From the NCBI GenBank assembly GCA_965242695.1, contig CBDESU010000002.1, forward strand, positions 1,088,001 to 1,152,000: a stretch of DNA of 64,000 nt, given 5' to 3'. The notes beneath the pieces are model-generated. The model was not told where the DNA came from. It ran no database searches and saw only the letters and a list, made by a program, of their open reading frames with translations. Origin of the DNA: Cenarchaeum sp. GTDB taxonomy: Archaea; Thermoproteota; Nitrososphaeria; Nitrososphaerales; Nitrosopumilaceae. Both the position numbers and the translations under genes were made by a program. This document shows, in pieces, positions 1 to 64,000 of the stretch; position 1 is the stretch's first letter; every line of letters starts with the position of its first letter.

Positions 1-230
1 TCGGGCCGGCCCGCGGGTCCCGTACCCAGCCCCTCGATCTCCTCCCTGATCCCCGCTATGCTCCTGTCGAGACCTGCGATTTCCCGTCGGACGACTTCCT
101 CGTACTGCGCGGGATCGCCGGCGGCCCATGCAATGCCTCCGCCCGCGGGCCCGACCGCCGCAGTGGCTGCCGCAACCGCTGCGACGCAAAGCGACGTTGC
201 CAAGTATATATCACGCACTCTTCGCGGCAC
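1..230 (-). CDS. N-terminal part of a secreted/exported protein (runs off the window start)
   Basis: GTG at 230 lies about 30 nt behind a TTTTAT box (258-264). The open frame reads VPRRVRDIYLATSLCVAAVAAATAAVGPAGGGIAWAAGDPAQYEEVVRREIAGLDRSIAGIREEIEGL (signal peptide, then coiled coil). Confidence 0.55.
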   Translation of the reverse strand, partial: MPRRVRDIYLATSLCVAAVAAATAAVGPAGGGIAWAAGDPAQYEEVVRREIAGLDRSIAGIREEIEGLGTGPAGRP

Positions 231-496
231 ATGCACAGGACGGTGTGCCATCCGGCGCATAAAAGGATGCCCATACATTGTTCAGTACGGGCCCGCTTTG
301 GCTGGGAGAAGACGGGCACGAGAGATGCACTCTGAACTGAGTGGGGCTCCCTGCGCAGGGGCGGACGGCGGGGGCCTGTGCTCCCATTCGCGGCCCGATC
401 CAGCCTCAGTTAGCCGCAGCACGTTGGATGCTGCCCCGCCGGCCCGCCCGCGGCGCCCCGTCCGCCCCGAGTCCCCGCCGGCCTGGTTCGTGACCT

Positions 497-1039
497 TCAG
501 GCCTTCTTGATCAGCACGAACTGCGGCTGCGCCGCGTCGATATCCTCGTGCATCCGCACGTTGCTGATGATCTTGACCCTCTGGTCGAGCCACCTCTTGT
601 ACATGTTGCGGCCCCAGCACGGCGTCGGCGCGCCCTCGATCGGCTCGCCCTCGCCGCCGCCGACCGCCTCGCAGCACGCGACGTACCTGGCGCAGACGCG
701 GAACGCCTCGGACACGCCTGCGTCGACCATGCGGCCGTCCTCGAGGTGGTTGAAGAAGCCGTGCGTGAACACCATGTCGACGGACGCGTCGGCAAATGGC
801 ATCGTGGCCACGCTGCCGACCCGAACGTCGGCGCCGGCCGGCAGGCGGCGCCTCGCCGCCTCGGCTATGCGCGGGTTCGAGTCCAGTCCGTGCACGGCGA
901 CCGTATCGGGAAACTGCAAGAGGTCGTTGCCGGCGTTGCACCCAATCTCGAGGACGCTCGTGCATCGCAGCTGCACCGTCAGGTCGCGGATGAACCTGCC
1001 AAACTCCGCGTTGGCGTTCGAGTCGGCCTCGGCGGCCAT
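497..1039 (-). CDS. Class I SAM-dependent methyltransferase
   Basis: Motifs SVLEIGCNAG, VHGLD and MPFADASVDMVFTHG. Confidence 0.85.
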   Translation of the reverse strand: MAAEADSNANAEFGRFIRDLTVQLRCTSVLEIGCNAGNDLLQFPDTVAVHGLDSNPRIAEAARRRLPAGADVRVGSVATMPFADASVDMVFTHGFFNHLEDGRMVDAGVSEAFRVCARYVACCEAVGGGEGEPIEGAPTPCWGRNMYKRWLDQRVKIISNVRMHEDIDAAQPQFVLIKKA

Positions 1040-1081
1040 GCGCTCCCAGTACGCGTCGTCCGTGCCCGCCCCCTCCCTCCG

Positions 1082-1294
1082 CTACTCCGGCCCTGGCGCC
1101 GTTCCGCCGCCGCCGCACTCGCCGCACCCGCAGGGCACGACTGCCGTGTCGAACGAGCAGTCGTGCGGCCCGTCCGACCTGCCCGAAACGGGAATCTCGC
1201 GCATGCACTCCGAGTGGCGCCCCTTGGTGCAGAACCAGCATGCGGGCGCCGCCACGGCCTCTGCCCCGCCCTCCGCGAGTCCCATCCCGTCCAC
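1082..1294 (-). CDS. Small Cys/His-rich (putative Zn-binding) protein
   Basis: CWFC..H..C and CGCGEC motifs; co-oriented between ilvE and the methyltransferase. Confidence 0.65.
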   Translation of the reverse strand: MDGMGLAEGGAEAVAAPACWFCTKGRHSECMREIPVSGRSDGPHDCSFDTAVVPCGCGECGGGGTAPGPE

Positions 1295-1306
1295 CCCGCG
1301 CGCGGC

Positions 1307-2224
1307 TCACCGCACCGGCGTGAGCCACGAGGCGAACCTGTCGTCCCTGCCCATTGCCGCGTCGGCAAACGACCTCTGCAGCCTTTTCGTGACGGGGCCT
1401 ATCCTGCCGTCCGATATGCGGGCCCTGTCGACGACGGCGACCGACTTTACCTCGGCGGCCGTGCCGACCATGAACACCTCGTCGGCCGTGTACAGGTCCT
1501 CCCTGTCCAGGTCGGCCTCGACGACGTCGCCGCCGTCGGACCGCATGATGCGGATGACGCTGTCGCGCGTAATCCCCTCCAGTATGCCCGACGTGAGCGG
1601 CGGCGTCGTGACCGTCCCGTCCCTGACGGCGAATATGTTCTCGGCGCTGCCCTCTGCGACCTTGCCGGCCGAGTTGAGCATGATGGCCTCGTCGTAGCCG
1701 TTCTCGAGCGCCTCGACCCTGGCAAGCGCGGCGTTGGCGTAGTTCGAGGCCGCCTTTGCCTTCATCGGCTGCGACCTAGAGTCTATGCGGACCCAGCTAG
1801 ACACCATGCACCTGGCGCCGGCGAACTTGCCGGCCCTGGACTCGCCCATCTTCCACTCCCAGCACGACACGGACAGGTCGACCCTGTTCTTGGTCGGCGT
1901 CAGGCCCATCTCGCCGTACCCGTAGTACGCGAGCGGCCGTATGTAGCACTCGCGCAGGCCGCTGGCCCTCACCGTCTTTAGTATCGCATCCGAGACCTGC
2001 CCCTTGGTGTACCGCATCTTCATAGAGTACATGCGCGCCGACCTGAACAGCCTGTCGACGTGCTCGGGCAGCCTGAACACGGCGGGGCCGCTGGCGGTGT
2101 CGTAGCAGCGCAGCCCCTCGAAGACGGCCGTCGAGTAGTGCAGCGCATGCGTCAGGACGTGCACCCTTGCGCTCTTGAACGGGACCAGCCTGCCGTTCAT
2201 CCAGATCTTGCCGGTCTCTTTCAC
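1307..2224 (-). CDS. ilvE: Branched-chain amino acid aminotransferase
   Basis: Motifs LHYSTAVFEG, KAASNY, EGSAENIF, ILEGITR and GTAAEV. GTG start at 2224 lies behind TTTAAA (2247-2252); the ORF-track start at 2296 is inside the IS. Confidence 0.95.
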   Translation of the reverse strand: MKETGKIWMNGRLVPFKSARVHVLTHALHYSTAVFEGLRCYDTASGPAVFRLPEHVDRLFRSARMYSMKMRYTKGQVSDAILKTVRASGLRECYIRPLAYYGYGEMGLTPTKNRVDLSVSCWEWKMGESRAGKFAGARCMVSSWVRIDSRSQPMKAKAASNYANAALARVEALENGYDEAIMLNSAGKVAEGSAENIFAVRDGTVTTPPLTSGILEGITRDSVIRIMRSDGGDVVEADLDREDLYTADEVFMVGTAAEVKSVAVVDRARISDGRIGPVTKRLQRSFADAAMGRDDRFASWLTPVR

Positions 2225-2342
2225 GGGGCGCCGGCCGCGGCGCCGCCTTAAAGAGTTGGCGCGTACGAGGTCAGATCCCCCTACGCTGGGAGTCAAGATG
2301 TTGTGACTCCCCCCGTCTTATGGTCGCGCCACAAGGCGTGTC

Positions 2343-4742
2343 GTGCATTGTGAGCATGGGTGCCATGTCAGGATCGCCGAGCTCGAAGCGAGAGTTGACG
2401 AGATGGAGGGCGTTGCGAGGCGGGAGCGCGAGGACAAGGAGAAGGCGCTTGCCGCATGCCAGTTCGTCCAGGACCGCCTGGAATTTATCGAGCCGATGTA
2501 CTGTACCGTGCGCCGCGACAACGAGGGCCTGTGGGCGGCCATTGCATCCATGCGGACGAGGCTGCGGGGCGAGGAGGCGGGGCGGGCAGAGGCCGAGGAG
2601 GAGCGCGACATGTACCGCGGCGCGGCGGCCGAGGCCCAGTCCCTCCGGGGGCAGCTGGCCGCCGAGACGGATGCCCGGCTCAATGCGGAGGATCACTGCC
2701 GGACGCTGATCAGCCATCTCCGCGTCGATCCGCGCACGGGCAGGACGGTGTACAGGAACGGGCCCAACACGCCGTCGTCGGCGCGCAAAAAGGCGGCAGT
2801 GGAGCAGGCGGCGGCGGCCGACGGCCGGCAGGGGGGCTCGGCAGGAGGAGGGAGAGGCGGCGGCGGCGTGAGGAGGAGGCGCACCGTGCCGGGAAGGCCC
2901 GGCGGCAGGCCGGGCCACCAGGGCCACGGACGCTCCTACAAGCCGACAAGGACGGTACGCAACAACCTCCCGCGAAACCCCGACGGGACGCTGGCCCTGC
3001 AGCCGTGCAGGTGCGGCGGGGGCCACTGGGAGCTTGTCAACAACGAGGGGCGGATCATCCTGGATCTGCGCTACATCCTCGAGTGCATAAAGTCCGTCCG
3101 GGAGATGGCCAAGTGCACCGGCTGCGGCGCGATGCGCCCGGCCGTCGACGGGCTGCCTGCAAAGGGCAGCTGGAGCCGCCCCCTGTGCGGCTTTGGCGCG
3201 TCGCTTCGGGCCCACAAGATGAGCAACGGCGACATCTCAGATGTGCTCACCGACATGGCCCCTCCGGGGATCAAGGTGACAAAGTCGAACGTGGTCGACT
3301 CGCTCGGAAGGATCTGCGATGCGTCAAGGCCCCACTCGGAGGCCATACTCTCGAAGATCAACGACGAGGCGGTGGTCTACGAGGACGAGACGACGTCGCT
3401 TGCGGTGCCGCCCAGGCACACGGCCGAGCGGGCCGAGAAGCTTGCCGTTGCGGGGTCGATCAGCGCGGCCCTGATCGCATCCGTCCCGCCAAGCGGACTG
3501 CCGGCCGTGCTTGCGGTCGATCCCTCGGCCTCGTCGTGGCCAGTCTCGGCTGCCCTGGACGCCAATGCGGCCCTTGGGCTGGAAGACTATGACTGCGCCC
3601 TCGGCATCCCGCCGCCCAGCGCGGCGGGGCCCGGCCCGCCGGCATCGGCGCCCTCGGCGCCCTCGGCTGCCGCATCGGGGCTGGAAGAGGGTCGCGGCGG
3701 CGGCGGCGGCGGCGGCGCTGGCGCCCTCGGCATCCCGCCGCCCAGCGCGGCGGGGCCCGGCCCGCCGGCATCGGCGCTGGAAGGAGAGTGGAACGGCCGC
3801 GTTGCCGCCCCCGCCGCCGCCCGCCCCCGCTGCCAGGCCTCCTCGCACCCCAATGGAGCGGCGGGCCTGCTGGCGGCTGCACTGGCGGCGGCGGCAGACG
3901 GCATGCCCGGGCGGCCTGCGGCCGCGGCCGCGGCCCGGTGGCCGAGCCTCGGGGATGCGGCCGCGGCCGCGGCCGCAGGCATCTCGGCCGCCTCGCTGAT
4001 CGACGCGGCGGCCCGCACGGCCGCCGGCATCGGGCCGGACGAGGACCTGGTCGGGGCCGCGGCGGAGGCGTGCCTCCGGGACGGCTCGGCCGACGGCTCG
4101 GGATGGGTATGGGTATTTGCGGCCGCCAGCGGCCTCGTCGCCTACCGGTTTGGGCTGACCCGCGCGGGCGACATGCACGACAAGTACATGGCGGGATTCA
4201 AGGGAATCCTCGTCTCCGACCGGTTCCCGGTGTACCGGAGCAGGTTCGAGGCCGACGGCAGGCTCCAGCTGTGCTGGGCCCACGAGCTTCGCGACATAGC
4301 CGAGGCCGCGATACGGCCGGGATCGTCGCTGGCCGTCAGGCGCCTGTACCGGGACGTGCTGGGCGTGTTCAGGGCCGCCAGGGATGCGGCCGCCGACGCC
4401 GGCATTCCCCGCACGGGGGAGCTGCGGGCCATGCACGAGAAGCGCCTGGACGACGTGCTCGACAGGTACCGCGGGTGCGGGGAGGAGGATGCGGAGAGGA
4501 TGGTGGCCATGCTGGACCGGGACAAGCGGTCCCTGTTTACATTCCTAGAGCACGAGGGGGTCGAGCCGACCAACAACAGGGCCGAGAGGGCCCTCCGCTA
4601 CATCGTCCTGCTGCGCAAGATATTCGGACAGATCAAGGGCGGCCGGATATCCATGGAGCGGTGGGGCCACTTTGCCACGTGCGTGATGAGCTGGCGGGCC
4701 CAGGGCAAGTCGATAATGGCAGAGGTCGCCCGGATCATGTAG
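2343..4742 (+). CDS. IS66 TnpC-like DDE transposase with a large low-complexity insert
   Basis: N-terminal coiled coil, NTPSS, PGHQG, Zn-ribbon Cys pairs, DET, WVWVF, GILVSD, QLCWAH and PTNNRAERALR. Confidence 0.9.
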   Translation: MHCEHGCHVRIAELEARVDEMEGVARREREDKEKALAACQFVQDRLEFIEPMYCTVRRDNEGLWAAIASMRTRLRGEEAGRAEAEEERDMYRGAAAEAQSLRGQLAAETDARLNAEDHCRTLISHLRVDPRTGRTVYRNGPNTPSSARKKAAVEQAAAADGRQGGSAGGGRGGGGVRRRRTVPGRPGGRPGHQGHGRSYKPTRTVRNNLPRNPDGTLALQPCRCGGGHWELVNNEGRIILDLRYILECIKSVREMAKCTGCGAMRPAVDGLPAKGSWSRPLCGFGASLRAHKMSNGDISDVLTDMAPPGIKVTKSNVVDSLGRICDASRPHSEAILSKINDEAVVYEDETTSLAVPPRHTAERAEKLAVAGSISAALIASVPPSGLPAVLAVDPSASSWPVSAALDANAALGLEDYDCALGIPPPSAAGPGPPASAPSAPSAAASGLEEGRGGGGGGGAGALGIPPPSAAGPGPPASALEGEWNGRVAAPAAARPRCQASSHPNGAAGLLAAALAAAADGMPGRPAAAAAARWPSLGDAAAAAAAGISAASLIDAAARTAAGIGPDEDLVGAAAEACLRDGSADGSGWVWVFAAASGLVAYRFGLTRAGDMHDKYMAGFKGILVSDRFPVYRSRFEADGRLQLCWAHELRDIAEAAIRPGSSLAVRRLYRDVLGVFRAARDAAADAGIPRTGELRAMHEKRLDDVLDRYRGCGEEDAERMVAMLDRDKRSLFTFLEHEGVEPTNNRAERALRYIVLLRKIFGQIKGGRISMERWGHFATCVMSWRAQGKSIMAEVARIM
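3595..3777 (+). repeat. 57-bp perfect direct repeat inside the transposase insert
   Basis: 3595-3651 equals 3721-3777 and encodes ALGIPPPSAAGPGPPASA twice. Confidence 0.85.
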
Positions 4743-5115
4743 CCGGGGCGGCGGACCGGCCGGCCCTTCCGCCGTCCGGCCTCCTCTTCTCCTTCTTCTT
4801 CCCGCCGCCCTTCCCGCTCCCCCCGCCGCCCCGCCAGCTTGCAGCGACTGCGGCCGCGGCCGCGGGGCCGAGCTCTGCCTTGATCCGCGCCGTCTCGGCC
4901 TTGATCCGCGCCGTCTCGGCCCTGACGCGGGCTATCTCTTCCATGTACCAGGCCCTGTCGCCGAGCAGCTGCTCGCGCAGGCGCATCTGCTCCTTGATGC
5001 CCTCCTCAAAGAGCCCGACCTTGGCCATCTTCTCTGCCGCCATGGCGGCCAGCATCCTACTGGCCATCCGATCGCTCGCTATGGATCGCCGGAGCTCGTC
5101 CTCCCTGTCGCACAT
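4735..5115 (-). CDS. IS-borne coiled-coil protein, convergent with the transposase
   Basis: 126-aa ORF starting 80 bp inside the right end; heptads ETARIKA; basic C-terminal tail. Confidence 0.55.
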   Translation of the reverse strand: MCDREDELRRSIASDRMASRMLAAMAAEKMAKVGLFEEGIKEQMRLREQLLGDRAWYMEEIARVRAETARIKAETARIKAELGPAAAAAVAASWRGGGGSGKGGGKKKEKRRPDGGRAGRSAAPAT

Positions 5116-5226
5116 GCCGCACGATCCCGTGTTGCCGCTAGGGTCGCCGTGTCAACATCCTTCTGTCCTGCGGTAAGGGGGATCTGACCACGTACGTTGG
5201 CGCGGCGCCCCCTGCCGGGGCCCCGC

Positions 5227-5311
5227 GGCCGGCGCGGGCGGGGCGGATGTGGCCGGCGCGGGCGGGGCGGATGTGGCCGGCGCGGGCGGGGCGGATGTGG
5301 CCGGCGCGGGC
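5227..5311. repeat. 24-bp tandem repeat, about 3.5 copies
   Basis: Unit GGCCGGCGCGGGCGGGGCGGATGT. Confidence 0.85.
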
Positions 5312-5373
5312 GCGCGCCGGGGGCCGCCGTGGGCCCGCGGCCGCTTATTTAGCGCGGGGGCGGGCGGCCATAC

Positions 5374-6414
5374 ATGCGCGGGATGCGGGGCGCAACGGAG
5401 GGGCTGCCCGCGGCTGCGGCCACTGCGACCGCCCTTGCCGTCGCGGCTGCCGCTGCCGCATGGGCGCCGGCCGATCTAGCCTGCCTGGATCCGAGGCCGC
5501 AGTGCGGCGGCATCGCCGCCCCGCAGTGCGCCGCGGCGCAGCATTCGGCGCGAATGTCCATTGCGGTGACGCTCGCCGACGACGTCCTGGTGATGGGCGA
5601 CGGCGGCGTCCACCTGCGCGGAGACGTCGCCGTGCACAACTACGACCCGCGCGAGGGCCACCTGTTCCAAGAGATCAGGGCCGAGCCGTCCGGCCGCGTC
5701 GTCTCAAAGTCCAAGATCTTTACGAGGACCGGCTCGGACGGCGAGTGGGTCGCCCAGGTCGGCGCCGTGCTGAGGCCCGAGGACTACCCGCCGGGCGGCT
5801 ACTCGATCGGGGTGGTGACGGAGTCTGGCCTGCGGTCGCCGCGGGCGGCGTTTGCAGTGTCTGCCGGGCCGGCGGGGGCGGATGATGCCGCTCCCCCGCC
5901 TCCGCCGCAGCGGCAGCCCGACGGGCCCCCTGCGGCGCTCGAGCCGATCGCCGATGCGGTTCCCGCAGAGGTGGCCGAGATGCTGCAGGGTGCGCCGGCC
6001 GGAATGTCGCGGCTCGACGTGCCGCCCGAGCTGCCCGAGCTGCCCGAGCTGCCCGAGCTGCCCGAGCTGCCCGAGCTGCCCGGGCCCGACGATGCGGCCT
6101 CTGCCCCTTCTCCGGACGCCGCTCCCCCTACGCCAGTAGCGGACGCCCCCGATGCGCCCCTCCCCCCCGATGCTGCCCCCGTCCGCCCCTTCGTGCCGGC
6201 GACTCGGCCCGCCCCCGCAGCCGCGGACCCGCCCCCCGACCCCGACAGCGGCATCCTCGGCCACCTCGCAGGCCTGCTCACCGCCAGCTACCTAGTGACG
6301 ATCATCGTGTCCGTAATCATCTCGTTCGCCGTCATGTTCGCCGTCAGGACGGCCATCCGGCGCGCGATGCGCCGCAGGGCCTCTAGGGCTCCCAGGGCGG
6401 CGCGCCGGCCCTAG
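5374..6414 (+). CDS. Membrane-anchored surface protein with Pro-rich stalk
   Basis: Signal peptide, beta-rich domain, (PEL)6 repeat at 6025-6078, C-terminal TM helix and basic tail; TTATTTA box at about 5345. Confidence 0.7.
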   Translation: MRGMRGATEGLPAAAATATALAVAAAAAAWAPADLACLDPRPQCGGIAAPQCAAAQHSARMSIAVTLADDVLVMGDGGVHLRGDVAVHNYDPREGHLFQEIRAEPSGRVVSKSKIFTRTGSDGEWVAQVGAVLRPEDYPPGGYSIGVVTESGLRSPRAAFAVSAGPAGADDAAPPPPPQRQPDGPPAALEPIADAVPAEVAEMLQGAPAGMSRLDVPPELPELPELPELPELPELPGPDDAASAPSPDAAPPTPVADAPDAPLPPDAAPVRPFVPATRPAPAAADPPPDPDSGILGHLAGLLTASYLVTIIVSVIISFAVMFAVRTAIRRAMRRRASRAPRAARRP

Positions 6415-6732
6415 AGAAGCCCCGCCGGGGCCGTCCTAGGCGTCCCGGCACCCCTCCCGCACGGCATCTATATTGATCAGGCATATATACCAGGCCCGCG
6501 CCTGTAGTCCAACGCGTGTTTTGGGTAACGCCGGGGCCGATTCTAGATGGGGCCCGAGAAGAAACCCAGCGTTGGAGGACCGGCCCAGAGCCGGCGGTCC
6601 AACATACAACAACACGGCGGCACTCCGCCGTGTATCATCCTCTGCGGGGCCGGCGCCCGCCCTCCGACCTGGCCGCCGGCACTCCGCCTGCAGAGCGCCT
6701 GGATGCGGGGGCGGGGCCCCCTCCCGCGCCCG

Positions 6733-8181
6733 CTACTCGAACCCTATCCCGGCGCGCTCGGCGTGGACGGCCCTGAGGGCGTCGCCGACGTTGTCCCCCG
6801 AGTCCTCTATGATGACGATGATCCTCGACGTCTCCTCCTGCGCGTCCATGTTGAGTATGTTCAGGCCGGCCCTCCCGAGGCTCGCGCTAGTCCTTGCCGC
6901 CACGTGCTGGACGCGCCACATCTCGTCGCCGATGAGCGTGACGACGCCGCGGCCGTACGTGATGGTCGCAAGCGGGTCGAAGCCGAGAAAGTACTTTTCG
7001 TTGCGCCGCACGTAGTCTGCGTCCAGGAACAGCATGCGCGTGAACTCTACGCCGTCCCTGATGAACGGCGAGAGCGTCACGTACTCGCTGTACCTGCGGT
7101 CCTTCCTGAGGGACACGGCGAGCCTGCCGGCCGCGTCCGAGTCGGACCTGAATATGGCGCAGTTCTTCTTTCCCGTTACGATCTTGATCGGGTGCGACCC
7201 GGGCGCCCGCCCTCCTCCCCCGCGGCTTACCGTCGTCGTCTTTGACGGGTCCCCCATGTTGGTGATGGCGACGGTCATGTCGACGCCGTTGTCGAGCATC
7301 TCCTTGATGGCGACGGGGTCTAGTATCTTCATGCCGAACATGCCCGCCAGCCTGGCCTCGTTGTACGACATGCTCGGCACGTCGCTGAGCCCGTCGCGGA
7401 CGACCCGGGGGTCGGCCGAGACGACGGCGCTGTCCTTCTCTAGGTCGATGCGCGCGTCGTACTTTTTGTGCAGCAGTATGCCGAGGTCTGCCGCCGTCCT
7501 GTCAGACCCGCCCCTCTCGTAGGTGGTGGTCACGCCGTCTGCCGTGCGGCCGACGAACCCGCCCATGGAGACGACGTCGCTGGCCTCGAGGAGCGACTCG
7601 AGGGCGCCGGTGTTCCTGGCCGACTCTGCGTGCAGAAAGTTGGCCGTCTCGATGTTCGCATCCGTTATTATGGGCCACGACTCGAACGGGACGGCGGCCG
7701 ACCGCACCCCGCTCCCCCTCAGGATGCAGTCCATTACGCGCGCCGAGAGTATCTCGCCGGCGAACGCGAGCGCCTCGGCGCGGACCTCGTCGGCGAACGA
7801 CCCGTCCTGCCTTGCGCTCTCGAGGGCCCGCTCGGCCCTTGCAAGGTGCGAGTCGATGGCCTCGGAGCACTCGCCGGCAAGGCCGGGCCCCGCCGGTCCC
7901 GCCATCCTCTCGTACGCGGCCCTGACCGCGGAGAGGTCGGCCTCGCGGCCGGACTCGGCCGCCTCGCCGAGGCCGATCACAATGTCGGTTATCGACCGCG
8001 CGCTCCCGTCCTCGCCGGCGGCAAGCGGCGCCGAGAAGACGCACAGCACCTTTGCATCGGCTCCGATCTCGCCTATCCGCTTTACGATTGCCGGCGCCGC
8101 TTGCCCGTCGACGCCGAGCGCGCTGCCGCCGAACTTTGCGACGACGAGCTTGCCTCCCACGGATGCGTCCCGGCCCGACAT
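6733..8181 (-). CDS. lysC: Aspartate kinase
   Basis: Motifs VAKFGGS, ERGGSDRTAA, SADPR, SYNEA and a C-terminal ACT domain; ATG 8181 lies behind TTTATA. Confidence 0.92.
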   Translation of the reverse strand: MSGRDASVGGKLVVAKFGGSALGVDGQAAPAIVKRIGEIGADAKVLCVFSAPLAAGEDGSARSITDIVIGLGEAAESGREADLSAVRAAYERMAGPAGPGLAGECSEAIDSHLARAERALESARQDGSFADEVRAEALAFAGEILSARVMDCILRGSGVRSAAVPFESWPIITDANIETANFLHAESARNTGALESLLEASDVVSMGGFVGRTADGVTTTYERGGSDRTAADLGILLHKKYDARIDLEKDSAVVSADPRVVRDGLSDVPSMSYNEARLAGMFGMKILDPVAIKEMLDNGVDMTVAITNMGDPSKTTTVSRGGGGRAPGSHPIKIVTGKKNCAIFRSDSDAAGRLAVSLRKDRRYSEYVTLSPFIRDGVEFTRMLFLDADYVRRNEKYFLGFDPLATITYGRGVVTLIGDEMWRVQHVAARTSASLGRAGLNILNMDAQEETSRIIVIIEDSGDNVGDALRAVHAERAGIGFE

Positions 8182-8203
8182 GCCGAGCCGCTGTTCTGCG
8201 CTT

Positions 8204-9337
8204 CTATAAATCGTGGGAGCCGGCCGCGCCGGCCGCCCTTGCCGCCACCGATGCAACGGCCCTGGCCGCGCCGGCCGCGCCGGGGCTGTGCCCTCCCGCG
8301 CCGACCCACGCGGCCTCTTTGCGCCTCCCGCCGGCGAGCGCCTCTCTCACGAGGGGGCCGAGCCGGCGCACGTCCGAGTGCGCAAAGCCGGCGGCAGCCG
8401 CGTTGTCCTCCTGCTCAAAGTGGCCCCGCACGGGGATGAAGACGCCGGGCGTTCCGTACTGGCCGCACTCGTCCATGGTCGAGCGGCCGGCAAGAGAGAC
8501 GACCGCGTCGGCGGCGTGCACGTACTCGTGCAGGTTCGGCACGGCGCCGATGCGCCTTGCGCCGTCCCCGTTCGGGCCTTCCACGGCGGGCAGGGACGGG
8601 CCGGACGCGACGATCATACTGGCCCCGCCAAGCTCGGGCGCGGCGCGCCCGGCCGCCTCCAGCAGGAACCGCCCCGCCCCCGTCCCGCCGGCGCAGACGA
8701 GGACGGTGGGCTTGTCCATGCCGAACCGCTCGCGCAGGACGGCACGCGGCGCGCTAGGGCGCCTGACAGCAGGGCCGGCCAGTATGGCATGGGGGCACGC
8801 GGCGCCCCATGCTGCAGCCTCTTTTGGCCCGGGGTCGAGCGGCGCGACGACTGCATCGCACCGGGATACGATGCGCCGCATCGCGGCGTTCATCCTGGTC
8901 TCGACGAGCGAACCGGGCCAGCCCCTGCAGAACCTGGTCTCGAACACGTCCGTGACTAGGACGGTGGGGATGCCGGCCCGCTGGGCGACCGACAGCGAGG
9001 CAAAGTCCTCGTCGGAGACGACCGTATGGGGGCGGTACCGGAGGATCGGCCGGCGCGCCGCGCGCACGCACCTCCTGTAGTACAGGTAGTACGAGGCGAG
9101 CCATGCGCCGGCCCTGACGAGGGCGCCGCCCCTCACGTCGAAGCGGGGCGGGCTGTACGCGTCGTCAGCGTCGAAGCCGTGGGCGGCGAGCAGGGAGGCG
9201 GCGGCGCCGCCAGAGGCGAACCGGACGCTTGTCCGGCCGCCGCCCTCTCCGTCGAGCAGGGCGCTGCCGATCGCCGCATCGCGCGTGGCGTGGCCTAGCC
9301 CTATGGGGCTGGAAAAGAACAGGATGCCGCCGGCCAC
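8204..9337 (-). CDS. GT-B glycosyltransferase (GT28/MurG-like)
   Basis: Motifs GLGHATRD, GGTGAG, AGRST and FEQEDNA; GTG 9337 chosen from promoter spacing. Confidence 0.85.
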   Translation of the reverse strand: MAGGILFFSSPIGLGHATRDAAIGSALLDGEGGGRTSVRFASGGAAASLLAAHGFDADDAYSPPRFDVRGGALVRAGAWLASYYLYYRRCVRAARRPILRYRPHTVVSDEDFASLSVAQRAGIPTVLVTDVFETRFCRGWPGSLVETRMNAAMRRIVSRCDAVVAPLDPGPKEAAAWGAACPHAILAGPAVRRPSAPRAVLRERFGMDKPTVLVCAGGTGAGRFLLEAAGRAAPELGGASMIVASGPSLPAVEGPNGDGARRIGAVPNLHEYVHAADAVVSLAGRSTMDECGQYGTPGVFIPVRGHFEQEDNAAAAGFAHSDVRRLGPLVREALAGGRRKEAAWVGAGGHSPGAAGAARAVASVAARAAGAAGSHDL

Positions 9338-9564
9338 GGCGGCCCCGCCGGGGCGCCACATAATACCGGCTCGGGACGGGTGGGGCGCGCACACACACTG
9401 TGAGGTTCGGAGGATGCAGGCGCGGGCGGGGCGGCGCCTATGCCCGCAAAGGCGGCGAGGGTCACCTTTATTATCAAGCGGACTGTCGCCGGGCCGTGAT
9501 CACACGGGCATCAGCGGCGTGCAGGGTATCTGTCGCACACACCCCCGGCGGCGCAAAAGGCTGC

Positions 9565-9576
9565 GGGGGGGGGGGG
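9565..9576 (+). repeat. G12 homopolymer in the 5' region of the giant surface protein gene
   Basis: 12 consecutive G between a TTTATTAT box (9467-9474) and ATG 9590. Confidence 0.9.
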
Positions 9577-9589
9577 AGGCGGATCCACA

Positions 9590-12500
9590 ATGACGCGCAT
9601 GGACGACAGGGAATCGCACCCAGCCGGCAGGGGCCGCCACTTGGCGCCGCTTGCGGCCGCCGTGTCGATTGCGATCGTGCTGGCGGTTGGACTGGCGCAG
9701 GCGACGCCGTACGAAGATGCGGGGCCGTTGCCGCTTGCGGCCGACCTTGGACATGCCGTGGAGCCGTTCCCTTGGATGCAGGCGTGGCACCCGCCCGTGC
9801 TGCAGGAGGCATATGCGGACCACCTCACCGTATGCGGGGTCGCACTTTATGGCTCTCACATTCCCAACTACCAAAGCCTCAACCGCGCCTATCCTCAGAT
9901 CGAGAATATAACGTTTGCGGTGCCCGACGGCACGTACGGGCTGGGCGATGATATAGACATCCGCATACACTTTTTCCGGCCCGACGGCGGGGCGGTGAAC
10001 CTGTTCCACCGAACCGTCCACGCTCAAACGCAGCCCCAATTTCTCGGCCCGTTCAACCACACCTACCTTGAGTTAAACATACCGGGCAGGTCTGCCGAGT
10101 TTCTCAACATAACAGGCACCGATGTGCTGTACTACCGCTACACCGTTCAGCCCGGCGACAGGTCTGCGGATCTTGGGTACGCCCGCACAAACGGCCTGCA
10201 TACACCCAACCTGCGATCGGGCGCCGGCGAGGACGCGGTAGCCTGCTTCCTGCCCACGCCGGGAGGACCGGGATCGCTCCGGGGCGAGTCCGACGTGGTC
10301 GTCGACGCCGGGCCGCCGTCCGTGCAGTCGGTATCATCGCCCAACGGAACGTACGGCACGGGCCGCATCGTCAACATTACGGTGTCCCTTGAAAAGCCGG
10401 CCGTGATCAGCACCGAGCCTCGCCTGATGCTCAACACCGAGCCGCCGCGGAACGCCTCCTATGCGGGCGGCAACGGGACGGCGAACCTGTCGTTTCTGTA
10501 CACGGTGAGGCCCGGCGACGAGGCGCCACTCTTGGATTATGCGGGCACCGGATCCCTCTCCATGGAGGGCGGGTCGATCGCCAACGTGGTCGACAACGTC
10601 ACCGGGAATATGCTGCTGCTGCCGGAACCGGGCGAGGAGGGATCGCTCTCCGCCTCCAACTCGATCGGCGTACTCGGCGGGCCCATTCCTGTCCTGAAGG
10701 CAAACGGCTCGGCCGTTGATGAGACCGGTGGCTATGCCGCCCTAGGTGGAGCCATCGAAGTCGACGTGATCGAGGCGGACGACGGCGGCGCGTACGCCGT
10801 GGTGGCGGCGCGCAATGAAAAGGCCGGCTCTGATTACCCTGGCGGCGTCCAGGCGATCCGCATCCACCCTGACGGCACACTCTCGCCCGGCGGCACTGAC
10901 AGGCAAGGACCCTCCACTGTCTTCAGGTTGCACAGCCCAACCGACGTCACCGCGTTCGAGATGGGCGGCCTGCCCCGCGCCATTGTATCGGCCGGCAACA
11001 GCATCTCTCTGTACGATATCGGATCCGGCGGCGCCATCTCTCTCAACAGCACGGCGTCCAACGGCGCAGTATCCCCGGGAGGCGCGTTTGACAAGCTGGA
11101 GGGTTCCGTCGGCGTGTCTGTTTTCGAGGCGTACGACCACACCTATGCCCTCGCTGCCGCCAGCAGAAGCAATGGCCTCCAGCTGGTCCACATCCTCCCG
11201 AACGGTACCCTGTCGCGCAACGGCTCGGCATCGGACGGAGTCGACATGTTCAACCTGACCGGGGTAAACGCCGTCAATGTGATCAAGTCGGGCGACGCCG
11301 CCGCGGCCGCCAACGGCCCGCCCAGGGCCCTCGTGGCATCAACCGACGACGACATCATCCAGCTCGTCAGCGTCCACCCCAACGGCACCCTCTCGGTCAA
11401 CGCCACGGCGAAGGACGACACCCCTGAATTCGAGACGCTCGAGAATGCCGCCGGTGCCACCGTGTTCGAGGTGGACGGCCTCACCTACGCCGCAGTGACA
11501 GCATCCGGCGACAACGCCATCCAGATCGTCCGCATCCACCCCAACGGCACCCTTTCCAATGCGGGCTCGGCCGTCAATGGAACCGGCGGGTTCGACTCGA
11601 TTGGGGGCTCGACAAACGCCGCTGTGTTCGAGATGGGCGGCTGGACGTACGCCCTTGCGCCGTCGGATGCCGATGACGGCATCCAGCTGATGCGCATCAA
11701 CCCTGGCGGGACGCCCGTAGCCGAGGGATCGGCCAAGGACGGGGATCCGGGCGGATTCGACGCCCTCTGGGGCGCCGACGGCCTCGCCGTGTTCAAGGCA
11801 GGCGGCCGCACGTACTCGCTAATCGCCGCGCAAAACGACAACGCCGTCCAGCTTGTCAGGCTCTGGCCGGCGTCCGTCGCCGGCGTGTCCTCCCCCGTGG
11901 GGAACGGCTCGTACTCCGCCGGAACGATGATCAGCATAACGGTCGCATTCGACGAGCGCGTCATGCTGCAGGATCCGTCGAACCCGCCCTCTCTCCTGCT
12001 GTCCCTAGAAGGGGTGAACAGGACGGCGCCGTACCTGTCCGGCAACGGCACGGAAACACTTGTCTTCAACTATACGGTGATGCCCGGCGATGCCGTTCCC
12101 GCCGCTGCCGCCGGCCTAGAATACGCGCACGCCGGGGCCCTGGTGTCGCGCGGCACCATAACCGACCTGCTGGGCAACGCAGTCGACCTCGAGCTTCCCG
12201 TGCCCGGCACATCAGGCTCGCTCAGCAGCGCAAGGAGCATCGTGCCAGACACTGCGGGCCCGATCGTCGAGTCTGTCTCGTCGCCGAACGCGAACGGCAC
12301 CTACGGCACAGGCTCGAAGATCAACATTACTGTCTCGTTTGACGGGGATGTGGACGTCGACATCGGAGACGGCGCCGATGCGCCGTCGATCGCGCTGCGG
12401 CTTGACGAGGCGGAAGGCGACCGGTTCGCCACGTACGACGCGGGCGGCAGCGCAGGCAGGAATCTGACGTTTGTGTACACCGTGGAAGAGGGCGACACTG

Positions 12501-14953
12501 CGGCCGACCTCGACTATGCGAACGCTACGGCCCTGTCCGACGGCGGAACCATTACGGATGAGGTCGGCAACCCCGCCAACCGGACGCTGCCCGAACCGGG
12601 CATGGACGGCCTGCTCGGCAACTCTGGATCCATCCGCATCGACACCGAGGGGCCGCGCGTGATCGGGGCCGCGGAGGCCAATCCCAAGGGCGCGCCGTAC
12701 AGGGAGGGCGAGACGGTCAGGATCGCCATCGGCTTTGGCGAGGCGATCGTGCTCTCCGACCGGGCGGTCCCGTCGTTGCGGCTCGCACTTGACGGAGATG
12801 CGACCTCTACCGCCGTGTACGAGCGGCAGTCGGGCGACGGGCGGACGCTTGTCTTCAACTATACCGTGCAGGCAGACGACAGCGCGGATCCCCTGGACTA
12901 TGACGGCGTGGATGCCCTGTCTCTTGACAGCGGAACTATGACGAACTCAATCGGCAACAACGCCGTCCTAAAACTGCCCGACGCCGAAGAGGGGCGCTCG
13001 CTTGCGGCCGCGGGCATTCGCATCGACACATCGGCCCCGGTCGTAGAGTCCGTCTCGTCGCCGAACGCGGATCGAGCGTACGGCATCGGCTCGCGGATCA
13101 ACGTTACGGTCACGTTTGGCGAGGCCGTATACGTCACGGGATCGCCTCGGATCGAGCTCGACACAGGCTCGGACGCCGGCATGGCCGCATACGACTCTGG
13201 CAGCGGATCGCAGACGCTCGTGTTCGAGTACAGGGTGCTGCCGGACGATGCGGCGGACGACCTAGACTACACGGGCACCGACGCGCTGACCCTCAACGGA
13301 GGGACCATACGGGATGCGGCCGGCAACAATGCCGACCGGATGCTGCCCGAGCCCGGCGGGGCCGGATCGCTGGGCCACTCGAAGGACATCGAAATAGACA
13401 CGACGGCGCTGTCGGCGGATCCTCCAAGCGTCCTGAAGGTATTCTCGACGGACTCGGGCGGCACGTACGACACCGGCTCGGACATCAACATTACCGTGGC
13501 CTTTAGCAGTGCCGTGAACGTGACGGGGGCGCCGATGCTGGCGCTCTCGACCGAGCCGGCCAGGAGCGCGGCGTACGTCGAGGGCAGCGACGGCGACTCT
13601 AAGCTGGCGTTCCTCTACGAGGTGCAGCCCGGCGACTCTGCGGACCGCCTCGACTATGCGGGCACCGGCGCGCTTACCCTCAGCGGCGGAACCATACGGG
13701 ACGCGGCCGGCCGCAACGCGGGCCCAGAGCTCCCGCCCACGGGCTCGGCGGACTCGCTGCACGCCTCTGGTATCGCAATAGACGGCAGGAGCGCAGGCCC
13801 CTCCCCCGGCGGCAACGGCGGCATGGGCGACGGCAACGGCGGCATGGGCGACGGCAACGGCACCGGCAACACCGCGACCGTCGTATTCCGGCCGGACGAG
13901 GTCGTAGGCCAGACAAACCTCACCGACAGGGGCAACGAGGTCCGCGTCACGATCAACGTGACCGCCCTGGCCGGCGCCGGCACCGCTGGCGCAACCGTAC
14001 AGTTCCCGTCTACCGGCGCCGTCGTGACCACATCGTTCGCATCCGTGTCGTTCCCGCCCATGGTGGCCGCAATGTCCGTGCCGTCCGGCGGCCTGCTCGT
14101 CCTGCATGTAGTCGCCGCGGCCGACTCCCCGCCGCCCGACTCGACCATTCAGGATCTCGCATACGACGGCTCGGCCGTGGTCCTGCGAAGGATCGTAGAG
14201 ATCGGCGACGAGGGCAGCACCGTCACGTTCAGCATGCCCGTCCGCATATCCCTCGAGGGCCAGGCAGGCGGCCGCGCGTTCTACATCGACGGCGCGAGCG
14301 GTCAGCTGAGGCCGATCGACGACGCCTGCGGGGCAGACGATGTGGTCAGGGTCCACCGCCACCTTGACGGCACGGGCGAGTGCCGAATCGACTCTGGCGA
14401 CGACATGGTCATCTACACGTACCACCTGACGCGGTTTGGCACCGTGTTGTCCGAGAGCGGCGCCCCGCCGCCCGTGTACCACACGTGCTCGGTGAGCCTT
14501 GAAAAGCGGAGCCTGCCGATCGGCGATGCGGCGCTCGGCGGCTACTCTGATCCCGCCGAACAAGTGCTGATCAACTCTGGCTCGGCGCCGTTTGCAAGCG
14601 TCGGGATCGAGGCGTCCCCATGGCGAACCGGCCCCTCCGACGGCGGCCCCGGTTCCGGCGGATACCCTTCCCTGCCGGCCCCCGCGTCAGGGACGGGCGA
14701 GGGCCGTGCGTCGAGCGCCCTTGTCGCGCGCATCTATGCGACGCTGCCGGCGGCCGCCTCGGAGGTGAGCGAGTCCGGCAGGGCAGACGACTACGCCGCG
14801 GTCGGCGAGGAGACGGCCGTGGCAGGCGGGCTCGGCGGCGGGGATGTCAAGCCGCTGTGGTTCCGGCTGAACCTGACCCCGTACGGCAACGAGGTGCAGG
14901 GCGGCGCGTTCTCCCAGAGCGTCACTTACAACGCCCAGTGCGTGCAGCCGTAG
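9590..14953 (+). CDS. Giant secreted surface protein (1787 aa) with Ig-like repeats and a beta-propeller-like repeat block
   Basis: N-terminal hydrophobic segment; about 7 repeats of SVSSPNGTYG..I.ITV.F...L.F.YTV.PGD...LDY...GSL; about 6 repeats of YA......DNAIQ.VRIHPNGTL. Confidence 0.85.
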   Translation: MTRMDDRESHPAGRGRHLAPLAAAVSIAIVLAVGLAQATPYEDAGPLPLAADLGHAVEPFPWMQAWHPPVLQEAYADHLTVCGVALYGSHIPNYQSLNRAYPQIENITFAVPDGTYGLGDDIDIRIHFFRPDGGAVNLFHRTVHAQTQPQFLGPFNHTYLELNIPGRSAEFLNITGTDVLYYRYTVQPGDRSADLGYARTNGLHTPNLRSGAGEDAVACFLPTPGGPGSLRGESDVVVDAGPPSVQSVSSPNGTYGTGRIVNITVSLEKPAVISTEPRLMLNTEPPRNASYAGGNGTANLSFLYTVRPGDEAPLLDYAGTGSLSMEGGSIANVVDNVTGNMLLLPEPGEEGSLSASNSIGVLGGPIPVLKANGSAVDETGGYAALGGAIEVDVIEADDGGAYAVVAARNEKAGSDYPGGVQAIRIHPDGTLSPGGTDRQGPSTVFRLHSPTDVTAFEMGGLPRAIVSAGNSISLYDIGSGGAISLNSTASNGAVSPGGAFDKLEGSVGVSVFEAYDHTYALAAASRSNGLQLVHILPNGTLSRNGSASDGVDMFNLTGVNAVNVIKSGDAAAAANGPPRALVASTDDDIIQLVSVHPNGTLSVNATAKDDTPEFETLENAAGATVFEVDGLTYAAVTASGDNAIQIVRIHPNGTLSNAGSAVNGTGGFDSIGGSTNAAVFEMGGWTYALAPSDADDGIQLMRINPGGTPVAEGSAKDGDPGGFDALWGADGLAVFKAGGRTYSLIAAQNDNAVQLVRLWPASVAGVSSPVGNGSYSAGTMISITVAFDERVMLQDPSNPPSLLLSLEGVNRTAPYLSGNGTETLVFNYTVMPGDAVPAAAAGLEYAHAGALVSRGTITDLLGNAVDLELPVPGTSGSLSSARSIVPDTAGPIVESVSSPNANGTYGTGSKINITVSFDGDVDVDIGDGADAPSIALRLDEAEGDRFATYDAGGSAGRNLTFVYTVEEGDTAADLDYANATALSDGGTITDEVGNPANRTLPEPGMDGLLGNSGSIRIDTEGPRVIGAAEANPKGAPYREGETVRIAIGFGEAIVLSDRAVPSLRLALDGDATSTAVYERQSGDGRTLVFNYTVQADDSADPLDYDGVDALSLDSGTMTNSIGNNAVLKLPDAEEGRSLAAAGIRIDTSAPVVESVSSPNADRAYGIGSRINVTVTFGEAVYVTGSPRIELDTGSDAGMAAYDSGSGSQTLVFEYRVLPDDAADDLDYTGTDALTLNGGTIRDAAGNNADRMLPEPGGAGSLGHSKDIEIDTTALSADPPSVLKVFSTDSGGTYDTGSDINITVAFSSAVNVTGAPMLALSTEPARSAAYVEGSDGDSKLAFLYEVQPGDSADRLDYAGTGALTLSGGTIRDAAGRNAGPELPPTGSADSLHASGIAIDGRSAGPSPGGNGGMGDGNGGMGDGNGTGNTATVVFRPDEVVGQTNLTDRGNEVRVTINVTALAGAGTAGATVQFPSTGAVVTTSFASVSFPPMVAAMSVPSGGLLVLHVVAAADSPPPDSTIQDLAYDGSAVVLRRIVEIGDEGSTVTFSMPVRISLEGQAGGRAFYIDGASGQLRPIDDACGADDVVRVHRHLDGTGECRIDSGDDMVIYTYHLTRFGTVLSESGAPPPVYHTCSVSLEKRSLPIGDAALGGYSDPAEQVLINSGSAPFASVGIEASPWRTGPSDGGPGSGGYPSLPAPASGTGEGRASSALVARIYATLPAAASEVSESGRADDYAAVGEETAVAGGLGGGDVKPLWFRLNLTPYGNEVQGGAFSQSVTYNAQCVQP

Positions 14954-15389
14954 CCGGGCCGGGCTTGCATGATGCCAGCCAGAGCATGCGGCCCGCCCCG
15001 CAGCGCAGGAGGAAGACCGTTGCATCCTCCCTCGCGGGAAGGCGGGCCCGACCTCCCCTCCAGCGGCGGTCCCCGGCGGCCCGGCCGGCCGCGGGCCGAT
15101 CCGCCGCGCCGCCCGTCCAGCCAGAAGCGGCGCTGCCCGGCCGGCCGCGGCTCCTCCCCCGAGCCGTTCCGCAGAGCAGTCGAACGGCACATCTGCCCCC
15201 GACTCCCCCCTTCCTCCCGCGGAGCGGCATCCGCCCCTCGTGCGCGGCCGCGGCTCCGGGCGCCGCCGCCCGAACTGCGCCCAAGCGGCCCCGGGCGGGG
15301 ATGCGCGCCGCGAGCGGCCCGGGGCCATGCGCGCCGCATGCCCCCGACCCTCCGCCAATGCTTAAATCAGCGCCGCCGTGCGCCCCCGC

Positions 15390-15464
15390 GGGCCTGTGGT
15401 CTAGCTCGGTTATGACGTCGCCTTTACACGGCGAAGGCCCGGGGTTCGACTCCCCGCGGGCCCA
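15390..15464 (+). tRNA. tRNA-Val(TAC)
   Basis: Acceptor stem GGGCCTG/CGGGCCC-A; anticodon arm TCGCC-TTTACAC-GGCGA; T loop GGTTCGACTCC; TTAAAT box at about 15362. Confidence 0.95.
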
Positions 15465-15521
15465 TTCCGCCGATCGGCGGGGCGAGCAACATTTTTTATG
15501 CGGCGCGGCTTGGATCTTTTC

Positions 15522-16454
15522 GTGGGGAGTCCAAGGGGCGGGGACGACGGAGGCAAGGCCGGCGCCGCCAAGCCGGCACCGCCGTCGGCCGCCATGGACG
15601 ACGAGACGATCGTCAAGGGGATAGACGAGGCGATAGCGGATGCGGCGCGGGCAAAGCGCCGCCACCACCGACCGAGGCACAAGCGCAAGCGCGAGGCGGC
15701 CGAGGGCGGCACCGACTACGTGGCCCTCGTCGATGCGATGTACAGGGCCGAGATCGCAAAGGCGGCAGGCGAGAGCCCCGAGCTCGTCCTGGACCTGCGC
15801 GCCGTCATCGACGACGCGAGGGCCGCCGACGACGACGGCAACCCCGCCGAGGCCGTGCGCATATACCGCGAGCTGTGCGAGGGGATATCGCACAGCATCG
15901 ACCTTGTGGACGACGACGACTCGTACCACTCCACGTGCTTTGCCGACGCGGTAGACGGCATGGCAGAGTCGACGAAAAAGCTCGACCCCGACGCCCGAAA
16001 GAGGCAGATCACGCACATGCTAGAGCGCTACATCTCGAACGAGCCCGAGTACCTCGCCGACGAGTACATCTCTGCCCTGTGGGAGGTGTGCGGCGCCGAC
16101 CGCGAGTACCTGGGCCACTGGATGCGCAAGCTCGCCCCCCTCGTGCGCGGCGCCGCCGAGACGAGCAGGCGCGGCGGCAGCGCCGGCAGCCATGCCGCGC
16201 AGCTGCTCCGCATGAAGGCGGGCATTCTCAAGGAGATCGGCGACGAGCCGGGCCTGGACCGCTTCCTCCGCAAGCACTGCCACGACGACTCGTACCTGTG
16301 CACGATGCACGTAAGGCGCCTCCACAAGAGCGGCTCTAGGGGGGCCCTTGCGGCCGCCGAGGCCGGCGCGGCCGTGTTTCCGGGCGACGGCGAGGTCGCC
16401 GAGGTGTTGCGCGTCCTGCGCAGGGCGTCTGCCGGCAGGGGCGGGGGCAGGTAG
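15522..16454 (+). CDS. Helical-repeat protein, truncated paralog of the SWIM protein at 20164
   Basis: Shares the DY....., A.RIY and Y..ALW..C pattern; has no SWIM motif; GTG 15522 lies behind TTTTTTAT. Confidence 0.65.
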   Translation: MGSPRGGDDGGKAGAAKPAPPSAAMDDETIVKGIDEAIADAARAKRRHHRPRHKRKREAAEGGTDYVALVDAMYRAEIAKAAGESPELVLDLRAVIDDARAADDDGNPAEAVRIYRELCEGISHSIDLVDDDDSYHSTCFADAVDGMAESTKKLDPDARKRQITHMLERYISNEPEYLADEYISALWEVCGADREYLGHWMRKLAPLVRGAAETSRRGGSAGSHAAQLLRMKAGILKEIGDEPGLDRFLRKHCHDDSYLCTMHVRRLHKSGSRGALAAAEAGAAVFPGDGEVAEVLRVLRRASAGRGGGR

Positions 16455-16460
16455 GGGCGA

Positions 16461-18062
16461 ATGCGCGCATCGGGCCGCCGGCCGAAGGGAGTCTCCCGGG
16501 CAGGGACGGGGGGCGCGGCGGCGCGCGGCAACAGCCGCAAGGCGCCGAGGCGGCCTACGTCCGGCCCAGCGCGCCGGCCTGCCAAAAGCGGGGTCCAGCC
16601 GCCGCCGGATGCCGCGCCGAGGCCCGAGTCGGCTAGGAATCTTGTAGAGCCGGCCGGCGAGGAATACGCGAGGAGGTTCCTTGCTGGCGTGCTCTTGGGC
16701 GATGCGGCCCTTGCCGAGCAGTTCGCGAAGGGCATGGGGTCCCCGCTGCCGGCGGGCCTGGACTACGGAAAGAGGGTGGACGAGGCATTCCGCGAGGCCG
16801 TGGCGGACGTCTCCATGGAGCGGGAGCGCGTTGCGTACGTAGACCTGGAAGGCGTGATGAAGTCGGCCGGCGAGTTTGAGAGGTCGGGCGATCTTGTCGA
16901 GGCCTCTAGGATATACGGCCAGATCGCCGGGGCGATCGTCGGCAACGAGGACCTTTCGTACCTGAAAGGCAACCACCTTGAAGCTGGGCCGGTGGCCGTC
17001 GGGAAGTGGGCCGAATGCCTCGACTGGAGCTCTCCGGAGCCGGCCAAGAGGCGGGCGGCCATAGGCCGGGCGTTCGGGATGTTCAAGAGGGGCGGCGTGC
17101 TCTGCGATGCGTACGGACATGCCATGATGGCGCTGTGCGACACGGACGCCGATCTCAGGCACCTGCTCGGCCTGGCGAGGCCCCACGCGCAGCCGCCCCG
17201 CGTCCCCCGCAGCGCGGGGAAGCGCGGCCGCGCCAAGGCGGGGCCTGCCTCCCTCTTGTTCGAGTCGTTGGTCGGCAGGATCGGCGGCCTCGAGAGCGGC
17301 GGCCCTCGAGAGGAGGGCGAAGGGGTGGGCATCGGGCGGATGGTGTCCGCCGTAGTCGAGATACTCGACCGGCTCGGCAGGGCCACGGACGCCAACAGGC
17401 TGATCGCCGGGCATGCGCGCCTCCATCCGGGGGCATGCGCGCTGCTCGTCAAGAGGCTAGCCGGCGCCGGCTCCAAGCAAGAGGCGGCCGGCGCCGCGGC
17501 GGCGGGGCTCGACCGGTTCGGGAACGATCCCGAGATCGCAGAGGCCGCCATGTCCATATACGGCAGGGGCGGTTCCTCGCGCGCCCGCTGCGCCATTCTC
17601 ACCGACCTGTTCATGCGCACGGCCGACGAGTCCTACTACGAAAGGCTCCGCGGGATGCCGGGGTGGAAGCGGGAGCGGCCGTCCTTCATACGCGCGGTTT
17701 CCGGGAATGCAAGGTTCAGGAGGTTCTTCCTCGTCGACATCCTCGTCCGGGAGGGCATGCACAAGAGGGCAATAGGCGAGATCGCCGCGTCGGGCCAGGT
17801 GGACCTGTTCGAGGCGTACCGCGCCAAGCTCTCGGCCGCGGAGCCGCGGGCGTACCTGGCCGCGTACGGCCGGTACGTCAAGACCCTCGGCGAGCGCGCC
17901 GCCACGGCCAAGCAGTACGCCAGCGTGTCAAAGCACCTGAAAAACATCTCTCGGGTGCGCGACGGCGGCAGGGATGCGGCAGCCAGCATTGCGGTAGCCC
18001 TGACCAGGAAGTATCCTGGCAAGCGCAAGCTCGCCGCCGCCCTCGCGCCGTTCCTGCGCTAG
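16461..18062 (+). CDS. SWIM-family paralog lacking the SWIM finger
   Basis: Clear similarity to 20164..22083 (FLA..L.GD.ALAE.FA.G.G.PLPA, LFMRT.D.SYY..LRG.PGW.RER, PRAYLAAYGR). Confidence 0.75.
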   Translation: MRASGRRPKGVSRAGTGGAAARGNSRKAPRRPTSGPARRPAKSGVQPPPDAAPRPESARNLVEPAGEEYARRFLAGVLLGDAALAEQFAKGMGSPLPAGLDYGKRVDEAFREAVADVSMERERVAYVDLEGVMKSAGEFERSGDLVEASRIYGQIAGAIVGNEDLSYLKGNHLEAGPVAVGKWAECLDWSSPEPAKRRAAIGRAFGMFKRGGVLCDAYGHAMMALCDTDADLRHLLGLARPHAQPPRVPRSAGKRGRAKAGPASLLFESLVGRIGGLESGGPREEGEGVGIGRMVSAVVEILDRLGRATDANRLIAGHARLHPGACALLVKRLAGAGSKQEAAGAAAAGLDRFGNDPEIAEAAMSIYGRGGSSRARCAILTDLFMRTADESYYERLRGMPGWKRERPSFIRAVSGNARFRRFFLVDILVREGMHKRAIGEIAASGQVDLFEAYRAKLSAAEPRAYLAAYGRYVKTLGERAATAKQYASVSKHLKNISRVRDGGRDAAASIAVALTRKYPGKRKLAAALAPFLR

Positions 18063-18084
18063 GGGCCGCTTCCCGCCCCTTCCT

Positions 18085-19119
18085 TCAGAGCCTCCCCTTG
18101 ACGTAGTCGATGGCCGCAATCGGGGTCGGATCGACGCCCGACAGGACGGCCCTGTAGATCGTCGCGTAGTCGAGCAGGTACACGAGGTTGGCGACCTTTG
18201 AGAGTATGTCGCCGCCGACCGAGTCGACCGTGCGGAACTCTATCCCCCTGTCGCGGAACATCGACTCGAGTATGCCCCACCTCTGGCGCGTCTTTGCGTG
18301 GTCGTCGCGGCCGCGAACCATGACGGGCCTGCCGGCCGATCCCTTTCCGCCCCACCACGGGACGACCCCGTTGTGGCACGCCTCTATGACATCCTCGGCC
18401 ATGGCGTGCATCTTTGCATTCTCCTGCAGCGAGTTCTTGAACCGGATCGCCGCCGCGCGCAGGCCTGCCGGATAGTACACTATGGGCACTCCGGACAGCC
18501 ACCCGGCCAGGGACAGGGCGGGGTTTGCCTCCTCGTCCAGGCTTTGCGACCCTATGCGGTCCCTCAGGGCGGACATGTGCGATATCGAGTCGGGGACGCA
18601 CTTTGCCGCGCCCTCGGGCAGGACGGGCCCGAGGGCCCTGATCATCCCGTACAGGAACGGCGCGAACGACGCGCGCGGCGAGTGGCGCGCCTCGATCCTG
18701 CGGTGCGGCATGCCCCTGTCGGCGCAGAGCCGCTCCATCCGGCCGCCGCCCGAGAAGCCGACTGCCAGGCACCCCCTCCTGCCGGCCTCGTCGAGGACGG
18801 CGAGCGCCTCTTCCGTGTTGCCGGACACGCTCGTGGCGACGACCACGGTGTCGCGCGAGGCGACCCTGGGCAGCACGTACCCCTTTGCGACGTCGACGTG
18901 CACGCCGGCCTTGGACAGGACGGCGGCCATCGCGTCGCCGACCGTCCCCGACCCGCCCATCCCGGCGAACACAAAGTGCCGCGTCTGCCCGCAGGTCTGC
19001 AGGTCGACCGGCTCGGGCCCCTCGGGGCCGCCCTCCCTCGCGGCCGCCTCGGGCCACTTGTCGTACACGGCGCAGATCCCGGACGAGTCGCACCTGGCAA
19101 GCGCGCCGGCGTCGAGCAT
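18085..19119 (-). CDS. Bifunctional phosphoglucose/phosphomannose isomerase (SIS domains)
   Basis: Motifs GMGGSG, SVSGNTEE, SPRAS, QENAK, EACHNG and DPTPI..I..VK. Confidence 0.9.
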   Translation of the reverse strand: MLDAGALARCDSSGICAVYDKWPEAAAREGGPEGPEPVDLQTCGQTRHFVFAGMGGSGTVGDAMAAVLSKAGVHVDVAKGYVLPRVASRDTVVVATSVSGNTEEALAVLDEAGRRGCLAVGFSGGGRMERLCADRGMPHRRIEARHSPRASFAPFLYGMIRALGPVLPEGAAKCVPDSISHMSALRDRIGSQSLDEEANPALSLAGWLSGVPIVYYPAGLRAAAIRFKNSLQENAKMHAMAEDVIEACHNGVVPWWGGKGSAGRPVMVRGRDDHAKTRQRWGILESMFRDRGIEFRTVDSVGGDILSKVANLVYLLDYATIYRAVLSGVDPTPIAAIDYVKGRL

Positions 19120-19439
19120 GCGGCGGCGGCGGCGCATGGCCGAATAAATGTACGCGCGCCGGCGGCGCCGGCAGCGGCGAAATTGCGTGCCCGCCCCTGA
19201 GCCGCCCGGATGCCGGCCTTCTGCCGCGGCAGTGATCGGAATGCCTGCCGCCTCGGGTGCCGGGGCCGGGCGTGGCGCGCGCCCCTCCGTGGCGTGGGCA
19301 CGTGTTGCGATGCGCCGACCTCCGCCGCCTCTTGGCACGGGCGGTTGCACCTACGCCTCTCATGGCCCTCTTCCGCCCCTCCGCCCCGCCGGGCCGCCTG
19401 GCTGTCATGCTTTTATGCTAGTATGGACGCCCCGAAGCC

Positions 19440-19856
19440 GTGAAGCAGGCGCTATCCCTTGCAGAAGTGCGCGAGCGCAACGAGGTTCGCATCCATTCCG
19501 AATGGAGGCAGATGCCGCAGGACATCCTGATCGTATTCGCCAGCTTTGTCGTGCGCGAGGTGGCATCCGCCGCCACGACGGTGGCCAAGAACGCAGACCG
19601 GTTCGACATTGCCGTGCGGGGCGGGATCGAGCGCCGCAAGAGGATGCCGCGGGGCCACCCGCCGATACTGGGCGTAGAGCACGCGGATCCCGTCTTCATG
19701 ACAGTCATGGTCCACTGCTCCATGGCGCAGGTCGTCGAGCTGCTCGAGTACGGCATGCCCGAGGACATGTCCGTCGTGCCGATACCGCGCAAGAGGTACG
19801 ACGACTGGCGGAAGCGGGCAGTGCGCAGGCGCGCCAGGCCGGCGAAGAGATCCTGA
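19440..19856 (+). CDS. Divergent ribosomal protein uS10-like paralog (tentative)
   Basis: MPQ...I.F.S..V..V..AA..V...ADR..I.VRG.I and V.VHC......LL...MPEDMSV follow the archaeal S10 pattern; TTTTAT box at 19410. Confidence 0.5.
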   Translation: MKQALSLAEVRERNEVRIHSEWRQMPQDILIVFASFVVREVASAATTVAKNADRFDIAVRGGIERRKRMPRGHPPILGVEHADPVFMTVMVHCSMAQVVELLEYGMPEDMSVVPIPRKRYDDWRKRAVRRRARPAKRS

Positions 19857-20163
19857 GGGCGCGCACCGCACCTGCACGGGAGCCTCCATGTCCTTTGATC
19901 CTAGCATGCGCAGGGGCGGCATGCCGACCGCCGCCCGATGCACGCTTCGACAGGGGCACCGGCACCGATCTGGACGCCGACATTCTGGATGAACCGCCAT
20001 GTCCCCACATGCTCCGCCATGCCCCGCGATCCCGCCGCGCGTCTGGCGTCCCCGGGCGGGCCGTCAGGCCTTGCCGTGCTGTCCGGCAGCCGCATGCGCG
20101 GAGCAGCGGCCGGCGCCGGGCGCGCCCCGCTGGGGATTTATCGCCCGCATCCGGCCGCGCCGC

Positions 20164-22083
20164 ATGGGACTGCCTGACCTGACGGTCGATAGGATCAGGC
20201 GGGTGTGCACGGCGCAGTCGTACGAGCGCGGCGCCAGCTACTACAACTCTGGCCGCATCACGTCCGTGCGGCTGGCCGACGGTGCGGTCAGGGCCATCGT
20301 CGAGGGCACCGACGTGTACAATGTCGAGCTTGCCTGGAATGGCGGGGATGGCAAGTACTACTGCGACTGCCCCTACTCGTACGAGGGAGAGTGCAAGCAT
20401 GTGGTCGCGGTCCTGCTCCATGTCAGGGACCACTCTGCCGAAATGATCCGCGAGGCCAAGAGTGCATTGTTGGCGGCCAAGAGGCTGCTCGACGGGGCCG
20501 GCGAGGGGCGCCTGCGCGAGTTCCTTGCCGTCGAGATGGCCGGCGATCCGGCCCTTGCCGAGAGGTTTGCAAGGGGCGCAGGCGCCCCACTGCCGGCCGC
20601 CGCCGGCCCTGCCGATCCTTCCGAGGAAGATGAAGAGGAAGAAGAGGCGGACGAAGCGGGGGGTGGTAAAGGGCCATCAGAGGGCGCCGCCGTGGACTAC
20701 TTCGACAGGGTCTCGTCCATGTACCGCGCCGAGACGGCCGCCTGGCGAAGGGCCGGCGCCACGGGATGCGACGACTACGGCCACATCGACCTCAAGGGCC
20801 CGATGGGAGAGGCCGCCGCCCTTGCAAGGTCGGGCGACATGGCCGGCGCGTCAAGGGCGTACGGCCAGATCGCCTCGGCCGTGTCCGACTACATAGACGA
20901 GGTGATCGGCAGCCATGGCCCCCACCTCCGCGCGGCCCGAACCGCAATTGCAAGGTGGGCTACGTGCATGGACAAGAGCGGCCCCACGGACGACGAGCGC
21001 CGCGAGTGCGTATCCGACGCGCTTTCCGGCTACCGCGGCGACGCCCGCTTCTCGGCCGCCTACGAGTCGGCCTTGTGGTCGCTGTGCAGGTCCGACGGCG
21101 ACCTTGTCCACCTGCTCGACCTGGTCGCGCCGCACATGCCGGATCCCATCCCGGCCGACGGGAGCGAGGGGGCCGGCTCGCGCCGCGTCAAGAGGGTCAC
21201 GGGGCCCCTCCGCAGGCGCCGCCGCGATCTCATCGAGCAAGAGTCCCCCGAGCGCATCCGCATGCTGCGCATCCAGGTCGGGGCCCTAGAGAGGCTCGGC
21301 CGCAAGAGGGACATCGACCGGCTCTTGAAGGAGCACGGAAGGGCGGACCCGGCCGCATGCGCGATGCGGGTGGGGCGCCTGGCCGGGTCCGGCGACAAGG
21401 CGGGGGCGGTGCGCGCCGCCGACAAGGGACTCGACCTGTTCGGCAACGACGAGCGGATCATGGCAGCCGCCGAGGCCGTGTACGGCGGGCGCGAGGCCGG
21501 CCGCGTGCCCGTCCTGTCGGGGCTGTTCATGCGCACGCTCGACTGGTCGTACTACGACAAGCTCCGCGGGCTGCCGGGATGGCGGCGCGAGCGCGCCGCC
21601 GTCCTCGAGTGGCTGTCTAGCGACGAGGATAGGTACGAAATGCTCGTCAGGATGCTCGTCAGCGAGGGCATGCACGGCAGGGCGCTGCGCGAGATTGCAG
21701 AGGGCGACGATGCGGCGCTGTTCGCAGAGTACGCCGAGGCCGTTGCCGCCGGCCGCCCCCGCGCGTACCTTGCCGCGTACGGGAGATGCGTCGCGGGGCT
21801 TGCGGACAGCGCCCGCTCAAGCTGGGACTATTCGCGCGTAGCGCAGCACCTCAAGCACATGTCCGGCATCGAGGGCGGCAGGGAGGCGGCGGCCCGCATC
21901 GCCGCCGACATAGTGGCAAGGAACCCGAGCAAGCGGGCGCACCTCAAGGCGCTTGCGCCGTACGTCAAGAGGGCGAGTGCAAGGACGAGCGCGGCGGCTG
22001 CGCGTTCAGGCGGCGGATCCCGGGCGGGCGGGCCTCGCGCCGCCCGCGGACGCGCGCGGCCGGCATCTTCTCGGAAGCGCTGA
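20164..22083 (+). CDS. SWIM zinc-finger domain protein
   Basis: SYERGASYY..G.I, then YCDCPY....CKHVVAVLL, followed by helical repeats; ATG 20164 lies behind TTTAT. Confidence 0.88.
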   Translation: MGLPDLTVDRIRRVCTAQSYERGASYYNSGRITSVRLADGAVRAIVEGTDVYNVELAWNGGDGKYYCDCPYSYEGECKHVVAVLLHVRDHSAEMIREAKSALLAAKRLLDGAGEGRLREFLAVEMAGDPALAERFARGAGAPLPAAAGPADPSEEDEEEEEADEAGGGKGPSEGAAVDYFDRVSSMYRAETAAWRRAGATGCDDYGHIDLKGPMGEAAALARSGDMAGASRAYGQIASAVSDYIDEVIGSHGPHLRAARTAIARWATCMDKSGPTDDERRECVSDALSGYRGDARFSAAYESALWSLCRSDGDLVHLLDLVAPHMPDPIPADGSEGAGSRRVKRVTGPLRRRRRDLIEQESPERIRMLRIQVGALERLGRKRDIDRLLKEHGRADPAACAMRVGRLAGSGDKAGAVRAADKGLDLFGNDERIMAAAEAVYGGREAGRVPVLSGLFMRTLDWSYYDKLRGLPGWRRERAAVLEWLSSDEDRYEMLVRMLVSEGMHGRALREIAEGDDAALFAEYAEAVAAGRPRAYLAAYGRCVAGLADSARSSWDYSRVAQHLKHMSGIEGGREAAARIAADIVARNPSKRAHLKALAPYVKRASARTSAAAARSGGGSRAGGPRAARGRARPASSRKR

Positions 22084-22131
22084 TCGCGCCTCTGCCCGCC
22101 CGATTAAATAGCGCCGCCTGGCCGGCGTTCC

Positions 22132-23229
22132 ATGGGCGAGTCCGAACCCGGCGGCTCCGCGACGCCCCGCGCCGGCCTGCTGACGGTGCGGTGGGAGGAC
22201 GATGGCGGCCGCGTCGTAATGGTAGACCAGACGCGCCTGCCAGGCGAGCTCGTGCTGGTCACGTACGACACGCACGAGCAGGTGGCCGACGCGATACGGC
22301 GCCTCGTGGTGCGCGGAGCGCCGGCGATCGGCGTGTCCGGAGCGTTCGGTCTGGCGCTTGCCGCCTGCAGGAGCAATGCGGAAACGGCAGGGCGCATGGT
22401 CGAGGACCTGGAAAGGGCCGCTGCCGTGCTCGTCGCCACGCGGCCGACGGCCGTCAACCTAAAGTGGGCGCTAGACCGCGTCATGCGGGCGGCCAGGTCC
22501 GCGGCATCGGGCCCGTCCGCCGCGCCCGGTTCGGTGCGGGATGCCGCCGTGTCCGAGGCGCGCGCAATGGCCGACGAGGACGTGCGCACCAACCGTACCC
22601 TCGGCGCCAACGGGGCCGCGCTGCTCGGCGACGGCGAGACCGTAATGACGCACTGCAACGCCGGCGCGCTCGCGACTGTCGCGTACGGGACGGCGCTCGG
22701 CGTCATCCGGGCCGCCCGCGACGGCGGCAAGGGCGTGCGCGTCATTGCCACCGAGACGCGCCCCGTCCAGCAGGGCTCTAGGCTCACGGCGTTCGAGCTC
22801 CGGCACGACGGCATAGACATCAGCCTCATACCCGACACGGCCGTCGGGTACGCGATGTCGCGGGGGATGGTCGACCGCGTCGTCGTCGGCGCCGACCGCG
22901 TCCTGCGCACGGGCCACGTGTACAACAAGATCGGCACGTACCAGGTCGCCGCCATGGCGCGGCGGCACGGCGTGCCGTTCTACGTGGCAGCCCCGCTCTC
23001 GACGTTCGACATGGACAGCTCGCCGGCCGACGTCGTCATCGAGCAGCGCCCCGCGGACGAGGTCACGGGGACGGCCGGGCGCCGCACGGCGCCCGACGGC
23101 ATCGGCGTCATCAACCCAGCATTCGACGAGACGCCGCCCGAGCTCGTCTCGGCCATCATAACCGAGGCCGGCGTGGCCGAGCCGCCGTACGATGCGAGCA
23201 TACCGGGGTTATTCAAAGCTAATCTTTAG
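22132..23229 (+). CDS. mtnA: S-methyl-5-thioribose-1-phosphate isomerase
   Basis: Motifs VRGAPAIG, RPTAVNL, THCNAGALAT, ETRP..QG.RLT, GADR, NKIGTY and NPAFD.TP. Confidence 0.95.
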   Translation: MGESEPGGSATPRAGLLTVRWEDDGGRVVMVDQTRLPGELVLVTYDTHEQVADAIRRLVVRGAPAIGVSGAFGLALAACRSNAETAGRMVEDLERAAAVLVATRPTAVNLKWALDRVMRAARSAASGPSAAPGSVRDAAVSEARAMADEDVRTNRTLGANGAALLGDGETVMTHCNAGALATVAYGTALGVIRAARDGGKGVRVIATETRPVQQGSRLTAFELRHDGIDISLIPDTAVGYAMSRGMVDRVVVGADRVLRTGHVYNKIGTYQVAAMARRHGVPFYVAAPLSTFDMDSSPADVVIEQRPADEVTGTAGRRTAPDGIGVINPAFDETPPELVSAIITEAGVAEPPYDASIPGLFKANL

Positions 23230-23264
23230 AAGGTATTTAACGACTGCCCGGGGCCGCCGGCCCG

Positions 23265-23957
23265 ATGGGAACCGTCAAGGCGGAGGCGGTAATGGACTCG
23301 CTGCGCTCCTGCATGGATCCAGAGGTGCCGATCAACATCGTCGACATGGGCCTCGTGTACGGCGTCGACGTGGCCGACAACGACGACGTGAACATTAGAA
23401 TGACCATGACGACGCGGGGGTGCCCCCTCCACGACACGCTCGTCTCGGACGTGACGCGCTACGCAAAGAAGGTGCCGGGCGTGAACGGCGTAAGGGTCGA
23501 CATCGTGTGGGACCCGCCGTGGACCATGGACAAGCTCTCGGACGAGGCACGCCGGACGCTCGACAAGATGCGCTCGGCGATGGCCGGCCCGCTCAACACG
23601 CCGGCGCCCATAGACTACGAGACGGCCACGCCGCAGGGCGTCGGCAAGATCGTAAAGCAGGAGGACGGCTCGATGGTTCTCGCCAACGAGCACGACCAGG
23701 GGTTCATGGTGAACCAGGCGATCGTCGACTTTTGGAGGTCGTGCAACGGGCAGCGCAAGATCACCGAGCTCGTCGGCATGTTTGCGCAGCAGACGGGCAT
23801 GCAGCGCGGACAGGTCGAAAAGGAGGTGCTGCAGCTGGTCAACCAGCTGCGCGACGGCGGGCTGCTTGTGATACCGAGTGCAGGGAGTGAACCCGTAGAC
23901 GCAGTTGCTGGTTCGTATCCGCCCAATACCCCAAACGTTGAGTTTAAACGTAAGTAG
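23265..23957 (+). CDS. DUF59/SufT Fe-S assembly factor fused to a PqqD-like C-terminal domain
   Basis: Motifs DPEVPINIVDMGLVY, TTRGCP and WDPPWT; C-terminal VN....FW..CNG...I.EL...F. Confidence 0.88.
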   Translation: MGTVKAEAVMDSLRSCMDPEVPINIVDMGLVYGVDVADNDDVNIRMTMTTRGCPLHDTLVSDVTRYAKKVPGVNGVRVDIVWDPPWTMDKLSDEARRTLDKMRSAMAGPLNTPAPIDYETATPQGVGKIVKQEDGSMVLANEHDQGFMVNQAIVDFWRSCNGQRKITELVGMFAQQTGMQRGQVEKEVLQLVNQLRDGGLLVIPSAGSEPVDAVAGSYPPNTPNVEFKRK

Positions 23958-23971
23958 AGTGGTGACTCACG

Positions 23972-26900
23972 ATGTCTACCGCTAGCGATGCAGGGTTAAC
24001 ATTTGATAAACTACTTGCCACAATCCGTAGTGAACCTAACAAGTCAAAAAGAGGCACTAAATTTGAAGAGTTGGTGGTAAACTTTTTTAAAAAAGACACT
24101 ACTTATAAAAACTATTTCTCGACAGTGTGGTGGTTTAAAGACTGGCCTGAGCGAAATCGCCGTGACACGGGTATTGACATTGTCGGTCAAATTGCTGATA
24201 CAGGAGAATATGTAGGAATACAATGTAAATGCTATGACGATAACACGCCGTTAGATTATGCCGGAGTGACAAAATTTCTTACAGCATGCAAGAGCTATGG
24301 TATATCTAAATATATTTATGCATGCACAAGTGATAAAATCACACCTGAATCCGAACGGACGATACGCGAAAACAAGATTGCCCTGTTAAACAAATCTAGC
24401 TTTCGTAAATGTTCAATCAAAAACTGGAGCTCACACTTTGACAAGATAATCGTCACGGAACCCAAAGCGCTTAGGCGTGATCAAGAAAAGGTCTGCAGTG
24501 ATGTCATAAATGGTTTCAAAAGTCACTCTCGTGGAAAGCTCTTGATGGCATGCGGTACGGGTAAAACTATTACCTCGCTCAGAATTGCTGAAAAATTAGA
24601 GTGCAAGACGGTGTTGTACTTGGTACCGTCCATATCACTCATACAGCAGACAATGAGAGAGTGGTCGGATAATTCTCTTGGCAAGTATCAATACATCGCT
24701 GTTTGTTCTGACGATTCTGCTGGACGTGATGAGGGAGGACAAATCTATGAGCTTGAACGCCCTCCATCCACCAACGCAGCCAGTTTCATTGAGCAACTCT
24801 CAAGACGTGATTTGTATGACATGTGCGTCATTTTTTCTACGTACCAGTCAATTGATATCGTGGCTTCTGGCCTTGACAAACTCGGGGGGGGGGGGGCGCG
24901 GCTGGCGAAAAGACACAAATTGATCTAATACTTTGTGATGAAGCACACAAGACTGCCACCAAGATACATTCCAGCGCAAACAATACGACAAAGTATGTTG
25001 GCTACTATGGTAAAATCCATGATGATGAATTCATTGCAGGCAAAAGGCGCCTTTACATGACTGCCACCCCAAAAATTTACGAAAGCAATAATAAAGACGT
25101 ATATTCAATGAACGACGAAGAAGTGTTTGGCCCCACGTTCAGCATCATATCATTTTATGATGCCGTTCATGGCAAAGAACGTATACTGTCTGACTTTAAG
25201 GTTAAGATAGCTATTTTGCCCGAAGATCGACTTCCTCAATACTTGGGAATTGTTGAGAGCCTGCGTGATCCGAACACTCCTGAAAATACAAAACTTAAAG
25301 CGAAATTGTTAGAACATAAGGCAAAATGTGCGGCCGCGTGGCATGGTATACTAAAACCTGGCGATGATCCGCTAATGAACAAGCCACTTCAAAAAGTTAT
25401 CGTCTTTACCAACACTATTGAAAAATCAAAGGTGTTTGCAGGTGCCATTGAAAAAAAAGAACATGGAAGTTTCACTGCAATCGCAAGTGAGTATAATGCA
25501 CACTATAGGATTCCACAATTGTCCTCTATAAAACACATTGACGGCACAATGTTATCATACCAACGTCGCCTTGGTTTAGATTGGCTAGATCAAAGCAGTG
25601 ATCACCCGAACGAAACTCGCATCATTTCCAATGCAAAGTGTCTATCAGAGGGAGTTGACGTGCCGAGCCTTGATGGGGTAATTTTTATGGAGCCCAAACG
25701 ATCGACAGTTGACGTTGTTCAATCTGTGGGCCGGGTCATGCGTACTGCACCAGATAAAGATTTTGGTTATGTAATATTGCCTGTCGTTGTACCTGGTGGT
25801 TCTTCAGCTGACGAAATACTCAAAAATAGCAGCTTCGCGCATGTGTGGGAAGTGTTAAACGCACTCCGTTCTCATGATCCTAGATTAATTGCCGAACTTA
25901 GCTCTGCTGGATTGGTACGCGATCCCTCTTCACGCAACGGAACCGGCACTCCTCGCATCCAAGTAGATTTTTTGGGCATTGATCCACAAAAGGAAGCACA
26001 ACTATACGCCGACCTTACTTTGGCGATGCGCTCAAAGCTCGTCAAAAAAGTTGGAACTATCGACTATGTTCAAAAGTATGGGGCCAAATTAGGTGCCTAT
26101 GCCAAAAAAATCAAAGATTATATCGATGTTCAGTACAGTAAAAATTCGAACACGATGAAAACAATGGATAAATTTCATCATGATATGAAATTACTGATAA
26201 ATTCTAGCGTGACAATTAATGACTCAATTAAAATGATATCACAACATGTCATATTAAAACATGTTTTCGATGCACTATTTTATGATGATTTTGCTAGTGA
26301 AAACCCCGTGTCTAAAAAACTTGACTCTGTACTAAAATCTTTAAATCTTGGAAATGTCCTTGCCGGCCTTGGAGACTTTTATGAAGATGTGCGGCGTGAA
26401 ACGGAAGTAATTAATAATTCACCTGATGAAGATGAAAAGCATGTGCGACGGCAAGAATTCATGAGGCGTATATATGAAAGCTTCATAACTAGTTCTGATA
26501 AAAAAACATCCATAGAAAAAGGCATTGTCTATACACCTGTCGAAATAGCAGATTTTATTATTAATAGTGTTCAACACTTATTAAAAACAAGAATTAAAAA
26601 AACACTTGGCCAGTATGATGTACAAATACTTGAGCCATTTGCAGGCACCGGTACATTCTTAACAAGATCAATTGACTTGGGACTATTAGACAGGTCGTTG
26701 CCTCAAAAATACTTTACTAGCATGCATGCAAATGAAATTGTACTACTTGCATATTACATTGCGGCAGTCAACATGGAAACCGTCTATGCACGGCGTATGA
26801 AAAAGCTTGGCCAAAAAGTTAAATACTCACCATTTCCCAATATTAACTACACAGATACATTAAAACAGAATCCTCGTGAACATCTTGTTGGATCGGTTGC

Positions 26901-28698
26901 ATTAACACAATACATGGATGATGATTATGTTCAAAACCTCCTTAATAAAATACAACGTCAAAACCTCCAGTGCGTAGAGGTTATCATTGGGAACCCTCCC
27001 TGGGGTGTTGCCCCTAAAGACAAAAAAAGACAAAATGCTCCCACCCGTGCACGAATGCCATACGATGTTCAAGCTCGCATAAATGAGACGTATAGAACGA
27101 AGACTACTGTTGGTGCAAAGAAACTTCATGAATGGTACATCCGTGCTCTGCGGTGGGCATCAGACCGAATTGGGAAATGTGGTATAATTGGATTTGTAAT
27201 AAACGGCAGCCTTGTCACTGCGCCCTCTTTTGCCGGTGTTCGTTTTTTCTTGCATCAAGAATTCGATGAAATACTATACATTGATCTCCGTGGAAAAAAA
27301 GGTAGAAATGGTGACGGGCGTAACATATTTGAATATCCGGGTGTAGGCACTGGTGGGACCACATCGGGTGTTGGATTATTGTTTTTAATAAAAAAACCTG
27401 GCATACACAATTCTAAAAAACACATTTGGTATTATCAGTTAGATGACAAATATAATTCTGGACAGGCCAAACGTGAATTTCTAAAGAAAACAAAGTCGCT
27501 TAAATCGATAACTGATTGGGTAGAGGTCATACCCAATGATAACAATGATTGGTTAGACAAAAGCGATGACACACAATTTTTATCCTACATGCCGATTGAT
27601 ACTTCAAAGGAACGACGTGGGATTTTTATACATAGTAAAAACGGTGTTGTCACTAGTCAAGATGAGTGGGTCTATAATATTTCTAAAACAAATTTAATTA
27701 AAAACATGAAGAATTATATCGAATATATGAATGAAAACATCTATACACCTAATTTCAAAGACGATCATAATCCTAAACGCGGTAAATGGACACGCGATAC
27801 AATTAGTAGATTACGTAATCATGGTATGCAAACTTTTCAAACAAAAAAAATTAGGCCAGCACTATATAGGCCCTTTTTCACTCAATATCTTTATTTTGAC
27901 TGGATATTCAACGCTAGCTGGAACGTAAATGAAATTTTGCCTCGCTCCAGCACTGAAAACAAGATCATCCTGGTTTCATGGGGGGCCGATCTAGATCTTT
28001 CTGTACTAATGACAAACCTTACTCCTGATCTGCACGTTCTTGGCACAAACAAGTGCTTTCCGTTGTACTATTATCAAAATAACACAAAAATTAATAATAT
28101 TGATAACTCTGCACTAGTTGATTTTCAAGATTATTATTCTGATAAAACGATTAGTAGTGATGATATTTTTTATTATGTATATGGAATTTTACACCACCGA
28201 CAGTATCAAGCTACATTTAGAAATAGCTTAAAAAAATATTTGCCGCATATACCATTTGCATCTGATTACAAATCATTTTCATTGATTTCAGAAGTTGGTA
28301 GACAGTTGTCTCATTTGCATCTAAATTTTGACAATCTGAAAACTATCTTACCAGAAGTCATTGTAAACCCGATCACAAATATAAAGAAACCTATTAAAAA
28401 TATTAAATTTGCTGATGATCGCATCCACGCTGAATCCACATTACTAATAAATGGCGATGTTGTCTATGATAATTTACCTAAAGTTACTTATACACTTAAT
28501 GGCCGAACACCGCTAGGGTGGTTCGTTGATCGATGTAGAGAATATCAAAGACCGTATAAAAAATCTGGACTATCTAATCCTATTTTTGAAAATATAACGA
28601 ATGATAGTTTGATGACTCATATAAGACGACTACTACATGTGGGCATTATGACCGAGCGTCATATTGATAAGTTACCAATGGACTTCCTAACTACTTAA
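23972..28698 (+). pseudogene. Type ISP restriction-modification enzyme (Mrr-like nuclease, SF2 helicase, N6-adenine methyltransferase, TRD), frameshifted at a G13 tract
   Basis: ORF1 has GIDIV...IQCK and MACGTGKT. The -1 frame after 24896 gives IDLILCDEAHKT and runs into 25057..28698 (MTATP, EGVDVP, QSVGRVMR, ILEPFAGTGTF, IIGNPPW). The gene is strongly AT-rich. Confidence 0.92.
24884..24896 (+). repeat. G13 homopolymer at the frameshift (candidate phase-variation tract)
   Basis: G11 or G14 would restore a single frame of about 1575 aa. Confidence 0.9.
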
Positions 28699-28759
28699 CC
28701 TATGAACCTAAGACGTAAAGCCCGTTACGGGCACAAAGATCTGGAAGTCTGTTCATATT

Positions 28760-30341
28760 AGAAGGTAGTCATAAACCCCCCTCAGGCGTGACGGGCCCCC
28801 GCGTAGGTCAACAATATTAGGCCATCCGCGTGCGAAAATTGACAACCGGGGTGCTGTATTCCGGCGGCAGACAGGGTGACGTTGGGAACCAAGCAAGAGC
28901 TAGTAGAGGTGGCCGAGGGCTTTTTCGAAAAGGGCCACGACAAGCGCAAGGTCCGGAGTATCGGCGAGTGGCGGCAGGCGGCCCACGACGAAATGATGGA
29001 GGGGCTGCCGGACGGAATGGCCGTGAACAGGTGCACCACTTCCGAGCTGTGCCGCACCCTGCTCGACCGCATGATTGCCGACGACGCGCAGCTGAGGAAG
29101 CTCACGCTCATGGATCCCGTCCTCTTCTTCTACGCAGTGGCCATGGTGGAGGAGATATTCGAGCGAGAGCGGGGGATCCTCCTGTTCGAGGACGACGAGG
29201 GGCGGAGCCGCGATCCGGGCCGCCGCGCAAGGCTCCTGCCCAGGCACATAATCCTGCTGTACCTCTGGTACGCCAAGACGAACGCCTCCCAGGACAGCAT
29301 TGCCATCCAGATGGGGATCGGGCAGAAGACTGCGAGCCGCTACATAGCGATCGCCAAGGATGTGCTGTCCCGGACGCTCCCGACGCCGCGCAAGTACGAC
29401 GAGCACATCCAGAGGCAGACCGCCATGCGCGAGATGAAAAAGTACCTGCCGGGGCCGGGCCGCGGCACGTGCATCGAGGACGGCAGGCTCAACAGGATGC
29501 AGCGGCCGGGGCAGAGGGGCCCGCGCGACAGGTCGTACAGCGGGCGCAGAAAGGCCTGCATGGGCAACACGCTGGGCAGGTTCAACGCCCGCGGCGAGAT
29601 GGTCTCGGCGAGCCCGACCGACAGGGGCACGCTCAACGACGTCACCATGGCGAGGAAGTACCGCCTGAACCTGGGCATAGCCACGCAATACCTGCACGAT
29701 CCGCACGCGGCGCCGAAGGACCGCGTTCGCCGCATCGAGGACACGGGGTTCGCCGGCATCGAGACGGAGGAGCCCGGCGTCGTCTACGGAAGGACGGTCG
29801 GGTACAAGGCGTACCAGAAGCTCGACGACGAGGGCAAGGCCAGGAACCGGGACATCGCGAGAAGAAGGCTGCCCTCGGAGTGGTTCTTTGGGCGCATCAG
29901 CCGCTACGCCCGGATGCGCGATCCGTATGCCGGGACATACAGCGAGTACAGCGACGAGCACAATGTGGTCTGCGGCGTGGTGAACCTGCACCTCATGGCG
30001 GGCGGCGTGCGGGAGGGATCCGGCCACCCGAAGAAGCCCGAGTCCGGGCGGCAGCGCAGGCATCGGCGGGACCTGGAGGCGGACGAAGGGGCGATCGACA
30101 GAGTGGCAGCCGACTCAAGGCGGCTCGTGGAGCACGGCGGATTTATCGCCAGCTAAAGATCGGCGGCAGTGCCTTTCAGGAACGGAAGAGATGGCAAAGG
30201 CAGCCGACTTGAATCCCTTGCACTTCCGCAACACATGAACCTTTCAAGATCGGCGCCGTATTTTCTCACTGCGCTCCGTCGAATTTCGTCAAGTCCGAGG
30301 TTCTGCCCAACGGGGGGGGGGGGGGTTTATGACTACCTTCT
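28760..30341. mobile_element. IS5-family (ISL2/Harbinger-like) insertion sequence
   Basis: Perfect 22-bp TIR AGAAGGTAGTCATAAACCCCCC. TSD is ATT (28757-28759 / 30342-30344), or TA if both ends are drawn 1 bp inward. Confidence 0.9.
28876..30156 (+). CDS. DDE_Tnp_4-like transposase
   Basis: HTH (SQDSIAIQMGIGQKTASRYI), EDG, RP...YSGRRK, G..ND, DTGF.G and N......R...E.FFGRI. Confidence 0.85.
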   Translation: MTLGTKQELVEVAEGFFEKGHDKRKVRSIGEWRQAAHDEMMEGLPDGMAVNRCTTSELCRTLLDRMIADDAQLRKLTLMDPVLFFYAVAMVEEIFERERGILLFEDDEGRSRDPGRRARLLPRHIILLYLWYAKTNASQDSIAIQMGIGQKTASRYIAIAKDVLSRTLPTPRKYDEHIQRQTAMREMKKYLPGPGRGTCIEDGRLNRMQRPGQRGPRDRSYSGRRKACMGNTLGRFNARGEMVSASPTDRGTLNDVTMARKYRLNLGIATQYLHDPHAAPKDRVRRIEDTGFAGIETEEPGVVYGRTVGYKAYQKLDDEGKARNRDIARRRLPSEWFFGRISRYARMRDPYAGTYSEYSDEHNVVCGVVNLHLMAGGVREGSGHPKKPESGRQRRHRRDLEADEGAIDRVAADSRRLVEHGGFIAS

Positions 30342-30766
30342 ATTGCCTCCGCATGCGTGGTAGATGGTGGGGAGGCGCGCAGGCAAAGGTTCCAACCCTT
30401 ACGCGGAGCAAGCCATGACGTCGACCAATATTTCGACACCTCTCAAACCTGATCAACGGCGTGTTGTTCTCTATTCGAAAGATTGTCTCTCGGTACAATT
30501 GAAGTTGATCATGCCGCATGCACTGCGCGACACCAGGCATGTGACACAGCATGCATGTTCCTAGATAACCTTTGTATGGGGCGTCCTTTTTTAATTTTTT
30601 CACCCTATGATGAGTGTGTATGTGGTTGAGGTGTTGAGGCTTTCCGTGATCGCGTACTTCGAAATGCGCCCATGCTTAGATTTTTATTACTTCATACATT
30701 CCTCGTGTGTAAAGATGTGGATTAAGCTTTTTGATGCAAATATGGCGAAGTGGCTCAAGTGATGGG

Positions 30767-30832
30767 CCCTGCACCACATCAGCCCAGGTAAATCGCCGAC
30801 AACCGTCAGCCCTAAGGGTTCGGATACAGGGT
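30767..30832 (-). ncRNA. Putative structured small RNA, copy 1
   Basis: ACCCUGUAUCCGAACCCUUAGGG-hairpin-CGAUUUACCUGGGCUGAUGUGGUGCAGGG. The terminal stem is closed with G-U pairs on this strand. TTAAATA begins 28 nt upstream (30860-30854). Confidence 0.6.
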
Positions 30833-31311
30833 GGCTGTGGGCCACCACAATAGTATTTAAGAATATGCCGCCTTCAGGCGCCCCGTGGCCGTCGCCATTG
30901 CGCCTGCGCCGCCTGTAGAGCCTGCCGCCTGCCCTATTTCGTACGTTGCGCGGCATGTCGGGGCCGCTACTTCGCTACACCTGCCCTGCGGTCCACATGC
31001 CGATCATTGGCCGGCAAAAGGATGGTGGGGCGCCACCGGGACCGGAGGATGCCTTTCCACCCGTCACGTCCTCTGGTGGTGAGGCCTAGAGTGGCATCAG
31101 CCGGTGATTGGAGGGATCTGGCGGCTACGCCGAGTGCGACACGCGCTTGGTTCATCTGGCGGTGAGAGTCCGATGCACCGTGTGCCGCAACGGTTGCTGG
31201 AGTACCGGCGCCCGCAGATGCATCTGCTCCCACGATGAACATCGGCCATGGAGCGTCCGGCGCCCCGTGGCCCCGCAACCGTGATATACCCGCATGCGGC
31301 GTGGCCCAGTC

Positions 31312-31515
31312 GTGGACGACGAAGACAGGCGGTGGATCGAGGAATACGAGGCCCGTCGCCACGATCCCTGGTCACTCTCCAAGAAATCGCTGATTCGAAT
31401 CGCACAGGCGATGAGCGCTCGCATTGACGAGCTTACTGACACACAAAGATCGCCAGAGGGCGAGGAGATTATCAAGGATGACCCTGTCGTAGAAGACGGC
31501 GAAGTATACATGTGA
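31312..31515 (+). CDS. Small acidic helical hypothetical protein, first gene of a two-gene operon
   Basis: GTG 31312 (or ATG 31294) near an ATATA box; its stop abuts the next gene. Confidence 0.55.
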   Translation: MDDEDRRWIEEYEARRHDPWSLSKKSLIRIAQAMSARIDELTDTQRSPEGEEIIKDDPVVEDGEVYM

Positions 31516-31526
31516 GGCGAGCAGGC

Positions 31527-32960
31527 ATGTTTGTGGAGAAGCGGCGCTACCAGTACTCTAGGGCGAGGTTTTTCGAGCGACAGCACGGCACCGAGTTTCT
31601 CCGGTTCGAGATGGACCAGATGCTGCGCTTTGCCGCGGCCAAGAAGGTGCGCGGCGATGCCGAGCTCGACGGCTACGTGGCGTGGATGCGCCCCCCGTAC
31701 TTTGTCCTGCTTCCGACGCCCACCACGTCGAGCATCTACGTGGTGTGCCGCGCCGCCGACGAGGTGCCGTACCCGGACATGAACGCATTCTCTACCGTGA
31801 AGGGCAAGATCGGGCCGGCCCTGCTGCCCGGCGGCCGCACGGGCCATGTCATGCAGGCCGAGAGGATCGAAGGGGCAAGGCCGGGGTTTGGGGAGATCGC
31901 GCCGGAGATATCGCACAAGGAGTTTGTCGGACTGCTGTTTGAAAAGTGGCGCAACGTGGCCGAGACGACGCAACAGCTTGTCGCGCACACCCTGACCAGC
32001 TCGCCCGACCTGCCGGGGAGGCGCACGGGCGGCTTTACCGTCACGATCGACGCCCTCTCGAAGAGCGCGATTCTCAGCACGCTTGCCGCCGACCTGCGCC
32101 GCTTCGTGCCGGCCGAGGTCAGGGCGGGCAGGCGCCTGTCCGTCAGCCTGCCTGAGATGGGCTCGGCCGGTTCGGTGGCCGCCGCCAGGCTACCGCCCCT
32201 AGAGTGGGGCAGTAGCACGGCGCAGCTTGAGAGCATACCGGCCGCGGTGGACGCAAGGCTGGACAGGACTCTTGGCGGGGGCGGGTCGGCCGCGGCCGAG
32301 CACTCCATCACGCTGCTCAAGAAGGCCGGCGGCCCGCTCCCGCTCGGCCACCGGGGAGTGCGCATGTCCGACTATCCGGCCGTCCTCGAAGAGCACGTCG
32401 AGCGCCGCTCGCACTCGTACGACGCAAGCCCCGAGGTGTTCAAGTTCCTGCTTGCCGCAAGGATGCACCGGCCGGCGGTGAGCGCCGCCGTACTCGACTC
32501 CTCCGTCAAGGGGTACCGGGCGATGATCGAACGGTTCATCGGCGGCCACGAGTACCTCTCGGCCGCGGCGGGGAGCGGGCAGTTTCTAGACATGGGGTTT
32601 GGCGGCAGGCCGCTGTCGGTCTACAGCGTTGCCGCCTCGCTGGCTCGCTCGCGGGCGGCAGGCGGCGTGTCGGCAGGCGACATCGAGAGGGCGGGGGCCA
32701 TGTACATCGACAACCTCAAGGAGGTCTTTGACGTGATACACGACGGAGCGTACGACAAGTTCTCGGCGCGGGCGCCCATAAAGTACGACGAGAGGAGGGT
32801 CTTTGTCTACCTTGACGAGCATCCCGGGAGCTCGGTGTCCGACGTGTCGGACGCCGTGCAGCTTGCGCCGGACGAGGCCAGCCGTCTGATCGACTCGCTG
32901 CACAAGAAGGGGCTGCTGTACGAGCCTGCCGCGGGGCGGCACAGCGCCATTCCGATCTGA
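31527..32960 (+). CDS. Degenerate (ATPase-dead) MCM-like protein with C-terminal winged helix
   Basis: Lid segments KFLLAARMHRPAVS and RPLSVYSVAASLAR.....VSAGDIERA and the wH end GLLYEP..G parallel the MCM in this window; Walker A/B are eroded. Confidence 0.6.
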   Translation: MFVEKRRYQYSRARFFERQHGTEFLRFEMDQMLRFAAAKKVRGDAELDGYVAWMRPPYFVLLPTPTTSSIYVVCRAADEVPYPDMNAFSTVKGKIGPALLPGGRTGHVMQAERIEGARPGFGEIAPEISHKEFVGLLFEKWRNVAETTQQLVAHTLTSSPDLPGRRTGGFTVTIDALSKSAILSTLAADLRRFVPAEVRAGRRLSVSLPEMGSAGSVAAARLPPLEWGSSTAQLESIPAAVDARLDRTLGGGGSAAAEHSITLLKKAGGPLPLGHRGVRMSDYPAVLEEHVERRSHSYDASPEVFKFLLAARMHRPAVSAAVLDSSVKGYRAMIERFIGGHEYLSAAAGSGQFLDMGFGGRPLSVYSVAASLARSRAAGGVSAGDIERAGAMYIDNLKEVFDVIHDGAYDKFSARAPIKYDERRVFVYLDEHPGSSVSDVSDAVQLAPDEASRLIDSLHKKGLLYEPAAGRHSAIPI

Positions 32961-33140
32961 GCCGCTGCTTGGTTACACCCATCTGCTCGGATGAGCCGGG
33001 CGCATGGCTGGAGGCATGCTGGACGACGCTGGCACAAACCGCCCGTCACGCTCCCCGGCTGTAACCTGAAGGGGATCATGGCATGCCTGCAACCGCTGGC
33101 TCAACGACCCATCGGGGGCAATAAGCAATGAATGTGTAGG

Positions 33141-33218
33141 CCCTGTACCCACATCAGCCCCAGGTAAGTCGCCGACGATCACCGACGATCGCCGACCCTG
33201 AGGGTTCGGATACAGGGT
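33141..33218 (-). ncRNA. Putative structured small RNA, copy 2
   Basis: Same conserved blocks as copy 1 with a longer apical hairpin; TTATATA begins 28 nt upstream (33246-33240). Confidence 0.6.
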
Positions 33219-33403
33219 GCCTGAGAGGTGGCGCGGTGGTATATAAGCATACGTCCACCTGTCTGCCCGTGGCCTGCTGGATGGTGCCGTTGCGGCATTT
33301 TCGGCCTTGTACACAGCGCCGTGCGGGTGTCTCATAGACGTAGCGGGCTGCGGGCGGGTGCCGTGTGTCCACCTTGCCCCCCATCTAGCATGCACGCTCT
33401 TGT

Positions 33404-34057
33404 TCAAAACGCGGCACTTGCCGCCGCCCCGTCGACGTTGATGATGCCGCCAGACAGGTACTTTATCCTGTTGCGGACGACGGATGCGACCAGCGCCCCG
33501 ATCTCGCGCGGCTCGCCGAGCCGGCCCATGGGCAGCCCTTCTGCGAACTTGTCGATGTCGTCGACGAGCTCGCGCATGCGGTCGGTGTTGGTTGGCCCCG
33601 GAGCTATGTTCACGCAGCTGATGCCGTCTCGAGCGTACGACGCGCTGAGCACCTTGAAGACGCTGCTGAACGCAGCCCTGTACGCGCCGGACACGACTAG
33701 CCGTGGGCTCGGCTCCCTGACCACGCTCGACGTTATGGCGAAGATGTAGCCGTCCTTCCTGACCCGTATGCCGCGCAGCAGCGAGCAGAACCCCGTGAAA
33801 AGCTGGTCGTGGTATTTGTCCCATTCATCCTCGGAGACTTCGCCGAATTCCTTAGGCGGCGGGCCGCCCGTGTTGAGGACTAGCACGTCCGTCCCGTTCT
33901 GGCCGTGCCGCTCGACAAAGCCCCTGACGCTCGCCCTGCTAGATGTGTCGATGTCGGCCCTAGATGTGGCCAGCACGTTGCACCCGTCTGCGCGCAGCGC
34001 GTCGGCTACGGCCCTGCCGATCCCCTTTGACCCCCCTATGACTATCGCATCAGCCAT
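33404..34057 (-). CDS. SDR-family oxidoreductase
   Basis: Motifs VIGGSKGIG, DVLVLNTGGPPP, NIAPG...TDR, PMGRLGEP.E and INVDG; ATG 34057. Confidence 0.9.
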   Translation of the reverse strand: MADAIVIGGSKGIGRAVADALRADGCNVLATSRADIDTSSRASVRGFVERHGQNGTDVLVLNTGGPPPKEFGEVSEDEWDKYHDQLFTGFCSLLRGIRVRKDGYIFAITSSVVREPSPRLVVSGAYRAAFSSVFKVLSASYARDGISCVNIAPGPTNTDRMRELVDDIDKFAEGLPMGRLGEPREIGALVASVVRNRIKYLSGGIINVDGAAASAAF

Positions 34058-34163
34058 GCTCGTCGGGCGGGCGCCGGGCGAGGCCGTTAAATCTGTATCA
34101 TGCCCCCAGCATCGCGCGCAGGGCCGAGATAATGTTGATGTGCGCGCCGCCGGGGGGCCGGCC

Positions 34164-34313
34164 GTGAACAGGCACGCCACCGTCGTGAACATTGCAAGGG
34201 ACGAGGATGGCGGGTACGTCGCGACCGCGCCCACCCTGCCGGTCTGCATATCCCCGGGAGAGACGATTGCACTGGCCTAGGAAAACCTGGCAGAGGCCAT
34301 ATCGCTGTACTAG
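34164..34313 (+). pseudogene. HicB-like antitoxin (UPF0150) pseudogene
   Basis: Reads VVNIARDEDGGYVATAPTLPVCISPGETIALA*ENLAEAISLY*, with TAG at 34278 and 34311; no hicA nearby. Confidence 0.75.
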
Positions 34314-34548
34314 AGTATCTTTTGGAACAGGGCGAGATGCTCCCGCCAGGCCTGGCCGCCGACCCACCCCCTCAACCGCCGCCATCAGCGTGCAGGAAGG
34401 GCGCCGGCGCAAAGATCAGCGACCTGCCGGCCTGGCCGCCGGCATGAGGACTGCCGCCGTCCCCTGACTCGGCTTGGGCGTGGGGATTCCACCGGGCCTG
34501 CACTCGCATTCCACCGGGCGCGGCGGCCGCCCGCGACTGCCTCGACCG

Positions 34549-34797
34549 CTAGGCCTCGCTGATGTCTATGACCGTGCCGAGAACCGAGTCCATTCTGACG
34601 ACGGCCTTTTTGGCGCCGCCGCTCCCCCAGCCGAGGGCCACGTACCAGTCGCCCGAGTCCTCATGGTACAGGGTCTCGAGTGTCTCGAACCGCCCGCCGG
34701 CGTCGGGGTGCCTCTTGGACGCGGCCGAGACCGCTAGCGAGACGGCCGACTCCTCGGTCTCTATCCGCCTCTTCATGAGGCCGATGCCGGGGCTCAT
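34549..34797 (-). CDS. Small hypothetical protein (PepSY-like pattern)
   Basis: ITEE.A...A, WYV and V.MD...G.V pattern; TTATAT box at about 34822. Confidence 0.55.
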   Translation of the reverse strand: MSPGIGLMKRRIETEESAVSLAVSAASKRHPDAGGRFETLETLYHEDSGDWYVALGWGSGGAKKAVVRMDSVLGTVIDISEA

Positions 34798-34958
34798 GCC
34801 CGCCGCCCTGCCGGCTGCGAATATAACCGTGCCGCCCGTGCGGGATGCAATGGCCCTGCCTCGTCGTTGGGTGGCGGCCGCGATGCCTGCGGTCGCTTGC
34901 GCGAGGCGCATTGGCTCGTCATTTAACGCATAAATACAACTGACCTGGCTTGCCGGCC

Positions 34959-35276
34959 GTGAGCCGGCAAGCCAGCATCGTCCGTCCGAGCACAAAGGGG
35001 TACAGACTCAAGAACGTCTACTTTATGGTGCGGTGCGAGAGGGATGAGCACGACGACTGTTCGTCGATGCGCAACGCGGTGTTCAACAGCTACCCGAGCA
35101 TCATGTCTGCGCGCAACTGCCGCGTCGCCCCAAACTTCAACAGGTTCTGCGTCACGGGCAAGGCGCTGGTCCTGAAGGAGAACCTTGCCGACTTTGAGCG
35201 CGCCCTCAAGAACGTCGTCACGGACGACCCGGAGCCGGTTGGCGTCGCCGAGCTTGACGTGCTGGTCAGTACGTGA
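34959..35276 (+). CDS. Small Lrp/AsnC ligand-binding (RAM)-like protein
   Basis: VYFMVRCE pattern with a beta-alpha-beta layout; ATAAATA promoter at about 34930; forms an operon with the HAD gene. Confidence 0.5.
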   Translation: MSRQASIVRPSTKGYRLKNVYFMVRCERDEHDDCSSMRNAVFNSYPSIMSARNCRVAPNFNRFCVTGKALVLKENLADFERALKNVVTDDPEPVGVAELDVLVST

Positions 35277-35280
35277 GTGA

Positions 35281-36258
35281 ATGCATGGGGGAATGTCTGT
35301 GTCTCTCCAGATACGACTGGCCGCAAGGTCGGGATCTTTGAACAAGCTTGTGTCGGCCATCGTCGACAACCGTAGCCGCTTCCCCAACGTGCAGGAAATC
35401 GTGCGGTGCCGGGCGCTCGGGAGCGGCAAGTCATACGTGATAGTCACGTACAGGCATGGGTATGCGCCTTCCGCCGCTGGCATCGCCAAGATAACCAGCG
35501 CGTACATGGATCTTGGTTGCGTGGCGGATGCCACGGTGATCGGAACGCCGGACAAGTTTGCTGCTACGAGATTCGGCAACACACTGCATTTTTTCTTTGA
35601 TGTAGACAGCACGCTGACAGAGGGCAATTGCCTCATATTGAACAAGGTGCGCAAGACTTTTAAGAAGATGGTCCGGGACGGGCACAGAATCTACCTCGTG
35701 TCGGGCCGCCACGCAGATCAGCTCCGGCCGGATGCCAAAAGCCTTGGGATAGAGCCGCTGGGAATAGCAGAGAACGGGGGACTCATAACCCTCCCTTCGC
35801 CCTCTGAAAGGATCACACTTGGAGATCGATCCGAGCCTGACGAAGTACTGCACTACATGATAATCCACTGCCCCAAGGTAAGGGAGGATGTTTCCCAAGC
35901 AATGCGGATAACCGAGAGGATATTCCTTAGGGGCGTATCGGAGACCAAGTTCAGAGAGTACGTCAAAAAGTCCAAGGCGAACGTCGACGTCCTGTCCAGC
36001 AAAACTTCTTACCACGTGGCAAAGCGAGGCGTCAACAAGGGATCCGCGCTTGAGGAGCTAAAAGCACGCCTCAAGTTTGGCAAGTACGACATTGCCGTCG
36101 GTGTAGGCGACAGCGACTTGGACGTGCCCATGTTCGAGAAGTCCAACTGGAGCTTTGCGGTGCACAACGCATCGAGTCGCGCAAAAAAGGCCGCTACGGT
36201 GGTTCTCGAGGGAAGCTATGGCGACGGCGTCGCCGAGATATACGACCGGTGGCTGTAG
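35281..36258 (+). CDS. HAD-IIB phosphatase (phosphoglycolate phosphatase-like) with N-terminal extension
   Basis: Motifs FFDVDSTLT, LVSGR, IAENGG, GVNKG and GDSDLDVPMF. Confidence 0.88.
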   Translation: MHGGMSVSLQIRLAARSGSLNKLVSAIVDNRSRFPNVQEIVRCRALGSGKSYVIVTYRHGYAPSAAGIAKITSAYMDLGCVADATVIGTPDKFAATRFGNTLHFFFDVDSTLTEGNCLILNKVRKTFKKMVRDGHRIYLVSGRHADQLRPDAKSLGIEPLGIAENGGLITLPSPSERITLGDRSEPDEVLHYMIIHCPKVREDVSQAMRITERIFLRGVSETKFREYVKKSKANVDVLSSKTSYHVAKRGVNKGSALEELKARLKFGKYDIAVGVGDSDLDVPMFEKSNWSFAVHNASSRAKKAATVVLEGSYGDGVAEIYDRWL

Positions 36259-36469
36259 CAGGCAGCATCGCGGTCGCAGGCGCCTGTGTGCCACGTCGGC
36301 GGTGGTGGAGCGGTGCACTGGAGGGAGCGCGGGAGCCAGCTCTTGATGGATGGCAAGTAACAGGAGGCTTTGATCCCGTCGAGCGCACCGGTAGCGCGCT
36401 TGACGCAGGACGCCGACTTGGCCGGCGCGCCCCTGAGGGTTTCATAGCGCCTGCACCTTGATGGATGGA

Positions 36470-36544
36470 AGGGCCCGGAGGGCTTCGATCCCCCGGCCTG
36501 GCGGTCCGAAGCCGCCCGCACTGTCCAGACTGTGCTACGAGCCC
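36470..36544 (-). tRNA. tRNA-Arg(TCG)
   Basis: GGGCTCGTAGCACAGTCTGGACAGTGCG-GGCGG-CTTCGGA-CCGCC-AGGCC-GGGGGATCGAAGCCCTC-CGGGCCC. Confidence 0.92.
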
Positions 36545-36584
36545 GCCCGGTAGGAATTTAACGGCATAAAATACATGTCGGGCC

Positions 36585-37772
36585 GTGAAGGTGTCCGGGA
36601 GGGTGGCAGGCGTAGAGTACGCCATACGCGACATCGTCGCCGCCGCGCGGCGGCTAGAGGCGGCCGGCCGCAGCATCGACTACCTGAACATCGGCGACCC
36701 TGTCCAGTACGGCTTCCAGCCGCCCGAGCACGTCCGCGAGGCGTACGTGGGGGCCATACGCGCCGGCCTCAACTACTACTCGGACTCGGAGGGCCTGCCC
36801 GAGCTGCGCGCCGAGATCGCCTCCCGCGAGCGCTCAAAGGGCCTCGATGCCTCCCCCGACGGCGTGGTCGTGACCAACGGCGTCTCCGAGGCCCTCGACA
36901 TGGTCGTCTCGTCGATCGTAGAGGACGGCGACGAGGTGCTGCTGCCAGGCCCCTACTACCCGCCGTACGCGTCGTACGTCCGGCTGCACGGCGGCGTTCC
37001 CGTAGAGTTTGCCGTCGACGCAGAGAGCGCCTCGCCCGACATCGACGACATGCGCTCAAAGATCACGGAGCATACGGTGGCCATCTGCCTGATCAGCCCG
37101 AACAACCCGACGGGGGCCGTGTTCGGAGAGCGGGCGCTCGGCCGGCTCGTCGACCTTGCCGCCGAGCACGGCCTGTACGTCGTGTGCGACGAGATATACG
37201 ACGAGATCGTCTTCGGCGGGAGGTTCGCCGGGATAGGCAGGGTCGCCTCGGACGCGCCCGTCGTCCTGCTCAACGGCTTCTCAAAGGTGCGGCTCATGTC
37301 GGGTTGGCGCGTAGGGTACGTCGCGTTCAACGACGCGTGCGCCGCGCTCGGGCCCCTCCGCGAGAACCTCCCAAAGCTCGCGCGCGTGCGCATATCGACG
37401 AACCTGCCGGTGCAGCACGCCGCCCTGGCGTCGCTGCGCGGGCCGCACGACTACATCGGCAGGTTCGTCTCCGAGGTGCGCCGAAGGCGGGACCTGGCAG
37501 TCGGGCGCCTCAACTCGATCGAGGGCCTGTCGTGCCCCGAGCCCGGCGGTGCGTTCTACGCGTTTCCCCGCATAGACGACTGCAAGGCCAGGTTCGGCTC
37601 GGACGAGCGCTTCGTCATGGGCCTGCTCGAGAAAAAGGGCGTCCTTGCCGTGCACGGATCGGGGTTTGGCTCGCAGTACGGGTCGGGCCACTTTCGCATA
37701 GTGTACCTGCCAGGCGAGGACGTGCTAGACAGGGCGCTTGCGGGGATCGAAGAGTTCGTGGCGGGGCGATGA
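36585..37772 (+). CDS. PLP-dependent aminotransferase class I/II (alanine aminotransferase-like)
   Basis: Motifs YAIRD, LNIGDP, NGVSE, PNNPTG, DEIY and GFSK..MSGWRVGY. Confidence 0.92.
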   Translation: MKVSGRVAGVEYAIRDIVAAARRLEAAGRSIDYLNIGDPVQYGFQPPEHVREAYVGAIRAGLNYYSDSEGLPELRAEIASRERSKGLDASPDGVVVTNGVSEALDMVVSSIVEDGDEVLLPGPYYPPYASYVRLHGGVPVEFAVDAESASPDIDDMRSKITEHTVAICLISPNNPTGAVFGERALGRLVDLAAEHGLYVVCDEIYDEIVFGGRFAGIGRVASDAPVVLLNGFSKVRLMSGWRVGYVAFNDACAALGPLRENLPKLARVRISTNLPVQHAALASLRGPHDYIGRFVSEVRRRRDLAVGRLNSIEGLSCPEPGGAFYAFPRIDDCKARFGSDERFVMGLLEKKGVLAVHGSGFGSQYGSGHFRIVYLPGEDVLDRALAGIEEFVAGR

Positions 37773-37786
37773 CCGCGCGCGGCAGG

Positions 37787-38200
37787 TCAGTATGTCCACG
37801 TGGCGTACGCGCCCTCGTCGGGCTCTATCTCTATGATGCAGTCGGTCTCGTTGAGCAGCTCTACGGCCGCCGGCGCGTCGAGCGACTCAAAGTACCGCGA
37901 CAGTATGGACCTTGCGATGCGGCGCACGGCGCGCGGCTCGGTGAGCACGCGGGCCGCGCCGCGCCCGTACACGCCGGCGATGTCTGGCGAGTTGACGCCG
38001 ACGTCGACGCAGAACGCGGCGCGGCCGGATGCGGCAACGTTGCGCGCCTTCTTGGACCTTGACATCGTGCCGATACGGATGCGGCCGCCCGAGTAGCGGT
38101 ACCAGACGGGCGTCACGTGCATGTCGCCGGAAGAGTCGGCCGTGGCCAGGCGGAGCACCTTTTCCGAGCGCAGGAACGCGGCACGGTTGAGCTTTTTCAC
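37787..38200 (-). CDS. Pyridoxamine 5'-phosphate oxidase-family (probably F420-dependent) protein
   Basis: Motifs LRLAT...G..HVTPVWY, KKARN and G.A. Confidence 0.85.
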   Translation of the reverse strand: MKKLNRAAFLRSEKVLRLATADSSGDMHVTPVWYRYSGGRIRIGTMSRSKKARNVAASGRAAFCVDVGVNSPDIAGVYGRGAARVLTEPRAVRRIARSILSRYFESLDAPAAVELLNETDCIIEIEPDEGAYATWTY

Positions 38201-38219
38201 CGCACATCCCCCCAAGAGG

Positions 38220-38489
38220 TCACGGCTGCAGCCCGCCGGGCCGGTCCCGAGGCTCCTCGACTGGCCCCGTCGGCCTGCGCATGCCCCACGCGACGAGCGC
38301 GCACCCGAAGGCGATCATCGCCACCGAGACCTTTTCGTTGGTGATGTCGGGGCCGACGAGAAAGTCGAGAACAAAGTCCGGCGTCCATATTATGACCTGC
38401 CTTACCAGGACGACGGCGGCGGACACGATGAACAGCAGGCCCATCGCGGTGTGCCAATTCCTGCCTCGCCTCGCGTACTCTGGGCACAT
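38220..38489 (-). CDS. Small two-TM membrane protein
   Basis: Two hydrophobic helices; operonic position between npdG and the PPOX gene. Confidence 0.65.
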   Translation of the reverse strand: MCPEYARRGRNWHTAMGLLFIVSAAVVLVRQVIIWTPDFVLDFLVGPDITNEKVSVAMIAFGCALVAWGMRRPTGPVEEPRDRPGGLQP

Positions 38490-38505
38490 GCGCCAACCCC
38501 TTTAC

Positions 38506-39231
38506 CTATACCACCTTGATCCCGGGGTTCTTGATGCCGTTGCGGATCATGGCGTTGAGCAGGATGGGCGTGGCGATCTCGGCCATGTAGGCGAGCGGGC
38601 CGGGGCCGAGGAAGATGGGCCGGAGGCCCTCTATCTGGCGCACCAGGTCGCTGACGGCGGCGACGGCCCCGTCAGAGTCGCCGCACACGAACACGTCGTA
38701 GTCCAGCGCAAGCGCCGTGTTTGCCAGCTTCTTTTCGGATATGACGTGAAAGGCGGACACGACGGGGGTCGACTCGCGGGCGTGGCCCGACACGAGCTCG
38801 TGCGAGGTCGGCTTGCCGTCCCGGACCGGCAGGAACTCGAACCCGACGGCGGTCTTTTCCATGGGGACGATCGGCGAGACGACCACGCACCCGTCGGGCG
38901 CGGCGGCCAAGACGGCGGGGCACGTCGAGTCTATGTTCCCGTAGGGTATGGACAGGACCAGGACGTCGCTGCCGCGGGCCGCATCCTCGTTGGACGCCCC
39001 CTTGATCGAGCCGCCGATCGCGCCGTACGCCTCGGCCGCGGCCGCCGCGTACTCTGACGCCGCGGCCGACGCCCTGCCGGCGTCGCGCGAGCCGACCAGT
39101 ATGTCGTTGTGCCTGCACCAGCGCAGCGCAAAGCCCCTGCCCATGCCGCCGGTGCCGCCGATTATCCCTATGCGCCGCCTGGCCGGCTGCCCGCCCGCGT
39201 CCCCCTCGGCGCCGCCGTCTCCCACGCCCAC
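38506..39231 (-). CDS. npdG: NADPH-dependent F420 reductase
   Basis: Motifs IGIIGGTGGMG.G.ALR, GSRD, VVSAFH and DVFVCGD. Confidence 0.9.
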   Translation of the reverse strand: MGVGDGGAEGDAGGQPARRRIGIIGGTGGMGRGFALRWCRHNDILVGSRDAGRASAAASEYAAAAAEAYGAIGGSIKGASNEDAARGSDVLVLSIPYGNIDSTCPAVLAAAPDGCVVVSPIVPMEKTAVGFEFLPVRDGKPTSHELVSGHARESTPVVSAFHVISEKKLANTALALDYDVFVCGDSDGAVAAVSDLVRQIEGLRPIFLGPGPLAYMAEIATPILLNAMIRNGIKNPGIKVV

Positions 39232-39275
39232 GCCCCGCCAATGTTATTATTATCTCTATGGGCCGGCGCGCCCAG

Positions 39276-39947
39276 TTGACCCTGGTGGTCCTTATGAGGC
39301 ACGGCCAGGCCTCGAACAATGTAAAGCGGGTCCTTGCGGGCCGCTCGCCGGGGTTTCCGCTCACCGACGAGGGGCGGCGCCAGGCCTCGGCGGCGGCCGA
39401 GCTGCTCTCGGACATGCGCATATCGAGGGTGCTGACGAGCCCCGTCGAGAGGGCCGCCAGCACGGCCGGGATCGTCTCTGGCCGCATCGGGGTCGAGCCC
39501 GAGCCCGACGAGAGGCTGATCGAGCTGGACATGGGCAAGTTCACGGGCATGGCGTACGACGAGATACTGTCCAAGCACGGCAACGTCTTTGAAAAGTTCT
39601 ACTCGGGCGACCTAGAGCTTGCCCACAGGGGCGTCGAGACGTTCGACATGGTCAAGAAGCGCGTCATGGGGCTCGTCGACGAGCTCGGCGGGGGCGCGTC
39701 CGGCCAGGGGGCGGCTGATCCGGCAGGCGCCGCAGGCGCCGGCGGGGGCGGGGGCAACGTGCTGCTGGTCACCCACATGGACCCCATCAAGGCCGTTCTG
39801 TCCGCCGCGGCCGGCCTGGACTCGGACCTGTTGCTCAACCTGGTCGTGGCCAACGCCTCCCTTACGGTCTTTGTACGGCACGAGGGCCGCCTGTGGCTCA
39901 AGGCCCTCAACGTCCTCGAGCCGCGCCGGTACGCCGAGCAGTGGTAG
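39276..39947 (+). CDS. Histidine phosphatase (phosphoglycerate mutase family)
   Basis: Motifs RHGQ, SPVERA, LIELDMG, VTH and NAS; TTG 39276 chosen from TATA spacing. Confidence 0.88.
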   Translation: MTLVVLMRHGQASNNVKRVLAGRSPGFPLTDEGRRQASAAAELLSDMRISRVLTSPVERAASTAGIVSGRIGVEPEPDERLIELDMGKFTGMAYDEILSKHGNVFEKFYSGDLELAHRGVETFDMVKKRVMGLVDELGGGASGQGAADPAGAAGAGGGGGNVLLVTHMDPIKAVLSAAAGLDSDLLLNLVVANASLTVFVRHEGRLWLKALNVLEPRRYAEQW

Positions 39948-39950
39948 GGG

Positions 39951-40031
39951 GCTCCGCCCCGCTCCGCCGCGCCCTCTGCACCTTGCCGCCCCGCTCCGCC
40001 CCGCTCCGCCGCGCCCTCTGCACCTTGCCGC
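39951..40031. repeat. 42-bp tandem duplication, intergenic
   Basis: GCTCCGCCCCGCTCCGCCGCGCCCTCTGCACCTTGCCGC at 39951 and 39993. Confidence 0.8.
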
Positions 40032-40191
40032 TCCGCCGCCGCCACGCCGGCCCTTGCGACCCCTAGGCGCGCCTTGGGGTCGGGCGCCCGTCGGCGCCCT
40101 CCCAGGCCTCCTGCGCCCCGCCTAGGCGCCCCGCCCCGCCGCGCCCCGCCCAACGCTTAAATTGAATTTGAGCGGCGCGCGCACAATCAGC

Positions 40192-40467
40192 ATGAGGCCC
40201 CAACGAACCGTCATCTTGCTGGCACTGGCCGCGCTCGCATCGACGCCTGCCGCGGCCTTGCCCGCCGCCTGGGCTGCCGGCGGCGACGAGCCGGGCGAGT
40301 ACCTAGACAGGCGCACCGAGATTTGGAACCTGTTCTTCCGCCTCATGGTCGTCGCGTTCACCATCGGGGCGATCGTCTCGGGGACCATCATCTGGCAGGT
40401 GTGGCGGTTCAGGGAGTCGAACCCGAACGCAAAGCCGACCCCCTACGAGGAGAAGGGTGAGTGGTGA
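40192..40467 (+). CDS. Small membrane protein heading the cox operon (resembles the subunit II N-terminal TM part)
   Basis: Signal peptide, IWNLF-TM-WRFRE; overlaps the start of coxB. Confidence 0.75.
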   Translation: MRPQRTVILLALAALASTPAAALPAAWAAGGDEPGEYLDRRTEIWNLFFRLMVVAFTIGAIVSGTIIWQVWRFRESNPNAKPTPYEEKGEW

Positions 40468-40895
40468 TGGGGGGGCACTCGAACTGGCCGGAGTGGATAT
40501 ACATCGGCGTCATTGTCGCCCTGCTCGTATGGGTAGGAGCCGAGGCGTGGAACGTCGAGCGCCTCATCGAGCACGTCCCCGAGGACGCCAAGGTCATCAA
40601 GGTGACCGGCCAGCAGTGGTTCTGGTCGTTCGAGCACGAGGACGGCACGACCGAGATCGGCGAGCTGCACCTGGAGACGGGCAAGGCCTACAAGTTCGAG
40701 GTGACCTCTACGGACGTCATACACTCGTTCAACATACACGACTATGTGGTCCTCATGGATGCGGTTCCGGGCAGGGTCAACACGGTCTGGTTCGCCCCGA
40801 CCGAGGCCGGCGAGCACGACATACAGTGCAGGGAGTACTGCGGCCTCATCCACTACAACATGAGGGCAAAGCTCTACGTGGAGGATCCGGCATGA
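40467..40895 (+). CDS. coxB: Heme-copper oxidase subunit II (CuA)
   Basis: Motifs GQQWFW.F, DVIHSF, DAVPG and CREYCGLIHYNM. Confidence 0.93.
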   Translation: MGGHSNWPEWIYIGVIVALLVWVGAEAWNVERLIEHVPEDAKVIKVTGQQWFWSFEHEDGTTEIGELHLETGKAYKFEVTSTDVIHSFNIHDYVVLMDAVPGRVNTVWFAPTEAGEHDIQCREYCGLIHYNMRAKLYVEDPA

Positions 40896-40947
40896 CCCGC
40901 GGAGCGGCCCCCCGCGGCGGGGACGTGCAAGGGAGGCGCGATTCCTG

Positions 40948-42474
40948 ATGGTTCTCGAGATGGGCCGGCCGCGGCCGATATGGCAGATCATGTTCTCGAC
41001 GCACCACACCGACGTCGGGCTGCTCTACCTGATCACGTCGCTTGCGTTCCTGTTCATGGGCGGCGCCCTGGCCCTGGCCATACGCCTCGAGCTGTTCCTG
41101 CCCGGCGCGCAGTTCATCGCCGACTCGATGACGTTCAACCGCATATTCACGGTGCACGGGACGACCCTGATATTCCTGTTCATACTACCGTTCGCGTCTG
41201 CCGTCGGCAACTACTTTGTCCCCATAATGGTCCGCTACAAGGACATGGCGTACCCAAAGCTCAACGCGATCGCGTTCTGGATGATCCCGCCGTCGGGGGC
41301 CCTCATCTGGCTCGGCTTTGCCGACTTTACGTGGTACGCGACGCCGCCCTACTCTATCATCAGCGCGCCGGGGCCGGCGGCCGACATGTGGATATTCGGG
41401 CTAAAGATACTCGGCGTCTCGTCCATACTCGGCTCGATCAACTTTGTCGTGACGATACTAAAGTGCAAGCACCCGGACATGTCGATAGGCCAGATACCGC
41501 TGCTCGCGTGGTCGTTCCTCTCGTCGTCGCTGATCATACTCGTGGCCCTGCCGACGTTCGCCGCCGCCCTGCTCATGCTGCTCACCGACCGCCTCGGCGT
41601 GACGGGCTTCTTCAACCCCGTCATGGGAGGCGACCCGATAGCGTACGCGCACCTGTTCTGGTTTACGTTCCACCCAGAGGTGTACGTTCTGGTCATACCC
41701 GCAATCGGCATGATGTACGAGATCATACCGCGCTTCTCGCGCAAGCCGATATTCAGCTACAACTCTGGCATCTTCGCGTTCGTCCTGCTCTCGATAGTCG
41801 GGTTCGCGTCGTGGGCGCACCACATGTACGCGACGGGCATGTCGTTCACGGAAAAGACGGTCTTCATGGTCGGCACACTCGCGGCCGTGCCGGCGTCGGC
41901 CATGCACGTCTTCAACTTCATCGCGACGATGTGGAACGGGCGCATAAAGTTCGCATCGCCGATGATGTGGTCGGTCGGCGGCATCGCGCTGTTCTTCTCG
42001 GCAGGGGCCGGCGGGGTCGTCAACGCGGCGATGCCGCTGGACTTTACGACCCACGACACGTACTGGGTCGTCGGGCACTTCCACCTGTTCGTCATGGGGA
42101 CGATCGCGTTCGGCTCGATAGGCTACCTCTACTACATGTTCCCGTACGTGACGGGCCGCATGTACAACGAGGCCCTCGGCAAGGTCCACTTTGTCATGTC
42201 GTTCGTCGGCGCCGTCCTCGTGTTCTTCACGCAGCACGTGCTCGGGCTGTACGGCATGCCGCGCCGCATCTACGACTATCCGCCCATACCCGAGTGGATT
42301 GCGATGAACCAGATCGCGACGATCGGGGCGATGCTCATCGGCATCAGCATGGCGCTGTTCCTCGGCAACATCATACACTCGTCGGCAAAGGGGAGGCCGG
42401 CGAACATGGACGATCCGTGGGGGCTCGGCGGCAAGTACTACTACCCGTACCAGAACAAGAACCCGCAGCACTAG
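40948..42474 (+). CDS. coxA: Heme-copper oxidase subunit I
   Basis: Motifs TVHG, HLFWFTFHPEVY, WAHHM and HDTYWVVGHFH. Confidence 0.97.
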   Translation: MVLEMGRPRPIWQIMFSTHHTDVGLLYLITSLAFLFMGGALALAIRLELFLPGAQFIADSMTFNRIFTVHGTTLIFLFILPFASAVGNYFVPIMVRYKDMAYPKLNAIAFWMIPPSGALIWLGFADFTWYATPPYSIISAPGPAADMWIFGLKILGVSSILGSINFVVTILKCKHPDMSIGQIPLLAWSFLSSSLIILVALPTFAAALLMLLTDRLGVTGFFNPVMGGDPIAYAHLFWFTFHPEVYVLVIPAIGMMYEIIPRFSRKPIFSYNSGIFAFVLLSIVGFASWAHHMYATGMSFTEKTVFMVGTLAAVPASAMHVFNFIATMWNGRIKFASPMMWSVGGIALFFSAGAGGVVNAAMPLDFTTHDTYWVVGHFHLFVMGTIAFGSIGYLYYMFPYVTGRMYNEALGKVHFVMSFVGAVLVFFTQHVLGLYGMPRRIYDYPPIPEWIAMNQIATIGAMLIGISMALFLGNIIHSSAKGRPANMDDPWGLGGKYYYPYQNKNPQH

Positions 42475-42504
42475 GAGATTGATGGGCAAGGAGGAGATGG
42501 TAGA

Positions 42505-44109
42505 GTGTCACAACAGAGCGAGGGGCCGGCCGGAAGCGCCATCTACAGGACGACGCCGGCGCGCACGGTGAGGATGATGGCGATCATGCTCGGCATCTGC
42601 GTGGCGGGGGGAGGCATATTCTTCGGCATGTGGGACTATTGGATATCGCAGACGCCGCCGGTCGTCGAGGTCATGGCAGGCAGCACGGCGCCCGAGGCCG
42701 TCGAGGTCGAGCTTACGGGCGTCGAGCTGCCCGTGTCGCTGTCGTTCGTAGAGTCCGACAACCTCATAGTGCTCTCGTTCAACGCGCAGCCGGGCGAGCC
42801 GGGCCGCAACCCGACCATCGAGGCCGACGTGGGCGACAAGATACTGTTCGACGTGGTCAACGACGGGATATCCTTCCACTCGTTCGGCGTGACGGCCGAC
42901 ATAGAGGGCACGGGCGGCATCTATCCGGGCTCAGAGGTCGCATCCCCGAACAACCCCCTGACAGGCGGGCAGAGCGGCACGTCCGAGTTTGTCGCGCCCG
43001 AGGACGGCATCTACTACTACATCTGCACCGTTCCGGGCCACCGGCTCCAGGGCATGGAGGGCATGATCGTGGTCGGCGACGTGGACGCGTCCGAGGTGGA
43101 GGCGGCCGAGGCGGCCGCCGCCGAGGCGCCAGCGGCTGCCGAGGATGTTCCGGCCGTCGACAGGGTCTTTGTCGAGGGCCTTGACGGCGCGATATCGATC
43201 CCCGAGGGCTCGTCCGTCGCCGGATGCGAGGCGACCGACGAGTGCTACATCCCGGCAGGCGTGTCCGTAGAGCCGGGGACGACCGTGGTGTGGTCCAACG
43301 ACGACACGGCGGCCCACACGGTGACGAGCTCGCCCGACTCGCCGATGTCGTTCGACAGCGGCCTGTTCATGGCAGGCGACACGTTTGAGGTCACGTTCGA
43401 TGACCCCGGCGAGTACCCGTACTGGTGCATCGTCCACCCGTGGATGACGGGGACGGTCCTCGTCGGGGATGCGGCAGCCATGGCGGCGGACTCTGGCGAC
43501 GCCATGGCCGACGACGCCATGGCCGACGACGCCATGGCCGACGACGCCATGGCCGACGACGCCATGGCCGACGACGCCATGGCCGACGACGCCATGGCCG
43601 ACGACGCCATGGCCGACGACGCCATGGCCGACGACGCCATGGCCGACGACGCCATGGCCGACGACGCCATGGCCGACGACGCCATGGCCGACGACGCCAT
43701 GGCCGACGACGCCATGGCCGACGGCACGGAAGTCAGCGACTCGGCCACCGCGGTAAAGTCCCCCGCCTCATCCGAAGGGGACGAGGCCGCCAGCAGCGGC
43801 GCGGGCGCCCCGGTCGAGCTCGACGGCCCCATATCGCTCCCGGCCGGCTCTTCGATCGCAGGGTGCGAGAGGACGGACGAGTGCTACATCCCGTCGTCGG
43901 TCGTGGTCCCGGCGGGAACGACCGTGGTGTGGTCCAACGACGACACGGCGGCCCACACGGTGACGAGCTCGCCCGACTCGCCGATGTCGTTCGACAGCAG
44001 CCTGTTCATGCCCGACACTACGTTCGAGGTCACGTTCGACGACCCTGGCGAGTACCCGTACTGGTGCATCGTCCACCCGTGGATGGTCGGCACGGTGGTT
44101 GTAGAGTAG
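42505..44109 (+). CDS. Membrane-anchored multi-cupredoxin (three type-1 Cu domains) with (DDAMA)n linker
   Basis: [11 protein letters not shown] plus two copies of AAHTVT...[11 protein letters not shown]. Confidence 0.9.
43498..43722 (+). repeat. 15-bp perfect coding tandem repeat, 15 copies
   Basis: GACGCCATGGCCGAC x15, encoding DAMAD. Confidence 0.95.
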
Positions 44110-44116
44110 GACGGAA

Positions 44117-44593
44117 TTGGCCCTAAGGTACCTTGCGCTGTCGGCCCTGGCGGTCCTGTACTCGCTCATGTTCCTGGGCGGCTACGTCTCGGCCGCCGGG
44201 CTGGGCCTGTCGTGCCCCGACTGGCCGCTGTGCCCCGACGGCATAATGCCGGGCGAGGACTACTTTGTCGAGTGGCTGCACCGCCTCATCGCGGCGGCCG
44301 CCGGCGTCCTGATAGCCGCCACGGCGGTCGCCGTGTGGCTCAACAAGGCGGCCGACTCGAAGATAAGGGCGACGAGCGTTATTGCGGCGGCTCTTGTCGT
44401 GGTCCAGATCACGCTCGGCGCGATCGTGATAGACACGCTGCTCCACTCGGTGCTCGTGGCCGTCCACCTCGGGTTGGGGATACTCTTGTTTGCAATGTCG
44501 CTGCTTACCACGCTGTTCGCGTTCCGCATAGACCGCGGCGGCGGGGGCAGGCGCGTCACGTCCCCTGCGGCCTCGGCCGAGCCCGGGCAGTAG
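44117..44593 (+). CDS. ctaA: Heme A synthase, short (half-size) COX15/CtaA type
   Basis: Motifs GLSCPDWPLC, EWLHR, QITLG and H in the last helix. Confidence 0.88.
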   Translation: MALRYLALSALAVLYSLMFLGGYVSAAGLGLSCPDWPLCPDGIMPGEDYFVEWLHRLIAAAAGVLIAATAVAVWLNKAADSKIRATSVIAAALVVVQITLGAIVIDTLLHSVLVAVHLGLGILLFAMSLLTTLFAFRIDRGGGGRRVTSPAASAEPGQ

Positions 44594-44653
44594 CGGGGCG
44601 GCAGCCCCCGGCGGGGGCGGGGCGGCGATCGGCACTCCCCTGCCGGCCGCAGC

Positions 44654-45721
44654 TTGGGCGCTCGGCCGGATGCTCCAACGCATAATACCCGGCCTCCTCC
44701 GGACGACCCGGTGGCGGGTGCAACGTCCGGCCTCACGGCAGGGGGGCTTAGGAGGGAGATCGAGGAGCACGGCGGCGCGCGCAGGTATGCCGCCCTGCTG
44801 GAAAGGAGGGCGCGCCGCGGCCCCGGCGATCCGGGAGCGTACTGCGAGGCAGCCGTAATGCAGGTGGCGGCGAACCGCCCGGGCAGGGCCGTGTCGCTGC
44901 TGCGCGAGGCGCTGCGCATCGCACCCGGAATGCTGCCCGCGCATGTGGCCATGGCCCATGCCTACATGTGCGCGGGCCGCCATGCAAGGGCCGCAAGGTC
45001 GTGCAGGAGGGCCATCCGGCTGGATCCTGGCTCGGCCTACGCCCACATGCTGTACGGCAGGTCGATGATGCTCATGGGCCGGCCTGCTAGGGCGCTGCGC
45101 CTGCTCCGCGCCGCGGCCCGCCTCAACCCGGGCCTCGCCGGGGTGGACGAGGGCTTGGGCCATGTGCTGGACGCCATGGGGCGCTACAAGGAGGCCGCCG
45201 CCTGCTACAGGCGGGCCGCCGATGCCGACAGCGCGCCTGTCCACGCCGTCATGTGCGCCGGCGAATGCCTAGCAAAGGCCGGGCTGTTCAAGGATGCGCT
45301 GTCCGAGTTCGACAGGGCCGTCGAGATGGAGCCCGGCATGTCCCTGGCCCACATGTCGCGCGGCGACGCGCTGTCCGCGCTGGGGCGCCACTCGGAGGCG
45401 GCGGCATCGTACGAGGCGGCCACCGATGCCGACCCGGGCAACCCCTTCTTGTGGGCCGCCAAGGCCCTGTGCTACGGCAGGGCCGGCATGGCGGCAAGGG
45501 GGCGGGACAGCCTTGCAAGGGCCAGGGCACTGAGGCGGTCCGGCTCGCAGCCCAGCATCGACGGCCTGCAGCCAATGTTCGCCAACATAGTCGGCGGCAT
45601 GCAAGAGGAAGAGATGGCCGCATTCAGGGATGCCGCCTTTTCGGACGAGGAAACCGACAAGACCATTGCGGACGCAGACGAGGCCATTGCCTCCGCCGGG
45701 AAGGGGGCAGGAGAGCAGTAG
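44654..45721 (+). CDS. Tetratricopeptide-repeat protein
   Basis: Repeated A.....G....A....RA..L.P units. Confidence 0.85.
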   Translation: MGARPDAPTHNTRPPPDDPVAGATSGLTAGGLRREIEEHGGARRYAALLERRARRGPGDPGAYCEAAVMQVAANRPGRAVSLLREALRIAPGMLPAHVAMAHAYMCAGRHARAARSCRRAIRLDPGSAYAHMLYGRSMMLMGRPARALRLLRAAARLNPGLAGVDEGLGHVLDAMGRYKEAAACYRRAADADSAPVHAVMCAGECLAKAGLFKDALSEFDRAVEMEPGMSLAHMSRGDALSALGRHSEAAASYEAATDADPGNPFLWAAKALCYGRAGMAARGRDSLARARALRRSGSQPSIDGLQPMFANIVGGMQEEEMAAFRDAAFSDEETDKTIADADEAIASAGKGAGEQ

Positions 45722-45824
45722 GACAGCACGCTTCGCGGCGGCGGCGGAGGCGGCGCCCGCAGCGAAGGCGGGGCGGGCGGGGAGCCGCCGGCCGGACGGA
45801 TCGGGGCATTGCGCGCCCGCCCCT

Positions 45825-46430
45825 TCAGCCCCGCCCGCGCCGTCCCTGTCCCCACGGCACCCTGCCCGACACCCTCGGCAGGTAGATGTACGCCATCAGG
45901 ACGCCGAACACCGACGCGCCGACCGTGATGGAGACGATGAATATGTACCCGAACGGGCTCTGCGTGCTGAGGTTGAACGTGTACGTCACCGTCCTGCCGT
46001 CGCCGGCCATGTCGTACAGGTCGACGTACACGATGTGGTTGCCGGGGCTGTCAAAGACGAACGCGCCCTCCCAGTGGCTCCCCTCTATGGCGGCGGGGGG
46101 AACGGCGTGCACCTGCTCGCCGGCGAACGTAAACCTCATGCCCATCGTGAACCTCTCGACCTCTTCAAAGTCGGCGTCGGTCACCCTGATGAGGACCTGC
46201 GACTCCTCGCCGATCTGGGGAAACTCGGGGAGGGTCGCTATCTGCACCCTGAACCCCCCGACGAACTCCTCGGCCGAGTTGAACAGCGAGTGGGCGTGGG
46301 CCGCCGCCGGGCCGCCGCCACTGCCGGAGGAGGATGCCGCCGCCAGCGCCAGCACGGCAGCCGCGGCGACGGCGGCCACCGCCGGGGCGCCCCGGCGCGC
46401 GCGCGGGCCCCTCGCCCCGGCCCCCGCCAT
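45825..46430 (-). CDS. Exported membrane-anchored protein with Ig-like domain
   Basis: Signal peptide ending AHA-HS, beta-rich domain and C-terminal TM helix; shares a bidirectional TATA (46450-46459). Confidence 0.7.
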   Translation of the reverse strand: MAGAGARGPRARRGAPAVAAVAAAAVLALAAASSSGSGGGPAAAHAHSLFNSAEEFVGGFRVQIATLPEFPQIGEESQVLIRVTDADFEEVERFTMGMRFTFAGEQVHAVPPAAIEGSHWEGAFVFDSPGNHIVYVDLYDMAGDGRTVTYTFNLSTQSPFGYIFIVSITVGASVFGVLMAYIYLPRVSGRVPWGQGRRGRG

Positions 46431-46456
46431 GCGCGCGCGAGGGCGCCTAGCTATAA

Positions 46457-46975
<519 letters not shown>

Positions 46976-47035
46976 GGGTTTAGTCCAAACTAACTTTGTT
47001 TAGCTATAAATACAAAGTGCCGGCCGCCGCCGCCA

Positions 47036-47572
47036 ATGGCTATAGACGAAAAGTTCGTCGAGAACCTAGAGATCAGCGGGCAGACCGACCACTCTGACGG
47101 GGAGAACAAGCACTTCATCTGGGGGGCGGGCCGCAGCGACGGCGCCGCCTTCAGCAACGACCAGGTAAAGGCCGCGTACGAGGAAAAGGGCGAGGAGCAG
47201 GTGCCCCTCGGCATCCACGGCACGACGGTCGCCGTCGACTGGGACGAGTGCACCGCGCAGGGCTCGTGCATGAGCGTGTGCCCCGTGCAGACCTTCCAGT
47301 GGTACAGGACCGAGAAGGACATTCCGGCTGCCCAGTGCAACGGGGAGACCTTTGAGGGGACCGGCAACACCGAGCAGGACGAACGCCTAGACTACACGGA
47401 CAAGTCGCAGCCGATCCGCGAGCACGACTGCACGCAGTGCATGGCATGCCAGGAGGCATGCCCCGAGAGGGCCATACTCATCGAGCCCTCTTACCAGTCG
47501 TACCACGAAAAGGCCGCCGGCACGTACGTCAAGATGGACACGGGATCCGTCAACCCACACGCCCACGACTAG
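47036..47572 (+). CDS. Dicluster ferredoxin paralog
   Basis: CTAQGSCMSVCP and CTQCMACQEACP; LGIHGT.VAVD. Confidence 0.92.
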   Translation: MAIDEKFVENLEISGQTDHSDGENKHFIWGAGRSDGAAFSNDQVKAAYEEKGEEQVPLGIHGTTVAVDWDECTAQGSCMSVCPVQTFQWYRTEKDIPAAQCNGETFEGTGNTEQDERLDYTDKSQPIREHDCTQCMACQEACPERAILIEPSYQSYHEKAAGTYVKMDTGSVNPHAHD

Positions 47573-47574
47573 GG

Positions 47575-47588
47575 CTTTTTCATTTTTT
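47575..47588 (+). terminator. Oligo-T archaeal terminator candidate
   Basis: CTTTTTCATTTTTT directly after the ferredoxin stop codon. Confidence 0.5.
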
Positions 47589-47673
47589 CGACCGGTGCGC
47601 CGGCCGCGCCCGCCGCGGCAGGGGCCGCGCGCCCGCCCCAAACAGATTTTAGTGCGCCCGCCGGCCGTTCGCC

Positions 47674-47757
47674 GCAGAGGTCGCCTAGCCTGGTGGGGCG
47701 CGGGCCTTGAGAGTCTGTGCGACTTGTCGCGCGAGGGTTCGAATCCCTCTCTCTGCG
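47674..47757 (+). tRNA. tRNA-Ser(TGA)
   Basis: Acceptor stem GCAGAGG/TCTCTGC-G; anticodon loop CTTGAGA; long variable arm GCGAC-TT-GTCGC; T loop GGTTCGAATCC. Confidence 0.93.
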
Positions 47758-47774
47758 CTACAACGGCGCGGCCG

Positions 47775-48728
47775 CTACCTTTTGGCCGCGCCGAGCTCGG
47801 CCAGCATCGCCGACAGCTGGATCTCGGGGTTCGAGCCGGCGAGTATGCGGTAGTCGTACTTTGCCATGATCTGCAGGACCTCGGGCAGGCTCTCGCCGGC
47901 CTCCCTGTAGGCTGCGCTGCACGCGTACTTTAGAAAGTCCGAGTCGGACATGCCGTACACCCTTGTCAGCTCGATCATCTTCTCGCGCGCCTCGGCGAGC
48001 CTGCCCTCGAGCGCCGAGCGCACCACCCCGTCTACGTCGCCGGCCCTCGACAGGCCGGCGGCGGCCCTCACGCCGTCCTCGGTCACGGAGCCGGTCCCGG
48101 CCGCGGCCTGGAGTATGTTTATGGCGTTGCGCATGTCTCCGCCTGCGTAGTCGCACACGGCCTTGATCCCCTTTGCATCGGCCTTTACCTTCTCGGCCTT
48201 TGCAATCCTCTTGAGGCTGGCCGCGATGTCGTCGTCCGAGAGGGCCTTGAACTTGAAGACGGCGCACCTGCTCTGTATGGGGTCGATGATCCTCGATATG
48301 TTGTTGGCCACGAGTATGAACCTGCATATGCGCGAGGCGTCCTCGATGATGCGCCTGAGGGCCGTCTGCGCATCGGACGTCATCTCGTCGGCCTCGTCTA
48401 GTATGATGATCTTGAAGGGTATGTCGTCAAAGGCGGCAAAGTTCGAGAACCGCTTGACCTTTTCGCGGACCATGTTGATCCCGCGCTCGTCGGACGCGTT
48501 CAGCTCGAGCAGGTTGTCGCCAAGGTGGGCGCCGAGGACCTGGCGCGCGATGCACAGCGCCGTGGTCGTCTTGCCCACGCCGGCCGAGCCCGAGAACATG
48601 AGGTGCGGCATGTCGGCGGGGTTCTTGAGCAGCGCCTCTAGGCTGCCGACGGCGTCGGACTGGCCGGCCACGTCGGCGAGCTTCTGGGGCCTGTACTTTT
48701 CGACCCACATCGTCCCTCCGGGCGCCAT
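47775..48728 (-). CDS. rfcS: Replication factor C small subunit
   Basis: Motifs WVEKYRP, GSAGVGKTT, ELNASDERG, LDEAD and QSRC. Confidence 0.96.
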   Translation of the reverse strand: MAPGGTMWVEKYRPQKLADVAGQSDAVGSLEALLKNPADMPHLMFSGSAGVGKTTTALCIARQVLGAHLGDNLLELNASDERGINMVREKVKRFSNFAAFDDIPFKIIILDEADEMTSDAQTALRRIIEDASRICRFILVANNISRIIDPIQSRCAVFKFKALSDDDIAASLKRIAKAEKVKADAKGIKAVCDYAGGDMRNAINILQAAAGTGSVTEDGVRAAAGLSRAGDVDGVVRSALEGRLAEAREKMIELTRVYGMSDSDFLKYACSAAYREAGESLPEVLQIMAKYDYRILAGSNPEIQLSAMLAELGAAKR

Positions 48729-48761
48729 GCCCGGCCGTCGCCGGCGGCCCGCTATTAAGAT

Positions 48762-48872
48762 ACCACATACGGGCTCGGGGGGCGCGCGCGGCCTGCGCCA
48801 TGCGTCTTGCTATGCTCCTTTGCGGTCGCGTTGAACCACATACGGGCTCGGGGGGCGCGCGCGGCCTGCGCC
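48762..48872. repeat. 38-bp direct repeat upstream of the rfcS promoter
   Basis: ACCACATACGGGCTCGGGGGGCGCGCGCGGCCTGCGCC at 48762 and 48835. Confidence 0.85.
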
Positions 48873-49052
48873 CCCGCCGCGCGGCTGCCCCCTGACCGGC
48901 GGCGCGGGGCGTCTTCCGGCAGGCGGAGACCCGCTTGTGTAGGCCCCTTGCGGGGCTCGGTGCGTACAGGGGCGCGCTGCCACGCGTCCAGCGCCGGGCG
49001 TCGGGCGCCGGCTCGATGGCATCGCCTCCTCGAACGGGCGGTCGGCCTGGGG

Positions 49053-49394
49053 ATGAAGAGGGCCTGCGCTCAGTGCGGCAAGGACGCCGGCAGGTATGTC
49101 GTGGCGGCCCGTCTCTACGACAAGAGGAAGAGGGCTTGCGCTCAGTGCGGCAAGGACGCACTGCACATGCTGTTCATTGGGGGGGGGGGGTGGGTGGGTG
49201 GGTGGGCATGTACTGCAAGGAAGTGCAGGGTCAGGGTTCGCAGTGCGATGTCGTGGCGGGCCGATCATCTTTGCGTGCGCATCATGCGCATCGGGCCCCG
49301 GCCGGGGAGGCTCTCCATCCCCTGCGGACCGGCCGCGGCCGGCGGCGCCGTGGGATCAATGCTGGCCGTGGGAGGAGAGGATGCGATCGCCTAG
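49053..49394 (+). pseudogene. Decayed Zn-ribbon protein gene (tentative)
   Basis: Duplicated KRACAQCGKDA (49055-49087 and 49127-49159), G12 at 49179-49190, further Cys motifs in shifting frames. Confidence 0.35.
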
Positions 49395-50033
49395 CGAGGG
49401 CGCGTTGGGTGCGGCCGTGGAGGCGAAGGGAGGCGGCGGCGGCGGGTTGCCGCCGCTGTCTACAGGACGGGATCGTCGATCGTCACTGCCAGAGGGTTTG
49501 CGAGGATTCGGGACCGGGGCGCCTGGTACGGTGCAACACCGGGTGTGCTCGGCATTGACCTCAGCTCAACGGTGGTTCAACCGCTGCTTTTTTTAGGCGG
49601 CGCACGGCGATCGGGGACATGGGCAATTTGGGGACGCCCGAGGGGGTAGTTGCCGCTTCTCGGCCTTTGCTAGACATCGCCGGGGCGTCTGCCATTTCTA
49701 CAGGGGCGCGTTGGAGCGCGGCGCGATGTCAGGCCGCCTGTTCGAGGCTATCCAATACTTCGAACCGAGCCGCAGCGCAAAAAGCGCGCCCCGTGCGATG
49801 TGCTGATCGGCTGTTCGCAGTGCCGGGGCATGCGGGCAGGCAGGGCCAGGGCTGCGGCCACGGCCTTGTGGAACCTGCTGGCAGTTGGCGGGTCGAATAC
49901 GCCCGCGGCGTTCCCGTTGAGAGGATGCGGCCGCGGCCCTGCGGAGCCGTCAGGCGAGGGTTCGTTCCGGACAGCCGCGCGACGGCCAGTGGGGTGGCCC
50001 ACAACGCGCTTGCGCCTTACGGGAGGGTCCGAC

Positions 50034-51911
50034 ATGATGCTTGAGCGCTGGACTAGCATCGCGCTGGCCGCAATCGCAGCGTGCACCGCACTTGGCATAT
50101 CTCAGGTGGACCACCTGCCAATGATTGACGAGCGCGTCATATTTCTCGTCGAAGTCGCACTGGCAGTAGGCATAGGCCTGTTTGTCTTCCAGTACTCGCG
50201 GCACAGCGATCGACTCATCGACAGACACGTAGACGAGGTGGGGTTGCTGATGAAACGCAACGAAAGGGCAAAGCAAGTGCGCAAGATTCGTGCAAACCGT
50301 GCGCTGTATTCCAACATGCACGCCATGGCAGACATATGCTCCAAGCTGGTCAATATGGCGGGCGGGCAGTCCGGCATAGCCGCGACAGAGTGGGAGTCGT
50401 TCAAGTCAGACGTTATTGCCATGCACGGCCAGATAGAGGATCGCTTGGACAGCCTCGGACGAAACTTGGAATCTTCTGACCATCTTGACGATGTAATATA
50501 CGACAAAATACGCAATGCGGTCGACATGTGGGACGAAAAGATTCGCATCGACGACGACAATAAAACCGTCAATGTCCTACAGTACCAGACGATGCTGGAT
50601 ATGCTAAACCAAGTACTACCCCGACTGGGGCGTCGCCAAGGGCTAGGCATGGACGTACCCTTGTCGATGTTCAGGCCTGCCGAATTCATAAGCCAGTCCG
50701 ATCGACTTACGATTGCCCTTGATCGTGACACGTATCCCCCAGGCGCGGCGATCCACATAACGCTGACGGCGGCAGGGCGACTACCTGGCCGGAAGATCAT
50801 TGTCACCATACTAGATATGGACCTCAATGCCGTGGCCCGGAAAACGGTAGTTGCACCGGGACATTCAAGGTCGCCGATCGCTCTGCTCCGGGCCCGGCTC
50901 GGACCGCGGGGATCCCAAGACGATCCCGCGAGCCAGGGAGGCGGGTGCAGAGTCGCCGCTACTGTGGTGGACATGAGGCCGAAGGGTGCGTCGGAGGGTG
51001 GACAGTACATCGTACGCGCTGCGTGCGGAGGCTTGATCTCCGAGACCACCTTCGATGTCGTGTCGACGCCTCCAGAAGTGCAGACCGACAAATCCGAATT
51101 CCTGATGGGAGGGGACATGATCGTGACCGTCATAGACCCTGCCGCCAACAAGGACGGAACAAAGAGGGACATTGCGGGCGCATCGGACCAATCGCGACTT
51201 GTCATTGATTCCCCGCACGGCCAGATCGACGGCTACAAGCTTGTGGAGACTGGCAATTCAACGGGTGTATTCCAAGGATTAGTGCGGATCATTGGCGTCC
51301 GTAACGATGGCTCGATCAGGGGCACAGAAATCGACGGGGCAAACATCGACAAGACGCAGGGCAAGGGAAACGAGGATGGCGCCATAGTTTGCGGTCCAGG
51401 CCAAGCTATCCATATCCGGTACACGAACGAAATCGGAAGTGTGGCGACGACGGTATTTGGCATGGGGGTTAATCCCGTCATAGAGCTAGACAAAAAACAA
51501 TATGCGTGCTTTGACAGGGTGGACATATGTGTGATTGCACCCCACATTGCAGGAGAGGAAGAAGCGCCGCCGGTTATAGGGGACAGCAGACAAGACTGCT
51601 GGGTGTCGATTTCCTCCGCCAAGGCGTCGATCGAAGGATATAGGCTGATCGAAAGCGGGCCTGAAAGCGGCATATTCACGGGTGCGGTATCGCTCACGGG
51701 GCTTGCCTCCATGGAGGGCGACGGATCGCCTAAAGGGATACGATGTGGAGAGACAGGCGGTGCGGGTCCGAACAGAGGAAGGCTGGCGTGTGGATCGAAC
51801 GACACGGTCACGGTGCGCGTCACGTCCGCGTTCGCAGAGCCTGTAGAGACATCTGCGCACATACGCCAGTACGCGAACGTACATGATAAGAAAGATCCGC
51901 CCGCCGGATAG
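50034..51911 (+). CDS. Membrane protein with helical region and two S-layer-like Ig repeats
   Basis: Two N-terminal TM helices; repeats YKLVETGNSTGVFQG.V and YRLIESGPESGIFTG.V; lower GC than the host. Confidence 0.7.
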   Translation: MMLERWTSIALAAIAACTALGISQVDHLPMIDERVIFLVEVALAVGIGLFVFQYSRHSDRLIDRHVDEVGLLMKRNERAKQVRKIRANRALYSNMHAMADICSKLVNMAGGQSGIAATEWESFKSDVIAMHGQIEDRLDSLGRNLESSDHLDDVIYDKIRNAVDMWDEKIRIDDDNKTVNVLQYQTMLDMLNQVLPRLGRRQGLGMDVPLSMFRPAEFISQSDRLTIALDRDTYPPGAAIHITLTAAGRLPGRKIIVTILDMDLNAVARKTVVAPGHSRSPIALLRARLGPRGSQDDPASQGGGCRVAATVVDMRPKGASEGGQYIVRAACGGLISETTFDVVSTPPEVQTDKSEFLMGGDMIVTVIDPAANKDGTKRDIAGASDQSRLVIDSPHGQIDGYKLVETGNSTGVFQGLVRIIGVRNDGSIRGTEIDGANIDKTQGKGNEDGAIVCGPGQAIHIRYTNEIGSVATTVFGMGVNPVIELDKKQYACFDRVDICVIAPHIAGEEEAPPVIGDSRQDCWVSISSAKASIEGYRLIESGPESGIFTGAVSLTGLASMEGDGSPKGIRCGETGGAGPNRGRLACGSNDTVTVRVTSAFAEPVETSAHIRQYANVHDKKDPPAG

Positions 51912-52136
51912 GCGAAAAGGCTACTTTGTCGGATGTGTGGCGCCTGACTCTGGGGCACCCGTGACACCTTGTGGTCATCTCGGGCCGCACTGCAAAGACT
52001 TTTTGTGACTGGAGGTGGGGCAGTGATAGGAATCCCCGACACCACAGTGCTCAAGCATCATGCCGGCATGGAACTGGACGGCACCACCTCTCAGCATTAT
52101 GCCCGTGGAAAAACAAGTCTTGTTACAGCCGTTCCG

Positions 52137-52403
52137 CTAGTAGACATAGACGTAGCCTGGGCTACCGTGTACACCCACATCGGACTTCATCCCCATTGCC
52201 CGAAAGTGTCGTTCGACGACCTTTGCAATCCGCTCGTCGTCGGCGTCCCAGTGATGCCACCATGCGACAGTTCTCCCTATGGCCTTGTGCTCGCCGCGCC
52301 GACGGTCGGGATCGTCAGTGACGCCGATCGTCCAGTGCTTGTACGCGTAGCCGCTACTTCTGACCAGATCTGCAATCGCGAGCGCGATTCCCTTCATGTT
52401 CAT
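52137..52403 (-). CDS. Small GIY-YIG-like protein
   Basis: WTIGVTDDPDRRRGEH, A..VE..F and C-terminal YVYVY; TATATA at about 52426. Confidence 0.65.
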   Translation of the reverse strand: MNMKGIALAIADLVRSSGYAYKHWTIGVTDDPDRRRGEHKAIGRTVAWWHHWDADDERIAKVVERHFRAMGMKSDVGVHGSPGYVYVY

Positions 52404-52517
52404 GGCAGGAGGGCAGGCGCGGTAGTATATATGTATTTTAAACCGCTAGCCTGCCTTGGTTCGAGCAACCCTGAGAGTCTTGGCATATGATTGTGATGCG
52501 CTGGGCATTGGCCCGGC

Positions 52518-52894
52518 CCGGCCGGGCCGGGCCTGTGGGCGCGCCGCTCCGGCCGGGCCGGGCCTGTGGGCGCGCCGCTCCGGCCGGGCCGGGCCTGTGG
52601 GCGCGCCGCTCCGGCCGGGCCGGGCCTGTGGGCGCGCCGCTCCGGCCGGGCCGGGCCTGTGGGCGCGCCGCTCCGGCCGGGCCGGGCCTGTGGGCGCGCC
52701 GCTCCGGCCGGGCCGGGCCTGTGGGCGCGCCGCTCCGGCCGGGCCGGGCCTGTGGGCGCGCCGCTCCGGCCGGGCCGGGCCTGTGGGCGCGCCGCTCCGG
52801 CCGGGCCGGGCCTGTGGGCGCGCCGCTCCGGCCGGGCCGGGCCTGTGGGCGCGCCGCTCCGGCCGGGCCGGGCCTGTGGGCGCGCCGCTCCGGC
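52518..52894. repeat. 31-bp perfect tandem repeat, 12 copies (VNTR)
   Basis: Unit CCGGCCGGGCCGGGCCTGTGGGCGCGCCGCT with no spacers. Confidence 0.95.
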
Positions 52895-53097
52895 TAGGCA
52901 GGGGCGCAGACGCCCCTAGCGACGCCTAAACTCTTATAGTATCGTACGGTACCGCGCCAGCGGTGTGAAAACATTTTGTCTAGAATGCAGATCAAACTTG
53001 ACCATCTCCCACCTCCAAGATCGCATGCGAAGTGTGGCATGTCACATTCGGCCAGAGGTGCCCAGGCGGGGACATGCCGCGGGGACGGTGGGGTAGC

Positions 53098-53634
53098 ATG
53101 AGCGCCGCCGAGCGCCTCGCGCAGGTGCATGCCACCGGCTTTGAGCTCGAAGAGGTAAAGTTCTCGTTCACGCGCGACGTGAAGATCGGCGTCGCCGGCA
53201 TCGACATAAGCGCAAAGGCCGGCGAGATCATGAACCTGCCGCGCTACGTCGCCAACGTGCTCGAGGAGGGGGGCCACGGCCAGATACAGGACGTCGACAT
53301 GGTCGTCGAGCTCAAGCAGGCCACCGTCAAGGAGAACGTCCAGGGCGAGTTCGAGCTCGCCTCGCTAGACGACCACTTCTACATACGCCTCAAGGCGTAC
53401 ATGAAGAAGCTGCCCGAGTCAGACTACGACAAGGTCGAGAGCATGCTCAACTCGCTCGTGCGCAAGCGGCACGGCAAGCTCGTCCACCTGGCCGACGCCT
53501 CTAGGCTGACGGCCGAGCTGTCGGCCAAGATGACGGTCGAGGAGCGCGAGTTCTACAACGCCCTCCACGAGATCAGCGAGCAGTTCACCCGCCAGATAAT
53601 GGGCGACGGGACCAGGGGGGGCAAGGCCCGATGA
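53098..53634 (+). CDS. DNA replication GINS family protein
   Basis: Motifs LPRYVA..L, L..LD.HFY, R..KL and MTVEE..FY; overlaps the mcm start. Confidence 0.88.
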   Translation: MSAAERLAQVHATGFELEEVKFSFTRDVKIGVAGIDISAKAGEIMNLPRYVANVLEEGGHGQIQDVDMVVELKQATVKENVQGEFELASLDDHFYIRLKAYMKKLPESDYDKVESMLNSLVRKRHGKLVHLADASRLTAELSAKMTVEEREFYNALHEISEQFTRQIMGDGTRGGKAR

Positions 53635-55832
53635 GCTCTGCACAGCAGGAGCAACAGTGGGAGCGCCAGCGCCAGCGCCAGGATCAGGCCGCTTCCGGCG
53701 GCGGCGACGGCGGTGCGGGGAGCGGCCCCGGGGCCGATCCCGGGGACGGCGGCGGCCAGCGCGGGGACATGACCGACTCGGCGCTGTCCGACCTATCAAA
53801 GATATTCCTCTCGAGGCACAAGGACAAGGAGGGCCGCTACAAGTACGTCGAGCAGATCGACGAGATGATGCCAAAGGGATCCACGTACATCGCGGTCGAC
53901 TACAACGACCTCGTCTCGTTTCCGCGCCTCGATGCCGAGTTTACCGACGAGCCCGACGGCGTGCTGCGCGCGTTCTCTAGCGCGATCGGCGAGATACTGC
54001 GCGAGCGGTTCCCAAAGTACGCCGACAAGATCGCCGACAAGATACGCGCGCGCGTCGTAAACTACCCCGTCCAGCGCAACCTGCGCAGGATCAACGCCGA
54101 GATAATCAACAAGATGACGAGCGTGTCGGGGATGGTCGTGCGCGCCTCCGAGGTAAAGCCGCTCGCCAAGGAGCTGGTCTACCTGTGCCCCGCCGGCCAC
54201 TACACAAAGGCAGTCCAGTTCAAGGGCATGAGCGTCTCGGCGCCGTCAAAGTGCGCCGAGCCAAAGTGCGGCATGCGCGACCTCGATCCGCAGCTCGAGC
54301 TGAGCAAGTTCATCGACTTCCAGATACTGCGCCTGCAGGAGCTGCCCGAGGACCTCCCGCCCGGCCAGCTGCCCCACTACATCGACGTGGCAATCAAGCA
54401 GGACCTCGTCGACAACGCCCGCCCGGGCGACAGGATCATACTGACGGGCATAGTGCGCATCGAGCAGGAGGCCGTGACGGGCGTGAGCCGCGCCAACAGC
54501 GCCCTCTTCCAGCAGAAGATCGACGGCAACAACGTAGAGTACCTTGGCGGGCGCGGCTCGAAGACGTCGCGCCGCACCGAGCGCGAGGAGATATCGCCCG
54601 AGGAGGAAAAGATCATAAAGGCCCTGTCCAACTCGGACGACATCTACCAAAAGCTGATAAACTCGTTCGCCCCGCACATACGCGGCCAGGAGACCATAAA
54701 GGAGTCCATACTGCTGCTCATCGTCGGCTCGACGCAGCGCCTGCTGCAGGACGGCAGCAAGATACGCGGCGACATCAACGTGTTCCTCGTCGGCGACCCC
54801 GGCACGGCAAAGAGCGAGATGCTAAAGTTCTGCGCCCGGATAGCGCCGAGGGGCCTGTACACGTCGGGCCGCGGCTCGACGGCCGCCGGCCTGACTGCCG
54901 CCGTCGTGCGCGACAAGTCGGGGATAATGATGCTGGAGGCCGGCGCCGTCGTGCTCGGAGACCAGGGCCTAGTGTGCATCGACGAGTTCGACAAGATGAA
55001 GCCCGAGGACCGCAGCGCCCTGCACGAGGTGATGGAGCAGCAGTCTGCGAGCATCGCAAAGGGCGGGATCGTGGCGACCCTCAACGCCCGCACGTCAATA
55101 CTCGCGGCGGCAAACCCCATGTACGGCAAGTACGACCCGTTCAAGAACATCACCGAGAATGTGAACCTCCCGATACCGCTGCTCACGCGGTTCGACCTGA
55201 TCTTCGTCCTGCGCGACATACCGGCGGCCGAAAAGGACCGCAACATCGCAAAGCACATCATCGACCTGCACACGCCGGTCGGCACCGAGAACCGCTCCCT
55301 CATAGACGCCGAGATACTCACAAAGTACCTGGCGTACGCAAAGCGGTTCAACCCGAGCCTGACAAAGGCGGCCGAGGAGAAGATCATAGACTACTACCTA
55401 AAGATGCGCACCGTAGAGTCCGAGGAGATGGTCACGGTGACGCCGCGCCAGCTAGAGGGGCTCGTGCGGCTAGCGACGGCCAGGGCCCGGCTCCTCATGA
55501 AGCCGCAGGTCGACGAGGACGACGCGCAGAGGGCCATCGACCTCATGCAGAGCATGCTGCAGGACGCCGGCGTCGACGTCAACACGGGCCAGGTCGACCT
55601 CGGGGTGCTGCAGGGCAGGCCGCGCAGCGAGGTCTCCAAGATGCAGCTGTTCATGGACATACTGCGCTCGCTCGAGGGCGAGAACAAGTCGCCCGTCGAG
55701 GAAAAGGCGTTCATCGGCGAGCTTACAAAGTCGGGCAAGTTCTCCGAGGAGGAGGCGCGCAACTACATCCGCAAGATGTCAAAGGAGTCTGCCATATACG
55801 AGTCCAAGCCGAACCACTTCAACAGAGTGTAG
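53631..55832 (+). CDS. mcm: Minichromosome maintenance replicative helicase
   Basis: Zn finger, RGDINVFLVGDPGTAKS, IDEFDKM, AAANP, LLTRFD, TPRQLE and wH domain. Confidence 0.97.
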   Translation: MSSAQQEQQWERQRQRQDQAASGGGDGGAGSGPGADPGDGGGQRGDMTDSALSDLSKIFLSRHKDKEGRYKYVEQIDEMMPKGSTYIAVDYNDLVSFPRLDAEFTDEPDGVLRAFSSAIGEILRERFPKYADKIADKIRARVVNYPVQRNLRRINAEIINKMTSVSGMVVRASEVKPLAKELVYLCPAGHYTKAVQFKGMSVSAPSKCAEPKCGMRDLDPQLELSKFIDFQILRLQELPEDLPPGQLPHYIDVAIKQDLVDNARPGDRIILTGIVRIEQEAVTGVSRANSALFQQKIDGNNVEYLGGRGSKTSRRTEREEISPEEEKIIKALSNSDDIYQKLINSFAPHIRGQETIKESILLLIVGSTQRLLQDGSKIRGDINVFLVGDPGTAKSEMLKFCARIAPRGLYTSGRGSTAAGLTAAVVRDKSGIMMLEAGAVVLGDQGLVCIDEFDKMKPEDRSALHEVMEQQSASIAKGGIVATLNARTSILAAANPMYGKYDPFKNITENVNLPIPLLTRFDLIFVLRDIPAAEKDRNIAKHIIDLHTPVGTENRSLIDAEILTKYLAYAKRFNPSLTKAAEEKIIDYYLKMRTVESEEMVTVTPRQLEGLVRLATARARLLMKPQVDEDDAQRAIDLMQSMLQDAGVDVNTGQVDLGVLQGRPRSEVSKMQLFMDILRSLEGENKSPVEEKAFIGELTKSGKFSEEEARNYIRKMSKESAIYESKPNHFNRV

Positions 55833-55934
55833 GAAGCGGAGGGCCGGCGCCAGCGCGGACGCGCGGACGATCGAGGCAAACGGCCCGGCGGGCGCGGTGC
55901 CACCGCCGCGCGGACAACAACTTGGGGCGGGGAC

Positions 55935-57286
55935 CTACGCGCAACTGCCTGAGGCTTTGGCCTTGGGATTTGCACCCTCGCGAACAATCTCGTCCATGGC
56001 CCTCATGTCTACGTCCCAGAACCCCCCGAGGCCGCCCCTGACTTGGCCGTACTCGTTTATGCGGAGGCGCTCGGCACCTGCGGCCTCTCCCCGCCCATCC
56101 GCTCCAAAGCAGTGTATGGCGACATCGTCGGGCCCCAGCGGATGGCCTTTTTTCTCGACGTATGCAAGCAGCGGGTACAGCAGGTGGTCGCTGTGGGTGG
56201 TGAATATAACCTGCCTGTCCTCTTCCACCGCCTGCCGCACCGTGATCTTCGAGAGGGCGACCTGGGCTGCGGGATCAAGGTGCATCTCCGGCTCTTCAAT
56301 GGCCACGATCGATCCTCGGGAGGAGTGTGCGAGTGCGGCCAGCACGGTCCGCGGCCGGCTTGTGCCTGGCCCCGTTCCCGTGACAGTGCCGGGCACCCGC
56401 CGCATGTCCTGCCCCCGCCCCGCCCCGCCGCCCTCGACCCCCGCGGCGGCGATGCTGCCTGCGATTTGCCCTAGGCCCACTTCTTCGAGCAGGCTCGACA
56501 CCTTTTCCGGGGGCGGGCTGTCGCCGCCGCGGTAACGGGGAGGCGCGGCCCATGGCAGGGGAACGCACCGCAGCCCGCCAAGGAGGGGGGCAAAGTACCA
56601 GCCCCGCCAAACATGCAGTCAAACGCCTTTGCCGCATCGCCACCCGCAAGATCGGCCCGTATGCAGGGTGCGAACAGGCCGTCCGAGCGGGCCGGCACGG
56701 GAGCGCCGCCACTCCCCTCTGCGCCGAATACGAGCGCCTTGCCGACGCCTTGGCTGAGCGAATGCTCCAGGCGCACGGCGCCCTGGCCCGCCGCCGACGA
56801 GCCGAAGCAGACATCGACGGAGGCATCCATGCCGGTCGGAGACAGGGACTTGTCAAGCGCCATGCGGTACGAGAAGCGGGTGCCGATCTCGCCGCTCCCG
56901 CCGGCTGCGATCATGCTGTGCCCGCCCACCCGGATGCTGGCATTGCGATCCGCGTCCCCTCCCGCGGGCTGCCCGGCGTCGGGGCCGGAGCCGCTTGGAT
57001 GCTCCGGCCCGCGGCCTTCTAGGACGGACTTGAGCAGGGCCAGGCCTCGCAGGACGGCAGACATGCCCGAGGCGGTGGGGCCAATAAGCACCGTGATTTT
57101 TCTCACGTCGATGCTCAGGTCTGCATGCCCGTCGAAGTTGCGCAAGTCCACGCGATCCAGGATCGTGCGCCGAGCTGCCTGCGTTCTATGCGTATGCCGT
57201 GAAATCTGCCGCGACATCGACTGCTGGGCAGGGGCCATGGGCGGAGTGAAGAGGCGGCATCGATACGTCTTTGTCATGTCGTTCAA
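55935..57286 (-). pseudogene. Frameshifted AAA_15/AAA_21 (ABC-class, OLD/AbiEii-like) ATPase
   Basis: LRNF..H..L.I....TVLIGPTASGMS (Walker A Lys replaced by Met) in 56471..57286; IEEPEMHLDP..Q and IFTTHSD in 55935..56501; the two parts are in different frames. Confidence 0.75.
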
Positions 57287-57358
57287 GGTCTACGCGCCGA
57301 TCTGGGCCGGCGGGCCCTGTTTGCCCTAGCCGCATTGCGTGCTCGCACCGCTGCCCTG

Positions 57359-58477
57359 TCAGCCGGCCCTCTCCAGGATCAGCACGTCGACGGCAGGTAT
57401 GGAGCGCTTGCCCCCGAACAGCGTGTCGTACTCTTGGGATCCGACGACCTCGCCCCACGCCGCGACGCCGCTGTCCTCGCCCTGGGCGATCAGCCCCTCG
57501 CGGTCCAGGCCGTCGAGCCACCGCTCCTCGGCGCCGCTGCGCGGCCTGTACTCTGACCAGATGTCCTCCTCGGGCAGCCCCATCCCGTCGGTGCTGGTCC
57601 CTATGCGAAGCACGTACGAGTCCCAAAAGGGATCCTTTTCAGCCTGTATGACGTGCCCCTCGTACCGTATGATCGTGCCGGCGTATGCGTCGGGGTTGCT
57701 CTCGAGCGATGCGTACGGCACCTCAATCGCCGCCGCCTTGATCTCGCCGTCCTCCATGCCTCCATAGGCCGTCGACTCCCTGTCCGTGCCGTACATCATC
57801 GCGTCCGGGCCGTACACGGCAAAGGCGACAAAGGCGGCGACCGGCAATGCGAACAGCACGGCCCCGATCACAAGCGACCTGCGGGCGCGCGAGGGATCCC
57901 TGTGCCTGAGTGCCGCGTACGATATTATCCCACCCACAATCGACATGAATATCGGCAGCAGGTACCACGCCGCGCTAGCGCGAGGCTGGACGGTCGGGCC
58001 AGAGCCCGCGCCTGCCCGCGCCGCATGCTCTTGGCCTCGATCGTGAGCCCCTGCACCCCGACCCTGCGGCGCCGCGTATGGCGGACTTGACCCCGCGCGA
58101 GACTGCGGGCCCGGACCATCGTCCGCCCGATACGCACGCATGTCCTCGCCGCCTCCGTAGCCGCGGCCGGCCTGCCGGGCCGCCCCCTCGTCCAGGATGC
58201 GCGCGCGTGCATCCTCGACCGGAGTTTCGGGGCCGACCCTGCCGGCTGCATCGGCGCGGCCGGGGCCGACCGGGCGCCCGGCGCGGGCGGGATCGAGGCG
58301 CGCCGCCCTCCTGCCAAGCTCGGCATGCTTGAGCTCGACGTACTGGCGATCGCTGCGGTAGACGGGCCTGCCGCGCGCAACTGTGTCGGCCACATGCGCA
58401 AGGCGTCCTGCGTCGCCGTGGCCTGCCTCCTGAAGCTCCCGAACCATGCGCCCAAGCATCTCGTCTGCCGCGTTCAC
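57359..58477 (-). CDS. Membrane protein with C-terminal OB-fold-like domain
   Basis: WYLLPIFMSIVGGIISY TM pair; Y..L..NP..Y.G..I...G.VIQ...Y.T..G....IP. Confidence 0.7.
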   Translation of the reverse strand: MNAADEMLGRMVRELQEAGHGDAGRLAHVADTVARGRPVYRSDRQYVELKHAELGRRAARLDPARAGRPVGPGRADAAGRVGPETPVEDARARILDEGAARQAGRGYGGGEDMRAYRADDGPGPQSRAGSSPPYAAPQGRGAGAHDRGQEHAARAGAGSGPTVQPRASAAWYLLPIFMSIVGGIISYAALRHRDPSRARRSLVIGAVLFALPVAAFVAFAVYGPDAMMYGTDRESTAYGGMEDGEIKAAAIEVPYASLESNPDAYAGTIIRYEGHVIQAEKDPFWDSYVLRIGTSTDGMGLPEEDIWSEYRPRSGAEERWLDGLDREGLIAQGEDSGVAAWGEVVGSQEYDTLFGGKRSIPAVDVLILERAG

Positions 58478-58696
58478 GTGCGGCGCTTCGGCAGGGTGGG
58501 TATTAACGCACTGCAAGGCCGGGACCGGCAGTGCCGCATCCCGTTTCCGCCGGGTGCATCGGGGAGGGAGAGGGGCGGCGGCAGAGGCGCGTACAAGTCG
58601 GGAGATCCCCTCCGCGGCGCCCGACAGCGGCCACAGAGGCCTCTGCCTGCGGCCCGCATACGACTCCTTTTATGGCCAGCCCTCCCGCCGCCTGCC

Positions 58697-60895
58697 GTGC
58701 TAGTCTCGGGCCTGGACCTCCCGGAGCCTGCCCGGGACCTGCTTGCCGCCGAGGGCTACGAGTCGCTGTACCCGCCGCAGGCGGCCGCCGTCGAGGCGGG
58801 GCTGCTCGGCGGCAAGAGCCTGCTCGTCTCGGCGCCTACGGCGAGCGGCAAGACGCTCGTCGCGTTCCTCTCGATGATGGCCCACCTGTCTGCGGGGCGC
58901 CCAGGCAAGATCGTCTACCTCAGCCCCCTCAGGGCCCTTGCGTCAGAAAAGTTTGCCGAGTTCAAGAAGCTGTCGGGCATACGCCTCGGCGGCAGGAGGG
59001 CGCAGGTCAAGGTGTCGACGGGCGAGACGGGCGGCGGCTCGCGCCTCGGCGACGGCGACGTCATCGTCCTGACGAACGAGCGCATGGACGCCCTCATGCG
59101 GCAGGGCCACGAGTGGGTCTCCAAGATAGGACTGGTCGTCGCCGACGAGGTGCACCTGATATCCGACCAGTCGCGCGGCCCGACGCTCGAGATGGTCCTG
59201 ACCAGGGCCGGCCGGCTCGCCTCTAGGCCGCAGGTCGTCGGGCTGAGCGCGACCATGTCGAATGCGCCAGAGATTGCAGAGTGGCTCGGCGCCGATCTGG
59301 TCGACAGCGGCTGGAGGCCCGTGGACCTGCGCGAGGGCGTGTTCGGGGACGGCTCGATTACAATGGGCGACGGCGGGACGCTCGACGTCACATCGTCCAT
59401 GCGCGGCCCGGCCGTCGACATCGGGCTCGACACGGTAAAGGAGGGCGGCCAGGCGCTGCTGTTCGCCGAGACGCGCGTGAGGGCCGCATCGCTTGCGACA
59501 AAGGCCGCCGATGCCGTCTCGGGCATGCTCGGCAAGGGCGATGCGGCCGCGCTGGCGGGGTCGGCAGACCGCATACTCGCATCGACCGAGAATACAAAGC
59601 TCGTAAAGAGGCTCGCCGAGCTCGTGCGCAAGGGCGTCGCGTTCCACCACGCGGGGCTCGCGCAGCCGTGCCGGACCGAGGTCGAGGAGGCGTTCCGCGC
59701 CAGGCGTATAAAGCTGCTCGCATCGACGCCGACGCTGGCGGCAGGGGTCAACCTGCCGGCGCGCCGCGTCGTCGTGGCGAGCATACTGCGGTACAACTCC
59801 GCCTCGGGGCGCAACGAGCCGATCAGCGTCATGGAGTACAAACAGCTGTGCGGCAGGGCCGGCCGGCCGCAGTACGACGACCACGGCGAGGCCGTCGTCG
59901 TCGCGCCGTCGTCGTACAATGCCGACGAGGTGCTAGACTACTACGTGCGCGGCGAGATCGAGCCGATCGAGTCGAAGATGACCGGCGAAAAGGCCATGCG
60001 CACGCATGTACTGAGCCTCGTGGTGACGACGCCGGGCATCAGGTCGTCGGACGTGTCGGAGTTCTTTGCGGGCACGCTCGGCGGCCTGCAGGCCGGCGCG
60101 GCGGACATCGAGGCCGCAGTCGACTCGGCCGCCGAGTTCTTGTCCGAGTCGGAGATGGTCGTCGAGAAGGGCGGCAGGCTGGCGGCGACCGACTTTGGCA
60201 AGAAGACGTCCCGGCTGTACCTGGATCCCGCCACGGCCGTCTCGTTCAGGAGGGTGATCGAGGAGGCGCCGAGGCCGGCCGCAGCCGAGCCTGCGGGGAC
60301 CTCGGGCCGCAGGCCCAAGGCGGCAGCGCGGCCGCCTCGCCACACGCTCGGCCTGCTCTACGAGGTGACCGACTGTACGGAGTTCTTTCCAAAGATGTCC
60401 ATGCGCAGGGAGGACGAGGATGCGGCCGCCGACCTGTTCGACGCCAGGGGGGCAGAGCTGCTTCGGCCCGCGTACTCGTACGAGTGCAACCGCGGCCTGC
60501 TCGCGCTCGACGCCTGGATATCCGAGGCGACCGATGCGGCGCTGGCCGACCGCCTAAAGGTCGAGGCCGGCGACATGCACCGCATGGCCGAGGCTGCCGA
60601 GTGGCTGCTGCGGTGCATGGGCGAGCTTGCCATGGACCTGGGCAGGGCCGACCTGGCGTCCGAGGTGGCCACGCTGCGCACGCGCGTGCGGTACGGGGTG
60701 TCCGAGGACCTGATCGACCTAGTCTCGGTGCGGGGAATAGGGCGCGTGCGGGCCCGCGCCCTGTACGGCAGCGGGGTGCGCGACAGGGCGGCACTGTCTG
60801 CAATGCCGATAGAAAAGCTCGCCGCCGTCGACAAGATCGGACGGGCCGTCGCCAAGAGCATAAAGGCGCAGCTGCTCGGCCGGCGCGGCAAGTGA
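58697..60895 (+). CDS. hel308: Ski2-like DNA helicase Hel308/Hjm, copy 1
   Basis: Motifs LYPPQ, PTASGKT, DEVH, LSAT, FHHAGL, GVNLPA, GRAGRPQYD and HhH; GTG 58697 lies behind TTTTAT. Confidence 0.93.
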   Translation: MLVSGLDLPEPARDLLAAEGYESLYPPQAAAVEAGLLGGKSLLVSAPTASGKTLVAFLSMMAHLSAGRPGKIVYLSPLRALASEKFAEFKKLSGIRLGGRRAQVKVSTGETGGGSRLGDGDVIVLTNERMDALMRQGHEWVSKIGLVVADEVHLISDQSRGPTLEMVLTRAGRLASRPQVVGLSATMSNAPEIAEWLGADLVDSGWRPVDLREGVFGDGSITMGDGGTLDVTSSMRGPAVDIGLDTVKEGGQALLFAETRVRAASLATKAADAVSGMLGKGDAAALAGSADRILASTENTKLVKRLAELVRKGVAFHHAGLAQPCRTEVEEAFRARRIKLLASTPTLAAGVNLPARRVVVASILRYNSASGRNEPISVMEYKQLCGRAGRPQYDDHGEAVVVAPSSYNADEVLDYYVRGEIEPIESKMTGEKAMRTHVLSLVVTTPGIRSSDVSEFFAGTLGGLQAGAADIEAAVDSAAEFLSESEMVVEKGGRLAATDFGKKTSRLYLDPATAVSFRRVIEEAPRPAAAEPAGTSGRRPKAAARPPRHTLGLLYEVTDCTEFFPKMSMRREDEDAAADLFDARGAELLRPAYSYECNRGLLALDAWISEATDAALADRLKVEAGDMHRMAEAAEWLLRCMGELAMDLGRADLASEVATLRTRVRYGVSEDLIDLVSVRGIGRVRARALYGSGVRDRAALSAMPIEKLAAVDKIGRAVAKSIKAQLLGRRGK

Positions 60896-60912
60896 GCCGG
60901 CCGCGAGGGTCC

Positions 60913-61159
60913 CTAGAGGTGCCACGGCAGGGCCCGCCGGGTTATGTCGTCGGGCAGCGACTTGGCGTTCCTCTCGAGGAACTCGATGTCCTGCCCCCTG
61001 TCGCGCAGCTCGTCGGGCAGCAGTATGGGTATGCTGTCTATGATGGGGTAGAACCTAGAGCACGAGCCGCAGCGCAGCGCCCCCTCGTCGACCTCGGAGC
61101 CCTCCGAGACGACGAACAGGTCGAGCGGGTAGTGCTTGTCGATGGGGCACGCGAGTATG
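60913..61159 (-). CDS. Trm112-family methyltransferase activator
   Basis: Motifs LDILACPIDK, EG.L.C..C.RFYPI...IPILLPD; ATG 61159. Confidence 0.9.
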
Positions 61160-61257
61160 TCCAGCATGGAGCGCTGCATGTTCGGCGCGCCGGCCGCCGG
61201 TGCGGTTGATAAGTGCACCCACGGCGCGTTTTTATCGCCCGTGTGCGGCGCCGGCCC

Positions 61258-63546
61258 GTGAAGGTATCCGGCCTCGAGCTGCCCGCGGCGGCCCTGCGCC
61301 TCCTTGCGGCCGGCGGCTACGAGGAGCTGTACCCGCCGCAGGCGGCCGCCGTCAAGGCGGGCCTGCTCGGCGGCAGGAGCGTCCTGGTCTCGGCGCCGAC
61401 GGCGAGCGGCAAGACGCTCGTCGCCACGCTGTCGATGATGGCGCACCTGTCGGCCAGGCGGCGCGGCAGGATCGTGTACCTCAGCCCCCTCAGGGCACTT
61501 GCGTCCGAAAAGTTCGCCGAGTTCAAAAAGATCGGTGGGGCGCCGCTGGGGCGGAAGAGGGCCCGCGTTCGGATATCGACCGGCGAGGCCGGCTCGGGCG
61601 CGCGTCTTGCCGACGCCGACATTGCGGTAATGACGAACGAGCGCATGGACGCCCTCATGCGGCAGGACCCAGAGTGGGCCTCGGGAGTCGGGCTGCTTGT
61701 AGTCGACGAGATACACCTCATCGGCGATCCCGTCCGCGGCCCCGCCTTGGAGATGGTGCTCGCCCGCATGCGCGCCGGGCCGGCAAAGCCGCAGATCGTC
61801 GGCCTGAGCGCGACCATGACAAACGCAGCCGAGGTTGCAAGGTGGCTCGGGGCAAGGCTCGTCGACAGCGACTGGAGGCCAGTCGGCCTAAGGGAGGGCG
61901 TCCACCACCGCACGTCGATTACAATGAGCGACGGCGAGACCCGCCCCCTGCGCCCGTCCAGCCTGGGCGCGGCCGTCGACATCGGCATCGAGGCGGTCGC
62001 CGGCGGCGGGCAGTCGCTGCTGTTCGCCGAGAGCAGGGCCCGCTCGGTGTCGCTTGCCGAAAAGGCCGCGCCGGCCGTCTCCAGGCTGCTCGGCAGGGGC
62101 GATGCGGCGGCGCTGGCGGGGTTCGCCGACCGCATACTCGCGTCCGGCGGGGGCACAAGGCTGGCCGGGAAGCTTGCCGGGCTGGTGCGCAAGGGCGCCG
62201 CGTTCCACCACGCGGGGCTCGCGCAGGCTGCGCGCTTCGAGGTCGAGGCGGCGTTCCGCGCCAGGCGCGTAAGGCTGCTCGCATCGACGCCGACGCTCGC
62301 CGCCGGCGTCAACCTGCCGGCGCGCCGCGTCGTCGTGTCGAGCATACTCCGGTACGACCCGTCGCTCGGCTACAAGACGCGGATCAGCGTGCTAGAGTAC
62401 AAGCAGCTGTGCGGCAGGGCCGGCCGGCCGCAGTACGACGAGTACGGCGAGGCCATCGTGGTCTCGCCAAAGTCGTACCCAAAGGACAAGGTCATGCGCC
62501 TCTACGTGCGGGGCCGGCCGCAGCCGGTCAAGTCCCAGATTATGGGCCAAAAGGCGGCCCGCGCGCATGCGCTCAGCCTCGTGGTGTCCAGGCCGGGCAT
62601 CACGGCGGCCGGCGTCACGGCGTTCTTTTCGCGCACGCTCGCCGGCCGGCAGACCGCGAAAAAGACCGTCCGCGCAGGGGTGGCCGCCGCGCTCGGCTCC
62701 CTGGTCGGCTTCGGGATGGTGTCTAGGGAGGGCGCAGGGCTGTCGCCGACGCGGCTCGGCCAGGCCGCATCGCACCTGTACCTGGATCCCGCCACGGCCG
62801 CGTCGTTTCGCGACGCGATCGAGGGGGCCGCGGAGGGCGACGCGATCGACGGCGACGACGATGGCGACGAGGAGCCTCGGCCCGCGCGCCGCGGCCGCCC
62901 GTTGTCGTCCCCGTCGTCGAGCAGGCCCTTGCCGGAGCCTCGGCCCGCGCGCCGAGCCCGCCGCAAGGCCAACGCCGGCCACACCCTGGGGCTGCTCTAC
63001 GCGATAACGACCTGCAGCGAGTTCTTTCCAAAGATGTACATGCGGTACAGCGACGACGACGCAATGTGGGGCCTGCTTCGCGCCAGAGAGGACGAGATGA
63101 TCGGCTCTTCCTCCCACTCGGACCTCAACCGCAGCCTGCTCGCGCTCGACAGCTGGATCGGCGAGGCCTCAGAGGCGGAGATTGCTAGAAGGCTAGAGGT
63201 CGAGGCCGGCGACCTGCACCGCATCGTCGAGTCCGCCGAGTGGCTGGCGCGATGCATGGGGCAGCTTGCCAGGGACCTCGGCCAGCCCGGACTGGCCCGG
63301 GAGATTGGCGCACTGCGCACGCGCATCAGGTACGGCGTGAAGGAAGAGCTGCTCGGGCTCGTGTCGGTCAGGGACGTCGGCCGCGTGCGCGCAAGGCGCC
63401 TGCACAGGGCGGGCATTGCCGACAAGGCGGGGCTCTCGTCGGCCTCTACGCGGAGGATCGCCGCCGTCGACGGGATAGGCCCCGCGCTGGCGGCCAAGAT
63501 AAAGTCGCGGGCGTCCGGCGGCAGCGGCGGCCCCCGCGGCAGGTAG
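61258..63546 (+). CDS. hel308: Ski2-like DNA helicase Hel308/Hjm, copy 2
   Basis: Same motif set (DEIH), all intact; GTG 61258 lies behind TTTTAT. Confidence 0.9.
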   Translation: MKVSGLELPAAALRLLAAGGYEELYPPQAAAVKAGLLGGRSVLVSAPTASGKTLVATLSMMAHLSARRRGRIVYLSPLRALASEKFAEFKKIGGAPLGRKRARVRISTGEAGSGARLADADIAVMTNERMDALMRQDPEWASGVGLLVVDEIHLIGDPVRGPALEMVLARMRAGPAKPQIVGLSATMTNAAEVARWLGARLVDSDWRPVGLREGVHHRTSITMSDGETRPLRPSSLGAAVDIGIEAVAGGGQSLLFAESRARSVSLAEKAAPAVSRLLGRGDAAALAGFADRILASGGGTRLAGKLAGLVRKGAAFHHAGLAQAARFEVEAAFRARRVRLLASTPTLAAGVNLPARRVVVSSILRYDPSLGYKTRISVLEYKQLCGRAGRPQYDEYGEAIVVSPKSYPKDKVMRLYVRGRPQPVKSQIMGQKAARAHALSLVVSRPGITAAGVTAFFSRTLAGRQTAKKTVRAGVAAALGSLVGFGMVSREGAGLSPTRLGQAASHLYLDPATAASFRDAIEGAAEGDAIDGDDDGDEEPRPARRGRPLSSPSSSRPLPEPRPARRARRKANAGHTLGLLYAITTCSEFFPKMYMRYSDDDAMWGLLRAREDEMIGSSSHSDLNRSLLALDSWIGEASEAEIARRLEVEAGDLHRIVESAEWLARCMGQLARDLGQPGLAREIGALRTRIRYGVKEELLGLVSVRDVGRVRARRLHRAGIADKAGLSSASTRRIAAVDGIGPALAAKIKSRASGGSGGPRGR

Positions 63547-63632
63547 CGGCCCGCCCGCCGCCGCCATGGGTGCCGCGTTGTCCTTCGGCAAGGGCGCCCC
63601 CTCGGGCCTGGGCGCAACGTACGGCCGGAAAC

Positions 63633-64000
63633 ATGGGATGCGGATGCGGCTCGATGCCGGCGGCGCTGCCGGCGCGATGCCCTGCGGGGGCGGCTCTTCC
63701 TGAGGCCCGCGCAGCGCCTGCGGCGGCGCGCCGACTACACCCAGCGGTCCAACGCCGCGGCGGGACGCCACGGCTGGCTGCGCCTGACGCCGTCGTACTC
63801 GCTCAAGATCGTCGACGAGATACTTTCCGGCTACCCGGCCGACAGGCGCGTGCTCGACCCGTTCTGCGGCTCGGGAACTACCGCCCTGGCCGCGGTGCAG
63901 CGCGGCCACGACGCGACGACCATCGACATCAACCCGCTTCTGGCGTGGCTGGCGCGCGCCAAGACGGCGCGCTACGCCGCAGGCGTGCTAGGCGAGGCGG
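63633..64000 (+). CDS. DNA methyltransferase (N4/N6 type), partial, with an apparent 5' frameshift
   Basis: The frame from about 63730 reads ADYTQRSN...RHGWLRLTPSYS...VLDPFCGSGTT...IDINP. It has no in-frame ATG/GTG/TTG upstream of these motifs; ATG 63633 is in another frame. Confidence 0.75.
   Translation, partial: MGCGCGSMPAALPARCPAGAALPEARAAPAAARRLHPAVQRRGGTPRLAAPDAVVLAQDRRRDTFRLPGRQARARPVLRLGNYRPGRGAARPRRDDHRHQPASGVAGARQDGALRRRRARRG

Follow-up and report, generated by a model that had tools for sequence, protein, structure and literature searches.

An archaeal protein family derived from MCM and stripped of its ATPase motifs, encoded beside a small acidic protein in patchily distributed cassettes

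Results

Organisation of the cassette

The window, by which we mean the whole stretch of 64,000 nucleotides of Cenarchaeum sp. that was analysed, carries a two-gene cassette consisting of an MCM-like gene preceded by a small acidic gene, and separately contains the genuine MCM and Gins23 genes of the host, which served as comparators. The features are as follows, with domain residue numbers here and throughout being those of the 482-aa frame.

31294..31515, + strand: small acidic partner gene (73-aa ORF, pI 4.6, 19 D+E)
31527..32960, + strand: MCM-like pseudo-ATPase gene (477 aa from ATG 31527; open frame from GTG 31512)
31653..31874, + strand: N-terminal OB-like beta domain (residues 48-121, modelled with five strands)
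31914..32411, + strand: degenerate AAA+ alpha/beta core (residues 135-300, from the model and VIA)
32037..32081, + strand: Walker A-equivalent position (strand 176-181 and start of helix 185-196, FTVTIDALSKSAILS)
32424..32744, + strand: AAA+ lid of MCM type (residues 305-411, from hhalign and hmmsearch against PDB)
32772..32951, + strand: C-terminal winged helix (wH; residues 421-480, pLDDT 89-97)
53032-53634, + strand: host Gins23, outside the cassette (NCBIfam Gins23, 3.6e-29)
53631-55832, + strand: genuine host MCM, outside the cassette (NCBIfam MCM, 1.7e-217)

The MCM-like frame (31512-32960, + strand) is uninterrupted over 482 aa. Its true start is probably ATG 31527, giving 477 aa, because all close homologues start with MF; this ATG follows the end of the small acidic ORF by 11 nt. 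The GC3 of the MCM-like ORF is 0.87, the same as that of host genes.

That the gene is co-encoded with a small acidic protein, as first proposed for this locus, holds across relatives: a homologue of the small protein lies immediately upstream of the MCM-like gene in 10 of 12 assessable independent loci, and tblastn with relatives' small proteins finds the ORF in the window (E 1.5e-7 and 7e-23). The protein has a conserved C-terminal motif, ..IDEL..Q(R/H)(S/T)..GEEII.DD....(E/D)E.Y(L/M), and belongs to no family in Pfam, NCBIfam, PHROG or PADLOC; profile comparison with MCM, the MCM-like family and the zinc ribbon likewise gave nothing. A degenerate GINS was considered and rejected (hhalign probability 0.1%). 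In low-GC relatives the cassette, which measures 1.7-3 kb overall, also encodes a basic zinc-ribbon protein.

Relationship to MCM

The initial annotation had called the MCM-like protein a paralog of MCM. Recent paralogy can be discounted, since BLASTP detects no similarity to the MCM of the window (53631-55832; best E 0.99, nothing significant); the protein belongs instead to an old, patchy and mobile family. Neither Pfam PF00493 nor NCBIfam NF040949 matches it at E<=1, and the sole Pfam matches are sub-threshold ones to winged helices (MarR_2, 9.7e-5; MCM_WH_arc, 0.013). Kinship emerges at the level of profiles. Searching PDB with a profile of 43 family members (hmmsearch) gave as first match Sulfolobus MCM 4fdg_B (E 2.6e-5, over the lid helix and wH), and the Sulfolobus MCM wH 2m45_A was also matched (E 1.1e-4). 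In a six-frame search of its own genome, the profile matches only the MCM-like gene and the C-terminus of the MCM gene (E 1.3e-4). When the family was aligned with a profile of 30 MCM sequences, hhalign returned a probability of 96.5% and an E-value of 7.8e-10 over 161 columns covering lid and winged helix. The similarity of these two domains to those of MCM is significant and indicates homology.

Several residue pairings proposed at first reading (KFLLAARMHRPAVS with KYLAYAKRFNPSLT, GRPLSVYSVAASLAR.. with TPRQLEGLVRLATARAR.., and LYEPAAGRH with IYESKPNHF) are the same in this hhalign alignment. The proposed P-loop pairing of RTGGFTVTIDALSKSAIL with RGDINVFLVGDPGTAKSEML fared less evenly: it was seen again in a local profile alignment and agrees with the strand-helix order of the structural model, but at E 0.043 that alignment is not significant alone. 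The AAA+ core by itself reached no significance against MCM in either global or local profile alignment. Overall, the MCM-like protein derives from MCM, but not as a recent host copy undergoing decay.

Predicted fold

With the 43 family sequences as input, AlphaFold2 (AF2) modelled the MCM-like protein at a pLDDT of 89.8 and a pTM of 0.87; an earlier input of 19 close sequences had given a pLDDT of 55.3. The best 40 Foldseek matches listed in PDB are all MCM chains (top E 4.7e-14). In a wide VIA-align search of 48,161 chains the best 11 are all MCM (Z 16.0-19.1), with 240-322 residues aligned over model residues 29-411, the OB part included, followed by RavA (13.1) and BchI (11.6). A fold search of BFVD found helicase-type viral proteins only, none of them nearer than MCM. 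The model shows the order OB, AAA+, lid and wH; the original reading of the locus had supposed OB, AAA+ and wH.

At the N-terminus, the model contains a five-strand OB domain preceded by a single helix (31-45), and the VIA alignments to MCM chains begin at model residues 29-39 and, on the MCM side, within the N-terminal domain at its OB part. The helical subdomain A and the Zn-binding subdomain B are missing (from the model and the cysteine count). Because the whole protein has just one cysteine, it has no Zn finger, which bears out the beta-rich, OB-like N-terminus without such a finger described at the outset. The AAA+ core aligns with that of PfMCM-AAA 4r7z_A over 240 residues (VIA Z 18.4, rmsd 3.9) and carries an invariant SSP..R.GG motif, E263 and an S-D-x-P motif, while the lid holds an invariant R379 and G365-(K/R)-P-x-S. 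The winged helix resembles MarR-type, Z-alpha and RPA32C wH domains (VIA Z about 10). In the AF2 model, strands 223-226 and 232-238 may be a remnant of the helix-2 insert. No hairpin is predicted at residues 250-262, where pLDDT falls to 67, and the stretch that would form the pre-sensor-1 hairpin appears to be a loop about 10 residues shorter than in MCM.

Loss of ATPase motifs

Walker A is found in 0 of 43 family members and in all 30 MCMs; the corresponding segment of the MCM-like protein is ALSKSAILS, without a glycine-rich loop and without the conserved lysine. The RFD of the SRFD arginine finger is likewise present in 0 of 43 members compared with 30 of 30 MCMs, and the hhhDE of Walker B in 4 of 43 compared with 28 of 30, although an acidic residue after the third strand (position 240) is kept in 28 of 43. 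By strand order, the arginine-finger region would correspond to the S-D-x-P motif, in which D287 is invariant; the positions of Walker B, sensor 1 and the arginine finger were assigned by secondary-structure order together with a non-significant local alignment. In the sense of motif loss, the label "ATPase-dead" given to the protein at first is apt: Walker A, Walker B, the arginine finger and the zinc-binding subdomain are lost. We infer that the protein is catalytically inert, neither hydrolysing ATP nor unwinding DNA.

Family distribution and selection

The family comprises 65 cluster representatives at E<=1e-3 and 42 at E<=1e-10, mostly of 440-500 aa, one of them annotated from an Asgard archaeon. 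Across the 43 members a length of about 470 aa is kept at identities down to 17-20%, and G54, P88, P165, G173, G174, D287 and R379 are invariant. The family is evidently under purifying selection, with dN/dS of 0.08-0.20 in pairs with dS below 1.5 (69-99% amino-acid identity). Together with the unbroken ORF, these ratios agree with the earlier view that the frame is intact and not simply decaying.

The phyletic profile is patchy. Carriers make up 11 of 401 genomes of the class, a count that takes in the unpublished G209, and 7 of 81 genera; among the relatives, 3 of 61 carry the family. Three of the 11 copies are broken, by a frameshift (G004), one TAG (G340) or four TGA (G253). Given the few carriers and the broken copies, a dispensable accessory gene fits. 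No fused longer forms (875-2495 aa) were found, which is weak evidence. Viral contigs searched with the close family alignment held 0 relatives, phage records gave no match to the window protein, and plasmid records gave none to it or to two distant members. The family is unannotated in all libraries searched and is not described in the literature searched, main texts being covered, so that an arCOG listing in supplementary tables is possible.

Genomic settings and mobility

The patchy cassette occupies unrelated positions in different genomes, frequently within mobile or variable islands. At two loci, L010 and L054, a stretch of 2,974 bp is 98.4% identical, and the sequences around it are unrelated. 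Between the window and G004, the common sequence is confined to 31311-32929; what flanks the cassette in G004 corresponds to a different contig of the window's own genome, where the site opposite the G004 insertion is not cleanly empty but holds a different sequence of 300 bp. The cassette of G384 (L057) is located between RFC and GINS-MCM-Hel308, with 89-nt direct repeats on either side. Tyrosine recombinase genes occur within 7 kb at L010 (1.8e-9), L012 (8e-11) and, weakly, L011 (0.0056); these integrases are mutually dissimilar, and no convincing att sites were found around the three loci. At other loci, transposase, HNH or restriction genes adjoin the cassette.

Around the window's copy there is no integrase, the genome's only PF00589 match lying on another contig, and we found no convincing flanking repeats or iterons. 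In sponge-metagenome contigs from two other studies, an SDR gene follows the cassette as it does in the window. Because of this shared neighbour and its host-like GC3, the cassette looks resident in the window's lineage and is possibly domesticated.

A link between the cassette and the nearby restriction-modification (RM) locus, entertained in the initial annotation, is not supported. The Type ISP RM genes are compositionally foreign (GC3 0.42 versus 0.87 for the MCM-like ORF) and split in two ORFs, and every other examined locus has different neighbours, so the RM neighbour looks incidental. Parts of 27000-28670, in the Type ISP genes, were uncovered in runs X6 and X7, which is not evidence of absence. 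A 2-nt deletion near 31510 in contigs of these two runs may join the small ORF to the MCM-like ORF; such a natural fusion, if real, would point to physical association of the two proteins.

An upstream element common to host and cassette in relatives

In Nitrosopumilus-like relatives, the sequence in front of the cassette duplicates the divergent promoter region that the host has between RFC and GINS-MCM. The RFC-GINS intergenic region of G020 and the sequence upstream of the L054 cassette are 91.3% identical over 150 nt (E 1e-56). A 38-nt core element has the form of the inverted repeat GATCAAwTGATC-N18-AwTTGATC, and a search with the specific pattern placed it between RFC and GINS at all 6 of the 6 loci of this kind that were checked. 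The element is conserved upstream of cassettes whose proteins share just 38-44% identity. Each cassette core is nearest to that of its own host (37/38, 37/38 and 36/38 positions), with 29-35 of 38 in other comparisons between cassette and GINS cores. A copy sought in the window was not found, and the element is missing upstream of the L001 and L005 cassettes.

Two other explanations were tried, one for the element and one for the RFC-GINS region. As an RNA the element belongs to no Rfam family, and its weak consensus fold (-5.5 kcal/mol) shows no compensatory changes in the outer helix. As to a replication origin in the RFC-GINS region, the extremes of cumulative GC skew in the window's own genome lie elsewhere (C2, 0.68 and 1.38 Mb, versus about 1.14 Mb for the locus); the searched portions of the literature give no origin position for Nitrosopumilus.

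Discussion

In this study, we describe a family of MCM-derived proteins that keeps the architecture of the helicase and lacks its catalytic motifs. The reading we put first, tentatively and with the balance still tipping slightly against it, is that of a non-catalytic MCM mimic which engages the host helicase machinery or DNA and thereby couples or diverts replication for the cassette. Because the protein appears unable to hydrolyse ATP or to unwind DNA, it would work by resembling an MCM subunit in structure. The protein would be made alongside the host helicase genes and may contact the MCM ring, GINS, a loader or DNA through the surfaces it has kept in the OB fold, ring interface, lid and wH. 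Host replication would thereby be coupled or diverted in favour of the mobile cassette, and the small acidic protein is a putative bound partner or regulator. A helicase regulator, a dominant-negative subunit and a decoy had been put forward at first reading as candidate roles. That the cassettes of relatives share the promoter of GINS-MCM speaks for a function connected with the replicative helicase.

A bolder version of this idea, which we regard as rather doubtful, treats the cassette as a self-contained mobile replisome-hijack module, in which a pseudo-subunit on a captured RFC/GINS-MCM promoter acts on MCM rings or on the 38-nt repeat. As the promoter would be a captured host one, the pseudo-subunit would appear exactly as the host builds its helicase; it might then enter or cap host MCM rings, or its wH might bind the inverted repeat, and maintenance of the element would be tied to host replication. 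The promoter could double as a homologous landing pad for insertion beside GINS, and the module as a whole would parallel eukaryotic MCM-BP, though in archaea and in mobile form.

The upstream element also invites an explanation that does not involve the helicase protein, namely that an MCM scaffold has been turned into a DNA-binding regulator. Its wH, possibly helped by the OB fold or by the zinc-ribbon protein, would bind the 38-nt repeat, and the protein would autoregulate the cassette and tune the host GINS-MCM operon. The element's presence upstream of divergent cassettes (38-44% identical) and in the RFC-GINS intergenic region, where it co-varies with the host copy, is consistent with such a regulator, as is a C-terminal domain that is a canonical three-helix, one-hairpin, MarR-like wH (Z about 10; MarR_2 9.7e-5); neither an RNA family nor a covarying RNA fold accounts for the element. 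We nevertheless consider a regulator unlikely. In sequence the wH is closest to that of MCM, where this domain mainly serves protein interaction or regulation, and a repressor has no need of a 420-aa conserved body of OB, AAA+ and lid. Moreover, the window's copy, L001 and L005 lack the element, whose similarity could reflect mere recombination with the host promoter.

The resident look of the window's copy raises the question of a domesticated host factor, an archaeal counterpart of MCM-BP that chaperones, stores or unloads MCM and for which mobile contexts are secondary. Host-like GC3, a placement relative to the downstream SDR gene that recurs in contigs from two further studies, low dN/dS and the G384 copy inside a replication gene cluster all point this way; an ESM Atlas MCM_bind cluster (0.82) is below counting level and a lead only. 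Against these stand the sparse carriage (11/401) with 3 of 11 copies broken, the near-identical cassettes in unrelated flanks and the failure of Pfam MCM_bind (PF09739) to match at E<=1, and we judge a dedicated host factor improbable.

Patchiness and mobility are also typical of defence genes, and the protein could in principle serve, as proposed at first reading in view of the RM neighbour, as a decoy of MCM, sensing or titrating away viral proteins that target the host helicase. Besides the Type ISP RM genes next to the window's cassette, a GmrSD/EVE/Schlafen-AlbA_2 protein adjoins that of L001 and a protein with a weak CARF_HEPN match (E 0.0036) that of L002. Such neighbours, however, vary by locus and are absent from most, and those in the window are foreign in composition and split in two ORFs. 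The cassette lacks a recognisable effector (nuclease, protease, NADase or membrane protein), none of the PADLOC-DB 2.0 families matched the window's two proteins, the zinc ribbon or two further MCM-like members at E<=0.01, and the SoFic match of the L011 member is at chance level (0.0067, over the wH). A role in defence or counter-defence therefore seems very improbable to us. Hardly credible is the idea of a relic without function, left by an old duplication of MCM or by a dead mobile element; it would account for the loss of every catalytic motif and the 3 of 11 disrupted copies in the class, but not for an intact frame, a length of about 470 aa and invariant residues kept across 43 members, dN/dS of 0.08-0.20, a conserved partner gene and enough alignment co-variation for a confident fold.

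Non-catalytic mimicry of MCM, our preferred reading, can be set beside several known systems. The family shares the domain order of archaeal MCM (OB, AAA+ core, lid, wH; Sulfolobus 4fdg/8eag, Pyrococcus 4r7z) and differs in lacking Walker A, Walker B, SRFD and subdomains A and B, in length (477 aa versus 673-775 aa) and in distribution, MCM being present in 41/41 genomes and the MCM-like family in 11/401, patchily and in mobile settings. The MCM2 of Methanopyrus kandleri is the second chromosomal MCM of a single species, and to our knowledge it has neither a conserved small partner nor a mobile cassette. Its structure (PDB 3F8T) aligns with our model at Z 16.9 over 295 residues with 15% identity; because active MCMs match the model as well, this indicates no special kinship. 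The eukaryotic MCM-BP, MCMDC2 and mei-MCMs are MCM-derived, non-helicase proteins that bind MCM subunits or recombination intermediates. They would offer a functional analogy only, as they differ from our family in domain of life, size and genomic setting, and MCM-BP-type chains are not among the best 50 VIA matches. In the sections of the source searched, M. kandleri MCM2 is described as a catalytically inactive archaeal MCM homolog (PMC3972481). Archaeal viruses, plasmids and thaumarchaeal cryptic integrated elements also carry MCM and Orc1/Cdc6 genes. According to the searched sections of a further source, the replication-type AAA+ genes of the integrated elements, which accompany tyrosine recombinases, are presumed to recruit the host replisome (PMC6563490). 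In those sections, the element-borne MCMs are treated as helicases and an inactivated MCM is not mentioned, whereas the ATPase motifs are lost in the MCM-like family (PMC6563490).

Conclusion

Non-catalytic relatives of MCM were previously found in eukaryotes and as a single archaeal oddity; here they form a whole archaeal family. Archaeal MCM is a simple model for the eukaryotic replicative helicase, and if binding of the MCM-like protein to MCM or GINS proved true, the family would provide a natural tool for learning how assembly of the archaeal helicase is modulated or subverted, and possibly an evolutionary parallel to MCM-BP. If instead the shared promoter element is bound, it may serve as a pointer to the regulation of replication genes in ammonia-oxidising archaea.

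Results

The DNA around the cassette has about 70% G+C, belongs to a 3.9 Mb archaeal genome and is present in sponge metagenomes; the relatives with names are Nitrosopumilus MAGs. Two open frames make up the locus:

31294-31515, +, small acidic ORF, 73 aa
31512-32960, +, MCM-like open frame, 482 aa, directly after the small acidic ORF

Because every close homologue begins MF.., translation of the MCM-like gene most likely starts at ATG 31527, 11 nt past the stop of the small ORF. Its GC3 is 0.87, as in surrounding host genes, against 0.42 in the Type ISP restriction-modification genes upstream. Contigs of two runs compared with the window (X6, X7) lack 2 bases at 31510-31511; if nothing else nearby is altered, this would remove the small ORF's stop and yield an in-frame fusion (…EVY-VRRAG-MFVEK…). 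The loss may be compensated, since no fused protein of about 550 aa occurs among the 20 close relatives found in a 90%-clustered collection.

Kinship with MCM was evident from profiles and fold. By BLASTP, the MCM-like protein gave nothing against the window's genuine MCM (53631-55832; NCBIfam MCM 1.7e-217), the best E being 0.99, and Pfam, NCBIfam and PHROGs returned a weak C-terminal winged helix only. An exhaustive search identified 65 cluster representatives at E<=1e-3 (42 at <=1e-10), most of 440-500 aa. Against all PDB sequences, a 43-member family profile placed Sulfolobus MCM on top (E 2.6e-5), with further MCM, MCM8, Mcm7 and MCM3 chains below it; against the six-frame translation of its own genome, apart from its own gene it matched only the MCM gene, at the C-terminus. 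Aligned by hhalign with an MCM profile (30 sequences, drawn from genomes within the phylum), the family scored 96.5% probability (E 7.8e-10) over 161 columns, spanning the entire lid domain and winged helix. Three of the pairings with MCM made by hand in the initial annotation were recovered exactly in this alignment, and the relationship it had claimed is borne out by all three profile comparisons and by the fold.

AlphaFold2 on 19 close sequences reached a pLDDT of 55; the 43-member alignment was then used and gave pLDDT 89.8 and pTM 0.87.

Elements of the AlphaFold2 model (residues of the 482-aa frame)
31-45, leading helix
48-121, five strands, then a linker
135-300, alpha/beta core
305-411, helical lid
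421-480, winged helix of three helices and one hairpin

Structure searches with this model, of the kind proposed initially, put MCM first. The best 40 of at least 421 Foldseek matches in the PDB (E<=1e-3; best E 4.7e-14) are all MCM chains, as are the top 11 in an independent VIA-align search of 48,161 representative chains (Z 16.0-19.1; 240-322 residues aligned). The latter alignments cover model residues 29-411 and therefore both the OB and AAA+ tiers; RavA (13.1), BchI (11.6) and ComM (9.6), of the same AAA+ branch, follow. Among the MCM matches is M. kandleri MCM2 (3F8T; Z 16.9), a catalytically inactive MCM homolog according to the introduction of PMC3972481.

The protein had been called ATPase-dead and free of a zinc finger, and both descriptions hold. 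A Walker A-type motif and the arginine finger RFD are each present in 30/30 MCMs and 0/43 family members, and the Walker B pattern hhhDE in 28/30 and 4/43, respectively. Local profile alignment of the core sets GDPGTAKS opposite ALS(K)SAILS with an E of 0.043, not significant alone, a placement consistent with the model, which has a strand at 176-181 and a helix at 185-196. Strand order would pair LL(S/T)RFDL, the arginine-finger segment, with (R/K)xSDYP, whose aspartate D287 is invariant; the stretch for the pre-sensor-1 hairpin would be shorter, a predicted loop. Since the protein has one cysteine and no helical bundle ahead of the OB fold, the zinc subdomain and subdomain A are missing. No new active site is apparent in the family-invariant residues (G54, P88, P165, G173, G174, D287, R379).

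Domain order and length are preserved in the family down to 17-20% identity, and dN/dS is 0.08-0.20 for pairs of Nitrosopumilus-type copies with unsaturated synonymous sites; pairs involving the window's copy are saturated and uninformative. This is not simple decay, as the intact frame reported initially had already suggested, and a functionless relic is very improbable. Disruptions nevertheless affect three of the 11 copies found in genomes of the class: a frameshift in a genome of the same genus as the window (G004), one TAG in G340, and four TGA and a shift in G253. We therefore consider the gene functional where intact, yet dispensable. The family occurs in 3/61 nearest genomes and in 11/401 genomes (7/81 genera) of the class, a count that takes in the unpublished G209; MCM itself is in 41/41 genomes sampled from the phylum. 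One distant member is an Asgard archaeon 'hypothetical protein', and no other name was found in the annotations of relatives checked. The ESM Atlas places the protein beside three unnamed archaeal clusters (464, 81 and 139 members; scores 0.95-0.96).

The small partner noted in the initial operon is conserved, directly upstream in 10/12 independent loci with readable upstream DNA (present in the window, G004, L001, L002, L005, L009, L010/L054, L012, L013 and L057; absent from L011 and L059). Its C-terminal half is conserved and every copy is acidic (pI 4.0-5.4). Comparison ruled it out as a GINS remnant. In seven low-GC loci, the MCM-like gene is followed by a gene for a basic four-cysteine zinc ribbon of 63-68 aa (26 invariant positions, pI about 10), inverted in L057 and not found in the window's genome or at the G004 locus. 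No further genes are common to the cassette loci. In the Nitrosopumilus cassette L001, the N-terminal half of the small acidic gene (7706-7969) is an acquired IS3-type transposase HTH (HTH_Tnp_1, 8.6e-10), and the gene lacks the promoter element upstream; its 5' end seems to have been rebuilt by IS insertion.

The cassette is mobile. A metagenome contig (L010) and a locus of genome G371 (L054) have exactly 2,974 bp in common at 98.4% identity, comprising a 200-aa ORF and the three cassette genes, between unrelated flanks. Between the window and G004, similarity is limited to 31311-32929 (77%); on either side, the G004 sequence matches the other contig of the genome that contains the window (93% and 86%), on which about 300 bp of other sequence replace the cassette. 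The G384 cassette has RFC on one side and GINS-MCM-Hel308 on the other, and is enclosed by 89-nt direct repeats that are 83% identical.

Neighbours of the cassette at other loci
Tyrosine recombinase: L010, L012; weakly L011
IS3 remnant: L005
HNH endonuclease: L013, L059
IS66 transposase: L058
GmrSD/EVE/AlbA_2 protein: L001
Remaining neighbours: unknown genes

A possible HEPN-type abortive-infection gene (5137-6804) lies 1 kb upstream of the L002 cassette; its 555-aa product, of no family, shows an R-x4-H motif in the C-terminal part and matches CARF_HEPN weakly (PADLOC 0.0036).

At the window's cassette, neither a nearby integrase nor flanking repeats were found. Its left neighbours are a transposase and split low-GC Type ISP genes:

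23972-24928, Type ISP ORF 1, Mrr nuclease and helicase start
25057-28698, Type ISP ORF 2, Helicase_C, coupler, N6_Mtase and Type_ISP_C
28876-30156, DDE_Tnp_4 transposase gene, GC3 0.90, host-like

Within a 70% G+C genome, region 23972-28698 has 37-43% G+C (GC3 0.42); this composition suggests recent acquisition from a foreign source, and the gene may be inactivated. Summed contig depth over the transposase gene in run X4 is several times that of its neighbours, as expected of a multi-copy IS. In the DNA without genes ahead of the cassette, a tract of about 14 G (30312-30326) differs in length among runs, with 3 bases omitted in X4 and X7, and an 11-G tract marks the left edge of the 2,974-bp segment in L010 (about 6709-6723); this may be coincidence. 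The junction of the cassette with the downstream SDR gene recurs in contigs from two sponge-metagenome runs belonging to two further studies, with 178-182 differences across about 2.2 kb. It follows that the cassette took up residence in the window's lineage some time ago.

Traced via the G384 89-nt repeat, a conserved non-coding element, GATCAAwTGATC-N18-AwTTGATC with flanking bases, lies directly upstream of the cassette in 8/10 aligned upstream regions, at loci whose cassette proteins are only 38-44% identical; it was not found upstream of the window's cassette. RFC and GINS-MCM are divergently transcribed, and the element recurs between them: in G372, in G371 (two loci), in G243, in G384 as the second copy of the repeat and, when scanned with a looser form of the pattern, in 2/5 Nitrosopumilaceae MCM loci (G020, G023). 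In G020, which has no cassette, 150 nt comprising the first RFC codons and the entire intergenic region are 91.3% identical to DNA upstream of the G371 cassette (E 1e-56). The 38-nt core of the cassette matches that of its own host at 37/38 positions in G372 and G371 and 36/38 in G384; remaining cassette-to-GINS comparisons give 29-35/38. So the cassettes of these relatives carry a copy of the host helicase operon's promoter region, kept matched to the host version. This matching could come from repeated recombination with the site, as the G384 arrangement suggests, or from selection for a common regulator. Neither an RNA family nor a convincing RNA fold accounts for the element. At the RFC/GINS-MCM intergenic sites (Nitrosopumilaceae loci L015, L018 and L062-L065), this conserved 38-nt inverted repeat is, irrespective of any cassette, a candidate operator for the replication genes of ammonia-oxidising archaea.

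RFC and GINS are adjacent in relatives; in the window, about 4.3 kb of lower-GC DNA (48729-53031) fills this intergenic site, which is the cassette site in G384:

47775-48728, -, RFC
49800-51911, ORF of no family, 703 aa, within the gap
52456-52929, repeat ORF, Pro/Gly/Arg-rich, a unit of roughly 30 aa repeated in tandem about four times, within the gap
53032, start of GINS, right of the gap

Further right, an ABC/OLD-type ATPase like the defence proteins NsnB, AriA and GajA (55935-57286, -; PADLOC 3.4e-19), split into two ORFs, is inserted between the host MCM and Hel308. Two Hel308-type genes follow in tandem (58325-60895, 61213-63546), compared with one in G384 and similar relatives. G371 has two complete RFC/GINS/MCM loci (L063 on C15, L064 on C25), with MCM 75-76% identical to that of G384, so either the bin mixes two strains or the replication cluster is truly duplicated.

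Discussion

The family described here combines an MCM fold devoid of ATPase motifs, purifying selection, a conserved acidic partner and a mobile, dispensable cassette that in relatives shares the GINS-MCM promoter. How these fit together is less certain. The shared element would also suit an operator-binding regulator acting on that element, which we consider unlikely. Eukaryotes have non-catalytic MCM relatives (MCM-BP, MCMDC2, mei-MCMs), and a domesticated MCM chaperone like MCM-BP appears no more probable than the regulator. More doubtful still is a defence decoy, an idea prompted by the neighbouring restriction-modification genes: these are foreign in composition and unique to the window's locus, the cassette holds no effector, and PADLOC gave no match.

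Archaeal mobile elements are well known to carry MCM genes (PMC6563490). The literature searchable by full text, whose supplementary tables may hold an arCOG entry, yielded no account of ATPase-dead MCMs that form a mobile family of this architecture with such a partner. Non-catalytic MCM relatives as such are known (M. kandleri MCM2 and the eukaryotic ones).

We tentatively favour, short of confidence, a structural mimic of an MCM subunit. Such a protein could not be a motor, and would keep the parts with which MCM contacts other subunits, DNA and partner proteins, namely the OB tier, AAA+ ring body, lid and winged helix. Made together with the host helicase, and with the acidic protein as its partner, it may bind the helicase machinery or DNA to the benefit of the cassette.
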